Below are positions 1 to 64,000 of a stretch of 64,000 bases of DNA, in pieces. The position numbers and the translations under genes were made by a program. Source of the stretch: Bacteriovoracaceae bacterium. Its GTDB lineage: Bacteria > Bdellovibrionota > Bacteriovoracia > Bacteriovoracales > Bacteriovoracaceae. Numbering within the stretch: position 1 is the first letter of the stretch; the number at the start of each line of letters is the position of its first letter. The stretch is from contig JABIHA010000075.1 of assembly GCA_018649885.1 (NCBI GenBank), forward strand, positions 1 through 64,000. Direction: 5' to 3'. The notes under the pieces are model-generated. The model searched no databases and was not told the DNA's origin. It was given only the letters and a program-made list of their open reading frames with translations.

Positions 1-750
1 GCTGCTGCAAAAGTTGGTGGGATTATGGCAAATGCCACTTATCCCGCAGATTTTATTTTCCAAAATTTAAGCATTCAAACAAATGTATTTCAGGCCGCAA
101 ATGAGCACAATGTAGAAAAGCTTCTGTTTTTAGGAAGCTCATGCATTTACCCAAAAAATGCTCCTCAGCCAATGAAAGAGGATTGCCTTTTAACTGGTCC
201 GCTTGAGCCAAGTAATGAACCCTATGCCATTGCCAAAATTGCAGGCTTAAAAACGGCTCAATATTTTAGAAAGCAATACGGAAAGCACTTTGTCTCCGTC
301 ATGCCTACAAATCTTTACGGTCAAGGTGATAACTACGACTTACAAAATAGCCATGTTCTTCCGGGACTAATCGCTAGGATGCATCAGGCAATGGGTCGTG
401 GTGAGAAGAGTTTTGAAGTGTGGGGAACAGGTGAGCCTAAAAGAGAGCTTCTCTATGTGGACGACATGGCACGGGCCTGTATTCATGTAATAAAGCTAGA
501 TGGTGAAAGTGTTCCCGATGTAATCAATATTGGTTGCGGAAAAGATATCACCATTAAAGAACTGGCCTTTATGGTTGCGGAAAAAATGGGTTTTGAAGGT
601 GATATAAACTTCAATACCGATTACCCTGATGGAACTATGAGAAAACTCCTTGATGTCACAAAGATTAAAGAGCTTGGGTGGAAACCTGAGGTTGGTCTTG
701 AAGAGGGTATTGATCTTTCTATTAAGTTCTTTAGAGAATCCTTAAACTAA
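1..750 (+). CDS. fcl: GDP-L-fucose synthase (5' truncated by window edge)
   Basis: Frame is open from base 1 (AAAKVGGIMAN); motifs FLGSSCIYPK, NEPYAIAKIAG, MPTNLYG, SHVLPGLI and VWGTG are characteristic of Fcl/WcaG. Confidence 0.93.
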   Translation, partial: AAAKVGGIMANATYPADFIFQNLSIQTNVFQAANEHNVEKLLFLGSSCIYPKNAPQPMKEDCLLTGPLEPSNEPYAIAKIAGLKTAQYFRKQYGKHFVSVMPTNLYGQGDNYDLQNSHVLPGLIARMHQAMGRGEKSFEVWGTGEPKRELLYVDDMARACIHVIKLDGESVPDVINIGCGKDITIKELAFMVAEKMGFEGDINFNTDYPDGTMRKLLDVTKIKELGWKPEVGLEEGIDLSIKFFRESLN

Positions 751-758
751 TCCAAAAT

Positions 759-972
759 CCCTTTACCTTCCTGTTGGGTGTTGGCAGTTGCCCTTGCCCT
801 CCTAAGATGATTTACATATTTTATATGATCACAAATTTAGCAATTATTTCAAAAGAAAAGACATTCTCCTTTTAAAAAACTAATTTGAATAGATAGCCTT
901 ATGTTTTAATGACAATTACCTTGGGAGGGCAAGGGCATGGGCATGGGCAACACCCAACAGGAAGGTAAAGGG
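759..972. repeat. MITE-like element with ~50-bp terminal inverted repeats
   Basis: ccctttaccttcctgttgggtgttg (759-783) is the exact reverse complement of 948-972; a second paired segment tgcccttgccctcc/ggagggcaagggca lies inside; AT-rich spacer; located between convergent genes. Confidence 0.75.
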
Positions 973-991
973 TATCCAAATAAATTATTTA

Positions 992-2026
992 TTAAATATC
1001 CAAAACCTTCTCAACAAACTCACGACTCTCCAAAATTCTATTAGGAGTCATTTCTATATTCATAAATTTGCAAATGGCCCTTGCTATAGAAGATGGCTGA
1101 AGAGGATCAAATACCCCCGCAGGCGTAATCACATCAAAAACATAGTCTCTATCAGATGCCAAAATAGGTACACCTAGATTTTCAGCTTCAATCATGGGAA
1201 GTCCAAAGGATTCAAATAATGAAGGGAAAACTAGGGCCTTAGATCCAGACAAAAAATCTACCAGCTTATTTCTTTCGAGACTTGAAATAAGCTCCACACA
1301 AAGACCATTGTCTTTTGCAAACTGCTCAGTCCAAAGGCACAGATCCGGATAGCTCGCCTTATTTAACACAAGTTTTAACTCTGGAGTAATTCCATATTGA
1401 GACTTTAAAAGTTTCCAAGCTTTTAATAAATTCACATGGTTTTTATGTTTTTCACCACTAGCAATATAGCAAAAATAGTCTCCACGGCTTGAGGATGTAA
1501 CTTCTTTTTTAAAGGATGAAAATCCCGCAATACTAATAGGAAGATCATGTCCCATACTACCAATGAAAGAATTTTTCATTGTCTGGGTTTGTACAAAGTA
1601 TTGGTACTGAGGCTTACTTCTGACATTAAACCAAATTTTTTCAAATACCGATCTAAAAAATGTCTTAGCCCCATTTAAGTTAAAAAATCTCTCTTGTACC
1701 AAGTATTTATTTTGGACGAATACTGCCACTTTTGAGCGAACATCAAATAATGGAGGTAGGTTTCCAAAACAAAGAACGGTGGTGTTTGAAGGATTAAGGT
1801 TCGCTAGCTCCGCTATCCTACTTTCAGCAGATATTCTTGAAAATACAGTTGATCTAACCTTGAAAATTTCTATATTATTAGGCAGCTCACTGGGTACAGG
1901 ATAGCGATGATCTACAAAGCAAGTGACATCTTCACCTTTAATACCAGCACTCAAAATACCCTGCAGAAGAACTTTTCCGCCTCCTACGTGAATATTGTGT
2001 GCCGAAATTATCAATTTCTTATTCAT
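992..2026 (-). CDS. GT4-family glycosyltransferase
   Basis: C-terminal KHKNH and LVFPSLFESFGLPMIEA (E-x7-E) motifs. Confidence 0.88.
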   Translation of the reverse strand: MNKKLIISAHNIHVGGGKVLLQGILSAGIKGEDVTCFVDHRYPVPSELPNNIEIFKVRSTVFSRISAESRIAELANLNPSNTTVLCFGNLPPLFDVRSKVAVFVQNKYLVQERFFNLNGAKTFFRSVFEKIWFNVRSKPQYQYFVQTQTMKNSFIGSMGHDLPISIAGFSSFKKEVTSSSRGDYFCYIASGEKHKNHVNLLKAWKLLKSQYGITPELKLVLNKASYPDLCLWTEQFAKDNGLCVELISSLERNKLVDFLSGSKALVFPSLFESFGLPMIEAENLGVPILASDRDYVFDVITPAGVFDPLQPSSIARAICKFMNIEMTPNRILESREFVEKVLDI

Positions 2027-2040
2027 CTGCTCTTGCCTTA

Positions 2041-3555
2041 TTAGTGTGTGATTCCCTCTTTCAAAAGAATCTTTTTAAAGGTCAAAATAAATATTTTAAC
2101 ATCTGTAACCATTGATCTTCTATAGAGATATTCCTCATCGTATTTAACTTTTTCAGGAATACTTATTTCATCTCGCCCATTAATTTGGGCCCAACCAGTT
2201 AATCCAGGGATTAACTTGTGAACGCCTTTTTGGGTCCTTAACTCTACTAGATCGTCTTGATTGTACAATGCAGGCCTTGGTCCAACAAAGCTCATATCCC
2301 CTTTCCAAATTGATATCAGTTGAGGAATTTCATCTAGGCTCATTTTCCTTAAATATGATCCTGGTGGAGTTAAGAATGACTGCGAGTCAGTTAGAAGATG
2401 AGTGGCAACGACAGGTGTGTCTAGTCTCATGGTCCTAAATTTAGGCATTAAAAATATAGTATTGTTTTTACCCACTCGCTTAGACCAATATAGAGCTGGA
2501 CCCTTACTTGTTAATCTTACGATTAAACACAGTATTAAAAAAGGCACCAATAAAATCATGGTGGCAATGAGTGCAAGAGCTAAATCAAAAAACCTCTTTA
2601 AAAATCCCGGGCTTCCTTTACTCACAAAGAAGCTTCTTGACGTTATTTTAATAGCTTCCTCAGGCCCTACTTCGGGTGACCAATTTAAAACTTTTTTTAA
2701 TTTACTATTATCAATCCAAAGACTTCCATAAAGCCTATCGGCTACAGATTTTTTTCCTACAATACTAAGAAGAAAAAGCATCAAGCTATCGGGGATGGGA
2801 AGAATAGGATATTTTCTTCCGAATGAAGATCCAATAGATCTAATGAGCTTTGACGTGGAAAAGTTTCCACCATCAGAAGCTAAAAATACCTGAGGGAAAT
2901 CTCCATTGTAAGAAATAGCACTCTTAATTATGGAGCAAAAATTATCAATATAGACCATACTTCTTACATTCTTTTCAGGATTAAATGGAATGAAAAACCC
3001 AGAGCTAATTATCTTAACAAGCATTTGAAAATTTGCTCTAACCCCTGGACCATAAATTAGTGGTGGTCTTAGAATTAACACTTCTATTTTTGATGTGATT
3101 TCTTCAGACAATAAGTAGTTTTCTGCTTCAAGTTTACTGGCCCCGTAGGGATCTTGAGTTTCCGGCTGGTCTTCTTCTGTGTAGGCACTTTCTTTGCCTT
3201 CACCATTAACTTTAATTGTACTAATAAAAACAAATTTCTTTGCACCTAATGCAATTGCATCCTGAACAAGCTTTTTTGTCCCTAAAAAATTGGCCTTAAG
3301 ATATTCTAGTTTGGGATTTTCTACAGAGTCGTCCATAATATGAACTCGAGCAGCTAGATGAACAACTGTATCAACGCCTCTGAGTGCGTTTTCCCAATTC
3401 GTTTCCTCAGATAGCTCGCCTACAACCTCGGTTTTCACTCCATCAATTTCAATTTTTTTTCTACTCGTTCCTACAAGTTCTAGGTCAAGGCCTTGTAGGT
3501 ATTGACACAAGCGCCTGCCAACAAAGCCACTTGCACCAGTGATGAGAACTTTCAT
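2041..3555 (-). CDS. Fusion: NAD-dependent epimerase/4-reductase (WbpV-like SDR) + monotopic phosphoglycosyltransferase (PglC-like)
   Basis: N-half GASGFVG, HLAARVH, YGASK; C-half KRFFD..., KFRTM, SLDEIPQL, GDMSFVGPRP, PGLTGWAQING; no stop at the junction. Confidence 0.88.
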   Translation of the reverse strand: MKVLITGASGFVGRRLCQYLQGLDLELVGTSRKKIEIDGVKTEVVGELSEETNWENALRGVDTVVHLAARVHIMDDSVENPKLEYLKANFLGTKKLVQDAIALGAKKFVFISTIKVNGEGKESAYTEEDQPETQDPYGASKLEAENYLLSEEITSKIEVLILRPPLIYGPGVRANFQMLVKIISSGFFIPFNPEKNVRSMVYIDNFCSIIKSAISYNGDFPQVFLASDGGNFSTSKLIRSIGSSFGRKYPILPIPDSLMLFLLSIVGKKSVADRLYGSLWIDNSKLKKVLNWSPEVGPEEAIKITSRSFFVSKGSPGFLKRFFDLALALIATMILLVPFLILCLIVRLTSKGPALYWSKRVGKNNTIFLMPKFRTMRLDTPVVATHLLTDSQSFLTPPGSYLRKMSLDEIPQLISIWKGDMSFVGPRPALYNQDDLVELRTQKGVHKLIPGLTGWAQINGRDEISIPEKVKYDEEYLYRRSMVTDVKIFILTFKKILLKEGITH

Positions 3556-4679
3556 TTATTCCAAACAACCCTATTTATGTAATCGGTGTAACTTTGAATT
3601 ACCTTGATCACGTGACTAGAAACTCTAGTTGCTTCGTAGTCAGAAATTTCATGTCCTGGACCGCCAAATTTATCGAAATCTTTAACCATCATTTCAATGG
3701 ATTCAAGAACTCTATCTCTTTTTAGCCCACTCATGGCAACCATCCCAACATCCATACCCTCAGGTCTTTCATGGGCCTGTCTAATCATAATGGCAGGAAA
3801 ATTTAGTAAAAAAGATTCCTCTGTAATGGTCCCACTATCGGAAACAACACAATAAGCTTCCTTTTGAAGCCTATTGTAATCAAAGAAACCAAGTGGCTTC
3901 ATGAAATTAATGAGTGAATTCAAGTTCCCCGTTTCCAACTGTTCAAGCTTCTTTCTTGTTCTAGGATGAGTTGAAACAATTATTGGATATTTGTATTTTT
4001 CTGCAAGAGCATTTAATGAATCTAGGAAATTAGAAAAATTCGTTTCGTAATCTACATTTTCCTCTCTATGAGCACTTACAATGAAGAACTCTTTTGATTT
4101 CAACTTGAGGGTTTCTAGCACTTTCGATTCAGCAATTTGAGTTTTAAAAGAATCGAGCACTTCCCTCATGGGAGAGCCTGTTTTAATTATTGTCTCAGCC
4201 TTAATCCCCTCATCCATTAGGTATCTTCTAGCGTGCTCACTGTGAACCATATTAATATCGCTCAAGTGATCAACAATCTTTCTATTTATTTCTTCTGGCA
4301 CTCTTTGATCAAAACATCTATTTCCGGCTTCCATATGAAAGATTGGAATTTGTCTTCTTTTTACAGGAATAACTGCGAGGCATGAATTAGTATCACCATA
4401 GAGTAAGCAGGCATCAGGTTTTTCTTTTTCAAGAACTTCCTCCACCCCTTCTATGACTTTTGCTATAGTTTTAGCGGCACTACCCCCAGCTGCTTCAAGA
4501 AAGTAATCTGGCTTTCGAATTCCAAGGTCATTGAAAAAAATCTCATTGAGCTCATAATCAAAATTTTGTCCAGTGTGTACTAGAACGTGCTCAAAATTAT
4601 CTTCTACAGCTTCAATAATTTTACTTAGTTTTATTATCTCAGGCCTGGTCCCAATTATCGTCAATACCTTTAGCGCCAA
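3552..4679 (-). CDS. Non-hydrolysing UDP-HexNAc 2-epimerase, FnlC/WbjD/QnlB type
   Basis: GTRPEIIKLS, HTGQNFDYELN, HMEAGNRCFDQRVPEE, SDSGTITEES; TTG start at 4679 chosen because it follows an AGGAG RBS. Confidence 0.88.
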   Translation of the reverse strand: MALKVLTIIGTRPEIIKLSKIIEAVEDNFEHVLVHTGQNFDYELNEIFFNDLGIRKPDYFLEAAGGSAAKTIAKVIEGVEEVLEKEKPDACLLYGDTNSCLAVIPVKRRQIPIFHMEAGNRCFDQRVPEEINRKIVDHLSDINMVHSEHARRYLMDEGIKAETIIKTGSPMREVLDSFKTQIAESKVLETLKLKSKEFFIVSAHREENVDYETNFSNFLDSLNALAEKYKYPIIVSTHPRTRKKLEQLETGNLNSLINFMKPLGFFDYNRLQKEAYCVVSDSGTITEESFLLNFPAIMIRQAHERPEGMDVGMVAMSGLKRDRVLESIEMMVKDFDKFGGPGHEISDYEATRVSSHVIKVIQSYTDYINRVVWNK

Positions 4680-4904
4680 AATTGCTCTCCTTACCTCTAG
4701 CCTCATTTTAAGGCCATTATGATCAAATAAAAAATATGTGAAACTATACCACTTCCAACAAGTAATTAATGATTTTTTTCAATCGGCGCAACGCGAGATT
4801 AGTACATGATTTACCTCTCAAACTGCATACTCTACCCTCTATAGCTTTTAACTCTACTGCAATTAGGATATCCTACGCACGAACATCCGAGCTCGCGTAA
4901 AATT

Positions 4905-5690
4905 ATGATATCGATAGTCACCATTACCTATAATAACCACTCCGAGCTGATTACAACTTTGGCTTCGGTGGATAGTGTTGCGGACACTGAAAATGTTGTC
5001 ATCAATGGTGGAACTTGCGAAGAAACCAAAGAATTTTTAAAAAGCTTTAAAGGCAATTCTATAAGTGAGCCAGACGATGGAATTGCCGATGCCTTTAATA
5101 AAGGCATTAAGCTGTCAAAGGGCGAATATATTGTCTTTCTAAACAGTGGAGACGAGCTTTTAGACCCTACTTACTACCGCCATGCACAGGAATATTTCAA
5201 AGGAAACCCTGAGGTTTCTTTTATTTACTCGGATGTAGTCATTGCCCATCCCACCTTCGGACATATGCACTACAAACCAAAAAATCTAAAGGGAATTTCC
5301 TCGATGCCCTTTTCTCACCAAACCCTGATCATGAAAAAAGAAATTTTCGAAAATGTAGGAAATTTCAACGTAAATTACCGCTTCTGCATGGATTTTGAGC
5401 TCCTATTGCGGGCCATAATAAGTGGGTCAAAAGGTTATTATTATCCCCACGCCACTACAATTATGGATGGAGGTGGAGTCTCAGCGAAACAAAGATTCAA
5501 CGTCCAAATTGAGGAGTATAAGGCCTTAAAAAAACATGGCCTTCTGGGATTTTTCCAGTCCCTTTCCCTGGTCTATAGATTTCTTAAATATATGGTAAAA
5601 AATGTGCTGCTTAGAACGGGATTTTTTAAATTAGTGAACTGGTACCTAAAATACAAATACAAAGACCGAGTCATCACCCCCAAAAAGTAA
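4905..5690 (+). CDS. GT2 glycosyltransferase (WcaE-like)
   Basis: ISIVTITYN, SEPDDGIADAFNKG, FLNSGD, HQ, DFELLLR. Confidence 0.88.
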   Translation: MISIVTITYNNHSELITTLASVDSVADTENVVINGGTCEETKEFLKSFKGNSISEPDDGIADAFNKGIKLSKGEYIVFLNSGDELLDPTYYRHAQEYFKGNPEVSFIYSDVVIAHPTFGHMHYKPKNLKGISSMPFSHQTLIMKKEIFENVGNFNVNYRFCMDFELLLRAIISGSKGYYYPHATTIMDGGGVSAKQRFNVQIEEYKALKKHGLLGFFQSLSLVYRFLKYMVKNVLLRTGFFKLVNWYLKYKYKDRVITPKK

Positions 5691-5803
5691 GCAGGCTTTT
5701 GCTACTGTGCTTCTTTACACCATTTCCGATCAATTATTTTTTTATTTATTCCCTCTCAATATGCTATAAATGGCAATTACAATGACAATTAAAGAGGTTT
5801 TAG

Positions 5804-6907
5804 ATGAAAGTACCCTACTCATATTTACCACAGCAATTTGCTGACCCAGCACCAATTCTAGAAGAAATCGCAGAAGTTATTAAGGTAGGGGACTTTACCT
5901 TAGGGCCTAGGGTGGAAAAATTTGAAAATTTATTTTCTGATTTTATTGGCTGTAAACATGCCATTGGCGTTGGATCTGGAACAGACGCACTTTTCTTATC
6001 TCTAAAAGCACTGGGAATCGGTGCAGGTGATGAAGTCATTACCACGGCCAATACTTTTGTCGCCACGGCTGGCGCCATTGAAACAGCAGGAGCGCGCATT
6101 CGGTTTGTAGACTGCGCAGACAATTATGTCATGGATGTTTCAAAGCTCGAAGCTGCCATTACAGAAAATACAAAATGTATTATGCCAGTTCACTACTCTG
6201 GCCAGCCAGTTGATATGGATCCTCTTTTAAAGATTGCCCAAAAGCACAATTTAAAAGTCGTTGAAGATGCATGTTGTGCCATTGACGCTGAAGTGGGTGG
6301 TAAGAGATGTGGCACCATTGGTGACACTGGTGGTTTTAGCTTACACCCTTTAAAAAACCTCAACATCTGGGGCGACGGTGGTGTCATCACCACCAATAAC
6401 GAAGAAATTAGAGACAAGCTAAGACTTCTTCGAAATCACGGTATGGTCAATAGAGATGAGTATGCTTTTTACGCCTACAACTCAAGACTTGATACGGTTC
6501 AATCAATTGTTGGCTGCCACTTGATTAAAGATGTTAAGTGGATCACTGATATGAGAATAAAATTTGCGGAGTCTTTTGATAGCGCATTTTCTCAGCTTAG
6601 TGACTTTATAAAAATTCCACCTAGACCTGCAAATGAGAGACGCGTTTATCACATGTATATGTTACTTGTTGAAAGACGTGATGAGCTCCATAGCTTTTTA
6701 CTTGAGCAAGGTATAGATGCAAAAGTTCACTACCCTATTCCACTTCATCTTCAGCAGGCAAGCGAGGGTCTTGGTTACAAAATGGGTGATTTTCCAGTGG
6801 CCGAGAAGCAGGCTAAAAATATTATTAGTTTTCCTGTTCACCAACATCTTATAGATGAGCAAGTGCAATACACAATTGATAAAGTAAAAGAATTTTACAA
6901 GGCATAA
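5804..6907 (+). CDS. DegT/DnrJ/EryC1/StrS sugar aminotransferase
   Basis: SGTDAL, MPVHYSG, VEDAC, FSLHPLKNL (PLP lysine), HYPIPLH. Confidence 0.92.
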   Translation: MKVPYSYLPQQFADPAPILEEIAEVIKVGDFTLGPRVEKFENLFSDFIGCKHAIGVGSGTDALFLSLKALGIGAGDEVITTANTFVATAGAIETAGARIRFVDCADNYVMDVSKLEAAITENTKCIMPVHYSGQPVDMDPLLKIAQKHNLKVVEDACCAIDAEVGGKRCGTIGDTGGFSLHPLKNLNIWGDGGVITTNNEEIRDKLRLLRNHGMVNRDEYAFYAYNSRLDTVQSIVGCHLIKDVKWITDMRIKFAESFDSAFSQLSDFIKIPPRPANERRVYHMYMLLVERRDELHSFLLEQGIDAKVHYPIPLHLQQASEGLGYKMGDFPVAEKQAKNIISFPVHQHLIDEQVQYTIDKVKEFYKA

Positions 6908-6912
6908 TCACT

Positions 6913-8007
6913 ATGGAAGTTAAATACGTTGATATTGGCTCACAATATACAGAACACCGAGATGAGTACTTAAAAACCATTGATGAAGTTCTAAGTTCAG
7001 GACAACTCATAATGGGAGCAGAGGTAGACACTCTTGAGAGAAATTTTTGTGAGTTAACTGGCTCCAAGCACGCCATCTCTGTCGCCAATGGAACTGACGC
7101 ACTAGTAATTATCATGAAGTCTCTAGGCATTGGTCCTGGAGATGAGGTTATCACTGCCTCTAATTCTTTTATTTCCTCAGCTTCAAGTATTGGGCTCATA
7201 GGGGCCACACCGGTGTTTGCAGATATTGATGACGATCTCAATATAAGCGCAGAGGCCATCGAAAAAGTAATCACTAATAAAACAAAGGCCATTATGCCAG
7301 TTCATTTAACTGGAAAATGTGCTGATATGACTCCTATTTTAGAAATTGCTAAAAAGCATGGCCTCAAAGTTATTGAAGACGCCGCTCAATCAATAATGGC
7401 CAAATCAAATGATTGGCTCAGTGGCTCAATGGGTGACGCTGCTAGCTTTAGCCTACATCCACTTAAAAATCTCAATGCTTTTGGAGACGCTGGGATCATT
7501 ACAACTTCAGATGATCAGCTTGCTGAGAAAATGAGGCTTATGAGAAATCACGGCCAAGTTAGTAGAGATGATTTTGTATTTTGGGGATTTAACTCAAGAA
7601 CAGATGCTGTTCAAGCGGCCATTATAAATAAAAAAATTAAATATCTTGATGGCGTCATTAAAAATCGTAGAGAAAATGCACAGCTATATAGAAATCGTTT
7701 GAAAGATATTGTTAAGTGCCCAGTTGATGGCGAAGGCTGCTTTGATACTTATCACCTCTTTGTGATTCAAGCGAAAAAAAGAGATGAGCTTAAAGCATTT
7801 CTGGATAGTACTGGCGTTCAAGCACAAATTCATTACCCAACACCCATTCACCTGTACAAAGCTGCTAGTTATCTTGGCTATAAGAAAGGCGATTTACCTA
7901 ACACTGAAAGACTTGCAGGAGAAATTCTCTCACTTCCTATTCATCAAGGACTTGGACCATCTCAAATTGAGTATGTCTGTGAGAAAATAGAACAATTTTA
8001 CAAATAA
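6913..8007 (+). CDS. DegT/DnrJ sugar aminotransferase (tandem paralog)
   Basis: NGTDAL, MPVHLTG, IEDAAQ, FSLHPLKNL. Confidence 0.92.
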   Translation: MEVKYVDIGSQYTEHRDEYLKTIDEVLSSGQLIMGAEVDTLERNFCELTGSKHAISVANGTDALVIIMKSLGIGPGDEVITASNSFISSASSIGLIGATPVFADIDDDLNISAEAIEKVITNKTKAIMPVHLTGKCADMTPILEIAKKHGLKVIEDAAQSIMAKSNDWLSGSMGDAASFSLHPLKNLNAFGDAGIITTSDDQLAEKMRLMRNHGQVSRDDFVFWGFNSRTDAVQAAIINKKIKYLDGVIKNRRENAQLYRNRLKDIVKCPVDGEGCFDTYHLFVIQAKKRDELKAFLDSTGVQAQIHYPTPIHLYKAASYLGYKKGDLPNTERLAGEILSLPIHQGLGPSQIEYVCEKIEQFYK

Positions 8008-8021
8008 ATGAGGAGAGAGCT

Positions 8022-8633
8022 TTGAGTAAAGTAGATCAAATATTTAACGAGTCAAAAAGTATACTCGATTTTACTAGTGGCTATTTTTCCTACCTAAAAA
8101 ACTTAATCGATGGCATCGACCACAATACGATTGAGGAAATCATCACAGTTTTTCTTGAGGCCAGAGAAAGTGGAAAAACAATTTACTTTATCGGCAATGG
8201 AGGAAGTGCTGCCACTTGCTCACACTTTGCCAATGATATTGGATACGGAACGAGAACATACAAGAAACCTTTTAAAGTATTAAGCCTAACTGATAACAAT
8301 GCCGTACTGACTGCTCTTGGAAATGATGAGGGCTACGGCGAGATATTTAAAAAACAATTAGAAGTGCTAGCAACAAAAGATGATATTGTTGTGGCCATAT
8401 CCGCTTCCGGAAATTCACCAAATATTGTGAAAGCATTAGAATATGCGAGTGAGCTTGGATGCAAGACTATTGGGCTTTCCGGTTTTGATGGCGGAAAACT
8501 TAAACAAATGACAGATATTTGTCTACATGTCGACTCTCCAAAGGGAGATTATGGTCCAGTGGAAGACCTCCATATGATCTTTGATCACCTGATTTCCAAC
8601 TATCTCATGAGAAAAGTTAGAGAGGAACTCTAA
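8022..8633 (+). CDS. gmhA: SIS-domain phosphoheptose isomerase (GmhA-like)
   Basis: GNGGSAA, TALGND, AISASGNSPN, EDLH...H. Confidence 0.8.
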   Translation: MSKVDQIFNESKSILDFTSGYFSYLKNLIDGIDHNTIEEIITVFLEARESGKTIYFIGNGGSAATCSHFANDIGYGTRTYKKPFKVLSLTDNNAVLTALGNDEGYGEIFKKQLEVLATKDDIVVAISASGNSPNIVKALEYASELGCKTIGLSGFDGGKLKQMTDICLHVDSPKGDYGPVEDLHMIFDHLISNYLMRKVREEL

Positions 8634-8669
8634 AACTAATAAAACATAGAAGCTTAAAGGTAAGATACC

Positions 8670-9644
8670 ATGCATGAATTAGACGCAGAAAAGGCCCGCG
8701 CAATTTACTATGACCTTGTGAGAGTTAGGCGAATAGAAGAAGAAATCAAAAAAAGATATCCTCTACAAGAAATGCGTTGCCCAGTTCACCTCAGCATTGG
8801 ACAAGAGTCCCCGGCAGTAGCCATTTCTCATGCCATCAACAAAACTGATTATATGATGAGCGGGCATAGATCCCACAGTCACTACCTTGCAAAAGGTGGA
8901 GATCTCAGAAAATTTATTTGTGAGCTCTATGGAAGAGCTGATGGATGCTCTAAAGGCCAAGGTGGTTCAATGCATCTAATCGATCTCTCAGTCGATTTTT
9001 TGGGTGCCACCTCTATCGTTGGCGGTACGGTGCCAATTGCAGTTGGTGCAGCCTTTTCTAGTAAGCTTCAAAATGAGAATAGAGTAACTGTAAGCTGCAT
9101 TGGAGACGCGGTTGTTGAAGAGGGTGTCTTTCACGAAAGCATGAACTTTGCAGCTGTAAATGATCTTCCAGTAATCTTCTTTTGCGAAAATAATTTCTAT
9201 TCCATTTACACCCCTCTACCTCAAAGACAGCCTGCTAGACCTCTGACAGATCTAGCTAAGGCCCATGGTGTAAAGGCCGTCTCAATAGATAGTAGCAACG
9301 TATTCAAAACCTATATGATGTTAGATAGCTTAGTGGCAGAAGCAAGGCGCGATAAGAAACCTCTCTTTCTCGAGCTCTTCACCTACCGCTACGTTGAGCA
9401 CTGTGGTCCCCATGAAGACGACAACCTACAATACAGACCTGACTCTGAACTAGAAGAGTGGAAGGCCAAAGAGCCAATTTTGGTGGCCCAAAACCATTTA
9501 AAGGAAGCCGGAATATGGGATCAAGCTTGGAGTGATCAAATAGAAAAAAGAATTGAAGAAGAAATTCATGAGGCCTTTGATTACGCCATAAATTGCCCCT
9601 ATCCGCCCATTGAAAACTTAGGAAGTTATACCTATGCAAAATAA
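8670..9644 (+). CDS. TPP-dependent dehydrogenase E1 alpha-like subunit
   Basis: HLSIGQE, HRSHSH, GGSMH, GDA...EEG...ENN TPP-binding motif. Confidence 0.9.
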   Translation: MHELDAEKARAIYYDLVRVRRIEEEIKKRYPLQEMRCPVHLSIGQESPAVAISHAINKTDYMMSGHRSHSHYLAKGGDLRKFICELYGRADGCSKGQGGSMHLIDLSVDFLGATSIVGGTVPIAVGAAFSSKLQNENRVTVSCIGDAVVEEGVFHESMNFAAVNDLPVIFFCENNFYSIYTPLPQRQPARPLTDLAKAHGVKAVSIDSSNVFKTYMMLDSLVAEARRDKKPLFLELFTYRYVEHCGPHEDDNLQYRPDSELEEWKAKEPILVAQNHLKEAGIWDQAWSDQIEKRIEEEIHEAFDYAINCPYPPIENLGSYTYAK

Positions 9645-10707
9645 TACTAGCACCAGAGAAATTACATATATAGAAGCCATTAGAGAAGCCACTTACCAAG
9701 TCTTGGAAAGTGAGCCTAAATCTTTTCTTATGGGCCTTGGAGTATCTGATCCTAAGGGATGCTTTGGTACAACAACTAATCTTCATGAAAGTTTTCCAGG
9801 TAGAGTTTTTGAAACTCCCGTATCAGAAAATACCTTAACAGGTGTTTGTCTTGGAAGTGCTATCACCGGACTTAGACCAATTTTAGTCCACCTTAGAATT
9901 GATTTCACCATGTATGCCATGGACCAAATGATTAACAATATGGCCAAATGGAGAAGTATGTTTGGTGGCCAAGTAAATGTCCCAATGGTCGTTAGGATGG
10001 TTATTGGAATGGGCTGGGGACAAGGAAACCAACACTCTCAAAATCTCCAATCATTTTTTGCCCATGTCCCAGGAATTAAAGTAATCGTTCCTGCAACTGC
10101 TTACGATATGAAAGGCATGCTCATAAGTGCTATGAAAGATAACAACCCAGTAATTATCCTTGAGCATAGATGGCTTCAATTTACGAAAAGTATTGTGCCT
10201 GAAGAAATGTATGAGGTACCAATTGGAAAATGTAACGTACTAACTGAAGGCAGTGACATTACAATTGTTAGTTGGGGCCAAGTCTTAATTGAAACTCTTA
10301 AGGCCAATGAGTTCTTAAAAGAAAATGGTGTCAGTGCTGAAATCATTGACCTTCGAAGCCTAACACCACTTGATATGCCAGCTATAAAAAGATCTGTTCA
10401 AAAAACTGGAAAACTCTTAGTTGTAGACTCATCTTGGAAGACAGGCGGATTTGCAGGCGAAATTATCGCCAGAGTCTGTGAAGATCCAGACATTATGCTA
10501 GACACTATGACCCAAAGACTTTGCTATCCAGACTTCCCTGTTCCTTCAAGCCCTGGACACGCCAATCATTATTATATTAGATCAACCCATATCTTTGATA
10601 AGGTTTCTAATATGCTAGAAAAAGAGCTAGATAAAAGTGGTGTGCTTGCACAAGAAGAGGGAAGACTTCTAGATGCTCCGGATCAAAATTTCATCGGCCC
10701 ATTTTAG
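9634..10707 (+). CDS. TPP-dependent dehydrogenase E1 beta / transketolase C-terminal subunit
   Basis: ETPVSEN, GLRP, QHSQ, PGIKV, IIDLRSLTPLD; overlaps the alpha gene. Confidence 0.9.
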   Translation: MQNNTSTREITYIEAIREATYQVLESEPKSFLMGLGVSDPKGCFGTTTNLHESFPGRVFETPVSENTLTGVCLGSAITGLRPILVHLRIDFTMYAMDQMINNMAKWRSMFGGQVNVPMVVRMVIGMGWGQGNQHSQNLQSFFAHVPGIKVIVPATAYDMKGMLISAMKDNNPVIILEHRWLQFTKSIVPEEMYEVPIGKCNVLTEGSDITIVSWGQVLIETLKANEFLKENGVSAEIIDLRSLTPLDMPAIKRSVQKTGKLLVVDSSWKTGGFAGEIIARVCEDPDIMLDTMTQRLCYPDFPVPSSPGHANHYYIRSTHIFDKVSNMLEKELDKSGVLAQEEGRLLDAPDQNFIGPF

Positions 10708-10770
10708 TTGGTGAGGTTTGCTTAGGCCAGACCTAAACCTAGGTCAATGTCCAAGTCCAGGTATTTTTTT

Positions 10771-11211
10771 TTATCTTTCGTCGATGTTCCAGACGTCCCA
10801 CAGGCGGGCGTCGAAGCGGTAATCATCACCTAGGCTATCGTCTAACTTAGAAGATGAGAAAAACATAAGCTTAGTGTCATCTGTTAGGGACATAAAGCCA
10901 TTGGCATATCCGTTTGGAATATAAAGAACTGAGGGAGTATTGGCACTAAGTGTGAAACGGTGGGTTTCAAGCTCTTTAGAAGGATTGTCCCAATCGTCAA
11001 TTTTAACTGCACCAATAACAGCTGCGCCACTTACGGCCATTACATATTTTGATTCATTTTTATGGGCATGCCATGCTCTGACAAAACCTCTATCGTGGTT
11101 TTCGACTGTGTAGAATCTTTTAACTGAAGCAAAATCAAAGTCATTAACAAAGCCAACTTGACCTCTATCATCAACGGCCAATCCGCCTTTTAATTGTTTT
11201 GGTAATTCCAT
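10771..11211 (-). CDS. Cupin-fold NDP-sugar epimerase/isomerase (RmlC/FdtA-like)
   Basis: DDRG, RAWHAH, LYIPNGYANGF. Confidence 0.8.
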   Translation of the reverse strand: MELPKQLKGGLAVDDRGQVGFVNDFDFASVKRFYTVENHDRGFVRAWHAHKNESKYVMAVSGAAVIGAVKIDDWDNPSKELETHRFTLSANTPSVLYIPNGYANGFMSLTDDTKLMFFSSSKLDDSLGDDYRFDARLWDVWNIDER

Positions 11212-11219
11212 GATCTATC

Positions 11220-12158
11220 CTAGTAAAGTCTTTCTTGCAGGTAGCGGGCATTGGAGTATCTTTCATCATCTAGATTTTTGATTCTTCCGGCCATTATCAG
11301 ACTCTTTAATTCCTTGACTCCATAATTGACATCATAGATGGGAGAGAAGCCAAAGCAAGATTTTGCTTTTTCACAACTCACTCTATAATTTCTGGTATCT
11401 TGAAAAGGTACATCTGTTGTAACAATGGTGCAGGTATCAAAGTGTGATTGAACATCACAAGCTAGATCAATTATTCTCTTGTTCTCTTGCATCAGGTTGA
11501 AAATACCTACATGGGGAGAATCAATATTTTGGGCAACGGCCCTAGCAACATCTTTAACGTGAAGAAGAGGTCTAAATTGATCCCCTCCAAAAACATTTAT
11601 TTTTCCGTGCTCAATAGCTTTTGCAGTTAAAATATTAACCACTAAATCCATTCTTATTCTTGAGTAGCAGTCTCCTACTCCAAATAATGTTCCCAGTCTA
11701 AAAATGATGGCATTCTTATCTTTTAAATAATCTTCTGCTTTTAATTTTGTAGCTGCATACAATGACAGCGGACTAGTACCAGAGCTCTCATCCAACATAC
11801 TATTTTGTGCCCCATAAACAGAGCATGTAGACATAAAAATAATTCTGCCATCAAAATTATCGGCAAGAGTTTTCACTGCCTCTTGATTAAGCTTAACGGT
11901 AATGTCTGGATTAATCTGACAAGCACCATCACCTACAAGAGCAGCTAACCATACAACAGTATCTGCCCAATCTAAATGAGGTTTTAATTTTTCGATGTCG
12001 AGAACATCACCGTGAACAAACTCTACTGGTTTTCTAAAGGTATCTTCATATAAAAGGGAGTCATAAACTCGAATTTGATAATCACTATTTTGTGCAAGAA
12101 GGTCAGTAATGGCCCCGCCAACATAACCTGCCCCACCAGTGATTAGAATCTTTCTCAT
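11220..12158 (-). CDS. NAD-dependent sugar epimerase/dehydratase (SDR)
   Basis: GGAGYVG, LAALVGD, STCSVYG, YAATK. Confidence 0.88.
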   Translation of the reverse strand: MRKILITGGAGYVGGAITDLLAQNSDYQIRVYDSLLYEDTFRKPVEFVHGDVLDIEKLKPHLDWADTVVWLAALVGDGACQINPDITVKLNQEAVKTLADNFDGRIIFMSTCSVYGAQNSMLDESSGTSPLSLYAATKLKAEDYLKDKNAIIFRLGTLFGVGDCYSRIRMDLVVNILTAKAIEHGKINVFGGDQFRPLLHVKDVARAVAQNIDSPHVGIFNLMQENKRIIDLACDVQSHFDTCTIVTTDVPFQDTRNYRVSCEKAKSCFGFSPIYDVNYGVKELKSLIMAGRIKNLDDERYSNARYLQERLY

Positions 12159-12324
12159 CGCAGTAAACCCCACATTCTTAACTTTGTATGGAGTAAAATT
12201 TACCTTTTTTGTGATTATAATTCAATTTTTTGTAACAGAGATCATCCACCTAGTTGCCACTAATTTTTTATTTAGGTATTTTATATTTTGAAAAAGCTCC
12301 AAAACTCTTATGCAAGGGAAGACA

Positions 12325-13137
12325 ATGAAGAAAATCGCAATATTTGGCACCAGTGGAATGCTTGGTCACGCTGCTGTTGGTTATTTCTCACAAAAAGGCT
12401 ACACTGTTACCTCATTTTCAAGATCAGATTATGACATTGCAAAAGACGATCCTAAAAAATTATTTGAGCTAACTAAGGGAATGGATCTAGTGCTCAATGG
12501 AGCTGGAGTTATTAAGCCTCGAATTGCACACATGAGTATAGAGGACGTCATGGTCGTCAACTCACGCTTTCCAAGAAATCTTGCTAAGGCCTGTGATAAA
12601 AACGGAGCTAAGCTATTTCACATAACTACCGACTGTGTTTATACAGGTGATAAAGGTGCTTACAACGAAGATGATCTATACGATGCAACTGATTTATACG
12701 GACTTTCAAAAAATGGCGGAGACATGTCAGACTGCATGGTTCTTCGGACATCAATTATAGGCGAAGAAAAAGACCAGGCAAGATCACTTCTTGAATGGGC
12801 AATTAGTCAAAAAGGTAAACAGGTCAATGGATTCACAAATCATCAGTGGAATGGTGTAACTACACTTTGCTTAGTGCAAGTGGTTGAAGACATCATGACT
12901 AAAGGGCTCTACAAGAAAGGCATCTTTCACATTCATTCACCAAAAAGTGTATCAAAACTTGAGTTAGTTGAAATTATTAGTGATGTGTACGAGCTTAACC
13001 TAAATGTTAAATCTGCTGAAGCTGCAACATTTTGTGATAGAACTCTTAGTACCAAGTTTGAGCTAAGCTCAGAAGTCTGTAAGAAACAAATACAAGACCA
13101 AATTGTTGAAATGAGAGCTTTTTTTAAAGGCCTCTAG
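12325..13137 (+). CDS. RmlD-like NDP-4-keto-6-deoxysugar reductase (QnlA-like)
   Basis: GTSGMLG, HITTDCVY, DLYGLSK, LRTSIIG; ATG at 12325 follows an AGGGAAG RBS. Confidence 0.82.
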   Translation: MKKIAIFGTSGMLGHAAVGYFSQKGYTVTSFSRSDYDIAKDDPKKLFELTKGMDLVLNGAGVIKPRIAHMSIEDVMVVNSRFPRNLAKACDKNGAKLFHITTDCVYTGDKGAYNEDDLYDATDLYGLSKNGGDMSDCMVLRTSIIGEEKDQARSLLEWAISQKGKQVNGFTNHQWNGVTTLCLVQVVEDIMTKGLYKKGIFHIHSPKSVSKLELVEIISDVYELNLNVKSAEAATFCDRTLSTKFELSSEVCKKQIQDQIVEMRAFFKGL

Positions 13138-13318
13138 GGCGTGAAGACGTTTCATATTTCGAGGCGAAAAGTTCAGGTTCCAAGCTGTTTTTGCGCGCGC
13201 AGGAGGTTATTTTTGAGGCTTGCCCATAGGCAAGTCGCAGGAAATAAGCTCCGAGCACGTGAAAACAGCGCCGGAAGATGGAATTTTCGGCCGAAATATG
13301 AAATGTCTTCACGACCTA
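13135..13318. repeat. 184-bp palindromic MITE-like element bounded by TA
   Basis: 27-bp termini match at 25/27 positions; imperfect pairing continues to a central gcttgcc-cata-ggcaagt loop; GC-rich relative to flanks. Confidence 0.82.
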
Positions 13319-15241
13319 ATGGAGGCTATTTCTATTTTCCATATCGCTGCTAGCGTTGACTTTAGGGTTTTCAGCGGGTTTGTACTCTACAACCAGTGAC
13401 TGAAGAAAAGTTTGAAAAGTCACAAGACTATCTCCTTCAGACAACGAAACAAGTTTTCTTAAATCATCAGAAAATTGCTCACCAACCTCTCGGGCCTTGG
13501 CCACTCTCACAAGAGGGTGCGAAGTTGGCAATGAGTGTTCATCATCGAGGAGTAACTCTTCAAATAATTTCTCCCCAGGTCGAAGACCAATTATTTGGAT
13601 GTCTATATCTTCATCTGGAACCAAGCCACTTAGTGTGATCATTTGCTTGGCCAAATCTAAAATTCGAACGGGCTCTCCCATTTCAAGAACAAAGATTTCT
13701 CCACCACTACCTATTGATCCCGCTTGCATAACAAGTCGGCAGGCTTCAGGTATCGACATAAAATAGCGTTTAACATCTTGGTGAGTAACTGTAACTGGCC
13801 CACCTTTTTCAATTTGGTTTTTAAAAAGTGGAATAACAGAACCACTACTTCCAAGAACATTTCCAAACCGAACCGTCATATATTTAGTGCCAGAAGATTT
13901 TGCCTGGATATCTTGAATGACCATTTCAGCAACACGTTTAGAAGCACCCATTATATTTGTGGGATTGACGGCCTTGTCAGTTGAGATCATCACAAATCTC
14001 TCAGCCCCAAATTTATTAGCTGCCTGTGAGACAATTTCAGTTCCCTTTACATTGACGTCGATTGCTGCGTAAGGATTGCATTCCATCATTGGCACATGCT
14101 TATAAGCTGCTGCATGAAAGACAACATCTGGCCTGTAACGCTTAAACACCTCTTCAACATTTTTGACCCTTCTCACGTCCCCTACATAAGGCTCCACTAC
14201 AAGGTGAGGATATTTCTCCCTCAGGTTTAGCTCGAGGTCATATATAAAAAATTCTGTTTGCTCAAATATCACTAAAAGTGTTGGGTTAAACTTGGCTATT
14301 TGATGGCAAATTTCGGAGCCAATTGAGCCACCTGCACCTGTTACCAAAACGACTTTACCTGTTAACATTGCTCCCAAAGATTTTTGATCCAAATTGACAG
14401 GCTCTCTGCCCAGCAAATCTTCTGGTTCAATATTTCTAAGTTGGGAAAATTCAATTCTCCCATGGAGAAGATCTTTCAAGCTAGGAAGAGTTTTAAATTC
14501 AATATCACTTCTTTGACATGACTCGACTACTTTCTTTATCTGACTCCCTGTTGCGGAGGGAATAGCAATAAAGACTTTTTGCGCCCCTGTTTTTGCCAGA
14601 ACTCGATCGAGGTCTTTAACAGCACCAAGAATATTAATACCGTGAAGAGACTTTCCCTTTTTCCCTGAATCATCATCTACAAAGGCAACAATTCTTATTT
14701 TAAGAGAGGGATTTTCCCGAAATTCCCGAAACAACTGCTCTCCTCCAGCTCCTGCCCCCACAATAACAGCTTTATCAAAGTCACCACTTTTTTGTAAATT
14801 AAAAGCAAAAGTATTATCGCGATAAAGTCTATAGGCAAGACGACTCCCTCCTAAGAAAACAATCAATAATAACCAGTCAATGATGAAAGCTGTTCTCGGA
14901 ATATTTTCGAGTCGAATAGTGAAAAAGAGGATCAAGGCAGAAAGGGCAACTGCAATGGAGGCACCCTTAATAATTTTTACTAGATCAGTAGTACTTGAAA
15001 AACGCCAAATCCCTTTGTACAAACCCATTAAGTAAAAGCAAACAGACTGAATAAATGCAATTCCGACAAAAGAAAGCAAAGTGGTTAAATAGGACCCTCT
15101 AATAATGGGAAGTCCATCAAACCTTAAAACAATGGCAATATAGAATGAACAAAAAGCTACAATACCATCGAAGCTAAAAACGATTAAGCTCTTTTGCCTA
15201 GAGCTTAACTTGCCAATAAATTTTAAGATTTTCTTATCCAT
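13316..15241 (-). CDS. Membrane-anchored UDP-GlcNAc 4,6-dehydratase (PglF/WbpM/CapD)
   Basis: N-terminal TM helices, VGAGAGG, GAGGSIGSE, HAAAYKHVP, STDKAVNPTNIMGASKR, VRFGNVLGSSGSV, GLRPGEKL. Confidence 0.92.
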   Translation of the reverse strand: MDKKILKFIGKLSSRQKSLIVFSFDGIVAFCSFYIAIVLRFDGLPIIRGSYLTTLLSFVGIAFIQSVCFYLMGLYKGIWRFSSTTDLVKIIKGASIAVALSALILFFTIRLENIPRTAFIIDWLLLIVFLGGSRLAYRLYRDNTFAFNLQKSGDFDKAVIVGAGAGGEQLFREFRENPSLKIRIVAFVDDDSGKKGKSLHGINILGAVKDLDRVLAKTGAQKVFIAIPSATGSQIKKVVESCQRSDIEFKTLPSLKDLLHGRIEFSQLRNIEPEDLLGREPVNLDQKSLGAMLTGKVVLVTGAGGSIGSEICHQIAKFNPTLLVIFEQTEFFIYDLELNLREKYPHLVVEPYVGDVRRVKNVEEVFKRYRPDVVFHAAAYKHVPMMECNPYAAIDVNVKGTEIVSQAANKFGAERFVMISTDKAVNPTNIMGASKRVAEMVIQDIQAKSSGTKYMTVRFGNVLGSSGSVIPLFKNQIEKGGPVTVTHQDVKRYFMSIPEACRLVMQAGSIGSGGEIFVLEMGEPVRILDLAKQMITLSGLVPDEDIDIQIIGLRPGEKLFEELLLDDEHSLPTSHPLVRVAKAREVGEQFSDDLRKLVSLSEGDSLVTFQTFLQSLVVEYKPAENPKVNASSDMENRNSLH

Positions 15242-15251
15242 TGTACTAACC

Positions 15252-16691
15252 CTAACCTGCAATTGGTTTTAAATTTTTCCCGCCAAAGCGGCGTTTTATT
15301 AGTGAAGTAATCGCACAAGTAATTACAAATAATCCAAAAAATGAAAACGAATAATACCCAATATCTAACGGCATTCTAAATCTATATACAGGGTTTGCAA
15401 AAACTCCAAGTGTAATTAAATGAATCCAAGAGATGAAAAAACCCGTTTGAATCTCAATTGGATACTTCTTGAAAAAGAAAACCAATAATAGACTTGAAAT
15501 GATAAATAAGTAGAAGGCCCAAGTATTTACTGTTTTGATGCCGATAAATTTTTCCGTTGTGAATGAAATTCGTTCCATTAAATTGAGTAGGAATCTATTC
15601 CATTTGAGTGGTCTCCCTAGTCCAAAGCCCACTGCATTTTCGTTACCCAGGGTCATGATGTAAAAATTGGATAAAAGGGCCTTAGAATAAACCCAAGTAT
15701 TTTTCATCACCATTTCAAGGTAAATTTTATCCATCATTTTAATATAGCCCATTTTAAGTTCTGGGTGTTTCTTTAAATAAGCTTGGGTGAGCTTATAAAA
15801 CGCCCCCATGGATAATCCAACTTTTTTATTTTTATCTAATACCTTTTGGTATCCATTTAATAATTCAGGGTAAGCGCTATTTTTATAATAAAATACTTCA
15901 GGCTTCATGCTATGGTAGGCGATATTAAACGTAGAGCCACTATAAGGTGCTTTTTGTGAAATATTCTTTTGATCTTGCATTGGCAGTAAAATAGATTTTA
16001 AAACCAAATAAATGACAAATGGAAGAAAATATATTGAAGATAATTTTATTGCTTTCAGTTTTTCAGATAAAAAGTATTTGCGATTTAAAATTGTAAAGAC
16101 TACTGGGAGTGATAAAAACACGACAATATATTCACCACGAGTCATCTTTAGTGCCAGGCCCATTAATCCAAAACAGATAGCAAAGAGTAATTCATTTTTC
16201 TTGTAGCGAGCGATCGATTCTTTTCTAAAAAACAGGTACAATAAGAGTGAAAAAATAAGCACACAAAGTGACTCCCTCATCACAGAATGCTCAAGGATCA
16301 GCCTTGCTTCTCTTGAAAAAAGGTAAAATGTGATGACTAGTGCAAAAACCTTATTGTAGCTTCTTAAAAAAAGGTAGGATAGCACAGCTGAGATCAATCC
16401 AAAGAGATGCTGAAATATTGAAACTGAGAGGAAAAATAATTTTGCAGAGGTGATTTTTTTCAAGAAAAATAAGAAGCAAACATATGTAGGCCCAGTTAGA
16501 CGGAAAAAATTTAACACGTCAGTTTCAAGCCAATTTATAGAGGGTAAGTATCTAACCTCTCCATCAACCCCAAGAATACTTGGCCCTTTAAGGAGGTACA
16601 TTCTCAGCCTAATAATTACCAATACAGCGAGGCATAGTGCCAGAGCTATTTTTTCCCAGGGATATTTTTTAATCTTTTCAATGCTAATCAA
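15252..16691 (-). CDS. Polytopic membrane protein, possible GT-C-fold glycosyltransferase
   Basis: Many hydrophobic segments, DGEVRY after the first TM, RESL motif, large soluble loop, C-terminal YRFRMP; function inferred. Confidence 0.5.
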   Translation of the reverse strand: MISIEKIKKYPWEKIALALCLAVLVIIRLRMYLLKGPSILGVDGEVRYLPSINWLETDVLNFFRLTGPTYVCFLFFLKKITSAKLFFLSVSIFQHLFGLISAVLSYLFLRSYNKVFALVITFYLFSREARLILEHSVMRESLCVLIFSLLLYLFFRKESIARYKKNELLFAICFGLMGLALKMTRGEYIVVFLSLPVVFTILNRKYFLSEKLKAIKLSSIYFLPFVIYLVLKSILLPMQDQKNISQKAPYSGSTFNIAYHSMKPEVFYYKNSAYPELLNGYQKVLDKNKKVGLSMGAFYKLTQAYLKKHPELKMGYIKMMDKIYLEMVMKNTWVYSKALLSNFYIMTLGNENAVGFGLGRPLKWNRFLLNLMERISFTTEKFIGIKTVNTWAFYLFIISSLLLVFFFKKYPIEIQTGFFISWIHLITLGVFANPVYRFRMPLDIGYYSFSFFGLFVITCAITSLIKRRFGGKNLKPIAG

Positions 16692-16696
16692 GATAA

Positions 16697-17530
16697 TTAT
16701 GCCTTCGTTTCAATGGCCAAATCATCATTTATATCTACTAATTTGTTAATTTTTTGATTTCGATTGATAAATTGGTGTCTTCTAAAAGTAGCACTATCTT
16801 CAATAATTTCTCCACTAATGCGATCTAGAATATGCACAGAAATCATAGTGTTGATATAGCCACTTGCAAGATTAATAAAAGACTTAAACTTTAAGGCAGT
16901 AGAACTTCCGCCCTCTCTCGGTTTAAGTGAGGATGGAATTTCCGCAAAGAGATAACCTCTTTTGAGAAGTTTTATGAGTAGCTCTGTTTGATAGAAAAAT
17001 CCAAAACTACTAAGTGTAACTTGTTTCAAGACAGATCTTCTGTAGATAACACTTCCATTCATATAGTTTAAGAGAAGGCCAAATGAAATATTTATTATTC
17101 CCTTATATAATATTGAAATAATCCTTCTCTTAAATGTCCTCACTTCCTTATTAAAGAAAAAAGGTACGAGCACGTCGACTTCATTCATCAAAGGCATGTA
17201 CCTAAGAATATCACCGGTATCAATTTCTCCATCACCAGGAATAAGCATAACAGAATCACCCAAAGCATTTTGAGCTCCGTCCCAAAAAGAAAATCCAATT
17301 CCTCTTGGAGTCTTGTGTACAATTTGTCTTAAGAATGGAATTTTTTTACTAAGATCCGTTACAATGTCACCGGTTTTATCAGTACTACCATCGTTTACGA
17401 CAATGATTTCACCGTTTATGCCATACATTTTAAAGGCATCAACTGCATTTATTACGGCCTTTTCAATATTGCCCTGCTCATTGAGTGCAGGCATTATTAT
17501 AGAAATTTGATAAGTACTCTCACTACCCAT
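16697..17530 (-). CDS. GT2 polyprenol-phosphate glycosyltransferase-like (DPM1/ArnC type)
   Basis: IIMPALNE, VVNDGSTDKT, PGDGE, FFYQTELLIK. Confidence 0.8.
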   Translation of the reverse strand: MGSESTYQISIIMPALNEQGNIEKAVINAVDAFKMYGINGEIIVVNDGSTDKTGDIVTDLSKKIPFLRQIVHKTPRGIGFSFWDGAQNALGDSVMLIPGDGEIDTGDILRYMPLMNEVDVLVPFFFNKEVRTFKRRIISILYKGIINISFGLLLNYMNGSVIYRRSVLKQVTLSSFGFFYQTELLIKLLKRGYLFAEIPSSLKPREGGSSTALKFKSFINLASGYINTMISVHILDRISGEIIEDSATFRRHQFINRNQKINKLVDINDDLAIETKA

Positions 17531-17616
17531 TTAACATCCATTTTTTCTCTGACTTTAGCACAGTGAGAGCCAATCTCCATACAAGAAATTGCCTTAATAT
17601 CAGCTCTGCGACAAGC

Positions 17617-19176
17617 CTAGTAAACTGAAAGCCCACGAAGGTGGTGGTTTTTTAGATTCGTTACGTAACTAGTGAGGTCACTGGGCCCAATGGGGTTATT
17701 TCCTACCCTTTCAACTGAAATGGCAGACATACATGTGCCTAGTGCAGCTGATTCTGTCACGCTTAATCCTGCACAAAGACCAAGTGACATACACGAAAGT
17801 AGAGCATCTCCGGCTCCAGCTACATCTATGGCATGGGTCGACAATGAACCAAAATATTCTGATTCATAGGGAGCCTGTCTATCATCCGAAGGCCTATAAA
17901 CAAGAAGGCCTTGCTCCCCTAGTGTAATTACCAGATTCTCATTTCCCGTTTTCTGAATAAGTGTCTGCGCCAATTCCTCAAGCCCAGATGTTTCATCAGC
18001 CAAGGCCAGTCTCGCCTCTTTTTCAGTAGGAGTTATAAGTGAAACTCCCTTAAATTTTGATACATGTCCAATTTGACTAGAAGCCTGAACATCTGCAAAT
18101 ACCTTTACCCCATTTTTATGAGCAATTTGAATAATCCCGTCTAGAACTTTTTGGGTAATTAAACCGTAAACAAAATCAGAAATAATCACGCCGTCTACTC
18201 TTTTAATTTCTGACTCAAGATTTTCGAGGATTGTATCCTCTAACTCCTTTGCTATTTTATGCTGCTTAAGCCTGCTAACTCTAAGTATTTTCTGGTTTTC
18301 AACCATGTATCTTATTTTAAATGTGGTAGGTCTTCCTTCATCTTTGTACAAAAATGTATTCACTCCAGATTCCGCCAATTTCCTTGAAACGAAATCTCCA
18401 GCAGGGTCATCACCAATTACTGAAAAAAAGCTACATTCAGCGCCGAGCTCTTTTACATGAAGAGCAACAATGGCAGCCCCCCCTACAAATTCTCTTGCAT
18501 TTAATTCTCTTATCACTTGCACTGGTGCCTCTGAGCTAACCCCCAGAGAATCACAGGCCACGAATTGATCAACTATAGTATCACCGATAACTAATATTTT
18601 TTGATTTTTAAAACTCTCTATGCAATTTGTGATTTTCTCAAGAGAGATATCCTGTCTTTCACAGACCTTCAGAAAGTTTTCAACTTTCCTCTCTTTTCTG
18701 GTGTCTTCTTTTTCATATAAAAATTGAGTAGATGTATATTTTACTTCACCTGAACAAAAGATCACCTTTGCACCACAGCTTTCAGCCGCTTCGATTTCAC
18801 CTCGAATAAGATCTCTTTTATCTTCGAACTCCTTACCTTTCACATAAAAATTAGGGCCCACATTGGGAATAAATTCCTCAATCGCTCCTTCGAGTGCAAA
18901 CACACCGTCAACCATGCCTAGAGTTGCCACACTTTGCGCTCTCTCGGCTTGATCAAAATAAGCTTTTGACGCTTCAGATTCTGGCTCAAAATGCTCTACA
19001 GCAACGAGGAGATAATCACCTAAGTTAGCTGCAAAATTTAGATATCTCATATGCCCTGGGTGAATCACATTAAAATGTCCAAAACAAAGAACAACAGATT
19101 TGCTTTCATTTCTCAGACACTCAATTTTCTCTTTAAGAGCAGAAGTATTCAATAATTTTAATGAGTCATTAACCAT
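17617..19176 (-). CDS. Bifunctional nucleotidyltransferase + PfkB kinase (HldE/RfaE-like, reversed domain order)
   Basis: N-terminal FGHFNVIHPGH and YVKGKEF; C-terminal VIGDTIVD, SSEAP, GGAA, ISDF, DVAGAGD. Confidence 0.85.
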   Translation of the reverse strand: MVNDSLKLLNTSALKEKIECLRNESKSVVLCFGHFNVIHPGHMRYLNFAANLGDYLLVAVEHFEPESEASKAYFDQAERAQSVATLGMVDGVFALEGAIEEFIPNVGPNFYVKGKEFEDKRDLIRGEIEAAESCGAKVIFCSGEVKYTSTQFLYEKEDTRKERKVENFLKVCERQDISLEKITNCIESFKNQKILVIGDTIVDQFVACDSLGVSSEAPVQVIRELNAREFVGGAAIVALHVKELGAECSFFSVIGDDPAGDFVSRKLAESGVNTFLYKDEGRPTTFKIRYMVENQKILRVSRLKQHKIAKELEDTILENLESEIKRVDGVIISDFVYGLITQKVLDGIIQIAHKNGVKVFADVQASSQIGHVSKFKGVSLITPTEKEARLALADETSGLEELAQTLIQKTGNENLVITLGEQGLLVYRPSDDRQAPYESEYFGSLSTHAIDVAGAGDALLSCMSLGLCAGLSVTESAALGTCMSAISVERVGNNPIGPSDLTSYVTNLKNHHLRGLSVY

Positions 19177-19181
19177 AGCTT

Positions 19182-20183
19182 TTACTTTAACTCTACATCT
19201 AGCATTGTTTTAATATTAAAATATCTCTTATCTTCTAATGAATTAGGAAGAAGTCCTTCTTCAAAAGCTTTTTTAATGCCGAGTACTGCTTGCTCTATTG
19301 TGTGCTTGGGAGTGAAGCCAATATCCTCTTCAATTTTCTTTGAAGAGATGTGATAAGATCTGTTGTCATCAGTATCTACATATTCAATTTGAACATCATC
19401 ACCAATAATTTTTTGAACTGCAAACCCTAGCTCTTCTACAGTGTGATTTTCATAGCCAGCATTATAGATTTTACCAGCAATTTTCTCGCTGGGTTGATCT
19501 AATAAATTGATATAAAGATCGGTCATATCTTCAATATTAATATTTGGTCTTTTTTGTTTGCCACCAAATATCTTGATTTTTTTATTGTGGTAGGCGTGAT
19601 TTGTTAAAATATTCACAATCACATCTAATCTTTGTCTGGGAGAATATCCACAAACTGTAGCAGGTCTTATGGTGACAGTTGTGAAATCATCACTTTGAAA
19701 TCCAACGAGGAGCTTTTCACATTCGGCCTTAAATTTAGAATAATCTGTAAGAGGTTCAAGAGACAGGCCTTCGTGAACATTTTCTTCTTTTTTAACTCCG
19801 TAGACAGAAGAAGAAGAGGCATAAATAAATCTACTAACGCCAGAGGCTTTTGAAATTTCGGCCAGAGGGCTAAAAGCATCTAAATTAATAGAGCGACCAA
19901 GACCTGGGTTTAAATCAAAACTGGGATCATTTGAAATACAGGCCAGGTGAATGACAGTATCATGTCCAGGAATCGTTTTCTTTAAAAGATCCTGATCTCT
20001 AATATCGCCCTTAATGACGTTGAGATTACTTTTTAAATTTCCATCAATTTTTTCAAAGACATCTTCTCCGTACATCATCAAATCAAGTACTGAAACTTTG
20101 TGTCCGGCCTTTAGTAATTTAGGAACAAGTCTTGCTCCCACATAACCTGCTCCACCAGTAATATAGACATTGTGTTTTGACAT
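19182..20183 (-). CDS. NAD-dependent sugar epimerase/dehydratase
   Basis: GGAGYVG, HLACISNDPS, ASSSSVYG, YSKFK. Confidence 0.88.
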   Translation of the reverse strand: MSKHNVYITGGAGYVGARLVPKLLKAGHKVSVLDLMMYGEDVFEKIDGNLKSNLNVIKGDIRDQDLLKKTIPGHDTVIHLACISNDPSFDLNPGLGRSINLDAFSPLAEISKASGVSRFIYASSSSVYGVKKEENVHEGLSLEPLTDYSKFKAECEKLLVGFQSDDFTTVTIRPATVCGYSPRQRLDVIVNILTNHAYHNKKIKIFGGKQKRPNINIEDMTDLYINLLDQPSEKIAGKIYNAGYENHTVEELGFAVQKIIGDDVQIEYVDTDDNRSYHISSKKIEEDIGFTPKHTIEQAVLGIKKAFEEGLLPNSLEDKRYFNIKTMLDVELK

Positions 20184-20196
20184 AATTTCCTCTTAA

Positions 20197-21186
20197 TTAC
20201 TTTCCCAAGGCTTCAAACCATGGCTTAGTTTCTTTTTCTATAGTCTCTGGAGTCCACACAGGTGCCTTGCTCCAGTAATCAATATTATCTAACATTATTT
20301 GAACACCCTGCTCAAAAGAAGTTTTGGGCTTCCAATCAACTGCCGCCAAAACTTTTTCAATATTAGCGTGAGTGCAATCGGGCTCTCCTGGCCTTTTGGG
20401 AATATAAGTTATCTCCCCGCCAAGTAGCTCCACTAAACGATTCACTGAATTTGGTGTTCCAGAGCCAATATTAAAGGCTTCGTCTTTAATTTCTGACCCA
20501 GCTAATTTATATAGAGCGCTCACAAGATCTTTGACAAAAATAAAATCTCTTGTTTGTTTGCCATCCCCCACTACAGTGTAAGGACTACCTGCAAGTTTTT
20601 GAGCGAGGAAGGTTCCAAAAACGGCGCCATAAGTGCCAGAGGTTCTAGACCTAGGTCCGTAAACATTAAAAAATCTTGTGGTTATAACTGGTAAATCGTA
20701 GAGTTTTCCCCAATGTAAAACCATCTCTTCACCCATTCTCTTGGTGAGAGCGTAAGGATACTCAACCCTAATTTCGGCCTCTTCATTTGTTGGGTAATTA
20801 TCTGGAATTCCATAACAAGAAGATGAGGCTGCATAGACAAATTTCTTCAAATTTTTTGAAAGTCTAGCTGCTTGCAAAACCTTCAATGTCCCGGTCACAT
20901 TACTTTGATAGTAAAGCTCAGGGTTTTGCACTGAAGGTACAATGTCCGCAAGAGCAGCAATATGAAAAATGTAATCGGCGTCAGTAGCCAGTTCGTTCAA
21001 TCTTGGGTCAGTAGAAATATCCAGTTCCACAATTTCAAGTTGATCATTGTCTGCAAGATGATCGAGATTAGATTTTCTTCCCGTCGAGAAATTATCTACA
21101 ACAACAACTTTGAGATCTTTCGAAATAAGTAGATCAACCAAGTGTGATCCAATAAATCCTGCTCCGCCTGTTACTAATGCTTTCAT
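20197..21186 (-). CDS. NAD-dependent sugar epimerase/dehydratase
   Basis: GGAGFIGSH, AALADIVPS, YALTK, FFNVYGPR. Confidence 0.88.
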   Translation of the reverse strand: MKALVTGGAGFIGSHLVDLLISKDLKVVVVDNFSTGRKSNLDHLADNDQLEIVELDISTDPRLNELATDADYIFHIAALADIVPSVQNPELYYQSNVTGTLKVLQAARLSKNLKKFVYAASSSCYGIPDNYPTNEEAEIRVEYPYALTKRMGEEMVLHWGKLYDLPVITTRFFNVYGPRSRTSGTYGAVFGTFLAQKLAGSPYTVVGDGKQTRDFIFVKDLVSALYKLAGSEIKDEAFNIGSGTPNSVNRLVELLGGEITYIPKRPGEPDCTHANIEKVLAAVDWKPKTSFEQGVQIMLDNIDYWSKAPVWTPETIEKETKPWFEALGK

Positions 21187-21195
21187 ATCAAACCT

Positions 21196-21933
21196 TTAAA
21201 AATTAAAATTATAGTGATTAATTTCAGATCTAGCCAACTCTAGCCTCTCGCCAGTATCAATGGCCACCCGATGGGCTTCCCCTAGCTTATAAGCGTAGAG
21301 ATTACCTTCTTTTACTAGGTGCGGAAAAATATCCTTTGGCCAATCAGAAATCTCATTTTTTTGTATATATCCCAAAGTTTCAGGGCTAATGCAATAAATA
21401 GCTGAATTGACCCAATAGGGCTCACCTGAAGCATTTGCTGGATTATTTTTAGGCCTTTCTAGGAACCTCACCACTTTTCCGCTCTGGTCCATCTCAACGT
21501 AGCTATTAGACTTGTGTCTCTGGTGTACAACCATTGAGGCAAGTCCCGAGTGTGAGTGGTGAAATTTCATGAACTCCCTGTAATCGAGATCAGTTAAAAT
21601 ATCTCCGTAAATAACAAGAAGATGGTCAGTTGGATTACCGGCAAGTTCATGCATTCGAAGAACACCCCCAGCAGTACCTGTTGGGGCGGGCTCATGGAGA
21701 TAGGTTATATTTAATCCAAGAGCTGAACCATCAGAAAAATATTCCGTGAACGCTTTTGCAAGATAGTGAAGATTGATCACCACATTGCTCACCCCTAAGG
21801 ATTTTAAATGTCTTAAGGTGTATTCAAGAAGAGGTTTTCCATTAATATCCAGCATCGGTTTTGGGCAACTTTTAGTGGCCTCACCCATTCTGGTTCCAAA
21901 CCCAGCACAGAGAAGATAAGCAGTTACATTCAC
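21196..21933 (-). CDS. Sugar-1-phosphate nucleotidyltransferase (HddC/mannose-1-P guanylyltransferase-like)
   Basis: LLCAGFGTRM, PKPM, GTAGG, YGD; GTG start overlaps the gmhB stop (GTGA). Confidence 0.85.
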   Translation of the reverse strand: MNVTAYLLCAGFGTRMGEATKSCPKPMLDINGKPLLEYTLRHLKSLGVSNVVINLHYLAKAFTEYFSDGSALGLNITYLHEPAPTGTAGGVLRMHELAGNPTDHLLVIYGDILTDLDYREFMKFHHSHSGLASMVVHQRHKSNSYVEMDQSGKVVRFLERPKNNPANASGEPYWVNSAIYCISPETLGYIQKNEISDWPKDIFPHLVKEGNLYAYKLGEAHRVAIDTGERLELARSEINHYNFNF

Positions 21934-22523
21934 TCCCCACCCCCTACACACGCTAAAAGTTCTTCTAGTTGATTAATTTCAAAGTCTGGCTTTTTGTCAG
22001 CCTCGTCTATTTCGAGCTCTGTTTTAATTAAGGCCTCATTTGCTTTAGCCGTTTTAAGCCAGACAGTTTTGCACCCTGCTAAGTTGCCAGCAATGATGTC
22101 GGAAATTCGGTCCCCCACCAGATAACTACGCGTAAGCTCAATTCCCAAATCCTGCTGGGCCTTAAATAGCATTCCAGGCCTGGGCTTTCTAAGGGGAGAA
22201 TCCAGTCTAAACTCATCAATTTGTGCGTTGGGATGAAATGGGCAGAGGTAAATCCCATCAAATAGCTCGTCTCCCTTCTGGGGGGAGCAAATATTATCTA
22301 AGATTTGGCTATTGAGATCCATCGCTGCTTCAAGTGAGAGAATCCCCCTTGATACAACAGTCTGATTTGTAACCAAGATGATTTTAAACCCTCTTCTCTT
22401 TAAAGTTGTAAGCACCCTAGCTGCACCATCAATATATTTGATGTCACCAATGTGTGAAGGCAAATGGGTATCTTCAATAAGGACACCATCCCTATCGAAA
22501 AAGACAGCTGCATTATTTCGCAA
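21930..22523 (-). CDS. gmhB: D,D-heptose-1,7-bisphosphate phosphatase (HAD IIIA)
   Basis: FFDRDGVL, VTNQ, CPFHP, RKPRPGM, VGDRISD. Confidence 0.85.
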   Translation of the reverse strand: MRNNAAVFFDRDGVLIEDTHLPSHIGDIKYIDGAARVLTTLKRRGFKIILVTNQTVVSRGILSLEAAMDLNSQILDNICSPQKGDELFDGIYLCPFHPNAQIDEFRLDSPLRKPRPGMLFKAQQDLGIELTRSYLVGDRISDIIAGNLAGCKTVWLKTAKANEALIKTELEIDEADKKPDFEINQLEELLACVGGGE

Positions 22524-22817
22524 GGCTCATCCCCTATGTAAACTCTGTAGACAAACTTATACTATATTTAAGTTTAATTGTTGTTCATTTACAAAGTTCA
22601 TTTCAATAAAAATACTAATGCCAAAGCGAAGCCAGGCTAAAAATTGAGGTCAGTTTGGCCACAAAAGGCCGTAAAATAAGGGCCGTTTCGAGGCCTACAA
22701 TTGGGCAATTAATGCTAGTAGCAATAAACCGGGAATTGAAATTCAACGCGCTACAGCCACAAATGGTTCGACTACCCATCTCCGCAAAAGTAATATATAT
22801 TACGTATATGGTACATG

Positions 22818-22847
22818 TTGAAACCATGATATTCATCATGGTTTCAA
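22818..22847. promoter_or_regulatory. Perfect 13-bp inverted repeat upstream of a B12 radical SAM gene
   Basis: ttgaaaccatgat-attc-atcatggtttcaa; function unknown. Confidence 0.4.
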
Positions 22848-22884
22848 TGTTCACCAAATTAAGTCGCCATATCAAAGAGGATTC

Positions 22885-24444
22885 ATGAAAGTACTATTTA
22901 TATACCCAAATTATCAAGGCTACGCTCGAGTTCCACTAGGCCTCTCTATTCCAATGACAGTTCTAATGGAAGCGGGACATGAAGTTGGACTTTTTGATAC
23001 AACATTTATTTTAAGTAGTATTAATACTGACAACGAAGCACGTGAAGCTGCTGGACTTGTTAAGCCAACAGACACATCTCATTTTTTTACTCCTCATTCT
23101 CCCGAAGAAGTTGATGAAATGCTTCGGCAAAAAATTAGAGACTTTAATCCTGACCTTGTGGGAATAAGTATATTAGAAGACAACTACGAATATTCTGATC
23201 GTCTTCTTAAAGTTCTTAAAGAACTAAAGCCAGACCTTCCAGTCATTGCTGGCGGCACAACTCCAACAGTGGCTCCAGATGTACTCATTAAAAATCCTGG
23301 AATTGATTATCTCATTAGAGGAGAAGGCGAATGGGCCTTGAGAGACTTTTGTGAAAAATTTGAAAAAGGTGAATCCCTTGAAAAAGTTAATAATCTCGTT
23401 TACCTGAGAGATGACGGAATGGTGGTCTCCAATCCACTGGGACCATTTCTAAACTTAGATGACCTGCCCCCTCAAAATTTAGATTTATGGGACGACGGCC
23501 ACTTCGTAAAGGCCTACGATGGCGGCTTATATAAAACAGGCTTCTTTGAGATGTCCAGGGGATGCATGCTTAAATGCACTTACTGTGTCAACGTAACCTA
23601 CCAAGATATATTTGAAGATTCTGGCAGATATTTTAGAGTTAAGTCTGTTGAAAAAGCAGTTGAAGAAATTAAACTACTAAAAGAGAAATACGGATTTGAA
23701 AGAATATTCTTCTGTGATGATAATTTTCTTTCTATGCCGAAAATAAGATTTGATGCCTTTGTAGATGTCTGGCAAAAAGAAGTTGGTCTTCCATTTTGGA
23801 TGAATACAACTATAGAAGCCATCGGCTCTAATAGAGACAGAATTGAAAGGCTAAAAGAAGTTGGATGTTGCGGAATTGGTCTTGGCCTTGAAACAGGAAG
23901 TGACTGGTTTAGAAGAAATATTCTCCACAAAAGAATCAAAAACGATCGTATATATAAAACAGTCAGTATTTTACACGACTTTGGATACAGAACGACGGCC
24001 AATATCATGATTGGTTTTCCTGGTGAATATCTCTACGATATTTATCAAAGCATTCAATTTGTAAAAGAGATTGAGGCCAAAAGTTGTGACGTCACCTTTG
24101 TGGCCCCATACTATGCAACCCCAATTTTTAAAGTCGCCAAAAAAATGGGCCTGATTGATGTGTGGGAAGATCGCCCTGGCTTTAATGGCATGGCCCAGCA
24201 TATTGGAATGAGACAAGGCCCTCAGATTAATATTCCAACCATTTCAAAAGATAAACTCAACGAAATATATCTCACATTCATGGACTACGTTGAAGGGAAA
24301 ATTGAAGTTCCCGCTAAGTACATTCAACTTGATGAGTCTGAACCGATGATTGAAAGTAGAAAATCTGTTTTAAAAACATTTAGAGATCTATTTCTCAATC
24401 CTGCATGGTTAACTAAAGAAGGCGTTGAAGAAAGGTATCTCTAG
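22885..24444 (+). CDS. B12-binding radical SAM protein
   Basis: N-terminal B12-binding-like domain (PLGL, IAGG, IRGEGE); SRGCMLKCTYC; DDNF; GLETGS. Confidence 0.9.
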   Translation: MKVLFIYPNYQGYARVPLGLSIPMTVLMEAGHEVGLFDTTFILSSINTDNEAREAAGLVKPTDTSHFFTPHSPEEVDEMLRQKIRDFNPDLVGISILEDNYEYSDRLLKVLKELKPDLPVIAGGTTPTVAPDVLIKNPGIDYLIRGEGEWALRDFCEKFEKGESLEKVNNLVYLRDDGMVVSNPLGPFLNLDDLPPQNLDLWDDGHFVKAYDGGLYKTGFFEMSRGCMLKCTYCVNVTYQDIFEDSGRYFRVKSVEKAVEEIKLLKEKYGFERIFFCDDNFLSMPKIRFDAFVDVWQKEVGLPFWMNTTIEAIGSNRDRIERLKEVGCCGIGLGLETGSDWFRRNILHKRIKNDRIYKTVSILHDFGYRTTANIMIGFPGEYLYDIYQSIQFVKEIEAKSCDVTFVAPYYATPIFKVAKKMGLIDVWEDRPGFNGMAQHIGMRQGPQINIPTISKDKLNEIYLTFMDYVEGKIEVPAKYIQLDESEPMIESRKSVLKTFRDLFLNPAWLTKEGVEERYL

Positions 24445-25130
24445 TGACGCAAACTGTAGCGATCATTCCTGCAAGAGGTGGTTCCAAAGGAATCCCTAAA
24501 AAAAACCTCATCCCATTTTGTGGTAAACCACTAATAGCGTGGAGTATCGAACAGGCCGTATCAGCATCCCACATCGATTCAGTTTGGGTCACCTCAGACG
24601 ATGAGGAGATCCTATCAGTTGCACAGTCTTACGGTGCCAACCCCATACTAAGACCAAATGATATTTCGGGAGATGGTGCCAGCTCTGAGTCTGCCTGGAT
24701 TCATGCAGTTGATGACATACGAAACAAAGGCATAGATATTGATCTGGCCATTGGCATTCAGGCTACCTCTCCTCTTAGAGAGGCCAAGGACCTTGACCTG
24801 GCCATTGAAAAATTTAGAAATGATCAGCTGGATTCATTGTTTTCAGCATCACTCATTGAAGACTTCTTTATTTGGGAAGAAGACGACGACGGTAATCTTA
24901 AAAGCCAAAATTATGACCATTTAAATAGAAAAAGAAGACAAGATATCAAACCTCAATACGTTGAAAATGGATCGTTCTATCTATTTAAGCCTGATGATAT
25001 TTCTAAATTTGATAATAGGCTTAGTGGAAAAATAGGATTTTCGATCATGGAATTCTGGAAGACCTTTGAAATCGATTCGATGGAAGATTTAGAATTTTGT
25101 GAGGCCTTGATGAAGCATTACCTAACTTAA
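24444..25130 (+). CDS. neuA: Acylneuraminate (CMP-ulosonate) cytidylyltransferase
   Basis: IIPARGGSKGIPKKN, QATSPLR, ENGSFY, EIDSMED. Confidence 0.87.
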   Translation: MTQTVAIIPARGGSKGIPKKNLIPFCGKPLIAWSIEQAVSASHIDSVWVTSDDEEILSVAQSYGANPILRPNDISGDGASSESAWIHAVDDIRNKGIDIDLAIGIQATSPLREAKDLDLAIEKFRNDQLDSLFSASLIEDFFIWEEDDDGNLKSQNYDHLNRKRRQDIKPQYVENGSFYLFKPDDISKFDNRLSGKIGFSIMEFWKTFEIDSMEDLEFCEALMKHYLT

Positions 25131-25196
25131 TCTTGATAAGTTACTTTAATCACCTCAATTGAATTATTCGATAAAATTTAAGCTTGTGTTCATTAC

Positions 25197-25643
25197 TTAA
25201 TTAAGTTCTTTCTCCAACATAATTATGATCTCTTCGTCATGGTCACTTTGCTGAGTACCTATAATATTGAATCCATACTTAATATTATAAATGAGCATCT
25301 CCTTGAATCGGTTTTCTGTAAATGTTCGGACTCTTGAATAACCTAAATTCGATATTATCTCCTGCTGCTTTTTTGACAGCTCTTTTGCAACGCCTTTCCT
25401 ACGAAAATCTGGATGAACACCTCCGATCCAGCTGTAGAATAGTCTTGCCGATAACTCATATCCCACCTTGTAACCAATAGGTTTGTTTTCTTCATAAGCA
25501 ATTAGGACGACTAGAGCATGTTTTACATTGGCCTCTCTTTGAAGTTTTTCTTTCGTATATGGATTATCAAAAATAGCTTCCTCAAGAGAAAAAATTTCCT
25601 CTGCAATCACATCACTTATTTTATTATACTCCTTGATTTTCAT
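25197..25643 (-). CDS. GNAT acetyltransferase
   Basis: GYKVGY, YSWIGGVHPDFRRKGVA, NIKYGF. Confidence 0.85.
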   Translation of the reverse strand: MKIKEYNKISDVIAEEIFSLEEAIFDNPYTKEKLQREANVKHALVVLIAYEENKPIGYKVGYELSARLFYSWIGGVHPDFRRKGVAKELSKKQQEIISNLGYSRVRTFTENRFKEMLIYNIKYGFNIIGTQQSDHDEEIIIMLEKELN

Positions 25644-25649
25644 TTCTAC

Positions 25650-26198
25650 CTACACCCTTCCTATGAATTCATAAGTCTCATTGGTAAATTTTAGGCCAAA
25701 CACATCTGGATTTTGAAGATTCCTCCAAAAATCAAAATTAAATTTAGGGTCAACCTTATTTAAAAACAGAGAAATAGCGTTTCCGTGAGAAGAAATAGCA
25801 ATGACTTCATCTCCTACATCAATCATGGAGTTTGTGATTGCCTGGAATACCCTGGCTTGGCATTCATTTGAAGATTCCCCATTCGGCAATTTATAGTCAA
25901 AATCAATCCAAGTTTTTTCTAATTCTTCAAGCCAGTTATCAATCATACCTGCGCTTAATTCTCTTTCTCTCAAGTCGTGGTTTTGAGTAATGTCGATGCA
26001 ATATTTCTCGGCAAATGGAGTCACTGTGTGGATAGCTCTAGGATATGGACTGGAAATGATTTTATTTATTTTGAGCTCTGCGAGTTTAGATATCAGCTCA
26101 CTAGCTTGCTTTTGTCCAGCAGGACTTAGTGGCCAGTCACACTCATTAATATCTTTGCTAGGAGCACTTTCAGCATGTCTAATAAGAATTAAGTTCAC
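25650..26198 (-). CDS. Histidine phosphatase (phosphoglycerate mutase family)
   Basis: LIRHAES, SSPYPRA, LRER, GES, SHG. Confidence 0.88.
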   Translation of the reverse strand: MNLILIRHAESAPSKDINECDWPLSPAGQKQASELISKLAELKINKIISSPYPRAIHTVTPFAEKYCIDITQNHDLRERELSAGMIDNWLEELEKTWIDFDYKLPNGESSNECQARVFQAITNSMIDVGDEVIAISSHGNAISLFLNKVDPKFNFDFWRNLQNPDVFGLKFTNETYEFIGRV

Positions 26199-26245
26199 TA
26201 GCAGCTCCGAACAATAATACCAAACTTACTATAGGTACAAAAAAA

Positions 26246-26992
26246 TCAACTTAACAGGTTTAGAGAGATATTTGCAATATTAATAACATCATCCGGTTTG
26301 AGCTTTTCAGCTTCTTCATCATTATATTTATGATTATCTAAGAGCTTTTGAATCAGCCTTGAGTCATCACCACCTTGTCGAACTAACCATTTCAATGCGT
26401 TTTGCTTCGACAAACATTTCCCCGTAAGTTCTAATGATTTTATTCTTGCTGCTCCACTTGCAATCCAAATGGCTGGATCAATTGGAAGATATTTATCAGC
26501 AGGCATTTTTTTAACTTTGCGTATTATTTTTCCTATATAAGGAATCCAATATTGCTGTTTGTTGGCCTTGGCCCAATCAATTAAGTTTTCCCTACTAACC
26601 TCAGGTAAAATATCTGTAAGAGAGAACTCTCCAAAAATTTTCTTGGACTGGTATTTTAGAGACCATTGCTCTGGAGTAGGTAACGATTTTGGGAATAAGT
26701 TATGCTTTTCATTCAATAAGCTTTTTGAGTACAATTTTGAATCATCTTCATAAACAATATATCCATCTAACAGAATCTCATGGTTTTTAGTTTTCCAATC
26801 ACCTATTAATTTATCGAAGTCCTCTAGGAGAGATTTGTTCTTAATTATAAAAACGACATCGAGATCGCTACGCGAAGGTGCCCAAAACCCCGTTACACTC
26901 GATCCAAATAAAAAACATGTAGATTTAATTGTAGACTGAAGATTGAAGTGAGCTTTCAAATTACTTATGTAATCATCTAATTTCTTTTTCAT
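26246..26992 (-). CDS. Pol-beta-superfamily nucleotidyltransferase (aminoglycoside adenylyltransferase-like)
   Basis: LFGSSVTG...SDLDVV; C-terminal helical region with SK..AL.W. Confidence 0.65.
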   Translation of the reverse strand: MKKKLDDYISNLKAHFNLQSTIKSTCFLFGSSVTGFWAPSRSDLDVVFIIKNKSLLEDFDKLIGDWKTKNHEILLDGYIVYEDDSKLYSKSLLNEKHNLFPKSLPTPEQWSLKYQSKKIFGEFSLTDILPEVSRENLIDWAKANKQQYWIPYIGKIIRKVKKMPADKYLPIDPAIWIASGAARIKSLELTGKCLSKQNALKWLVRQGGDDSRLIQKLLDNHKYNDEEAEKLKPDDVINIANISLNLLS

Positions 26993-27010
26993 AATCTCTT
27001 TCGAATAATC

Positions 27011-27042
27011 AACGATAGCATCGCTTCGGGCCTTCTATTGTT
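27011..27042 (-). terminator. Possible terminator hairpin after the KdnB-like gene
   Basis: aacgatag...ctattgtt arms a few bases past the stop; no clear U-tract. Confidence 0.3.
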
Positions 27043-27050
27043 ATGCGCTC

Positions 27051-28112
27051 TTACATTCTAAGATAAAGCTCTTTAATCACATCCCGAGTAAAAATATTTC
27101 TCCAATCTGTACCAAGAGCATTTTCGAGAGGTTTTTCCATCAAAAGAGTTATATCAATCATCTTCTCTAACATTTCCTCTGAAAGATCAGCGCAAAGACC
27201 CCTTCTAATAGTGATATTGTGCTTTTTTACCATCTCTCTGAACTCTTCCATATAGTCTGGATAGTATTGATCGAGGTAATCGAAAGCAATGACGTTGCCT
27301 TCACCGTGATGAATACCAAAAGCATAGCTAAGACCATAAGACATTGCATGGCAGACACCAACTTCTGAGTAGACAATTGAGTTACCACCAAACATTGAGG
27401 CAATCATCATATCACCATGAGTGCCATCACCTAGAAAACGTTTTCTAGTTAGATCTAGAGCCTTTTCAGCATAAGCTTTACTAAAATCATTTAAGTAACA
27501 ACCACAAAGAGACTCAACACTATGGATATAACAGTCCATCGCAGTGTAAAAAGCCTGCTCAGTAGGAACTGTTTCCAATAAATTTGGATCAAGTACAATT
27601 TGGTCGTATAAAGAAAAATTACTATTTATTCCTTGTTTCTTTTCTGGGCCCATTAGGACACAGGTTCTTGAAACTTCGGCTCCAGTTCCTGAGACAGTTG
27701 GAATTCCAACTTTATAAACTGGTTTATTCTTGGGTAGATCCCAACCTTGATAATCACTAGATGATCCATCATTGGTTAGCATTATAGAAACGGCTTTACC
27801 TACATCTAAAACTGAGCCGCCACCGAATGCAACGACTGCGCAAGGAAGATCACCAGAGTCTTTAATCTTTTTCGTGTATTCATCAATAACTACAGTTTTA
27901 GGCTCTTCACTAGTATCAACTTGAAAAAATAGATCCCCGCTATCAACTCTAATATTGTATTTTTCAAGATCCTTAAAATAATGATCTACAAAAAATACAA
28001 TATGCCCACTTCCCGCTCTTCTCTCATCGAGAAGTTCATTTAATTGGGAAATGGCTCCCACGCCAAACATTGTTTTAGGGACAGATAAAAAGTTTTTTAT
28101 TGGGGCAACCAT
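27051..28112 (-). CDS. kdnB: Iron-containing alcohol dehydrogenase, Kdo 8-oxidase (KdnB)-like
   Basis: EEPKT, GGGSVLDVGKAVS, YQGWDL, PTVSGTGAEVSRT, MDCYIHSVESL, VGVCHAMSYGLS, HHG. Confidence 0.75.
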   Translation of the reverse strand: MVAPIKNFLSVPKTMFGVGAISQLNELLDERRAGSGHIVFFVDHYFKDLEKYNIRVDSGDLFFQVDTSEEPKTVVIDEYTKKIKDSGDLPCAVVAFGGGSVLDVGKAVSIMLTNDGSSSDYQGWDLPKNKPVYKVGIPTVSGTGAEVSRTCVLMGPEKKQGINSNFSLYDQIVLDPNLLETVPTEQAFYTAMDCYIHSVESLCGCYLNDFSKAYAEKALDLTRKRFLGDGTHGDMMIASMFGGNSIVYSEVGVCHAMSYGLSYAFGIHHGEGNVIAFDYLDQYYPDYMEEFREMVKKHNITIRRGLCADLSEEMLEKMIDITLLMEKPLENALGTDWRNIFTRDVIKELYLRM

Positions 28113-29296
28113 TAAGCCTCTCCTCGGAGCTCTTTCATAGCACTTTTAGTACTAGAAATAAGGTAGTCAATATCTTTAGGATCCATATCAGATGCAAATG
28201 GAAATGAAATCATGTTATCAAAAAACCTGTCAGTTTCGGGACAATTTCCACCACTGCAACCGTTGTTGATGAAGAGCTCATACTTATATAGCGGATAATA
28301 CTGAACAACAGTTTTAATACCGTACTTAGTAAATAATAAATCAATTAAATCATCTCTCGTTTTACCATTACTTCCCTCATAGCGAGCTGGAAATAGATGA
28401 TAAGCACTAAGACAATTTTCGGGAACTTTTTGAAAGCTAAGCTCACTAAAGTCAGAAAGAGCATCGATTATTTGAGCGGCCTGATTTCTTCTTACTTCAT
28501 TAATTTTACCAATTCGCTTTAAGATCAAATCTCCTGCAAGCGCCTGGATTTCTCCCATGGCGAAATTATAAGGAATTTCTCCTGGGATCGCCTCTATGAT
28601 ATTTGACATAGCTGGCTGCCAATATTTTTTTTGGTTTAAAAAAGGACGGGCCCCAATTTTTCTAAGTCCTAAAATCTCTTCAACATACTTAGTTGAATTG
28701 GTTGTAAGCATTCCCCCTTCTCCGAGGGTGGTAATATTTTTTTGGCCGTGAAAACTAAAGCAGCCAAAATCTCCCCATGAACCTACTTTTTTACCGCAGT
28801 ATTCTGCTCCAGGAGCTTGGGCGCAATCTTCAACAACTAAAAGACCATTCTTACTGGCTATGTCCATCACTACGTCCATTTTTACTGGAAGGCCGTAAAG
28901 GTGGACAGGAACAATGACTTTAGATTTATTTGTGACTTTTTTTGCAAGATCATTTGTATCCATAACAAATGTTTCTGGATCAATATCAACAAATACAATT
29001 TTTGCTTTTCTTCTGATAAATGGCAGGGCCGTGGCTGCAAATGTATGAGCAGGAAGAAGAACCTCATCGCCCTCTTCAACCCTGCAAAGAATTGCTGCGA
29101 GCTCAAGAGCTGCTGTGGCACTACTGACACCAAAAGCATTTTCAACTCCAACAAAACTTGCGAAATTATCTTCAAATGCTTTTAGATTTGGTCCCATGGA
29201 AAGAGACTTTGCAGACTTTATCCCTTCACAAATGATATCGACTTCACTATCGGTTAATCTTGTTTGAATTCCAGGAAAATCAAGTTTTAAGTCCAT
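28112..29296 (-). CDS. DegT/DnrJ aminotransferase coupled to the KdnB-like gene
   Basis: PVHLYG, VEDCAQ, FSFHGQKNITTLGEGG; 1-bp overlaps with both neighbours. Confidence 0.88.
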   Translation of the reverse strand: MDLKLDFPGIQTRLTDSEVDIICEGIKSAKSLSMGPNLKAFEDNFASFVGVENAFGVSSATAALELAAILCRVEEGDEVLLPAHTFAATALPFIRRKAKIVFVDIDPETFVMDTNDLAKKVTNKSKVIVPVHLYGLPVKMDVVMDIASKNGLLVVEDCAQAPGAEYCGKKVGSWGDFGCFSFHGQKNITTLGEGGMLTTNSTKYVEEILGLRKIGARPFLNQKKYWQPAMSNIIEAIPGEIPYNFAMGEIQALAGDLILKRIGKINEVRRNQAAQIIDALSDFSELSFQKVPENCLSAYHLFPARYEGSNGKTRDDLIDLLFTKYGIKTVVQYYPLYKYELFINNGCSGGNCPETDRFFDNMISFPFASDMDPKDIDYLISSTKSAMKELRGEA

Positions 29297-30180
29297 TACA
29301 CACCTCTAAGTTTTTTTCTAGCAACTAACTCACTGTCACAGAGTTTTTTCACACCGTCTCCGACTGCTCCGCCAATAAGTCTTATATCTCTAGCTAACTT
29401 ATACATACCGTGAGGTTCTACTGAAGCAATTTGATCAGTCCCCCACATAGTTCTATCAAGAGTAATATGTCTTTCGATAAAATGAGCGCCAAAAGCTGCG
29501 GCCATGACAGTTGTGTCTAGACCAAATTCATGACCACTATAACCGATAACAACTTCTGGATATCGTTCAGTGAAAGTTTGGATCACTTTTATATTTAGCT
29601 CTTCAATAGGAGCTGGGTAAGCTGAGTGACAATGACAAAGTATCAACTGGCTTGTTTTAGACATGGCAAAATTGATAGCGTCATCAATTTCTTGTTGAGT
29701 ACTCATTCCTGAAGATAAAACAAGAGGTACTCCAGTTTGAGCTGTTTTTTCAATTAACTCATAGTTAGTTAAAAAAGCAGATGGAATTTTTATAAATGGT
29801 ACGTCGTAGTTTTTGACTAAAAAATCTAGACTATCAAGATCCCAAACTGAAGCGGTAAAATGAATATCTCTTCCAGTACAGAGCTCTTTTATATCATCGT
29901 ATTCAGGTTTTTCGAATTCAACTTTCTTTTTGTAATCAAGGTAGGTCATCTCGCCCCAAGGAGTTTCTCTCATGACACTTTTTTGATGTTCAGGGACACA
30001 CACATCAGGGTTTCTTTTTTGGAACTTTACGCAGTCAAAATCAAATACTGAGGCAAACTCAATTAATTTTTTTGCGATATCAACATCACCATTATGATTG
30101 ATTCCGATTTCACCACATATATATACAGGATGACCTTTGCCTACTGTTTTATTTCCCAGCTTTACAGATGCGCTCACCAT
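29296..30180 (-). CDS. neuB: NeuB-family PEP-dependent ulosonate synthase, short form without SAF/antifreeze domain
   Basis: EIGINHNG, KFQKRNPD, GYSGHE, ERHITLDRTMWGTDQ; 294 aa. Confidence 0.87.
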   Translation of the reverse strand: MVSASVKLGNKTVGKGHPVYICGEIGINHNGDVDIAKKLIEFASVFDFDCVKFQKRNPDVCVPEHQKSVMRETPWGEMTYLDYKKKVEFEKPEYDDIKELCTGRDIHFTASVWDLDSLDFLVKNYDVPFIKIPSAFLTNYELIEKTAQTGVPLVLSSGMSTQQEIDDAINFAMSKTSQLILCHCHSAYPAPIEELNIKVIQTFTERYPEVVIGYSGHEFGLDTTVMAAAFGAHFIERHITLDRTMWGTDQIASVEPHGMYKLARDIRLIGGAVGDGVKKLCDSELVARKKLRGV

Positions 30181-30353
30181 TTTCTCCTTATGCTTCTTAT
30201 ATTGTCTTAAATAGTAAATTAAAGACTAAATTTACAACATTACGGCCTAATAGGATAATTTATTTTTCTATTTTACTTACGACTCAACGTGACGCGTCCT
30301 GAGGAAATTATCTCTCGGTCCTGAGTATGAAAAAAATGAAAGAATTGAATGGA

Positions 30354-31496
30354 TTAAGATAGCTCGAAAATTAAATCACACAGCTCTCTGACCGCCCCTT
30401 CTCCACCATTTTTGCTGAGTACCAAATCGGAAATATCGAGTACCGGCTTATAAGCATCCCGTGGCGCACATGAGAAACCCACGAATTCCATGACCTCTAA
30501 ATCATTTAGATCATTTCCCATGTAGATTACACTTGAAGGGTCAATGCCATCGGCTAAACATTTTTCTTCTAAGTATTCTTTCTTGTTTGAACAACCATGA
30601 TGGACATCTATTCCGAGCTTTTTGGCCCTGGCCTTGACCACACTATTAACTTCGGTAGAAAGAATAAAAATTTCAATATCAGAGTTTTTTAACCTACTGA
30701 GTCCAAGTCCATCACTTCTGTCACATCTAACTAACTCGGAGCCATCATCCACAACAAAGACTTTATTATTAGTAAGGACACCATCAAAATCTAAAACAAG
30801 TAACTTTGGCTTAAAAAGATCTCTGCGTTTACGAGATGCTGAACCACTGCTTTTTTGAAGATTTGGCCCTTGATCTGAATTTAGTATGTCCCCCAATGAG
30901 GTACAAAGTGTGTTACAAACAGGTCTGTGAAGCTCTCTTGTCTCAAGGCTATTTGTTGCTGGAACATTCAAGAGAATATCTCCCCAATTTGCGAGATTTC
31001 CACTGTTAGAACCCATAAGACAGATAGACTTTATTCCAATTGATTTAGCTAATTTTAATGCATTTAAAATATTCTCACTGTTATCAGATGTTGAAATGGT
31101 TAAAAGAATATCTCCCTTTTTTCCTAGCCCCAAAAGCTGTTGAGCAAAGTGAAAGTCTGGATTCATACCATCAGAATTAGAGCTAATATTAGTGCCCAGT
31201 GAAATTGCGGCTATGGAATATTGAAGGTTAGTACAAAAGCTTTGAAGCTCTCCTGGAATCTGCTCTTTAAAATTCGCCTTTACACTTTCAGGAAGTGAGC
31301 CTTTAGGGTCTGTCCCAGTGAGCAATTGCGATGCAACTTGCTCACTGTCAAAAGCACTTCCACCAGTTCCACAGGTAAAAATAGTCCCACCGGATTTGGA
31401 GCTTTCATACAAACCCAAAAGCGCCTGCTCCAATGGAGCTTTGATTTTTTCTAGCGCAGGGTAGCGATTTATTAGCTCTTCAATGCTTCTTTGCAA
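30354..31496 (-). CDS. Fusion: degenerate GmhA-like SIS domain + KdsC/YrbI HAD phosphatase
   Basis: N-terminal CGTGGSAFD and ISTSDNSEN; C-terminal LDFDGVLT, RSDGLG, YMGNDLND, GGEGAVRE. Confidence 0.82.
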   Translation of the reverse strand: MQRSIEELINRYPALEKIKAPLEQALLGLYESSKSGGTIFTCGTGGSAFDSEQVASQLLTGTDPKGSLPESVKANFKEQIPGELQSFCTNLQYSIAAISLGTNISSNSDGMNPDFHFAQQLLGLGKKGDILLTISTSDNSENILNALKLAKSIGIKSICLMGSNSGNLANWGDILLNVPATNSLETRELHRPVCNTLCTSLGDILNSDQGPNLQKSSGSASRKRRDLFKPKLLVLDFDGVLTNNKVFVVDDGSELVRCDRSDGLGLSRLKNSDIEIFILSTEVNSVVKARAKKLGIDVHHGCSNKKEYLEEKCLADGIDPSSVIYMGNDLNDLEVMEFVGFSCAPRDAYKPVLDISDLVLSKNGGEGAVRELCDLIFELS

Positions 31497-31667
31497 AAAC
31501 TGTCTCTCTTGTTTGTGGTTTCTTACAATAGAATATACTTCTTTTTTATCAAATTATTCTGTTAAAGACCAATATCACTGAGTTTACCACCATTAGATTT
31601 TTTGCTGATTTCACAATATATGCTACTCTTCGCACACAGTTAAAAACCACCCAAGTGATTTAAAAAT

Positions 31668-33149
31668 ATGGCCAAAATAAAGCATTTTTTAAAAGAACAA
31701 TATTTTCAATTTTTTTTTGATGAGAAAAATAAATTAAAAAATACATGGTTGAAAAATATCTCTTTTATTTGGAATTTCCTACACCTTAAATTTTCTGGAA
31801 TTGAATCCTTACTTACAAAGTATATAAATTTAAAAAGCTTTGACTCGATTGAAAAAGGCAGCGCTGACTATCATTTAATTTCCGTTGTCTCGGAGAAACA
31901 AATATTTTTTATACCATTTTTTGAAAAAATCATGATCGATGCTCTTAGATTTAATACACTAAAAGCGAAAGGAAATATTCTTTTTAATGGCCCCACTCCT
32001 ACATCAGAATTGTTGACAGCACTTGATAAAAATTTTTCTTACCAATGCATTTCTGGCACTGATCTACTCCTCGTGAAAGTTAAAGAGCTGATTAAAAACT
32101 CTGACTCAAACACGGTACTTTTAAATATTCCTACTGATATTGCCCTCTCAGACCAAGAGTTTTTTCAGTCATTAAACTCACTGGAAAAGGAAATTATCTT
32201 TATCCAGTCATTTGATAATGCACAAAAATACCGTCTGTTCTCGAGTGATATTTTGGAATTAACAAAGCCAATTGACTATAAATGTCCAAATGATGCTTTA
32301 GAGAGAGTTAAAGAATTTAAAGAATTTGCAATTGAGTACCCAGTAATTAAGAAATTACATTCTTTCTATCAATCGAAAAATTTATTGATGGAAGAAAATG
32401 ACGAATATTTCTTTCTCTATAAAAAGCTTATAGCTTTTCGATTTTACTCACCAAATGACAGCCTTTTCCCCCAACTAAATCCAGCAGTCGACGGCAATTA
32501 CCAAAACTATATTGAATCCGATAGAGAGCTAAACTCTCTTATAGAGAAAATAAAAAATCGTAAAATTCTAGCAAGCACTATTGGGACCAGGCCTACTATG
32601 CCAAAAAATCCTGATGGAAGAGTATTAGTACATTTGGGTCCAGGTGATCAAGATGACCCACAATACACAAATGTGGACTCAAGAGATTTGCCTCATATTC
32701 ACATAGTTGAAGATGTTTTTTCCTCGAATATTTTTGAACCTGGAAGCGTAGACTTAATCTATGCCTGCCACCTGCTAGAGCATGTAAAGTATCAGGACAC
32801 TATCAAAATGCTCCAAAATTGGCACACATGGCTAAAACCCAAAGGTGTGCTGCGATTGTCCGTTCCAGATTTTTCCAAAATTACAGATACCTACAATGCA
32901 ACGAAAAGTATTAGCTCTATTCAAACAGCGTTAATGGGTGGCCAAAATTATGCTGCCAACTTTCATTTAGCTATGTTTGATCAGCATTTTCTGAAAAATT
33001 GCTTGGAAAAAGCAGGCTTTAAACAGAGCAGGAAATGGCACCCCGAAGAATGCCGCGAATATACATTTAATGATTGGGCATCCAAAAAGATGACCTACAA
33101 CAACCAAAACTTTGAAATTAGTCTTAATCTTGAGGCTACAAAGAGCTAA
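31668..33149 (+). CDS. Unknown N-terminal region + class I SAM methyltransferase-like domain
   Basis: C-terminal VHLGPG, IYACHLLEH, LKPKGVLRLSVPDF, SLNLEA. Confidence 0.7.
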   Translation: MAKIKHFLKEQYFQFFFDEKNKLKNTWLKNISFIWNFLHLKFSGIESLLTKYINLKSFDSIEKGSADYHLISVVSEKQIFFIPFFEKIMIDALRFNTLKAKGNILFNGPTPTSELLTALDKNFSYQCISGTDLLLVKVKELIKNSDSNTVLLNIPTDIALSDQEFFQSLNSLEKEIIFIQSFDNAQKYRLFSSDILELTKPIDYKCPNDALERVKEFKEFAIEYPVIKKLHSFYQSKNLLMEENDEYFFLYKKLIAFRFYSPNDSLFPQLNPAVDGNYQNYIESDRELNSLIEKIKNRKILASTIGTRPTMPKNPDGRVLVHLGPGDQDDPQYTNVDSRDLPHIHIVEDVFSSNIFEPGSVDLIYACHLLEHVKYQDTIKMLQNWHTWLKPKGVLRLSVPDFSKITDTYNATKSISSIQTALMGGQNYAANFHLAMFDQHFLKNCLEKAGFKQSRKWHPEECREYTFNDWASKKMTYNNQNFEISLNLEATKS

Positions 33150-33222
33150 TACTTGTCGCAACAAATGCCATTATAGTATAGTCTGGCTTTAAAATTCCTA
33201 TAAATATCCGGTGGAAATAATT

Positions 33223-34389
33223 ATGTCTGAAAACACAGAAATGGAAAATAAGAGTGCCTTTGATGGATTGCACAACTACGTCGACAGAATCATCAAGCAA
33301 ATGGAGTATTCAAAAAATATAAAAGATACTTCTCCACTATTTCCACAGCATGTTCACATAGAACCAACAAACGCTTGTAACCTTCAGTGCATTCATTGCC
33401 ATCACCACCCTGACTATCCTGAAAATCCTAATACCTTTACCAGGAAAAGAGGGATTATGAAGATGGAGCTTTATAAAAAGGTAATCAATGAAATTGCGCC
33501 TTTAAAATGCTCTATTACTCTTGATGTGCAAGGTGAGCCAACACTCCACCCTAAGTTTATGGAAATGGTGAGGTATGCCAAGGAAAGAAATGTTTATACT
33601 TCTGTGTTGTCAAACGGAACCAAACTCACAGAAAAAATGTCAATGGAGCTAATAGAGTTAGGCCTAGATAGAATGGTCTTTTCATTTGATAGTGTAAAAA
33701 AAGAAATCTACGAAAAAATTAGAATCAAATCAAAGTTTGACCCTACTTTTAAAAATGTTCTCACTTTTATTAAACTAAATCATGAAGCAGGTCATAAAAC
33801 TCATGTGTGCATGTCTATGGTTTATCAAAAAAGAAACAAAGGGATGGCACAAGAGTACGAAGATTTTTTTGCAAAGCTTCCAGTAGACAAAGTTTTTTGT
33901 AACCCTCTTTTAAACCTTGCAGGTGTTTCAGGTATATCAGATGAAATTGAATTATCTGATGTTCAAAAAGGCCCTAAAGAAAATTGGCCAATTTGTCGTA
34001 TTCCCTGGGAAGACTTGACTGTCAATTGGGATGGACTTATCACTCCTTGCCCTGTGGATGTTAACGTGTCTGGACCAGTGGGTGATGCAAACGAGGATAG
34101 CCTCCAAGAAATTTGGAATAACGAGAATATGAGATCTTTTAGAAGAGCACATATTGAGAAAGACTATACTCTTATTAAAAAAGATGGGCCTCTTTGTGAA
34201 AGTTGCAATTGTCTATTTTATCCTGAGTATGACTTACGTGACTTTGGAGAATATGCCACAAATGCTATTTGTAGATCAGCTATGCACTACGCTCCTAAGC
34301 TCATCAATAAAAGTAAAACTTCAAGTGATGAAAAATTTGTAAATTTACAAAAACTTTTAAGTGGTGAAATCCAGATAGCAGATCTTTAA
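33223..34389 (+). CDS. Radical SAM/SPASM (twitch) domain protein
   Basis: IEPTNACNLQCIHC, GEPTLHP, SNGT; C-terminal CRIPW...CPVD...CESC. Confidence 0.9.
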   Translation: MSENTEMENKSAFDGLHNYVDRIIKQMEYSKNIKDTSPLFPQHVHIEPTNACNLQCIHCHHHPDYPENPNTFTRKRGIMKMELYKKVINEIAPLKCSITLDVQGEPTLHPKFMEMVRYAKERNVYTSVLSNGTKLTEKMSMELIELGLDRMVFSFDSVKKEIYEKIRIKSKFDPTFKNVLTFIKLNHEAGHKTHVCMSMVYQKRNKGMAQEYEDFFAKLPVDKVFCNPLLNLAGVSGISDEIELSDVQKGPKENWPICRIPWEDLTVNWDGLITPCPVDVNVSGPVGDANEDSLQEIWNNENMRSFRRAHIEKDYTLIKKDGPLCESCNCLFYPEYDLRDFGEYATNAICRSAMHYAPKLINKSKTSSDEKFVNLQKLLSGEIQIADL

Positions 34390-35081
34390 ACTGTTGCTCT
34401 TATTAAGCAAAATGCTTCAGCAAATTGTTTGCCACTTTGAACTCCTCGGTGGCTAGCTAAAACTTTCAGATAATCAAGAGATCTCGGGTGTGGATACTCT
34501 CTTAGCTCAGATTGGTAGCATCCCATAGCTTCAACCTTTTTTTCAATAGTGCTACCAACATCAACAAAAGTGTTAGGGATAAAAACGCTCTCAGCACTGT
34601 AAGAGTTCCACTCTGTAGAAGAAGGTACTTCATAGCTATAAATACTAGTATTTTTCTCTCCTGAAATTGGCCGAAAAGCAGTCAATGTAGCTATATGAGC
34701 AATTCGATGATCAATATTGAGATCCCCTGCATGATGAGTGAATACAATATCCGGCTGAACCTTGTCTTTTATGATTTCGATTTCCTTTACAATATCGAGC
34801 ATATCTACCGAGTCAAAACGGTTATCAGCAAAATTTAAGACACTCATATCTTTAAAGCCCAATACCTTAGAAGACTTTTCAATCTCACCAGAAAGTGTCT
34901 CTACTTCCTTCTCCACGCTTTTACCATCTCTAGATGCCTTACCTTGGGATAAAATCAGCCCATGTACATTATGGCCAGAGCTGGCAAGAAAACTAATAGT
35001 TGCCCCGCAGCCTAAAGCTTCATCGTCTGGGTGAGCGGCAATTATTAGAACTGTTTTTTTGGAAGTACCGTTTGGGATCAT
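34386..35081 (-). CDS. PIG-L/LmbE-family N-deacetylase
   Basis: AAHPDDEALGCG, THHAGDLNIDH, YEVPSSTEW, YPHPRS. Confidence 0.9.
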   Translation of the reverse strand: MIPNGTSKKTVLIIAAHPDDEALGCGATISFLASSGHNVHGLILSQGKASRDGKSVEKEVETLSGEIEKSSKVLGFKDMSVLNFADNRFDSVDMLDIVKEIEIIKDKVQPDIVFTHHAGDLNIDHRIAHIATLTAFRPISGEKNTSIYSYEVPSSTEWNSYSAESVFIPNTFVDVGSTIEKKVEAMGCYQSELREYPHPRSLDYLKVLASHRGVQSGKQFAEAFCLIRATV

Positions 35082-35179
35082 AGCAACTCTTTTTCGTTTT
35101 TTTTTAATTCTAAATCATGGTTTTAACAAGTAAAGGGTTCATTTACTGATTAAAAAATAAAGAGTATTTTTTAATCACT

Positions 35180-36049
35180 ATGATAGTGAGTCGTGCAAAT
35201 AAACTAGTCCTCGGTACAGTGCAACTTGGTTTGAAGTATGGCATTGCCAATAAATCGGGAAGACCAAACCATGAAGAATCCAGGGAGATTTTAAAATTTG
35301 CAATGGATTCAGGAATCGATACCTTGGATACAGCACAGGCTTATGGTGACGTTCATGAGATCATTTCTAGTTTTCACCAAAACTCTCCAAAAAAATTTAA
35401 AATTCAAACTAAATTTAATTCTCTTCCATATAATATTGTAGATTACCTTAAGTCTCAGGCTGAACTTTTGAAGGTTCCTAGTATCGAAACTCTTTACTTT
35501 CATAGTTTTGAAGATTTTGAAAATTGCCTGGATTTCGAAAGCTTCAAAAAGGCTAAAGAGCTTGGCCTTTTAAATGAAATAGGTGTTTCAATTTATAATA
35601 CGAAGCAATTAGAGAAATGTATTTCAAATAAGTATATCGATACTATTCAAAGTCCATTTAACTTATTTGACAACTGGTCCGAGCGTGGAGCACTTTTTGA
35701 GAAGGCCCATTCAAATGGGAAAAAAATCTATACTCGATCTGTATTTTTACAGGGATTATTTTTTCTAAAAAAAGAAGAATTAAAAGGTGTTCTAAAGAAA
35801 ATGGAAGACTGTATTGAAAAAGTCCAACAGCTATCAAAAGAAAAGCAATTAAGTATTCAGGATTTGGCACTAAATTATTGCCTTAGCTTTGAGCAAGTAT
35901 CTGGTGTTCTGGTTGGTGTAGATACAAAAGGGCAGTTAGAGCAAAATCTAAAAGCCATGGATGTATCACTAGAAAAACAAACGATAGAGCAAATTAATGG
36001 ACTAAAAGTTAATTACCCCGAACTTTTAAATCCTGTAAACTGGGAATAA
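35180..36049 (+). CDS. Aldo/keto reductase
   Basis: LVLGTVQLGLKYGI, DTAQAYG, IGVSIY, RSVFLQG. Confidence 0.88.
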   Translation: MIVSRANKLVLGTVQLGLKYGIANKSGRPNHEESREILKFAMDSGIDTLDTAQAYGDVHEIISSFHQNSPKKFKIQTKFNSLPYNIVDYLKSQAELLKVPSIETLYFHSFEDFENCLDFESFKKAKELGLLNEIGVSIYNTKQLEKCISNKYIDTIQSPFNLFDNWSERGALFEKAHSNGKKIYTRSVFLQGLFFLKKEELKGVLKKMEDCIEKVQQLSKEKQLSIQDLALNYCLSFEQVSGVLVGVDTKGQLEQNLKAMDVSLEKQTIEQINGLKVNYPELLNPVNWE

Positions 36050-36052
36050 ATA

Positions 36053-37771
36053 ATGAATGATCAGTTTGGTGCAATTGTAACTGCAAGAATGGGATCAAGT
36101 AGATTTCCTGGAAAGTCCATGGTGAATATTTGTGGAAAACCTTCCCTTCAATGGCTAATCGAAAGAGTTCTTTCTTCCAAAAATATAGATGAGTTAATTA
36201 TTGCGACAACAATTGCAGAAAAAGACCTTCCAATAGTTGAGTTAGCAAAAAAGTTAGGAGTTCTTTGTATTCAAGGTCCTGTTGAGGATGTTCTGACCAG
36301 AGTCTATGAAGCATCTCTTTCCTTAAAATCTGATAGACTAATCTACCTCACAGGAGATTGCCCACTAACAGATCCAGGCATTATTGACTACATGATCGAC
36401 ATTTATAGGTCAAAAAATGAAGATTATCTAAAGAACTTCCAATGGGGTCCTGACGCAAAAAAAGAATGTGGATTCCCCAATGGACTAGATGTGGAAGTCT
36501 TTAGTAAAGAAATATTAAATTCTGTCCACGAAAAAGCAACTGACCCATGGCTCAGGGAACATGTTACAGAACCAATGTACACGTGGAAGGAATTCTCTCA
36601 CTTCACAGTTGAGGCCCCTGAAAAATGGAGAAGGCCACACTATAGAATATGTATAGATACAAAAGAAGACTACCAGCTTGTGAATACCATTTTTGAGGAA
36701 CTGATTGCTCAAAAGGTAGGCATTAGCGCCGAGAGTGCTATCACCTACCTAGATGACAATCCTGATCTTCTTAAGATTAACCAAACAACATCTCAAGCCA
36801 AGTACACTGCATGTATAATTGGACTAGGTAATATTGGATTTCTCTACGATTTAGACCCGAAACTTGACGGGATTCAAACCCATGCCAGTGCATATAGAAG
36901 ATGGTCATCCACTCGACTCGTAAGTGGTAGCGACCTAGATGAGTCTAGGTGTAAGCTCTTTAAAAATCATTATCAATTAGAAAATGTATATTCTAATTAT
37001 CACGATATGATTGAAAATGAAAAACCAGATATTGTCTCTGTTTGCACACCTCCAGAATTACAATATCAAATTATTTCGAGTCTTTTGAAGACTGATATTA
37101 AAGCCATATGGTGTGAAAAACCTTTTGGATTAGAACAAAGGCAGTGGATAGATATTTCTAAAAAACTTGAAGAAAAAAAAGTTCAACTCTTTGTTAATTA
37201 CTGGATGAGATTTACTCCCTTATTTTCAAATCTAAAAGCATACCTTGGAGAAGGAAACCTTGGAAAAATTTGGGGTGGAACATATATTTACTCTGGAGGA
37301 GGATATAATAGTGGTACCCATGCCCTAGATATTCTCAATTATCTTTTTGGCAAACCACTAAAATTCGATGCCACTTACAAAAGAAAATTAAAAAGCGGCG
37401 ATCATGGGATTGGAACCAATTTGCATTTTAAGGATGATGTGGTTTTCAATTTATTTCCAGGTAACAAAGAAAAACACTTTACCACTGAAATTGATATATT
37501 AGGTGAAAAGGGACGAATTAGAATTTCTGATCACAAGCCATTTGTAGAATATTTTGAATCAAAACCATCTGAAATAGAAAGTGGAGTGAATGAGCTCGTA
37601 AAAATGCCACAACTTCCATTTGACGGATCAAAATCAGATATTCAATTAAATGTTATTCAAAATATTACGCATTCCCTTGATGGAAATTCCCAGGCTCTTT
37701 GCACAGGAGACGATGGGTTGTGGGCAAGCCAGTACATGGATGAATTAAAAAAATCTTTAGGAGAAAATTAA
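36053..37771 (+). CDS. Fusion: SpsF-type cytidylyltransferase + Gfo/Idh/MocA oxidoreductase
   Basis: ARMGSSRFPGK, TGDCPL, REHVT; then IIGLGNIG, VSVCTPP, WCEKP, GTHALD. Confidence 0.85.
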   Translation: MNDQFGAIVTARMGSSRFPGKSMVNICGKPSLQWLIERVLSSKNIDELIIATTIAEKDLPIVELAKKLGVLCIQGPVEDVLTRVYEASLSLKSDRLIYLTGDCPLTDPGIIDYMIDIYRSKNEDYLKNFQWGPDAKKECGFPNGLDVEVFSKEILNSVHEKATDPWLREHVTEPMYTWKEFSHFTVEAPEKWRRPHYRICIDTKEDYQLVNTIFEELIAQKVGISAESAITYLDDNPDLLKINQTTSQAKYTACIIGLGNIGFLYDLDPKLDGIQTHASAYRRWSSTRLVSGSDLDESRCKLFKNHYQLENVYSNYHDMIENEKPDIVSVCTPPELQYQIISSLLKTDIKAIWCEKPFGLEQRQWIDISKKLEEKKVQLFVNYWMRFTPLFSNLKAYLGEGNLGKIWGGTYIYSGGGYNSGTHALDILNYLFGKPLKFDATYKRKLKSGDHGIGTNLHFKDDVVFNLFPGNKEKHFTTEIDILGEKGRIRISDHKPFVEYFESKPSEIESGVNELVKMPQLPFDGSKSDIQLNVIQNITHSLDGNSQALCTGDDGLWASQYMDELKKSLGEN

Positions 37772-37772
37772 A

Positions 37773-39062
37773 ATGAGTAACAAGCTTGCCCTCTTGGGGG
37801 GGAAACCCATAATAGATAAAAATTTTGATGACTATAATACGATAGGTGAAGAGGAAAAAAAGGCAGTCATGGAAGTTCTAGATGCTGGAAAACTTTCCGA
37901 TTTTCTCGGGTCAGCAAGTGATGGCTTTAACGGAGGTAAATGGGTTCGGGCCATTGAGAAATCATGGTGTGAATACTTCGACGTAAAGCATGCAGTTTCA
38001 ATGAACTCAGCCACATCTGCTCTATTTGCAGCAGTGTCCGCAGCAGGGATCGGCCCTGGCGATGAAGTGATTGTCCCTCCATTAACAATGTGTGCAACTG
38101 CTACTGCAATACTAGCTAACAATGCTATTCCAATATTTGCAGATGTTGACTACAAAACGATGAATATTGACCCAGAAAGTGTAGAAAAAAATATCACTCC
38201 TAGAACAAAGGCCATTTTTGTAGTCCATTTAGCAGGGCATCCAGCAGACATGGACCCAATCATGGAGCTGGCAAAAAAACACAACCTAATAGTTTTAGGT
38301 GACAATGCTCAGTCTCCAGGAGCTTTTTACAAAGACAAAAATGTTGGATGTATTGAAGATATTGGCGTGTTTAGCCTCAATTGCCATAAAACAATCCAAT
38401 GTGGTGAAGGAGGTATTGCGGTAACAAATGATGATGAACTTGCATTTAGACTTAGGCTTGTTAGAAACCACGGAGAAAACTGTGTAAAAGGATTTGGAAG
38501 AGCTGAACTTAACATTCTTGGATTCAACCTCAGAATGACGGAGATGGAAGCAGCAGTAGGGTACCATCAGTTACAAAAACTTGGCCATCAAAACAAGTGT
38601 CGACAAGAGCTAGCTGGATATTTAACTCAAAAATTAATAGAAAATTTTGACTTTATCGAGCCACCTCATGTGCAAGAAAACTGTACTCATGTTTACTACC
38701 TCTATCATATGTATTTTAACGAGGAAAAGGCAGGTATTCCTATAGAAGTATTTTCTAAAGCGATGGACGCTGAAGGGGTTCCTCTTTTTACAAGGTGGGG
38801 CTTCCCCATATACAGACTTCCTATATTTCAAAATTTATCAGCAGCGGGTAATTCTGGATGGCCTTTTAAATCTCCATTTTACAATCAGGATATAAGTTAT
38901 CCTGATGGCCTGTGCCCAATGGCAGAAAAATCGGAAACAGACTCTATTTTTATTGAAACAATGGTCAGATGGCCCCAAACTACCAGTGATATGGATTTGA
39001 TAATTACGGCCATAAATAAAATACTGGAAAACAAACAAGAACTTCTAAGTGCGGAATTGTAG
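37773..39062 (+). CDS. DegT/DnrJ sugar aminotransferase
   Basis: NSATSAL, VHLAG, DNAQ, FSLNCHKTIQCGEGG. Confidence 0.9.
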   Translation: MSNKLALLGGKPIIDKNFDDYNTIGEEEKKAVMEVLDAGKLSDFLGSASDGFNGGKWVRAIEKSWCEYFDVKHAVSMNSATSALFAAVSAAGIGPGDEVIVPPLTMCATATAILANNAIPIFADVDYKTMNIDPESVEKNITPRTKAIFVVHLAGHPADMDPIMELAKKHNLIVLGDNAQSPGAFYKDKNVGCIEDIGVFSLNCHKTIQCGEGGIAVTNDDELAFRLRLVRNHGENCVKGFGRAELNILGFNLRMTEMEAAVGYHQLQKLGHQNKCRQELAGYLTQKLIENFDFIEPPHVQENCTHVYYLYHMYFNEEKAGIPIEVFSKAMDAEGVPLFTRWGFPIYRLPIFQNLSAAGNSGWPFKSPFYNQDISYPDGLCPMAEKSETDSIFIETMVRWPQTTSDMDLIITAINKILENKQELLSAEL

Positions 39063-40145
39063 ATGAAAATTCTATTGGGATCATATGCTCCCGGAGGAGC
39101 TGAGTGTCTCATTCATATAGCGCAAAAACTTCTAAGCCTTGACCATCAGATCAGTACGTTAACTACAAATATGTCAGCTCAAATATTTTTGAACCATGGA
39201 ATTACACCTGACTATGAATTTAACTGTATCGGAGTCCCGCTTTACAAAGAAGTAGAGGATATTCTAAAAAAGATAGCTCCAGATGTAGTGGTTAGCGGTA
39301 TTGTGGGACCCAAAGACCAGCTTGACTATGCTCTTATAGAAGGCGCAAAAGAACTAAAAATTCCGATTCTTTCAATCCTTGATTCTTGGATGAATTACGC
39401 TGATCGATTTAATAATCCAGTTACCCTAGAGAAAAATTTCTATCAACCAAATTTAGTTGCGGTGATGGATCAATTCACACTAGATGAAATGACTAAAGAG
39501 GGATGCAACCCAAATATTTGCTTCATATCGGGACATCCAAAATTTGATTGGATTAAAAAATCAAAAGAAATTGATAATAAAGGTATGAAGGAAAAACTAG
39601 GCCTTAATTCTCAAAAAAAATGTATTACTTTCTTCTCTCATCCAGTTGATAGCTATTATCCAAATAGAAGTTTAGGCTATAACGAATTTGATGTTTTCCC
39701 TATCTTATTTGAAACTCTATTTAATGACTTAGATAAAGATTCATTTGAATTCGTTTTCAAAGAACATCCTATAGACTCTACCCTTCCTAAGGATTATATT
39801 AAAAATTACCAATTTCATTATATTGAAAGATGTAATATAGATGATCTAATGCTTGCAACAGATATCGCCATTTCAATGAGTAGTACGATGCTAATTTTTA
39901 GCGCACTTTGCACAAGTAAAGTTATTTCCATCCAGCCAAATTTAAATATTGAACATGACAACTGTGTACTCACTAGAGCAGAAATTCTCCCAAATACTCA
40001 AAATAAAATAGATTTTTTAGGTGAACTTAAAAGCGGATTATTGGAAACAGGTAGCAGCGCCAAGTATGAGAAATTTTTTAATGCAGATGGCAAATCGTGT
40101 GATAGAATCATAGAGAAAATATATAGTTTGGGAGATTTTGAATGA
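39063..40145 (+). CDS. Hypothetical GT-B-fold protein (glycerophosphotransferase / 2-epimerase-like)
   Basis: PGGA, LDSWMNY, SGHPKFD, FKEHP, SMSSTML. Confidence 0.5.
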   Translation: MKILLGSYAPGGAECLIHIAQKLLSLDHQISTLTTNMSAQIFLNHGITPDYEFNCIGVPLYKEVEDILKKIAPDVVVSGIVGPKDQLDYALIEGAKELKIPILSILDSWMNYADRFNNPVTLEKNFYQPNLVAVMDQFTLDEMTKEGCNPNICFISGHPKFDWIKKSKEIDNKGMKEKLGLNSQKKCITFFSHPVDSYYPNRSLGYNEFDVFPILFETLFNDLDKDSFEFVFKEHPIDSTLPKDYIKNYQFHYIERCNIDDLMLATDIAISMSSTMLIFSALCTSKVISIQPNLNIEHDNCVLTRAEILPNTQNKIDFLGELKSGLLETGSSAKYEKFFNADGKSCDRIIEKIYSLGDFE

Positions 40146-40687
40146 AAAATCCTTTTTTGGTTGGTGAAAAATGCTATTTAAGAGGCCTTTCAGTTGATGA
40201 CCTTGGGACAGAATATTTTCAGTGGCTCAATGATCAAAATACTACTAAATATATGCACAACGGAATGTTTCCTAATAGTGACAAGAAAATGAAAGCATTT
40301 TTTGATCGAGTAACTGACAGTAATACAGACCTAGTTCTTGCCATTATTTCAAAAATCGATGATGTGCATATTGGCAATCTTGGACTCCACAATATTAACT
40401 GGATCTATAGAAAAGCAGAGCTTGGAATTTTAGTTGGAAACAACTCTTATGCTGGAAAAGGATTGGCTTCTGAAGCCATGAGACTACTTTTGGGTCATTC
40501 ATTTAATCGCCTTGGTCTAAATAAAGTATTTGTTAGAACTGAAGAAGAAAATACAGCTGCCTATAAAGCATTTGAAAAAGTCGGGTTTAAAGAAGAAGGC
40601 AGGCTCAGGCAAGAATGCATGAGAGATGGCAAGTTTTTTGACACAGTTTACATGGGTGCATTAAAAGCCGAATTTAACTCTAAGTAA
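40142..40687 (+). CDS. RimJ/RimL-type GNAT N-acyltransferase (PseH-like candidate)
   Basis: WLND, HIGN, AELGILVG, GKGLASEA, FEKVGFKEEGRLR. Confidence 0.85.
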   Translation: MKNPFLVGEKCYLRGLSVDDLGTEYFQWLNDQNTTKYMHNGMFPNSDKKMKAFFDRVTDSNTDLVLAIISKIDDVHIGNLGLHNINWIYRKAELGILVGNNSYAGKGLASEAMRLLLGHSFNRLGLNKVFVRTEEENTAAYKAFEKVGFKEEGRLRQECMRDGKFFDTVYMGALKAEFNSK

Positions 40688-40693
40688 ATCACT

Positions 40694-41770
40694 ATGATTG
40701 TAACTATACTTTATCATCCAGGCTCGATTACAGAATATCTCACCATTATAAATGATATAAAAAAGGATGAGAAAAGTATTCTTGTTCTTTGCGAACACGA
40801 TTACACCACTGATGAAATTAAAAATCATCTACTTTCCTTGTTTGATGATATTGTTGTCCTCTCCAATATCAACTACGATTACCGAATTCCCCTTGGTATT
40901 ATCCGTATTCGCCAACATCAAGCTAAGCTAAAAAAACTTTTTGATACTTACCCTGTTAAGAAAATAAAAATTATCACTGATATATCTGCCTACCTTCCAG
41001 TAAACACCGCCCTCTCATATTTTATGAAAAACTTTGAGGTCCAAGAGATTTTCAGTGTAAAGGCTAATTTGAAACATGAATACAAGCCTGACTTCAAGAA
41101 AACATTTTTTGCTTCAATTTACTCTAAGCTATGTGGCCTTCTCAAGGCTCAATACTTTGAAAAATTAGGTTATATCTACACCAATGAGATAGATTGCAAA
41201 GTTGTAAAGATACTTCCATTCTTCTCCCTGCCTATTGCAAAAAGTGATAAAAAGATCTTCTTTAAGAAAAAAAATCTTTATCAACTAGGTGATATGGAAA
41301 AAAAAGACACCATACTAATTTTTAGTGATAAAGATCTATCGCCCTACGACCCCCCTGAAGATAAAATTTACCACAAGAAACTTGGTGAGTTTTATCGGGA
41401 AATTCAAAAAAAATATCCAAATGCCTCAATCCTTTGCAAACCACATCCAGCTGACGGAATGGAAGGGATGGAGGGAATGCAGTGTTTGAAGTATGATTTT
41501 TATCAAAAGGAAATAACTTCACAACTTGCGATTGATGAGCTCCACTCGCGGCTAATTGCATGCTATTCACCAGCATCAACCTCATTAATTTACTCATCTT
41601 CAGTTGGGATCCCCTCTTATACATTTTATAAATTTTTAAATTTAAAGGCCTCTATACTAGCTGAGTACTTTGAAAATGATTTACAAAAAGAAAATCCCTG
41701 TTTAATAAATATTGAAAGACTTGAGCAAATTGGATCTATTGACACTAATCAAATGAAGGAACAGCCGTGA
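40694..41770 (+). CDS. Putative sialyl/ulosonyltransferase-like glycosyltransferase
   Basis: CKPHP and SPASTSL motifs resemble the HP and S(S/T) motifs of bacterial sialyltransferases. Confidence 0.5.
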   Translation: MIVTILYHPGSITEYLTIINDIKKDEKSILVLCEHDYTTDEIKNHLLSLFDDIVVLSNINYDYRIPLGIIRIRQHQAKLKKLFDTYPVKKIKIITDISAYLPVNTALSYFMKNFEVQEIFSVKANLKHEYKPDFKKTFFASIYSKLCGLLKAQYFEKLGYIYTNEIDCKVVKILPFFSLPIAKSDKKIFFKKKNLYQLGDMEKKDTILIFSDKDLSPYDPPEDKIYHKKLGEFYREIQKKYPNASILCKPHPADGMEGMEGMQCLKYDFYQKEITSQLAIDELHSRLIACYSPASTSLIYSSSVGIPSYTFYKFLNLKASILAEYFENDLQKENPCLINIERLEQIGSIDTNQMKEQP

Positions 41771-42516
41771 GCATTAAAACAGTAGTAATTGTTCAGGCCC
41801 GAATGGGTTCAACCAGGCTTCCTGGAAAAGTTCTAAACCCGCTTGAAGGAATCCCACTGCTTGAGCATGTTTGCCGTAGAATTCAGAGCAGCAAACTTTC
41901 TGACTTGCTTGTTATCGCCACCTCAATAGATCCAAACAACGACCCCATTGATAAGCTTTGTGACAGTCTGGGCATTGAATGTTTCAGAGGTAGCGAAGAA
42001 GACGTCCTGGGACGCTTCTACTGCGCAGCCGTTAATCACAAACCTGAGTATGTAGTGAGAATTACGGCTGACTGTCCATTAGTTGACCCAGAAATTATAG
42101 ACCATGCAATTAATCTGATTTCAAATGGTGGATATGACTATGTCAGCAACACTGAGCCTCCAACTTACCCAGATGGTTATGATGTTGAAGTTTTTAAATT
42201 TGAGGCGCTTAAAAAAGCACACCATGGTGCTGAACATAAATATCAAAGAGAACACGTCACTAGCTATATTACTGAAAACCAGGCCCTTTTTAAATGTCAC
42301 AGCTTTGCTGCTCCTGAAGACCTCTCCCATATGAGACTAACAGTAGATACTAGCGAAGACTTCGAGGTCATAAAATTAATTTACAGCTCGCTCTATTCAA
42401 AAAACCACTTATTTAGCTATGAAGAAGTAGTCCAATTTTTGAAAAAAAACCCACAAATCCTCGAACTTAACTCCCATTTTGAAAGAAATGAGGGCTATGA
42501 CACCACTGATACCTAG
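41767..42516 (+). CDS. spsF: SpsF-type cytidylyltransferase
   Basis: IVQARMGSTRLPGKVL, FRGSEEDVLGRF, RITADCPLVDP, REHVT, RLTVDT. Confidence 0.85.
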   Translation: MSIKTVVIVQARMGSTRLPGKVLNPLEGIPLLEHVCRRIQSSKLSDLLVIATSIDPNNDPIDKLCDSLGIECFRGSEEDVLGRFYCAAVNHKPEYVVRITADCPLVDPEIIDHAINLISNGGYDYVSNTEPPTYPDGYDVEVFKFEALKKAHHGAEHKYQREHVTSYITENQALFKCHSFAAPEDLSHMRLTVDTSEDFEVIKLIYSSLYSKNHLFSYEEVVQFLKKNPQILELNSHFERNEGYDTTDT

Positions 42517-42577
42517 ATTTGCTGGAGCTAAGCACCATTTATCATCCTCAAGATAGTATTTTCTATAGTTTATAAAC

Positions 42578-44050
42578 TTGGTACTATATCCCTATATGGA
42601 AAATATAGTAGCACTATGTAGAATAATATTTGGGGTGATCTTTTTTATAAAGTTTTACCACTCATTTGATGCTGAAGATATTGTTTGGGCGCTCGGTAAA
42701 CCCTTTGGACTGGATGACTTTGGGTGGAAGGCCTTAAAGTTTTTAACCTATCTATCTCTGTTTGGATTTACATTGGGAATCCTCACAACAGCCTCCACTT
42801 TACTTTTATTTGTTACCTTTTTAGTGCTTAATAGAAAAGCTGCCCTATATGGTCTTGAGGATGTTTTTTTCCAAACCTTCATTTTTTATTTTCTCTGGAC
42901 ATCAAAATCTTATACCTGGTCCATTGATTCACTTCTAGGTAATACACCTCCAATTTGGAAGATCAATCTCGGACAATTTCCCGAAATTATTCTATCGACA
43001 AATATTGCCATTATTTTTCTAGGGGCAGGTATATGTAAATTAAGAAGCCCTATGTGGATAAAAGGCCTTGGAGCATACTTCTTCTTTTTAATGCCCAATT
43101 TCAGAGTAAGAAGCACCAAACTCATAGTAAATAACAAACCCATAATTTATGCCATCAATTATTCAGCAGTATTCTTTCAGCTGGCTTGCTTGTTTGCATG
43201 GCTCCTACCATGGCAATATTTCTCAATGCTTTGCTGGTTTTTTATTTTTTCCTTTTCAATTTCACTCTATCTTATTTTTGATTTAACTTGGATTGGTCAA
43301 GCTGTTACTACAATGGCATTAATTCCATTCGTTCTATTATTTGGAGATGGCTACCAAAGTTTATATAGTTTATGGATTACCCAAAACCACTCATATCCCT
43401 TGGTAAGCCTATTTTTAATACTATCTTTATTAGGCAGTGTATGGACAGCCATAGCGAACCCCATATTTTTTACAAATGCCCCCGTCTGGCTTGATAAAAT
43501 ACATTTATTTTTTAGATATATAGGAAGGGTAACTTGGGGAATGGTTCCAATTGATGTATTTACTGAAATCCACATTGAAGGCCCCATTGTCTACAGAGTT
43601 TTCAAAAAATATACAAATGGGAGTGAAAAAGAAATTTTCAAAATTTTTTCAAAAGATGCTACCCCGGGCCCAGAAAGAAAATTCAAGCCATCATTTTTTG
43701 AGGTAACTTCCTACAAGGTTGCTGAAGCTATTATGGAATTTGAAGCCTATGGTGAAATTAAAGATCCCCATAGAAAAGTATTTATTCAAAAACTATCAGA
43801 ATATATTGTGAAAAAATATCAAAAATTAGGAGAAGATAACTTTGTACTCGTTTATAAAGTCCTACAAGTGATCCCTCCTGGAAATGAGTTTATTGGTTAT
43901 AGTGAATGGTATCTTGAAGAGCCCTGGCTAGATGCTTTCGAAGTTGATAAAAATGGCCACATTACTCAATTAGAGAAGAAAGTATTAAAAGGTCCAACAG
44001 GAAGAGATTTGGGAAGACACTCATTTGAGTACAATCCCTATGTCAGTTAA
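42578..44050 (+). CDS. HTTM-like multi-pass membrane protein
   Basis: Hydrophobic N-terminal two-thirds, WSIDS, GAGICKLRSPMWIKG; start may be the ATG at 42596. Confidence 0.55.
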   Translation: MVLYPYMENIVALCRIIFGVIFFIKFYHSFDAEDIVWALGKPFGLDDFGWKALKFLTYLSLFGFTLGILTTASTLLLFVTFLVLNRKAALYGLEDVFFQTFIFYFLWTSKSYTWSIDSLLGNTPPIWKINLGQFPEIILSTNIAIIFLGAGICKLRSPMWIKGLGAYFFFLMPNFRVRSTKLIVNNKPIIYAINYSAVFFQLACLFAWLLPWQYFSMLCWFFIFSFSISLYLIFDLTWIGQAVTTMALIPFVLLFGDGYQSLYSLWITQNHSYPLVSLFLILSLLGSVWTAIANPIFFTNAPVWLDKIHLFFRYIGRVTWGMVPIDVFTEIHIEGPIVYRVFKKYTNGSEKEIFKIFSKDATPGPERKFKPSFFEVTSYKVAEAIMEFEAYGEIKDPHRKVFIQKLSEYIVKKYQKLGEDNFVLVYKVLQVIPPGNEFIGYSEWYLEEPWLDAFEVDKNGHITQLEKKVLKGPTGRDLGRHSFEYNPYVS

Positions 44051-44059
44051 GGAAAAATT

Positions 44060-45355
44060 GTGGATATCGCTAACTCAAAAAAATTATGGGAAAAAGCACT
44101 TAAGGTAATCCCTGGAGGATCTCAGACTCTCTCAAAAGCACCAAATATGTTTACCTTTGGTGTATCTCCTATGTTCTTGCAAAAAGGAGAAGGGGCTTAT
44201 GTTTGGGATGTGGATGGGAATAAATTCATAGATTACCCATTAGCACTTGGCCCCATCACCCTTGGTCATAATCATCCAAGCACTGTTAAAGCTGTAACAG
44301 AACAATTAAAAAATGGAACCGTCTTCTCACTGATGCATCCTCTAGAGGCAGAGGTTGCTGAAATGTTAGTCGAATCCATACCGTGTGCAGAGATGGTAAA
44401 ATTTGGAAAAAATGGAGCCGATGCAACTTCAGCAGCTATTAGACTTTCCAGAAAAATTACTGGAAATGATATTATTTTGTCGTGTGGATATCATGGATAC
44501 CATGACTGGTACATTTCCTCCACTGAGTTAAGAGGGGGTGTTCCTGAGTTTAATCGTGAACTTATACACTCCTTTGATTACAATAATCCAAGCTCTCTTG
44601 AAGAACTATTCTCAAAATTTCATGGAAAAGTTGCCGCCGTTATTCTTGAACCTGTGAGCACAGTTTCTCCAGATAAAGATTTCTTACACAGAGTTAAGGA
44701 AATTACGCACAAAAATGGGGCGATTCTCGTATTTGATGAAATCGTAACAGGTTTTCGACTCGCCATGGGTGGAGCAAGTGAATACTACGGAGTCACTCCA
44801 GATTTAAGCTGTATTGGTAAAGGGATGGCCAATGGAATGCCTATTTCTGCACTAGTTGGGAAAAAGGAATTAATGCAGGAAATGGAAGGAATATTTTTCA
44901 GCACTACCTATGGGGGTGAAACACTTTCACTTGCTGCAACTAAAGCAACTATTTGTGAGATGAGAGAGAAGAGTGTTCAAAAACATCTTTGGGAAATGGG
45001 AGAAAAACTACAATCCTACACAGCTCAATGTATCAAAAAATATGGACTAGAAAAGCATATTACCCTCACAGATATTTATCCAAAATTTTGGATGAATTTT
45101 ATAGACCAAAATGGTGATGAAGATAATGATGTTAAGGGGCTCTTTTTCCAAGAAACTGCTCTTCGCGGTGTGCTGGTTGGAGGACTGCAATACATCTCCT
45201 ACAGCCATAGCGAACAAGTAATTGAAGAAACAAAAAAGGCATTTGATGAAAGTCTTGAAATCGTAGGCACGGCAGTCAAATCGGGTGATCTCAAAAGTTA
45301 CCTAAAAGGCACTCCTCCTGGGAATGTATTTAAAAGATCAAGCCCAAATGATTAG
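44060..45355 (+). CDS. Class III aminotransferase (glutamate-1-semialdehyde aminomutase-like)
   Basis: IPGGSQTLSK, WDVDGNKFID, GYHGYHDW, FDEIVTGFR, GKGMANG. Confidence 0.9.
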   Translation: MDIANSKKLWEKALKVIPGGSQTLSKAPNMFTFGVSPMFLQKGEGAYVWDVDGNKFIDYPLALGPITLGHNHPSTVKAVTEQLKNGTVFSLMHPLEAEVAEMLVESIPCAEMVKFGKNGADATSAAIRLSRKITGNDIILSCGYHGYHDWYISSTELRGGVPEFNRELIHSFDYNNPSSLEELFSKFHGKVAAVILEPVSTVSPDKDFLHRVKEITHKNGAILVFDEIVTGFRLAMGGASEYYGVTPDLSCIGKGMANGMPISALVGKKELMQEMEGIFFSTTYGGETLSLAATKATICEMREKSVQKHLWEMGEKLQSYTAQCIKKYGLEKHITLTDIYPKFWMNFIDQNGDEDNDVKGLFFQETALRGVLVGGLQYISYSHSEQVIEETKKAFDESLEIVGTAVKSGDLKSYLKGTPPGNVFKRSSPND

Positions 45356-45366
45356 GGAGAACGTAT

Positions 45367-46074
45367 TTGAAAAAAAATGATAAAGTTGCCTTACTAGGTT
45401 CAGGTATTAATCAAGGTGGATTTTCTGAAATAGAGGAATTATTTAAAAATCGGTCTATCCCCTATGAAATTCTCTCTCACCACAATCAGATTAACAAATC
45501 ACACTCCTTGGCCATCTCACTTGGCTACCAAAGAATTATTCCAAAAAACCAACTTGATCAACTCCCCTTAGGTCTTGTAGTACTCCACTCAAGCGATCTT
45601 CCACAGGGAAGAGGTTGGGCGCCACATTTTTATACAATATACAACAAGCGCAAATCGCTCACTCTCACAATGCTGTATGCAGATGAAGGTGTCGATTCTG
45701 GGGATATAATTGCCAAAGCCAGGTATCCTATTGATGAATTATCGACAATAAATGAGCTCAGGAAAATTGATGATGCTCTAACATTATTTCTTTTAGAGAA
45801 GTTTCTGGGTAAAATCACAGCTTCTAAGATTAAAGGAAAATCACAAGATCTCCTGGAAATTGAACCCACGTATCATAAAAAGAGAGTTCCTGAAGACAGC
45901 AAAGTATTTGAGGATATGGACCCCGAAAAGCTTCGCCACTTTCTACGCTGCCTTCCACCTGAACATCCTGGATACACTGAAAAATCAGGCAAAAAGGTCT
46001 ATTTTCCTTCAAATAGTGAAAGAGATTTTAAAGTAATTACACAAAATATTACTCTGGAAGATTTAAGCTCTTGA
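45367..46074 (+). CDS. Formyltransferase (Fmt-like sugar N-formyltransferase)
   Basis: LHSSDLPQGRGWAP, ADEGVDSGDI. Confidence 0.82.
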   Translation: MKKNDKVALLGSGINQGGFSEIEELFKNRSIPYEILSHHNQINKSHSLAISLGYQRIIPKNQLDQLPLGLVVLHSSDLPQGRGWAPHFYTIYNKRKSLTLTMLYADEGVDSGDIIAKARYPIDELSTINELRKIDDALTLFLLEKFLGKITASKIKGKSQDLLEIEPTYHKKRVPEDSKVFEDMDPEKLRHFLRCLPPEHPGYTEKSGKKVYFPSNSERDFKVITQNITLEDLSS

Positions 46075-46174
46075 TCCAAGTGAGATTTCCCACCTCATCG
46101 CGTCGAAATTGTCAAAAAAGCAGGATTTTAGTACTATGTAGCTTGGTTTTATTAAAACAATCGAGTCGTAGAAA

Positions 46175-47866
46175 TTGAAAAAATTGCTATCATCTAAACT
46201 ATTAGAGTTAAAATATAAGATATTAAGTAACCCTTATTTACCTTTAAAAAAATATGATTCTGCCAGGCCTTATATTTGGAATAGTGGACTTAAAGATATT
46301 TTTGATGAATATCCAAATAGCCCTGACCGCGAAAAAACAGTAATCGTCTATGGTCTACGAAGTTACGTGCATCATAATCTATCTATGATGGAGAAAACTT
46401 TTTCTGATTGTTTTAGATTTCAAGGGGCAAATGTTTATAATTTATTATGCGATGGAGGGCTGCCCTCTTGTGATATGTACACATTTGATAGTATTGATAA
46501 TCAAAAAATTTCATGCAACTTTTGCACAAAATCGCTTCCTTTCTATGAAAAAAACTACCCCAATGATTACCTTCATTTTAGCCAATATCTCTCAAGTGCC
46601 GAAAAAAATGAACTTAAAGAAAAAATTGATAAATTAAGTGTTGATGAATTGCTTGAATTTCACTACCTAGGAGTAAAAGTTTCACGGCATTCTAAGTCCT
46701 CTGTTGCAAAATATTTTGCAGATGCATTTAGAGAAGAGGCTCCAGGGCACATCGATATCCTAAGACACTCTTCTTATATTAGCTGCCTGGGAGCACTCGT
46801 TGCCAAAAAGGTTTTTGATACAAAAAAGCCTACACATATCTTCACCCTACATGGTTGCTATGCTACCTGGGGTGGCTTTTGCGAATTTATGAAAAACAAC
46901 GGGGTTGAAGTCTATGTGTACCGAAAATTATTCAACCCAAGCATGGGCTATTTCGATTTTCCAAAATGGACAGCAGATCCTCAAGATATTCAAGGCGAGT
47001 TAGCTTGGGAAAAATACAAACACACACCACTTAATAGCAAACAAAAAAAGATGATCGATGATTTTTTTGAAAAGAAAAAATCTGGCAAGTCAGATGATTA
47101 CCTTATTTTCTTTCACAATAAGACACAAAATGATGAAAAATTTCAAAACCTTTTAGAAGACAAGGGCAAAAGAAAATTCGTACTCTACCTTCACTCTCTT
47201 TGGGATAGTGGGTTTGAAGAGGCAACTTCTCCTGCATTTAAGGACCACAACTCTTGGGTACTAGAAACAATTGCTTACTTTATTGATCATCCCGATATTT
47301 ACTTAATCATAAAACCACACCCTCAAGAATATTCAATCCTAGAAGAAAATAAAAAAGGCGCAATTGCCCTCATTACGGATAAGTTTGGAAAACTTCCAGA
47401 AAATGTAATTTTCATGGAAAAAGAATGGTCATTCACAAGTTATCAGCTCATGCATTTTGGGTGTATCAGCATTACATACTATGGAACCGTTGGACTCGAG
47501 TCAGCATTTTTTAAGTTCCCTGTGCTATTTGGTGGCTTTAGCCCTATAGTAAATGCTGGGTGTGCACCAAAAGTAGAAAAGAAAGAGGACTATTTTGCAC
47601 TTATAGAAAATCCTCAACCTCTCTATGATCATCATAAAACTCATTTTGAAATTATAGAAAGGTATGTCTTTTTTAGTTATTTCAGTCAGGCCATAAGAGT
47701 AGATATTTATAGATCAGATAAAATGTATCTGGACCAAGAGTGCATCGACTGGAATAAATTAAAAGACTACAACAAATTTATCAAAGAAAATCCAGATATG
47801 AACAGAATCGTAAAGCTTATGCTCGATGGAAAAGCTGTTATCAATGAGCCTGAATACTTTAACTAG
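46175..47866 (+). CDS. Capsule-biosynthesis-type GT-B protein (KpsS/KpsC-like C-terminus)
   Basis: LWD, IIKPHPQE, YGTVGLE. Confidence 0.55.
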   Translation: MKKLLSSKLLELKYKILSNPYLPLKKYDSARPYIWNSGLKDIFDEYPNSPDREKTVIVYGLRSYVHHNLSMMEKTFSDCFRFQGANVYNLLCDGGLPSCDMYTFDSIDNQKISCNFCTKSLPFYEKNYPNDYLHFSQYLSSAEKNELKEKIDKLSVDELLEFHYLGVKVSRHSKSSVAKYFADAFREEAPGHIDILRHSSYISCLGALVAKKVFDTKKPTHIFTLHGCYATWGGFCEFMKNNGVEVYVYRKLFNPSMGYFDFPKWTADPQDIQGELAWEKYKHTPLNSKQKKMIDDFFEKKKSGKSDDYLIFFHNKTQNDEKFQNLLEDKGKRKFVLYLHSLWDSGFEEATSPAFKDHNSWVLETIAYFIDHPDIYLIIKPHPQEYSILEENKKGAIALITDKFGKLPENVIFMEKEWSFTSYQLMHFGCISITYYGTVGLESAFFKFPVLFGGFSPIVNAGCAPKVEKKEDYFALIENPQPLYDHHKTHFEIIERYVFFSYFSQAIRVDIYRSDKMYLDQECIDWNKLKDYNKFIKENPDMNRIVKLMLDGKAVINEPEYFN

Positions 47867-49263
47867 TAGTGTCTGTCAGCGGCCCTAAAAGCTGCTGTTT
47901 CCTCTATAATTTGTGGCTCAAACTCTTGCATAATATCAATGAAGCTATCTACGTTTATACCACCGAGGTATGAATACCCTGCATCTTCTCTGACCTTCCA
48001 CCACTCTCGGACAGTTCCCTTACCCTTGGTATCTTCATAGTAAGTCATAAAACCTGGCTCATCTAGCCGGGTCCATTCAAAATTATCGACAGTAAAATCT
48101 TCTTTTGCCCTAAACAAATCCCAGTAACGTGTTCCTGGAAATGGAGTTAGTATTGATGTTGAACCAAAGCCCAATTTTCCGCTTCTAATATTTTTTAAAA
48201 TAAACTCATATGTCTGAACTAAATCAATTTCCTCTTCTTCAGGAACTCCAATAATAAAATTTCCACTTATACCAAGACCAGCATCATGGCATAGATCTAT
48301 AGATTTTTGATTCTTTGCTACTGTTGCACTACCAGCTTTTAAAACTTGAATAATTTTCTCTGAACCAGATTCAAACCCAATGGCCACTTTTGTAAATCCA
48401 AATTCTTGCAAGGACTTAACCATCATTTTATTCATGGTACTGACCTGAGCATAGCCCACTTTTGGTATTTTCAATATTTCTGGATCATTGTTTTGAGCGT
48501 AACTAATGCAATCTTTTAAGTAATTCACATTTACAAAGGCAATATCATCTCTAAAGACAATGACTCTAACATCATCTAGGGAGTCGGCAATATGTCTAAT
48601 ATCTGAAATTAGTTTACCAGGTGTTGGTCTTCTAACTTCTCTAGTCCAAGTTTGATAATTTGTACAAAAGTCGCACTTATAAGGACATCCTCTTGCAGAG
48701 AAAATAGCTGGAATTGATCTATTACGGTTAAAATAACCTAAGTCAGGAGCTGGAATTACATCCAAATCTTCCATCAAAGACCTAGGCTGGCCCATAACAA
48801 TACGTCCATTTCTCCTTCCAAAAACTCCTGGGATTTGACCAATTTGCTCATTGTCTTTACCACTATTCACACTTTCTACAAATTCAAGAAAGCTAAATTC
48901 ACCCTCACCAACTACACCAAAATCAAAATTTTGATCGAGGCTACTGGGAAGAGCTGTAATGTGAGCTCCACCTATTATGGTTACAGTGTCGGGAAATTTC
49001 TCTTTAACAATTTTAACGATATTTTTTGCGACTCCGTACTGATTTGATACGGAAGACAGGGCAACTAAATCGAACTTGGTCTCAGTGTAATCATTTAAGA
49101 ATTCATTGGAATCACAGGTTAGTATTTCATAGTCACTATCCGAATGAGTCTCAAGAAAAGTTTTTAATGTACAAATTGCCAATCCAACATCAGGACGCGA
49201 GGTCCCAAGTCTTGTAGTTTGTACTAAAGCTATTTTTTTAATTGTATTGTAAGTTTGTCCCAT
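47863..49263 (-). CDS. B12-binding radical SAM protein
   Basis: IGGAHIT, VVGEGE, ARGCPYKCDFC, GFESGS, PFPGT. Confidence 0.9.
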   Translation of the reverse strand: MGQTYNTIKKIALVQTTRLGTSRPDVGLAICTLKTFLETHSDSDYEILTCDSNEFLNDYTETKFDLVALSSVSNQYGVAKNIVKIVKEKFPDTVTIIGGAHITALPSSLDQNFDFGVVGEGEFSFLEFVESVNSGKDNEQIGQIPGVFGRRNGRIVMGQPRSLMEDLDVIPAPDLGYFNRNRSIPAIFSARGCPYKCDFCTNYQTWTREVRRPTPGKLISDIRHIADSLDDVRVIVFRDDIAFVNVNYLKDCISYAQNNDPEILKIPKVGYAQVSTMNKMMVKSLQEFGFTKVAIGFESGSEKIIQVLKAGSATVAKNQKSIDLCHDAGLGISGNFIIGVPEEEEIDLVQTYEFILKNIRSGKLGFGSTSILTPFPGTRYWDLFRAKEDFTVDNFEWTRLDEPGFMTYYEDTKGKGTVREWWKVREDAGYSYLGGINVDSFIDIMQEFEPQIIEETAAFRAADRHY

Positions 49264-49352
49264 AATTCTCTACCATTAAATGTTGTAAAACATGATGTCT
49301 ATCATATTTGTTACTATACTATACTTTTAAAGCCCTTTTATACAAATTCTCA

Positions 49353-50186
49353 CTAACTCTTTAGTAGCTGCAAAAAATTTCCACTAAAAATCTTGCTCTC
49401 TATTTCTGTTGCAAGCTTTAATGATTTAACTGCCTTAACTACTTGTTCTTGATTATGTGAATGGTTAAATGGAAAATCGGTGCCAAAAATAATTTTATCT
49501 GAAAGCCCAATATCAATATAATGATTGACCATCTTTATTGTCGAGGACACAGCCGTGTCAAACCAAATATTGTTAAAATTCTCTTTCATATTTTCATTGA
49601 GATAGTACATCCCGATCATCCCACCCATGTGGGCTGCAATGATTTTTAGCTCAGGTTTCTTTCTGGCCAGACTTAGCAAGTGGGCTCCAGAAGCATTTGA
49701 AATGTTAAATGGATGATCGACATGCGTCATGAGAAAAAGGCCATTTTCAATAATCTCATCTGCTAATTCACAAACACATTCACTATCAAGCGCAAAATCT
49801 CCTTGCCACTCAGGGTTAATTTTTACACCTACAATTCCATTATCTTTGAAACTCTTTATTAGTGAAAAACTATCACTGCAGCTGGGATTAATAGAGCAAA
49901 TACCCCAAAAATTGTCGGGCTTGTGCTTAGTAGCTTCCATAATGTAGTGATTATTTTCAGCACATAAGATGGCGCTCCTCCAGGGGAAAGATACAAGAGT
50001 AGATTTTGAAATTGAAGCTGCCTCCATTGATTTCTCAATACTCTCAATTGAACTAAGTGCCAGGGCCATCTCCCCTTCTGAATGTTTATAAATTGAAGAA
50101 ATTATTTCTTTCTCTCCTGCGGGCAAATCAGCATTAACTTTTTGAAGCCTGTCCGGAAGAGCATATACATGTGCATCTATTATCAT
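49353..50186 (-). CDS. Amidohydrolase_2 family protein
   Basis: IIDAHVY, GVKINP, IAAHMGG, WFDTA, FGTDFPF. Confidence 0.85.
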   Translation of the reverse strand: MIIDAHVYALPDRLQKVNADLPAGEKEIISSIYKHSEGEMALALSSIESIEKSMEAASISKSTLVSFPWRSAILCAENNHYIMEATKHKPDNFWGICSINPSCSDSFSLIKSFKDNGIVGVKINPEWQGDFALDSECVCELADEIIENGLFLMTHVDHPFNISNASGAHLLSLARKKPELKIIAAHMGGMIGMYYLNENMKENFNNIWFDTAVSSTIKMVNHYIDIGLSDKIIFGTDFPFNHSHNQEQVVKAVKSLKLATEIESKIFSGNFLQLLKS

Positions 50187-50842
50187 TTTAACTTTCCTAA
50201 AATATAAAATGTATGGGAGTCATTTATCTCTACAACACGATTCTCTCTGGGCAAAAAACCGCCTATTTCTTCTACTTCAACACCACAATTTCTTAGCTTT
50301 TCTAAGATGATATTGGGGTCAAACCAAAGGTGAGCATCTTCAGGAGTGAGCTCTCCCGATGTAAATTTATTCCAATTTTGGTTTTTAGTTGTAAAAAAAA
50401 TCGTTCCCCCCTGACCTAGTAAACTTACAAGCCCGGTCAAAGCGGTATCAATATTAAGACCACAGTTTTGAAGAACTCCAATGGAAGTCACTAAATCAAA
50501 TTTCTGGTCAATTAAATCGGTCTCAAAATTACCCGTCAATATTTCAACTCTTTTGTCATCCAAAAATTTTTCACGACAAAACTCTGCCAAATCAACACAT
50601 ACATCTATTCCAACAATATTTTGACAATGAGATGCATTCAACACAAGATCAATAAAGCTACCTGTTCCGCAACCAACATCAACCCATGAGTTTGTATCAC
50701 TCCAGTTAACTTTCTCAATCCCCAGTTTAAATCTATTGAGCATTCCCTCTCGAGATCCCCACTTTACTTTTTTGTGCTCATCTTTTTCAGAGAAGCTTTC
50801 CTGGTAATCAAGTCCTACATCTTTTGGCGAATTATGACTCAT
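50183..50842 (-). CDS. Class I SAM-dependent methyltransferase
   Basis: VDVGCGTG, GIDV, FDLV. Confidence 0.88.
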   Translation of the reverse strand: MSHNSPKDVGLDYQESFSEKDEHKKVKWGSREGMLNRFKLGIEKVNWSDTNSWVDVGCGTGSFIDLVLNASHCQNIVGIDVCVDLAEFCREKFLDDKRVEILTGNFETDLIDQKFDLVTSIGVLQNCGLNIDTALTGLVSLLGQGGTIFFTTKNQNWNKFTSGELTPEDAHLWFDPNIILEKLRNCGVEVEEIGGFLPRENRVVEINDSHTFYILGKLK

Positions 50843-51845
50843 TAAAAAAGCTCCTAAAATAATTCACTATTCGTTCTTTATTCTCAATTAAGTTAACTGT
50901 TTTAAAACCATGGTAGTCTTCCAAATTACTGGCAAACTTCTTTACATTTTCTAAAATCTCATTTGAGTCTAATTGATCTTGCTCTCCCAAATTAGAACCA
51001 ATTCCAAGTTCTGCAATGGCCCTGGCATTATAAATTTGGTCTTTTGATTGCACCAATACCATCATTGGCACTCCTAAAAAATACAACTCATTGCATGTTG
51101 TCCCACCGCTTGTGATTGCAAAATGACTAGATTGAAAAATTTCTAAAAGATTATCAGGACAATGGTAAATATTGGAATTTTCAGGAACTACTTCCAAAAC
51201 ATTTTTAACTTTTTCGCTATCGACCAATGGCCCATAGATCAAATTAATAGATTTTACACATTCAATTTCATTGATAATCAGTGCAATTTTTTGGGTCCAA
51301 TCATCAGGGTCTGATGCTCCCATAGTAATTGAAATTGAAAAATCTTTTGAAACTTTTCTGCCAACTCTTTTCACTGCTTCAAACTCACTTCGAAGCAGTA
51401 AGAACTCAGGGCCTATCATGCTATTTTCTTTGAGTTTTTCATTATAGGGAATACTAAATGCAGAAATACTTGAATTAATAATTCCTGTAAGATTCCAATC
51501 ATTTTTTTCACCGTAGTCATCAAAGGCCAAGCAGGTAAAATTAGAGTTCTTTAAATCGTCCAATATATTCTTATCGTATTGATAGGTGTCAAATACCACA
51601 ATTTTTGACTCTTCATTTTGATATTCACTCAAGGAGTTTTTTATAGAATCTTCTAGTATTTTAAATTTGTAATTTGGATAAAGCCTTGTGAAGTTTTCCT
51701 GTGATTTACTAGAAATTACAAAAAGACACCCAATCCCTTCATCTTCTAAGACATTTGCAAAGTTAATGCATCTATTTAAGTGGCCTAATCCAATATCAAG
51801 GTACCCATCGCATCGAAAAAAAACCTTGGGTTCAATTGAACTCAC
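50832..51845 (-). CDS. pseG: UDP-2,4-diacetamido-2,4,6-trideoxy-altropyranose hydrolase (PseG/SpsG)
   Basis: FRCDG..IGLGHLNRC, FDD, LLRSEF, MGASD, SGGTTCNE. Confidence 0.82.
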   Translation of the reverse strand: MSSIEPKVFFRCDGYLDIGLGHLNRCINFANVLEDEGIGCLFVISSKSQENFTRLYPNYKFKILEDSIKNSLSEYQNEESKIVVFDTYQYDKNILDDLKNSNFTCLAFDDYGEKNDWNLTGIINSSISAFSIPYNEKLKENSMIGPEFLLLRSEFEAVKRVGRKVSKDFSISITMGASDPDDWTQKIALIINEIECVKSINLIYGPLVDSEKVKNVLEVVPENSNIYHCPDNLLEIFQSSHFAITSGGTTCNELYFLGVPMMVLVQSKDQIYNARAIAELGIGSNLGEQDQLDSNEILENVKKFASNLEDYHGFKTVNLIENKERIVNYFRSFFNES

Positions 51846-52903
51846 TAATCCTCCAGATGCTCAATTAGAATAGGTGTATCTCTTGCAACTTTTGTCTTTA
51901 ATTTTTTTCCTAGTAAGCTTGGAATATTTTTTGCCTTAAGGCCTGTTCCAGGTCTTTTTAATGACAAGTCTTCTCTTGAAACGATATGACCTACTTCCAA
52001 ATTTTTCACAGCTACAACTGAACGGCGAAAAAGCATTCTCGTTTCCATTTCAGTTTTAGAGGGAGCTATTTTACTAATACCTCTCATTGTTTCTGCTTCT
52101 CTGACTTGAGAAACTAGAGCTTTTAGCTCTTGTGGATCAGCTGAAAGAGAATGGTCTGGACCCGCAAGGCCTTTATCAAGAGTAAAATGTTTCTCTAGAA
52201 TACATGCCCCCAAACCTGCTGCTATAGTGCAAGCGAGAATTCCCTCTGTGTGATCAGAATATCCTACTAAGCATCCAAAACGCTCTTTCAAGGTTTGAAG
52301 TCTTGAAAGGTTCGCCTCATCATTTGGAGTGGGATAAACCGAAACACAATGGAGTATACAATGTTGTTCAACTCCGTGATTTTTTAATATTTCAAGTGCA
52401 TCAGCTACTTCATCTTCATCTGCCATACCTGTTGATAAAATCATTGGCATCTTCTTACTCGCCACATATTCAATTAATGGCAGGTTGATAAGATCTTCTG
52501 AGCTTAGTTTAAAACATGTTATACCTGACTCCATGGCAATATCAGTGCTAAGTGGGTCTGCTACAGAGGTCATGGGAACGAGCCCAAGTTTCCTGCTGTA
52601 TTCAAATAGCTCTTTATGCCAGCTAGCCGGCAGCTCAAGCCTTTTGAACATCTCATACATATTTTCTTTTACAATTTTTCCATCATTTGTGTACTCATAC
52701 TCAAGATCTTTATCCGCCATAAATTCTTCAGCTCGAAAGCTTTGAAATTTCACACAATCAGCACCTGCTTCAAGTGCTGAGTCAATTGTCTTTTTTGCAA
52801 TTTCAAGAGAACCATTATGGTTCACCCCAATTTCTGCAATAATAAAAGTAGGATGGCCTTCACCAATCTCCACATTATCTATTTTAAAACTATTAGTGCT
52901 CAT
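51845..52903 (-). CDS. Nonulosonate synthase with SAF domain (NeuB/PseI/SpsE family)
   Basis: IAEIGVNHNG, KFQ, LSTGM, HCVSVYPT, GYSDHT, EKHFTLD, RRS...KRPGTG. Confidence 0.9.
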   Translation of the reverse strand: MSTNSFKIDNVEIGEGHPTFIIAEIGVNHNGSLEIAKKTIDSALEAGADCVKFQSFRAEEFMADKDLEYEYTNDGKIVKENMYEMFKRLELPASWHKELFEYSRKLGLVPMTSVADPLSTDIAMESGITCFKLSSEDLINLPLIEYVASKKMPMILSTGMADEDEVADALEILKNHGVEQHCILHCVSVYPTPNDEANLSRLQTLKERFGCLVGYSDHTEGILACTIAAGLGACILEKHFTLDKGLAGPDHSLSADPQELKALVSQVREAETMRGISKIAPSKTEMETRMLFRRSVVAVKNLEVGHIVSREDLSLKRPGTGLKAKNIPSLLGKKLKTKVARDTPILIEHLED

Positions 52904-53631
52904 AAGTTCTCTTTGCTGATGTTATTTGAAAAACAAATCTCTTTTGCATCAGGGCCATGATTGAATAATAGATCAACAAAGGCCATGTGTGAGAGAAACT
53001 CTCCAAAACGCTGTTCATATTCAGGGTGGTTGTAATCTTGAAAAACGACCTTCATATTCTCATTTTTAAATGAATCAACATCAATATAATCTTGGCCATG
53101 GCAACCAGTGAAAACAATATCTGCATTGAATCGCTTTCCATGCTCCAAGACTAAGTCAGACTTTGATTCTACAAAATCTTGCTCTGAGCCCATAACAATC
53201 TCAGCAGTTATATCAAACCAACTGAAGAGCTGCTTTAAAACAGCTAAATTCAAATCACTTAGTCTCTCCCACTTATTTTCAAGGTAGAGCCATTCGAAAA
53301 ACTGCTTATAATCTTTAAAAAATCTAGATTTGCCGTAAGCCATCTTTAGGGATTGCAAATGAACGGTAGGCCACCTTTTCTTCTCTTGAAGGTTTTCTTG
53401 GTCTACTATCAAAATTTCATTCAGCTTATTTGAACTAGAGTTCTTGAGGTCTACTGGCACAGTTAACCAAAGTGGCTTTCCCTGAGGAGATTTTATTTTG
53501 TTCCGGTTATTCCAGTCCCCACTCAAATATTGAACATCATCCATGTAGATAAAAATATCTGCCATCTTGGCCTTATGAATGAGTCCCAACCAAGGAAGAT
53601 AGACAGGTTGGTGGCCCGAAACAACTTTCAT
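52900..53631 (-). CDS. wbqC: WbqC-family protein (putative glycyl/aminoacyl transferase)
   Basis: HQPVYLPWLG, DDVQY, WNNRNKI, WLTVPV, DLLFNHG. Confidence 0.85.
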   Translation of the reverse strand: MKVVSGHQPVYLPWLGLIHKAKMADIFIYMDDVQYLSGDWNNRNKIKSPQGKPLWLTVPVDLKNSSSNKLNEILIVDQENLQEKKRWPTVHLQSLKMAYGKSRFFKDYKQFFEWLYLENKWERLSDLNLAVLKQLFSWFDITAEIVMGSEQDFVESKSDLVLEHGKRFNADIVFTGCHGQDYIDVDSFKNENMKVVFQDYNHPEYEQRFGEFLSHMAFVDLLFNHGPDAKEICFSNNISKENL

Positions 53632-53775
53632 CGCAAATCTCCGCAACGCAATAAATGGTCATTATCCATGAAAAAGGATACTATTTAAGACAAATAATTC
53701 TCTATGAGAAAAGAAGTCTATATTGTATATTTACCTTCTTAATATCTACAAGGAAAGCCCTCTGGGGAGCGTTTT

Positions 53776-54786
53776 ATGTTAAATGGAAGATCTATTTTAA
53801 TCACCGGTGGATCGGGCTCGTTTGGAAAAAAGTTTGTTGACCATGTCGTCCACAATTATCCAAATATTTCGCGATTAGTAATTTATTCTCGAGATGAGCT
53901 TAAACAATTTGAGATGGCCCAACTATACCCGCCTGAGAAATATCCATTTATCAGATTCTTCCTAGGTGATGTAAGGGACAGAGACAGACTGACTCGCGCA
54001 TGTGAAGGAATAGACCTCATTGTACACGCCGCAGCTTTAAAGCAAGTGCCTGCTGCTGAGTACAACCCAATGGAATTTATCAAAACAAATGTACTTGGAG
54101 CAGAAAATTTAATTGAGGCCTGTTTTAAAAATGGGGTCAAAGACCTTATCGCTCTTTCTACAGATAAAGCCGCAGCACCTGTAAACCTCTACGGGGCCAC
54201 CAAACTATGCTCAGATAAGCTTTTTGTTGCAGCAAATAATATGAAAGGCTCAAGAGAGATCAAATTTTCTGTCGTCAGATATGGCAATGTTTTAGGATCA
54301 CGTGGTTCTGTTGTTCCATTTTTTCTTAACAAAAGAGATTCTGGAGTCATACCCATTACTGACCCAGAAATGACAAGATTCACGATTAATCTGTCTGAGG
54401 CAGTAGAGTTTGTAATACAAAGCTTTAAGAGATATTCGGGTGGAGAAATCTTCATCCCCAAACTCCCATCATACAAGATCACTGATCTCGCTGAGGCCAT
54501 AGCCCCAAAATGTGAAGTCAAAAATGTTGGCATCAGACCTGGTGAGAAAATCCATGAAGAAATGATTACACTAATGGATTCACCTAACACACTTGAATTC
54601 GATGACTATTTTGCAATTCTTCCCCCTGGCCCCATGTGGGACAAGGATGAATATATGAAAAAGCATGGGGCTAAACCTTGTGAGCCCGGCTTTTACTATC
54701 ACTCAGGCAATAACACTAGCTGGCTAACTGTAGAAGAAATTAGAAAGCACGTTAAAGATCACGTGGACCCGAATTTCACAGTCTAA
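53776..54786 (+). CDS. pseB: UDP-GlcNAc 4,6-dehydratase (inverting)
   Basis: GGSGSFG, YSRDELKQ, HAAALKQVPAAEYNP, STDKAAAPVNLYGATKL, RYGNVLGSRGSV. Confidence 0.93.
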   Translation: MLNGRSILITGGSGSFGKKFVDHVVHNYPNISRLVIYSRDELKQFEMAQLYPPEKYPFIRFFLGDVRDRDRLTRACEGIDLIVHAAALKQVPAAEYNPMEFIKTNVLGAENLIEACFKNGVKDLIALSTDKAAAPVNLYGATKLCSDKLFVAANNMKGSREIKFSVVRYGNVLGSRGSVVPFFLNKRDSGVIPITDPEMTRFTINLSEAVEFVIQSFKRYSGGEIFIPKLPSYKITDLAEAIAPKCEVKNVGIRPGEKIHEEMITLMDSPNTLEFDDYFAILPPGPMWDKDEYMKKHGAKPCEPGFYYHSGNNTSWLTVEEIRKHVKDHVDPNFTV

Positions 54787-54804
54787 CCATTTGAGAGAGC
54801 AAGC

Positions 54805-55944
54805 GTGGACCCAATCCCCTACGGAAAACACACAATTGAGCAAGCTGATATAGATGCAGTTGTGGACGCCCTTAAATCAGGGTGGATTACTCAAGGGCCT
54901 ACCGTCTTAGAGTTTGAAAAGCAATTTGCTGAATATGTGGGAGCTAAATATGCTGTTTCAACTACAAGTGGAACTACTGCTCTACACCTTTGTGCCAAAG
55001 TTTTAGAAGCTGGTCCAAATGATACCTACCTTTGTTCTCCACTAACCTTTGTGGCCTCTTCAAATGCTATCCTTTACGAGAGTGGAAATGTTGAGCTAGT
55101 TGATATTTGCCCTAAGACTTACACAATGGATATTGACCGTGCTGAAAAAATAATTGAAAGCTCTCCCGGAAAATACACAGGCCTTGTAATTACTGATTAT
55201 GCTGGTAGACCCGCAGATCGAGAAAGAGTCAGTAAACTCTGCGAGAAATACCAGTTAAAAGTTATATACGATGCCTGCCACTCACTGGGAGCAAGATATA
55301 CTGACTCTTCATCAAATACCCATATTGTAGGAAGCTGTGCCTATGGTGGGATAAATGCTTTTTCCTTTCATCCAGTTAAACATATCACCACCTGTGAAGG
55401 CGGAATGATAACCACAAACGATAAAAAAATTTACAAGCGCCTTCAGCTATTAAAAACTCATGGCATTGTTAAAAACCACAATAATACTAGTACACCGTGG
55501 GTCCAAGAGATGGTTGAGCTAGGCTATAACTATAGACTTCCAGATATTTTAGCAGCCCTAGGAATTTCTCAGCTAAAAAGGGCCGAGGAATCTTTAGACA
55601 AAAGACTTGAAATTGCCGCTTACTACGATCGAGAGCTTAGTGAGCTTGAAATTGAACTTCCCCACCGCGATGCCAGCTTTAAACACGGCTTCCACCTATA
55701 TGCGATCCAAAGTGACCAAAGAGACCAGCTCTACACTCACTTACGTGCAAATAATGTAGGGGTGCAAGTGCACTACGTACCCGTTCATCAAATGCCCTAT
55801 TATATTGAATATTTTGGAAAGAAACTTGAATTCCCCAACACTGATAGCTTTTACCAGCGCTGCTTAAGTCTTCCCATCTATCCAACGCTTAAAAGAGAAG
55901 AACAAGATTACGTCATTCAAAAAATAAAAGAATTTTTTAACTAA
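54805..55944 (+). CDS. pseC: UDP-4-amino-4,6-dideoxy-AltNAc transaminase
   Basis: IPYGKH, TQGP, DACHSLG, FSFHPVKHITTCEGG, LGYNYR, QVHYVPVH; directly follows pseB. Confidence 0.88.
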   Translation: MDPIPYGKHTIEQADIDAVVDALKSGWITQGPTVLEFEKQFAEYVGAKYAVSTTSGTTALHLCAKVLEAGPNDTYLCSPLTFVASSNAILYESGNVELVDICPKTYTMDIDRAEKIIESSPGKYTGLVITDYAGRPADRERVSKLCEKYQLKVIYDACHSLGARYTDSSSNTHIVGSCAYGGINAFSFHPVKHITTCEGGMITTNDKKIYKRLQLLKTHGIVKNHNNTSTPWVQEMVELGYNYRLPDILAALGISQLKRAEESLDKRLEIAAYYDRELSELEIELPHRDASFKHGFHLYAIQSDQRDQLYTHLRANNVGVQVHYVPVHQMPYYIEYFGKKLEFPNTDSFYQRCLSLPIYPTLKREEQDYVIQKIKEFFN

Positions 55945-56031
55945 GAGATAGTCATACAAAAAGTTATTGAATCACTTACTAAAATAAGCTTCTTCTTTAA
56001 AGTTTTAGGGAGAGCAAAAATATCAATTCTA

Positions 56032-57759
56032 TTGTTATGCTCGCTGATCATAGGACTTTTAGAAGTATTTGGGGTTAGTTTAATCGTCCCCTTTGTATCT
56101 GTACTCAATAATCCCGATTCAATTAATAGTTCAAAATATATGAGGATGCTCTACAGTATTGCTGGATCAGATAGCACCGTAAACTTCATCGTAGATTTGG
56201 GACTATTAATTATTGTTGTCTTGCTATTAAAAAATAGTTTCACCATGTTAGTAAGATATATTAATTTTAAATTTTCGTTTACAGCACAGCATATTTTTTC
56301 AAGAGATCTCTATAATTCCTATCTAAAGAAAAACTACCTACAACATGTTCAACTCGAAAGCTCTACGCTTTTAAGAAATGTCACAAGTATTACGGGCTCC
56401 CTTGTAAATGGTATAATGATTCCAAGCCTCATGGTTTTAACTGATTTAATTATTATGACCTCTTTGGTCATCATGCTCTTGTATATAAATCCAGAGATCA
56501 CCCTCTACCTCACTCTGGGAGCTGGGACAGTATTATTTGGAATTGTATTCTTCACAAAAAAAGTTACAAACAACCTGGGAACCCAAAAAGAGAGACTAAG
56601 CCTAAAAATGTATAAAGTTCTCTCTGAGTCTTTTAAGGGAATTAAGGATATAAAGGTTTTTAATAAAGAAAGATTATTTTCAGAAGAGTACGAAGAGCAA
56701 AGTGAGCAGATGATAAAAGTTGATACTGGATTCAATACTCTTAGTATCTTCCCCCCTTACTTAATCGAGTTTATAGGAATTGCTTCAATTATTCTTGCTG
56801 TCAGATTTCTTTTGTTATCTGGCACAAGTATTAAAGAGATTCTCCCTCTTGTGACATTCTATGTTATGGCTGCATACAGAATGCTACCGATTCTATCAAG
56901 ATTCCCTGGAAATATTCACTTACTAAAATTTTACTCTTTTGCACTCGATATTATCTACCGAGACCTGAGAGATCTTTTTACAAACAAGAACACATTCAAA
57001 AAAGATTCCTCGCATACTGAAAATCCAATAACTTTCAATAAAAATATTTCTATTGAATCACTCAAATTCAAATATCCAACAAGAGAAGATCAAGCCCTTG
57101 GAGATGTTTCGCTTGAAATTCCCTATTGTAAGACGGTCGCCTTTATTGGGAGGTCTGGATCTGGAAAGACTACTCTTGTAGATCTTTTAATGGGCCTTTT
57201 CCCCGCCGATAGTGGAAAAATTAAATTAGATGGAGTTGAACTAACTGACCATAGCCTATTTCGTGATCTTATCGGATATGTCCCGCAAAATATCTTCCTC
57301 CTCGATGACACCATTGCTAGAAATATTGCGTTTACAACGGGACATGAGCAAATCGATAGAGAAAAAGTTAGTATTGCGCTAAAGCTAGCACAGCTCGATG
57401 AACTAGTTTCAACTCTTCCTAAAGGTATCGACACCTACGTGGGGGAAAATGGTGTGCAAATCTCTGGTGGACAAAGGCAGAGAATAGGAATCGCTAGAGC
57501 TCTGTACAAAGATCCTGCGTTACTTGTCTTTGATGAGGCCACTTCATCACTGGACAATGAAACAGAAGCAGAGATCATGGATTCAATTTATTCACTGGGA
57601 AAATCTAAAACGATTTTAATCGTTGCTCATCGGCTATCAACAATTAAAAACTGTGACATTATTTATCTTATGGGATCGGGGAAAGTTCTTGATACCGGAA
57701 AATTTGATGAGCTTTCAAAGAAGCACCCTGATTTTTTTAAGTTAGAAAATCAAGTTTAG
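56032..57759 (+). CDS. ABC transporter permease/ATPase, PglK/Wzk-like lipid-linked glycan flippase
   Basis: TM domain, Walker A GRSGSGKTT, ISGGQRQR, FDEATSSLD, AHRLST; true start probably further upstream. Confidence 0.85.
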   Translation: MLCSLIIGLLEVFGVSLIVPFVSVLNNPDSINSSKYMRMLYSIAGSDSTVNFIVDLGLLIIVVLLLKNSFTMLVRYINFKFSFTAQHIFSRDLYNSYLKKNYLQHVQLESSTLLRNVTSITGSLVNGIMIPSLMVLTDLIIMTSLVIMLLYINPEITLYLTLGAGTVLFGIVFFTKKVTNNLGTQKERLSLKMYKVLSESFKGIKDIKVFNKERLFSEEYEEQSEQMIKVDTGFNTLSIFPPYLIEFIGIASIILAVRFLLLSGTSIKEILPLVTFYVMAAYRMLPILSRFPGNIHLLKFYSFALDIIYRDLRDLFTNKNTFKKDSSHTENPITFNKNISIESLKFKYPTREDQALGDVSLEIPYCKTVAFIGRSGSGKTTLVDLLMGLFPADSGKIKLDGVELTDHSLFRDLIGYVPQNIFLLDDTIARNIAFTTGHEQIDREKVSIALKLAQLDELVSTLPKGIDTYVGENGVQISGGQRQRIGIARALYKDPALLVFDEATSSLDNETEAEIMDSIYSLGKSKTILIVAHRLSTIKNCDIIYLMGSGKVLDTGKFDELSKKHPDFFKLENQV

Positions 57760-57765
57760 GACCAT

Positions 57766-58224
57766 TTACTTTTTTGCCACAAAAAATATGTCATCGCCTT
57801 TTTCTTCCCATTTAGTAACCTTAGAAAAACCACTTTCTTTAATGATTTTTTCTAGAAAAGGCTTATCAAAAACTGATTTAACTTCATTTTTAGAACCAAG
57901 TAATGTTTCTACAAAACTTCCACAATCTGCATTTCTTTGATAGTTCGTTGAAATATGGTGAAAGTCTGGAGCTTTTATCTTCAAAACACCAGTCGGATTT
58001 AGAGCACAATTTAAGGTAGTTAAAAATTCATTTAAATGAAGATGGGAGACACGCTGTAAAACATCAACAGCATAAATTTCATCAAATTGAGAAACCTGAT
58101 CTATTGAGCCAATTTCTTCAAGTCCGGCACTGCTATACCCAGGAGCCACGTCACTACTTACATAGCCCAAGCTATGCCCATTTTTCTCAATATCTAGTAT
58201 TTTTTTATTCTTCTTTTGAACCAT
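57766..58224 (-). CDS. Degenerate methyltransferase-like protein
   Basis: DEIYAVDVLQ...LNPTGVLKIKAPDF resembles the C-terminal domain of 31668-33149; no Gly-rich SAM motif. Confidence 0.5.
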   Translation of the reverse strand: MVQKKNKKILDIEKNGHSLGYVSSDVAPGYSSAGLEEIGSIDQVSQFDEIYAVDVLQRVSHLHLNEFLTTLNCALNPTGVLKIKAPDFHHISTNYQRNADCGSFVETLLGSKNEVKSVFDKPFLEKIIKESGFSKVTKWEEKGDDIFFVAKK

Positions 58225-59743
58225 AATCCATGTCAAAAACGGCTTCACTGTAATTGAAACTGAAATCGTTTACGTTTCGCTCCATATTGTCAGGGTCAAC
58301 GCCACGCTTTTTATCATCCTTAAACTGCTCTTCTGGATTAACGTTATTCTCAGTGGCTCCAGTTCGGATGTAGCGATCTTCTGTAAGACCTAGACTTAAT
58401 AGTTCATTTAACTTTGAGGCCCCTTCCTTGATACATTCCATGATTCTTTCTTCAGTCATTTGGGTCATATTCACACAGATATCTTGTCTTTCTGTGATTA
58501 AATCAAGGTAAGCATCTTCATCTTTAATAAACCCATGCTCCTTAGCATACTCATACATTCCAGTATAAGGCAGTGGGAGAAGAAATCCCATACTTGGATA
58601 AACTTTGTTTTTGTAGCACATATCAAAAGTTTCTTTGATGGTTTCTTCTGTTTCCATAGGGTAACCAAAAACAACACTTGTATTGGATGTAATCTTAGCT
58701 TCTTTTAAAATCTTAATTTGCTCAGAGAAATATTCTGGCTCAATTTTCTTATTCATCATTTCGAGAATTTCTTTATTGGCCGACTCTAATGAGAAACCAA
58801 CTGCTGTACAGCCTGACTTTCTCATTTTATGAGCAATTTCTAATTTTCTTTCGTAGGGAACTTTTTCTTTTCCAAATAAGTCAGTTCTGATAGCTGCTGA
58901 CCATTCAAATTTAAGACCTGACTTAAGGATCTCATCAACCATTTTTTCTACTTGGGGAAGTGAGGCAAAACTTAAATCGTCCCAAAAGTTAAAAAGATTG
59001 GCACCGTAAGTATCGATGTGGCTCTTTATCTCTTCCATTACGAGTTCAGGTTTTCTGAACCTATAGGGATCATCCCAAAAAACGTAATGACAGAAAGTGC
59101 ACTTAAAAGCACATCCTCTGGCGGTAGCAATAGAAAATGGACGACTCACTTCTTTATCTTTACCGGCCCTTCCAAGGCTAACACCAGCTGTTTTTGACAT
59201 ATAGAGATCAATATCAAAAAGTCCCCAATTAATATGAGGTAGCTCGTTAATATTACATGCCTTTCTAGGTAGATTTTTTCGAACATTACCGTTTGAATCA
59301 CGGTAGATTATTCCTTCCACAGAAGCTAGCTCAGCTCCCTCATTGAGAGATTTGATTACTTCAACAGCTGTATACTCCCCTTCACCTTTTATCCCGATAT
59401 CAACAGGACAACTTGCAAATAAAACTTCAGGACAACTTCCACCAATAGAATTTCCAAACACTACAGTGGCTTCTGGTTGGTGTTTTTTGATAGTACTAGC
59501 AAGCCACTTCATCCACTTGTAGTGGGTAATAATTGAGCCCGACATAACAACATCAAACTTATTATCAGCAAAATATTTGTCAACATGCTCGTCTGAATAT
59601 TCATGGATATCAATATCTAATAATTCAAACTCATATCCAGCTTGTTGAACAACTGTCATCACAGAAGCAAGTCCAACTGGCAAAATACTATGCCCTTCTC
59701 TTAGAGATGGGTTTACAAATAAAATTTTGATCTTCTGTTCCAT
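58205..59743 (-). CDS. B12-binding radical SAM protein
   Basis: PVGLA, KGEGE, ARGCAFKCTFC, WDDL, SLESA, PLPYT. Confidence 0.9.
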   Translation of the reverse strand: MEQKIKILFVNPSLREGHSILPVGLASVMTVVQQAGYEFELLDIDIHEYSDEHVDKYFADNKFDVVMSGSIITHYKWMKWLASTIKKHQPEATVVFGNSIGGSCPEVLFASCPVDIGIKGEGEYTAVEVIKSLNEGAELASVEGIIYRDSNGNVRKNLPRKACNINELPHINWGLFDIDLYMSKTAGVSLGRAGKDKEVSRPFSIATARGCAFKCTFCHYVFWDDPYRFRKPELVMEEIKSHIDTYGANLFNFWDDLSFASLPQVEKMVDEILKSGLKFEWSAAIRTDLFGKEKVPYERKLEIAHKMRKSGCTAVGFSLESANKEILEMMNKKIEPEYFSEQIKILKEAKITSNTSVVFGYPMETEETIKETFDMCYKNKVYPSMGFLLPLPYTGMYEYAKEHGFIKDEDAYLDLITERQDICVNMTQMTEERIMECIKEGASKLNELLSLGLTEDRYIRTGATENNVNPEEQFKDDKKRGVDPDNMERNVNDFSFNYSEAVFDMDYGSKEE

Positions 59744-59861
59744 GCCTACTCCTTAACTAGAGGGTTAAACAGATTTGCGTATTTCGCGAGCTGCGAATAC
59801 GCCTTCAATTATGGCACAATCGCAACGTGTTAATCACCCTGAAAATATTGACCAAAATAGA

Positions 59862-60016
59862 ATGGAATCAAAATTTTGTCACGTTTTTATCGCAATTCCA
59901 ATTACTAAAGATGACCACACCAAGAGCTTTGGGAGCTAAAAACCACATACCCGAGTAAAGAAGTCCGTTACCTAACGCACCTCACCCCATTTTCTTCAGA
60001 AACACAGCTTTTATAG
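59862..60016 (+). pseudogene. Frameshifted relic of a GT2 gene 5' end
   Basis: MESKFCHVFIAIPI (stop at 59939), then in a shifted frame LKTTYPSKEV; parallels MESKEHIYIMFPL...SQDYPNFSV of the next gene. Confidence 0.5.
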
Positions 60017-60048
60017 TAAAATTGTTAGGCTTAGTGCATATTTAGGGA

Positions 60049-60894
60049 ATGGAATCAAAAGAGCACATTTATATTATGTTTCCCCTATTTAACAGAATTG
60101 AGATGACCCTTAAGTGTCTCCAGGGTTTCTATAGTCAGGATTATCCCAATTTTTCGGTTCACCTTTTCGATGATGGGTCCACTGACGACACTCAAAACTT
60201 GATCGCCAAGCACTTTCCCAAAACAGAAGTCATAAGAGGAGAGGGAGATTATTGGTGGACCAAGTCAATTAACCAAGTCCTTAGAAAACTTATTACTCAA
60301 GCAGGTGAGAATGATTTTTTTCTTACCTCAAATAATGACACATGGATTGAGCCTAACTTTTTATCAACACTGATAAAAGAATCCAAAGAAAACAATAGAT
60401 CCATTGTAGGCAGCCGCTTAAAAAATGCGGCCAATGTGGAAATGATTACTCCGTGTGGATACTACTACTCTCCTGAGATTGTAGGTTTCACACCAGCTCC
60501 AGCTGTTATCGAGGGAAAGAGAGTGATAGATGCACTTGGGTGCAGAGGAACAATAATTCCATCAGAAGTTTTTAGAAAAGTGGGAGAATTTGATGAAATT
60601 AACCTCCCCCATTACGCAGCTGATATTGAATTCTTCTTGAGGGCCCACAAGGCTGGTTTTAATATCCTAGAAAGTGATACTGCTTACACATTTGATCTCG
60701 AACCACCTGAAACGGCTCAAGCTGAATTTGCTGGGATGAAACTCTACGATGTTTTATTTTCAATTAGGTCAAAATCTAACCTCAAAGCTAGGTTTGCAAT
60801 AATTGATAAGCATGGTCCAGGGGGATTAAAAAATCTCAAGCTCAAAGTTGTTTCCTTTTTAACCTTAGTGAAAACATATTTTGCTCAAAGGTAA
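60049..60894 (+). CDS. GT2 glycosyltransferase (rhamnosyltransferase-like)
   Basis: PLFNR, DDGSTD, GDYWWTKSIN, NNDT, PHYAAD. Confidence 0.87.
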   Translation: MESKEHIYIMFPLFNRIEMTLKCLQGFYSQDYPNFSVHLFDDGSTDDTQNLIAKHFPKTEVIRGEGDYWWTKSINQVLRKLITQAGENDFFLTSNNDTWIEPNFLSTLIKESKENNRSIVGSRLKNAANVEMITPCGYYYSPEIVGFTPAPAVIEGKRVIDALGCRGTIIPSEVFRKVGEFDEINLPHYAADIEFFLRAHKAGFNILESDTAYTFDLEPPETAQAEFAGMKLYDVLFSIRSKSNLKARFAIIDKHGPGGLKNLKLKVVSFLTLVKTYFAQR

Positions 60895-60895
60895 A

Positions 60896-61819
60896 TCATT
60901 TTAAAATTCGGCTCAAAAACCTTTTAAATCTACTGGTAAATGAACTCCCAAGATATTTAAAAAACCTTCGAAACTGCTCTCTTGCTAACTCAGAGCTCTC
61001 TACATTTTTTGAAAACGTAAAACTATTAAATTCCAAATCAATGGGAGTATCGAAATAATCAGTATTCATGGCATGAGTTCCAGAACTATCATTTCCAATA
61101 TTTTGAATCAAACTGGTCCCTGGATAAAGACAATGACCATTTTGAAGGAAGGCATATGCATACCAAGAGATTGCCCAACTTTGATTTTTTCCACAGGCTG
61201 CATCCTCTAACATTTTGGTATAAGGATATGTGCTTTCAAAATCAAATTCATGAGCTAAGCCAGAACTAACAATTTGGTCAAGGTAGCCTTGCGGATTAAG
61301 CTCTAGGCCACTCCAACGATCCTTCCAAGTGGCCCATCCCCAACAGTCTGCACCTTTAAGAAAAAATGTTGAACTAAGTGGCACTTTATGAGGAACAGTA
61401 TACCCACTTATACAATATACTGATTGATTGCTTTGATAGAATTCTAGTGCTGAGCAAATATAGTCAAGAAAATGTGGAGATGTTACAATATCATCTTCAA
61501 GAATAATTTGCTGCTCACAAACCTCGAACCCCTTTGATACACCTTCGAAAATTGATTTTTTCAAGCCAAAATTAGTTTCTTTTTTAAATACCTGTGCATT
61601 GGGATTTCGTAATTTAAAATTCTCGGCAACTAGACTCACACTTTCAATATTTTTTAAGTCAGAGTCATTTCTAGGCCCATCAATGTGGATATGAATAGGA
61701 AACTGCCGGCAGCTATCATTTTCTAATAATGCATCTAAAGTCTTTTTTAGATGATCAGATCTATTGAAAGCAAATACTGAAATGAGGGTAGTGGAATTAA
61801 TTAGAACCCCAACACTCAC
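60896..61819 (-). CDS. GT-A-fold glycosyltransferase
   Basis: FAFNRSDH, IDGPR, NFGL, ILEDD, CWGWATWKDRW, NIGND.SGTH; start uncertain (GTG 61819 or TTG 61849). Confidence 0.82.
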   Translation of the reverse strand: MSVGVLINSTTLISVFAFNRSDHLKKTLDALLENDSCRQFPIHIHIDGPRNDSDLKNIESVSLVAENFKLRNPNAQVFKKETNFGLKKSIFEGVSKGFEVCEQQIILEDDIVTSPHFLDYICSALEFYQSNQSVYCISGYTVPHKVPLSSTFFLKGADCWGWATWKDRWSGLELNPQGYLDQIVSSGLAHEFDFESTYPYTKMLEDAACGKNQSWAISWYAYAFLQNGHCLYPGTSLIQNIGNDSSGTHAMNTDYFDTPIDLEFNSFTFSKNVESSELAREQFRRFFKYLGSSFTSRFKRFLSRILK

Positions 61820-62996
61820 GAATAACTTCGTAGCTAGAAAAAGTTTCAATCACGGCGTTAACCAAATCATCACTAGTCCAGCCTTTTAAGACTAACTCAC
61901 CAAGACGGATTTTTTCACTAATAACCTCACCGCCACCAATAATAGTGAGGATATGCTTAGTAAGTGACTCAGGTTGATTTAAGTCCATCAAAAATGCAGC
62001 GTCACCCACTTGATCACGCAAGCCTGGTAAATCTGAATAACAAACAGGCGTCTTAAAATGAAACGCTTCTAGGGGGGGAATATTAGAAGGGCCAAAATAT
62101 GTTGGCATAACAAGTGAAAGAGACTGCTTATAAAGGTATGGAATTTCAGCTCCATTAACAAACCCAATATCATGAATTTGATCACTTATTCCGTATTCAA
62201 GGGCGCGGGCCTTAATATAGCCTGAATTACCTTTACTAATTCCTGAGAAGATTGCATCAACTTTTTGATTGTGATTTTCTTTTAAAAACCTTAAGGCCTT
62301 TAAAATATAAATATGGTTTTTGTGTGGCCAAAATTGTGCGGGATAAAAAATATAATCATTTGAAAGACCATACTTCTGTTTAATATCCACATTTCCTAAA
62401 GACTCCTGAGTATGAATCCCAGGAAGAAGATTAACTACTTTGACCCTTTCTGAGTCGACACCATATCTATCAACGATTGTACTGCTTAAATGTTTTGAAA
62501 CAGCTGTTACAGCAACAGCTTTTTTGAGAACTGTACTATAGAGCATTTCTCTTTCATTAAATTGAGTAGCATTTCTAACTTCAGGAAACTCATTGAAATC
62601 TCTGTGACATAAATCCCACACTGTAAATACATAGGGAATGATATTAAAATCAAGAGCTAGCAAAGAGGGTGATAAAAAATATATTAAATCTACACCCTGA
62701 TTATTTATTAAATCTGTTTCAATCTTCTTTTTTTCTAAATTAAATTTACTGAAAATCCTAAGCCAGCAATCATTTCTCATGATACGTCGATGAATTTTCG
62801 AAAGTATTCCTTCTTGCAATAAATCTACATTCAATCCGATGTCAGTATATTGCTGTTGTACTTCTTTATTAGTTGTAAAAAAATAAAACTCAAATCTATC
62901 ATGAGATAATTTAGAAAATAATTCGACGATTTTGGCTTCGTACTGAAACCCACCACCAGAATCTAAATCGGAACCTACATTAAAAGCTATTTTCAT
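61797..62996 (-). CDS. GT4-family glycosyltransferase
   Basis: TVWDLCHR, FYPAQFWPHKNH, MPTYFGPSNIPPLEA. Confidence 0.88.
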   Translation of the reverse strand: MKIAFNVGSDLDSGGGFQYEAKIVELFSKLSHDRFEFYFFTTNKEVQQQYTDIGLNVDLLQEGILSKIHRRIMRNDCWLRIFSKFNLEKKKIETDLINNQGVDLIYFLSPSLLALDFNIIPYVFTVWDLCHRDFNEFPEVRNATQFNEREMLYSTVLKKAVAVTAVSKHLSSTIVDRYGVDSERVKVVNLLPGIHTQESLGNVDIKQKYGLSNDYIFYPAQFWPHKNHIYILKALRFLKENHNQKVDAIFSGISKGNSGYIKARALEYGISDQIHDIGFVNGAEIPYLYKQSLSLVMPTYFGPSNIPPLEAFHFKTPVCYSDLPGLRDQVGDAAFLMDLNQPESLTKHILTIIGGGEVISEKIRLGELVLKGWTSDDLVNAVIETFSSYEVIRECWGSN

Positions 62997-63754
62997 TTTT
63001 TCCTAAGTACCCATACGACATACCAGCTGCCAAACGAAGGACTCTCATCTGTTAGCCACTGTAATTTCTGGGCAATCTCAAACCCATTTGATTCACAAAA
63101 CATTTCAAGTTCCGGATCAAAAAAATATCTCACATCGTGCTTTTCACTTTTTTCTATAATTTCACTAGATTTTTTATCTTTAATGAAAAAATGATAATTA
63201 ACCCTAACCATATTTTCACGCTCAAAGAACTCTGGTTCACTAAGTCTTGTGACATCAATATCATCATCCCCGAATCGCTTTATTCGAGTTTCGGGCATAT
63301 CAGTTAAGACACCTGGACCGTACCAAAAATCAAAAATAAATAATCCGCCTTGATTCAAATGATCACTTGCCACACGAAATACATCACCAACATTTGCGTT
63401 CGTTGTCAAATATCCCATAACGTGAAAAAGAGAGACAACTGTATCGAATTTTTTATCTAAGGATAGCTCTGTGATATTAGCGCAGCTAAACCTAACTTCG
63501 GAATTTTCTTCCCCTATTCTTTTCTTTGCTATTTCTAGCATCTCATCACTTAGATCAACCCCATGTACTGAATGACCCTTATTTAAAAATAATTCAGCAT
63601 GCTTACCAGTACCACAGCCTAGATCGAGAATTGACTTAGAATTTCCTGCATATTTTTTAATTAGAGAACTGACATAGTCGACTTCGGAGTCATACTCCTT
63701 AGATTCATAAACTAAGTCATAACATTTTGCATATAACTCACCAAAAACGGACAT
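62993..63754 (-). CDS. Class I SAM-dependent methyltransferase
   Basis: YD..Y..KEY, LDLGCGTGKH, GVDLS, SLFHV, FDFWYG. Confidence 0.9.
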   Translation of the reverse strand: MSVFGELYAKCYDLVYESKEYDSEVDYVSSLIKKYAGNSKSILDLGCGTGKHAELFLNKGHSVHGVDLSDEMLEIAKKRIGEENSEVRFSCANITELSLDKKFDTVVSLFHVMGYLTTNANVGDVFRVASDHLNQGGLFIFDFWYGPGVLTDMPETRIKRFGDDDIDVTRLSEPEFFERENMVRVNYHFFIKDKKSSEIIEKSEKHDVRYFFDPELEMFCESNGFEIAQKLQWLTDESPSFGSWYVVWVLRKK

Positions 63755-63779
63755 CGCGGGCCTTGGACAGTGGGTATAG

Positions 63780-64000
63780 TTATTTTTTCAAGCTAATTAG
63801 TGTTTCACTTATATATTTAATCTTCTCACTTGGTAGGTTACTCGATGAAGGCAGGTAAAACCCATTTTTTGTCAATTTTTCTGTAACTGAGTAATCACCA
63901 GTCATGGTGCAACCATATTTTTCAAGCGAAGGCTGCTGGTGCATACCTACAAAAAATCTTCTAGAGTCGATTCCTTTCTCTCGGAGCATTTCCATAATCT
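63780..64000 (-). CDS. C-terminus of a DegT/perosamine-synthetase-like aminotransferase (truncated by window edge)
   Basis: GIDSRRFF..MHQQP, GFYLPS. Confidence 0.75.
   Translation of the reverse strand, partial: IMEMLREKGIDSRRFFVGMHQQPSLEKYGCTMTGDYSVTEKLTKNGFYLPSSSNLPSEKIKYISETLISLKK

What the first reader, a model, noticed from the sequence alone, without database searches (positions are those of the whole stretch)
27051..31496. Putative pathway to a terminal-amino nonulosonate: the Kdo8N oxidase/aminotransferase logic grafted onto a NeuB synthase
Seen: short NeuB, DegT aminotransferase and KdnB-like oxidase are joined by 1-bp overlaps, preceded by a KdsC-type phosphatase fusion, with a CMP-synthetase (24444) nearby. 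Known: Shewanella KdnB/KdnA oxidise and transaminate C8 of Kdo to Kdo8N, and NeuB plus HAD phosphatase plus CMP-synthetase is the Kdn-9-P route in Bacteroides. No NeuC-type hydrolysing epimerase is visible in this block. Inference: sugar-P + PEP gives ulosonate-P, which is dephosphorylated, oxidised and aminated at the freed terminal carbon (for example 9-amino-9-deoxy-Kdn) and CMP-activated. This is my strongest candidate for an undescribed pathway here.
Basis: partly seen in the sequence, partly recalled or inferred. Interest (0 to 1): 0.78.

Follow-up and report, generated by a model that had tools for sequence, protein, structure and literature searches.

The report
Predicted pathway to an amino-Kdn sugar
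Five clustered genes, found together in unrelated bacteria, likely make a sialic-acid-like surface sugar by building the nine-carbon sugar Kdn and then likely swapping its end hydroxyl for an amine, a step known from the eight-carbon sugar Kdo.

Summary
In detail: neuB, degT and a kdnB-like gene overlap by 1 bp. The oxidase matches Shewanella KdnB (49% identity, TM 0.96).

Three parts point to Kdn. NeuB groups with Bacteroidales Kdn-9-P-type synthases. The HAD carries the Glu/Lys pair of Kdn-9-P phosphatases. The CMP-synthetase keeps the Kdn gatekeeper arginine.

The cassette is conserved: 6 of the 8 closest loci, from different phyla, hold all five functions. In 6 of 7 such genomes this is the only NeuB, and two cassette genomes show no Kdo synthase or Kdo transferase.

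Corrections: the aminotransferase is not a KdnA orthologue but a separate family, whose sister clade sits in sialic-acid-catabolism-like loci. The oxidase lies outside the KdnA-linked clade. The fused GmhA-like domain has lost its metal ligands.

Best reading: Man-6-P + PEP gives Kdn-9-P, then Kdn, 9-oxo-Kdn, 9-amino-9-deoxy-Kdn and its CMP form (about 0.5; any amino-Kdn about 0.7). The aminated carbon is inferred; C8 is the main rival, since an 8-amino nonulosonate exists in nature. No such pathway turned up in the papers searched. A related cassette matches the gene order of an unassigned Leptospira aminotransferase.

The parts
30354..31496 (-). Fusion of a degenerate GmhA-like SIS domain (about aa 1-205) and a C0-type HAD phosphatase (aa 230-378); predicted Kdn-9-P phosphatase
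   Evidence: TIGR01670 109.6 bits over cut-off 106.95; NF058599 100.9 under 180. D236/D238 present; E282 and K293 match all 20 Bacteroidales Kdn-9-P-phosphatase-family proteins and are absent from the genome's own KdsC. SIS ligand positions read Q53, Q57, R187, N195.
29296..30180 (-). Short NeuB without SAF domain; predicted Kdn-9-P synthase (Man-6-P + PEP)
   Evidence: PF03102 only. Under NeuB_NnaB and PseI cut-offs. On the same side of a 98-support split as the 17 NeuBs beside Bacteroidales Kdn-9-P phosphatases; KFQKR and GYSGHE motifs.
28112..29296 (-). DegT-family PLP aminotransferase of a distinct clade, not KdnA; predicted to aminate the oxidised ulosonate
   Evidence: PLP-site residues D157, Q160, S181, K186 conserved. 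Homologues are fused to a HAD, a CMP-synthetase or the Fe-ADH. 9-row clade, support 97.
27051..28112 (-). KdnB-like iron-containing alcohol oxidase/dehydrogenase; predicted to oxidise Kdn at C9
   Evidence: E 3e-109 to 5K8C. Model pLDDT 91.8, TM 0.96, rmsd 1.5 to 5K8C. D193/H197/H255/H269 invariant in its clade; differs from KdnA-linked enzymes at Q160, E250 and 325-329.
24444..25130 (+). NeuA-type CMP-ulosonate synthetase with the Kdn gatekeeper arginine; likely partner
   Evidence: Top PDB hit PpNeuA 9T4Z; R192 aligns with its Arg196. 45-56% identical to synthetases inside related cassettes L179, L042, L035, L045, L124. Only tblastn hit in the genome at E<1e-8.
22885..24444 (+). B12-binding radical SAM protein overlapping the CMP-synthetase gene by 1 bp; possible tailoring enzyme, membership uncertain
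   Evidence: B12-rSAM families, all under cut-off. 36-37% identical homologues flank the NeuB/DegT/CMP genes in L005 and L045 only.

Best explanation
The cassette likely makes CMP-9-amino-9-deoxy-Kdn: NeuB would condense mannose-6-phosphate with PEP to Kdn-9-P, the HAD would remove the phosphate, the KdnB-like enzyme would oxidise the freed C9 alcohol to an aldehyde, the DegT would transaminate it, and the NeuA-type enzyme would activate the product for a surface glycan. Shown: gene identities, overlaps, signature residues, conservation and independence from Kdo, NeuC and Pse genes in relatives. Inferred: every reaction, the substrate, the aminated carbon and the order of amination and CMP activation. 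The SIS domain is likely inactive as an isomerase.
For: (1) Kdn signatures in three enzymes: NeuB tree and motifs, HAD E282/K293, CMP-synthetase R192 = PpNeuA Arg196, which excludes a C5 N-acetyl group. (2) 6 of the 8 closest loci have all four partners; of the other two, one is a 2.4-kb contig and one lacks the oxidase and HAD. (3) In 6 of 7 of their genomes this is the only NeuB-family match, and 6 of 7 show no NeuC. (4) G027 and G030 carry the cassette but show no KdsA over cut-off and no WaaA. (5) In L147 and L124 the oxidase, NeuB, HAD and CMP genes stay while a KdnA-related or a class IV aminotransferase stands in. (6) The sister DegT clade sits beside an aldo-keto reductase in 9 of 20 loci examined, with NanM-like, DHDPS-family, BNR and transporter genes in some, which fits a free amino-ulosonate substrate. 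(7) For C9: the pair recurs with routes that keep the terminal OH (sugar-P + HAD; NeuC + NeuB in L048 and L054; hydrolase without a PseB-like dehydratase in 17 of 17 further regions). From established stereochemistry, Kdo C4-C8 and Kdn C5-C9 are both D-manno when aligned from the terminal carbon, and mismatch at C4 and C6 when aligned from C1.
Against: No activity or glycan data. An 8-amino nonulosonate occurs in Flexibacter (Tenacibaculum) maritimus, and C8 is the carbon KdnB attacks in Kdo. This genome also has KdsA/KdsC, a PseB/PseC-like pathway about 20 kb away and a WecB-family epimerase, so other substrates are available. The HAD scores under the Kdn-9-P phosphatase cut-off. CMP-synthetases of the closest cassettes have Trp, not Arg, at the gatekeeper position. 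The CMP gene here is on the other strand. G027 is a MAG, so absence is soft. The hydrolase-type loci could draw a 6-deoxy sugar from elsewhere in the genome, and their oxidases have a different pocket (Y259A, M325H). L005 lacks the oxidase.
Confidence: 0.5

Rival explanations
1. Same pathway, but the oxidase attacks C8, the same carbon number as in Kdo8N. The product is 8-amino-8-deoxy-Kdn or, in this genome, an 8-amino derivative of the Pse-like sugar made by the genes at 50832-55944.
For: An 8-amino-5,7-diamino nonulosonate is a natural O-antigen sugar (PMC3210612). R149, K159, N163, Y248 and Y259 are shared with KdnA-linked KdnB, so a ring-anchored pocket could keep C8. PseB and PseC-like genes are in this window and in L045.
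Against: 6 of 7 closest genomes have no second NeuB, so Pse cannot be the substrate there. Among the NeuBs scored, none adjoining the oxidase/DegT pair passed the PseI cut-off. The stereochemistry matches from the terminus, not from C1. The T. maritimum O-antigen table read lists no Fe-ADH, but it covers one locus of one strain.
Confidence: 0.17
2. The pair acts before NeuB, on a hexose phosphate (as in the kanosamine NtdC/NtdA/NtdB route, recalled) or a nucleotide sugar. The amine then ends up at C5-C7 of the nonulosonate.
For: Most DegT enzymes act on keto nucleotide sugars or sugar phosphates, and these are the top PDB hits. In 17 of 17 further regions the pair sits directly before an NDP-sugar-hydrolase-like gene.
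Against: The oxidase is about 50% identical to KdnB and far from other Fe-ADHs. The sister DegT clade lies among ulosonate-catabolism-like genes. A KdnA-related enzyme substitutes in L147.
Confidence: 0.1
3. Terminal amination is right but the backbone is not Kdn: ManNAc-6-P gives 9-amino-Neu5Ac, heptose-7-P gives a ten-carbon acid, or Ara-5-P gives a 4-epi-Kdo.
For: A GmhA-like domain is fused to the phosphatase. A WecB-family gene is in the window. L048 and L054 pair the genes with NeuC. L069 has an intact GmhA beside a short NeuB.
Against: The SIS ligands are lost and no second fusion was found among 1644 candidates. R192 disfavours a C5 N-acetyl group. The HAD has Kdn-type rather than Kdo-type residues.
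Confidence: 0.09
4. The pair makes Kdo8N for LPS, and the Kdn genes are unrelated neighbours.
For: The genome has KdsA and KdsC. The oxidase has the KdnB fold.
Against: No KdnA orthologue in the genome (best 38%). The oxidase is outside the 72-row KdnA-linked clade. Two cassette genomes show no Kdo genes. 0 of 80 KdnB loci had both a KdnA of at least 50% identity and a NeuB.
Confidence: 0.06
5. Kdn is oxidised and aminated at C5, giving neuraminic acid: a NeuC-free route to sialic acid.
For: L. interrogans L1-130, whose gene order matches a related cassette, makes a compound with the mass and retention time of Neu5Ac in sialic-acid-free medium. Those cassettes have the Trp-type CMP-synthetase.
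Against: R192 here selects for C5-OH. C5 is a ring secondary alcohol, unlike KdnB's substrate. That strain also encodes a NeuC/LegG homologue. N-acetylated 8- or 9-amino-Kdn has the same mass as Neu5Ac.
Confidence: 0.05

Closest known systems
Kdo8N pathway of Shewanella oneidensis (KdnB 5K8C, KdnA 5K8B)
   Same: Oxidase fold, metal ligands and most pocket residues; oxidase next to a DegT aminotransferase. KdnB's role as first step of Kdo8N synthesis is stated in PMC5125639; mechanistic detail is recalled because the primary papers were not held.
   Different: The aminotransferase is a different clade. The oxidase is outside the KdnA-linked clade, with Q160/E250/MEKPL against L/Q/LxPLW. Partners are NeuB, a Kdn-type HAD and NeuA, not KdsB.
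CMP-Kdn pathway of Bacteroides thetaiotaomicron (BT1713-1715) and Prymnesium parvum
   Same: Sugar-phosphate-type NeuB, C0 HAD with Glu/Lys, CMP-synthetase with the Kdn arginine, no NeuC.
   Different: Adds an oxidase and an aminotransferase; NeuB lacks the SAF domain; the HAD is under the NF058599 cut-off. Bacteroidales neighbours stood in for BT1714, which was not compared directly.
8-amino nonulosonate of Flexibacter (Tenacibaculum) maritimus O-antigen
   Same: A side-chain-aminated nine-carbon ulosonate that would need oxidation and transamination.
   Different: It is 9-deoxy and 5,7-diamino (Pse-like). Its genes are unassigned.
Leptospira interrogans LA_1613-LA_1615 (neuB2, orphan aminotransferase, neuA2)
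   Same: Order NeuB-DegT-NeuA matches L055 and 3 more genomes of its genus, followed there by a KdnB-like gene; the gene upstream in L055 matches the LA_1612 family. The aminotransferase's step was left open in PMC3438082.
   Different: 750-aa NeuB fusion, no separate HAD, Trp-type CMP-synthetase. The link rests on gene order only; no L. interrogans sequence was compared.

Membership tests
Kdo8N system (KdnB/KdnA) | KdnB-type Fe-ADH fold with Asp/His/His/His metal site | tested here: met
Kdo8N system (KdnB/KdnA) | Oxidase falls in the KdnA-linked clade with its signature residues | tested here: not met
   Separate 9-row clade; L160Q, Q250E, 325-329 differ
Kdo8N system (KdnB/KdnA) | KdnA orthologue as partner | tested here: not met
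Kdo8N system (KdnB/KdnA) | KdsB-type cytidylyltransferase partner | tested here: not met
   NeuA-type; KdsB structure hit only E 1e-11
Kdo8N system (KdnB/KdnA) | Converts Kdo to Kdo8N | not testable with these tools
   needs an enzyme assay
CMP-Kdn pathway | Sugar-phosphate-type NeuB | tested here: met
   Groups with NeuBs beside NF058599 phosphatases, FastTree support 98; proxies, not BT1714 itself
CMP-Kdn pathway | Kdn-9-P phosphatase | tested here: inconclusive
   Glu/Lys pair present as in 20 of 20 family members (their role is recalled); score 100.9 under cut-off 180
CMP-Kdn pathway | CMP-synthetase with the Arg196-equivalent | tested here: met
   R192
CMP-Kdn pathway | Man-6-P + PEP gives Kdn-9-P | not testable with these tools
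   needs an enzyme assay
Pse/Leg/bacterial Neu5Ac synthases | Score over PseI or NeuB_NnaB cut-off, SAF domain, NeuC or dehydratase in the cassette | tested here: not met
   163 under 340 and 230 under 400; no SAF; no NeuC
GmhA sedoheptulose-7-P isomerase | His/Glu/Gln/His metal site and GNGGS loop | tested here: not met
   Q53, Q57, R187, N195, T44 against the genome's own GmhA and P0242; ligand roles recalled

The most novel reading that the evidence does not exclude
KdnB is one branch of a wider family of nonulosonate side-chain oxidases. With a dedicated DegT clade, these install a C9 amine on Kdn- and Neu5Ac-type sugars across many phyla, and a sister clade with an aldo-keto reductase degrades the products. 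N-acetylated 9-amino-Kdn is isomeric with Neu5Ac, so some bacterial 'Neu5Ac' assignments by mass, and unassigned DMB peaks in Leptospira (m/z 407 and 440), could be this class.
Probability: 0.3. Interest if true: 0.85.

Novelty: new variant of a known kind. Interest (0 to 1): 0.68.

Why it matters
Amino groups in bacterial nonulosonates normally come from the six-carbon precursor. This pathway would add one afterwards, on the side chain, giving a zwitterionic Kdn that four literature searches did not find. It names a concrete reaction for a widespread DegT clade (at least 577 matches in GTDB genomes) and for KdnB homologues that are annotated as Kdo oxidases. It suggests a role for an aminotransferase left unassigned in the Leptospira nonulosonate cluster. 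It warns that mass-only surveys could confuse the acetylated product with Neu5Ac. A selective C9 oxidase/transaminase pair would also be useful for making C9-modified sialic acids. All five enzymes are predicted to be cytoplasmic and could be tested with Kdn, Kdo and Man-6-P.

Tried and rejected
Heptose-7-P/decaulosonate reading: rejected, SIS ligands are lost and no second fusion was found.
DegT = KdnA: rejected.
Direction of the 'graft': the tree with 2 outgroup Fe-ADHs leaves the family base open and has long-branch warnings; no AU test was run.
T. maritimum test of the C8 rival: the paper's table covers one locus and lists no Fe-ADH.
Promoter and terminator scan: at or below chance (23 against 27.7; 3 against 6.5).
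Expression: one RNA run gave 3 contigs of 151-175 bases, which is no evidence.
Pocket geometry: the model gives no coordinates, so C8 against C9 could not be docked.
Primary KdnA/KdnB papers were not held; a search for the phosphatase specificity paper found nothing.
Earlier scan findings: 3 look-ups, nothing returned.
Atlas look-up of 40694-41770 did not complete, so no transferase in the window is assigned.
The DegT tree is the quick tree; the careful search did not finish.


Full report
OBSERVATION. The neuB/degT and degT/oxidase junctions are TAATG overlaps; the phosphatase fusion ends 173 bp before neuB. The NeuA-type gene is on the plus strand 1.9 kb past the oxidase and overlaps a B12 radical SAM gene by 1 bp. 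Contigs of 3 other marine DNA runs show no listed differences over 22800-31800, though none spans it. The oxidase is rare among kin: 2 of 61 genomes searched, including this one.

OXIDASE. The top PDB hits are Shewanella KdnB 5K8C and 3RF7 (E about 1e-109); the next hit is at 2e-20. The model (pLDDT 91.8) matches 5K8C with TM 0.96 and 49% identity. In a FastTree of 126 homologues, 72 rows form one clade (support 99) that holds the KdnA-linked proteins. The window protein falls in a separate 9-row clade (99) whose members all sit with this DegT and, where the contig allows, a HAD and a short NeuB. The four metal ligands and R149, K159, N163, Y248, Y259 are shared. Positions 160, 250 and 325-329 differ consistently (72 against 8 rows). 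Of 80 metagenome loci found with the oxidase alignment, 58 have a KdnA of at least 50% identity, 6 have NeuB, none has both and 16 have neither; L175 and L106 duplicate L007 and L004. With two outgroups the base of the family stays unresolved, so which pathway came first is open.

AMINOTRANSFERASE. It is not KdnA: 5K8B scores E 1.5e-29 for it but 6e-168 for a KdnA-type protein from L140, and that protein finds nothing over 38% in this genome. Among its 120 best homologues are fusions to a HAD (P0051), to a CMP-synthetase (P0062, P0072) and to the Fe-ADH (P0080). A GTDB scan confirmed at least 577 relatives and returned the best 80. The quick tree splits these into clade A (window + 8), B (30) and C (42). 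In A, 7 of 8 have the oxidase, 7 NeuB, and 6 have all four partners. In C, 38 of 42 have the oxidase, 35 NeuB and 4 all four. In B, none has the oxidase and 1 has a NeuB-like gene. Of 20 clade-B loci examined, 9 have an aldo-keto reductase, 4 a GntR-FCD regulator, 3 a BNR protein, and 2 each an SSF transporter, a NanM-like protein and a DHDPS-family lyase. I infer that the family handles free amino-ulosonates, forward in A and C and backward in B. Two loci keep oxidase, NeuB, HAD and CMP-synthetase but use another aminotransferase: KdnA-related in L147 and class IV in L124.

KDN SIGNATURES. NeuB has no SAF domain and is under both NCBIfam cut-offs. It lies on the same side of a 98-support split as 17 NeuBs found beside Bacteroidales proteins over the Kdn-9-P phosphatase cut-off, away from the free-sugar types and from the window's second NeuB. 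These are proxies; BT1714 was not compared. The HAD has E282 and K293, as do 20 of 20 of those phosphatases, while the genome's KdsC does not; the role of this pair is recalled. The CMP-synthetase's top PDB hit is PpNeuA, and its R192 aligns with Arg196, which PMC12934254 shows to select Kdn over Neu5Ac; that enzyme also accepts 9-azido-Kdn (31% conversion) better than 5-azido-Kdn (10%). Five related cassettes share the arginine, but the closest clade-A cassettes use a shorter subtype with Trp. The SIS domain has Q53, Q57, R187 and N195 at the GmhA ligand positions, and the only other hit among 1644 candidates is an unfused, intact protein. I read it as a decayed passenger.

WHAT ELSE COULD BE THE SUBSTRATE. 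Seven of the 8 clade-A genomes were searched. Six have a single NeuB-family match and six have no NeuC. KdsA passes its cut-off in 13 of 19 genomes; G027 (Patescibacteria MAG) and G030 (Treponema primitia ZAS-10) have no such match and no WaaA. So in relatives the pair has no evident Pse, Leg or Kdo substrate, within the limits of incomplete genomes. In this genome KdsA/KdsC, a Pse-like pathway and a WecB-family gene do exist.

WHICH CARBON. This is inferred. For C9: KdnB oxidises a primary alcohol (recalled); Kdo C4-C8 and Kdn C5-C9 share the D-manno pattern when aligned from the terminus; the HAD frees exactly that hydroxyl; and the pair recurs with routes that keep it (NeuC + NeuB in L048 and L054; a hydrolase with no PseB-like gene in 17 of 17 further regions). 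Among the NeuBs scored, none adjoining the pair passed the PseI cut-off. Against: an 8-amino nonulosonate is known from F. maritimus, many pocket residues are unchanged from KdnB, L045 and this window have dehydratases nearby, and dehydratases outside the fetched regions were not searched. I put C9 on Kdn at 0.5, C8 at 0.17, upstream amination at 0.10, another backbone at 0.09, Kdo8N at 0.06 and C5 at 0.05.

LEPTOSPIRA. L055 and 3 more of 41 genomes of its genus have NeuB(750 aa)-DegT-NeuA-KdnB-like, and the gene upstream in L055 matches the LA_1612 family. L. interrogans LA_1613-1615 has the same first three genes, and PMC3438082 left the aminotransferase's step open, reported an endogenous Neu5Ac-like peak and left m/z 407 and 440 unassigned. 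Acylated amino-Kdn forms fit those unit masses. This is a lead from gene order only; the Neu5Ac peak also matched a standard in retention time and MS2.

LITERATURE SEEN. Passages: PMC3210612, PMC4052302, PMC5125639, PMC9796276 (supplement search 36; file 1 whole 39), PMC8208679, PMC4758666, PMC5979558, PMC6200933, PMC12934254. PMC3438082: passages (69) and parts 1-2 of 5 of section 3 (79, 82). Not held, so recalled: the two KdnA/KdnB papers and the phosphatase specificity work. Searches for the product or pathway: one search gave 2 papers, neither describing it in the passages read; searches gave 0. The library lacks most subscription carbohydrate journals, so absence from print is not established.

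VERDICT. A real, conserved cassette. It works like Kdo8N synthesis but is not a member of that system, and it extends the CMP-Kdn route by two enzymes. New variant of a known kind; interest 0.68.

Noticed in passing
L008-L038, L044, L052 and other clade-B loci (30 of 80): A sister clade of this DegT has no KdnB-like gene. It sits beside one aldo-keto reductase family (9 of 20 loci examined, 51-76% identical to L008's) and sometimes GntR-FCD, SSF, BNR, NanM-like or DHDPS-family genes: a candidate catabolic route for amino-ulosonates.
   Followed up: partly
L218-L234; L062, L073, L075: A conserved second cassette: KdnB-like, DegT, cytidylyltransferase-like/PseG-like fusion, SpsF, and a NeuB under both cut-offs (NeuB seen in 9 of 17 regions). 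The oxidases of this clade have Ala at Y259 and His at M325 in 22 of 22 rows aligned, which suggests a different substrate or site. In L028, L039-L041, L043 and L066 a 220-aa GT2 stands in place of the fusion.
   Followed up: partly
window 35180-42516: A module of aldo-keto reductase, SpsF-Gfo/Idh/MocA fusion, a second DegT (37773), GNAT and SpsF. Its DegT has 43-48% identical homologues near the KdnB-like cassette in L062, L124, L045, L047, L039 and L059: possibly a second late oxidation/amination step.
   Followed up: partly
window 50832-55944: Pseudaminic-acid-like genes: PseB over cut-off, PseC just under, a GT28-like hydrolase, and a long NeuB that passes neither PseI nor NeuB_NnaB.
   Followed up: partly
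L005:11178-11972: A cassette without the Fe-ADH has a radical SAM/SPASM gene directly after the DegT. It may replace the oxidase, as BtrN-type dehydrogenases do (recalled).
   Followed up: no
L001, L002, L003, L006, L064, L103 and DegT fusions P0062, P0072: A shortened CMP-synthetase subtype (about 25 residues missing, DDGN motif) travels with this DegT family and lacks the Kdn arginine.
   Followed up: partly
L003:9019-9984 (homologues in L002, L103): A conserved unknown gene between neuB and degT. Atlas neighbours at 0.99 include a cluster with Glyphos_transf on 11% of members: a candidate GT-B transferase for the product.
   Followed up: partly
L188-L191, L055: 5 of 41 genomes of the genus around G018 carry a KdnB-like gene; 4 have NeuB(750 aa)-DegT-NeuA-KdnB with WbuX/HisF/HisH-like genes upstream. 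DMB masses for Kdn+Na (407.11), dehydrated N-acetimidoyl amino-Kdn (407.16) and methylated N-acetyl amino-Kdn (440.17) fit peaks left unassigned in PMC3438082; unit-mass coincidences only.
   Followed up: partly
window 17617-22523 and 8022-10707: HldE-like, HddC-like and GmhB-like genes with two epimerases, and separately a SIS protein with split transketolase-like/E1 genes and two DegTs: further unusual sugar pathways in a glycan region that fills the whole window and continues to about 84 kb of the contig.
   Followed up: no
window 25197-26992: Three genes (GNAT, histidine phosphatase, unassigned 248 aa) lie between the oxidase and the CMP-synthetase; none had a match in the 45 related loci compared.
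   Followed up: no
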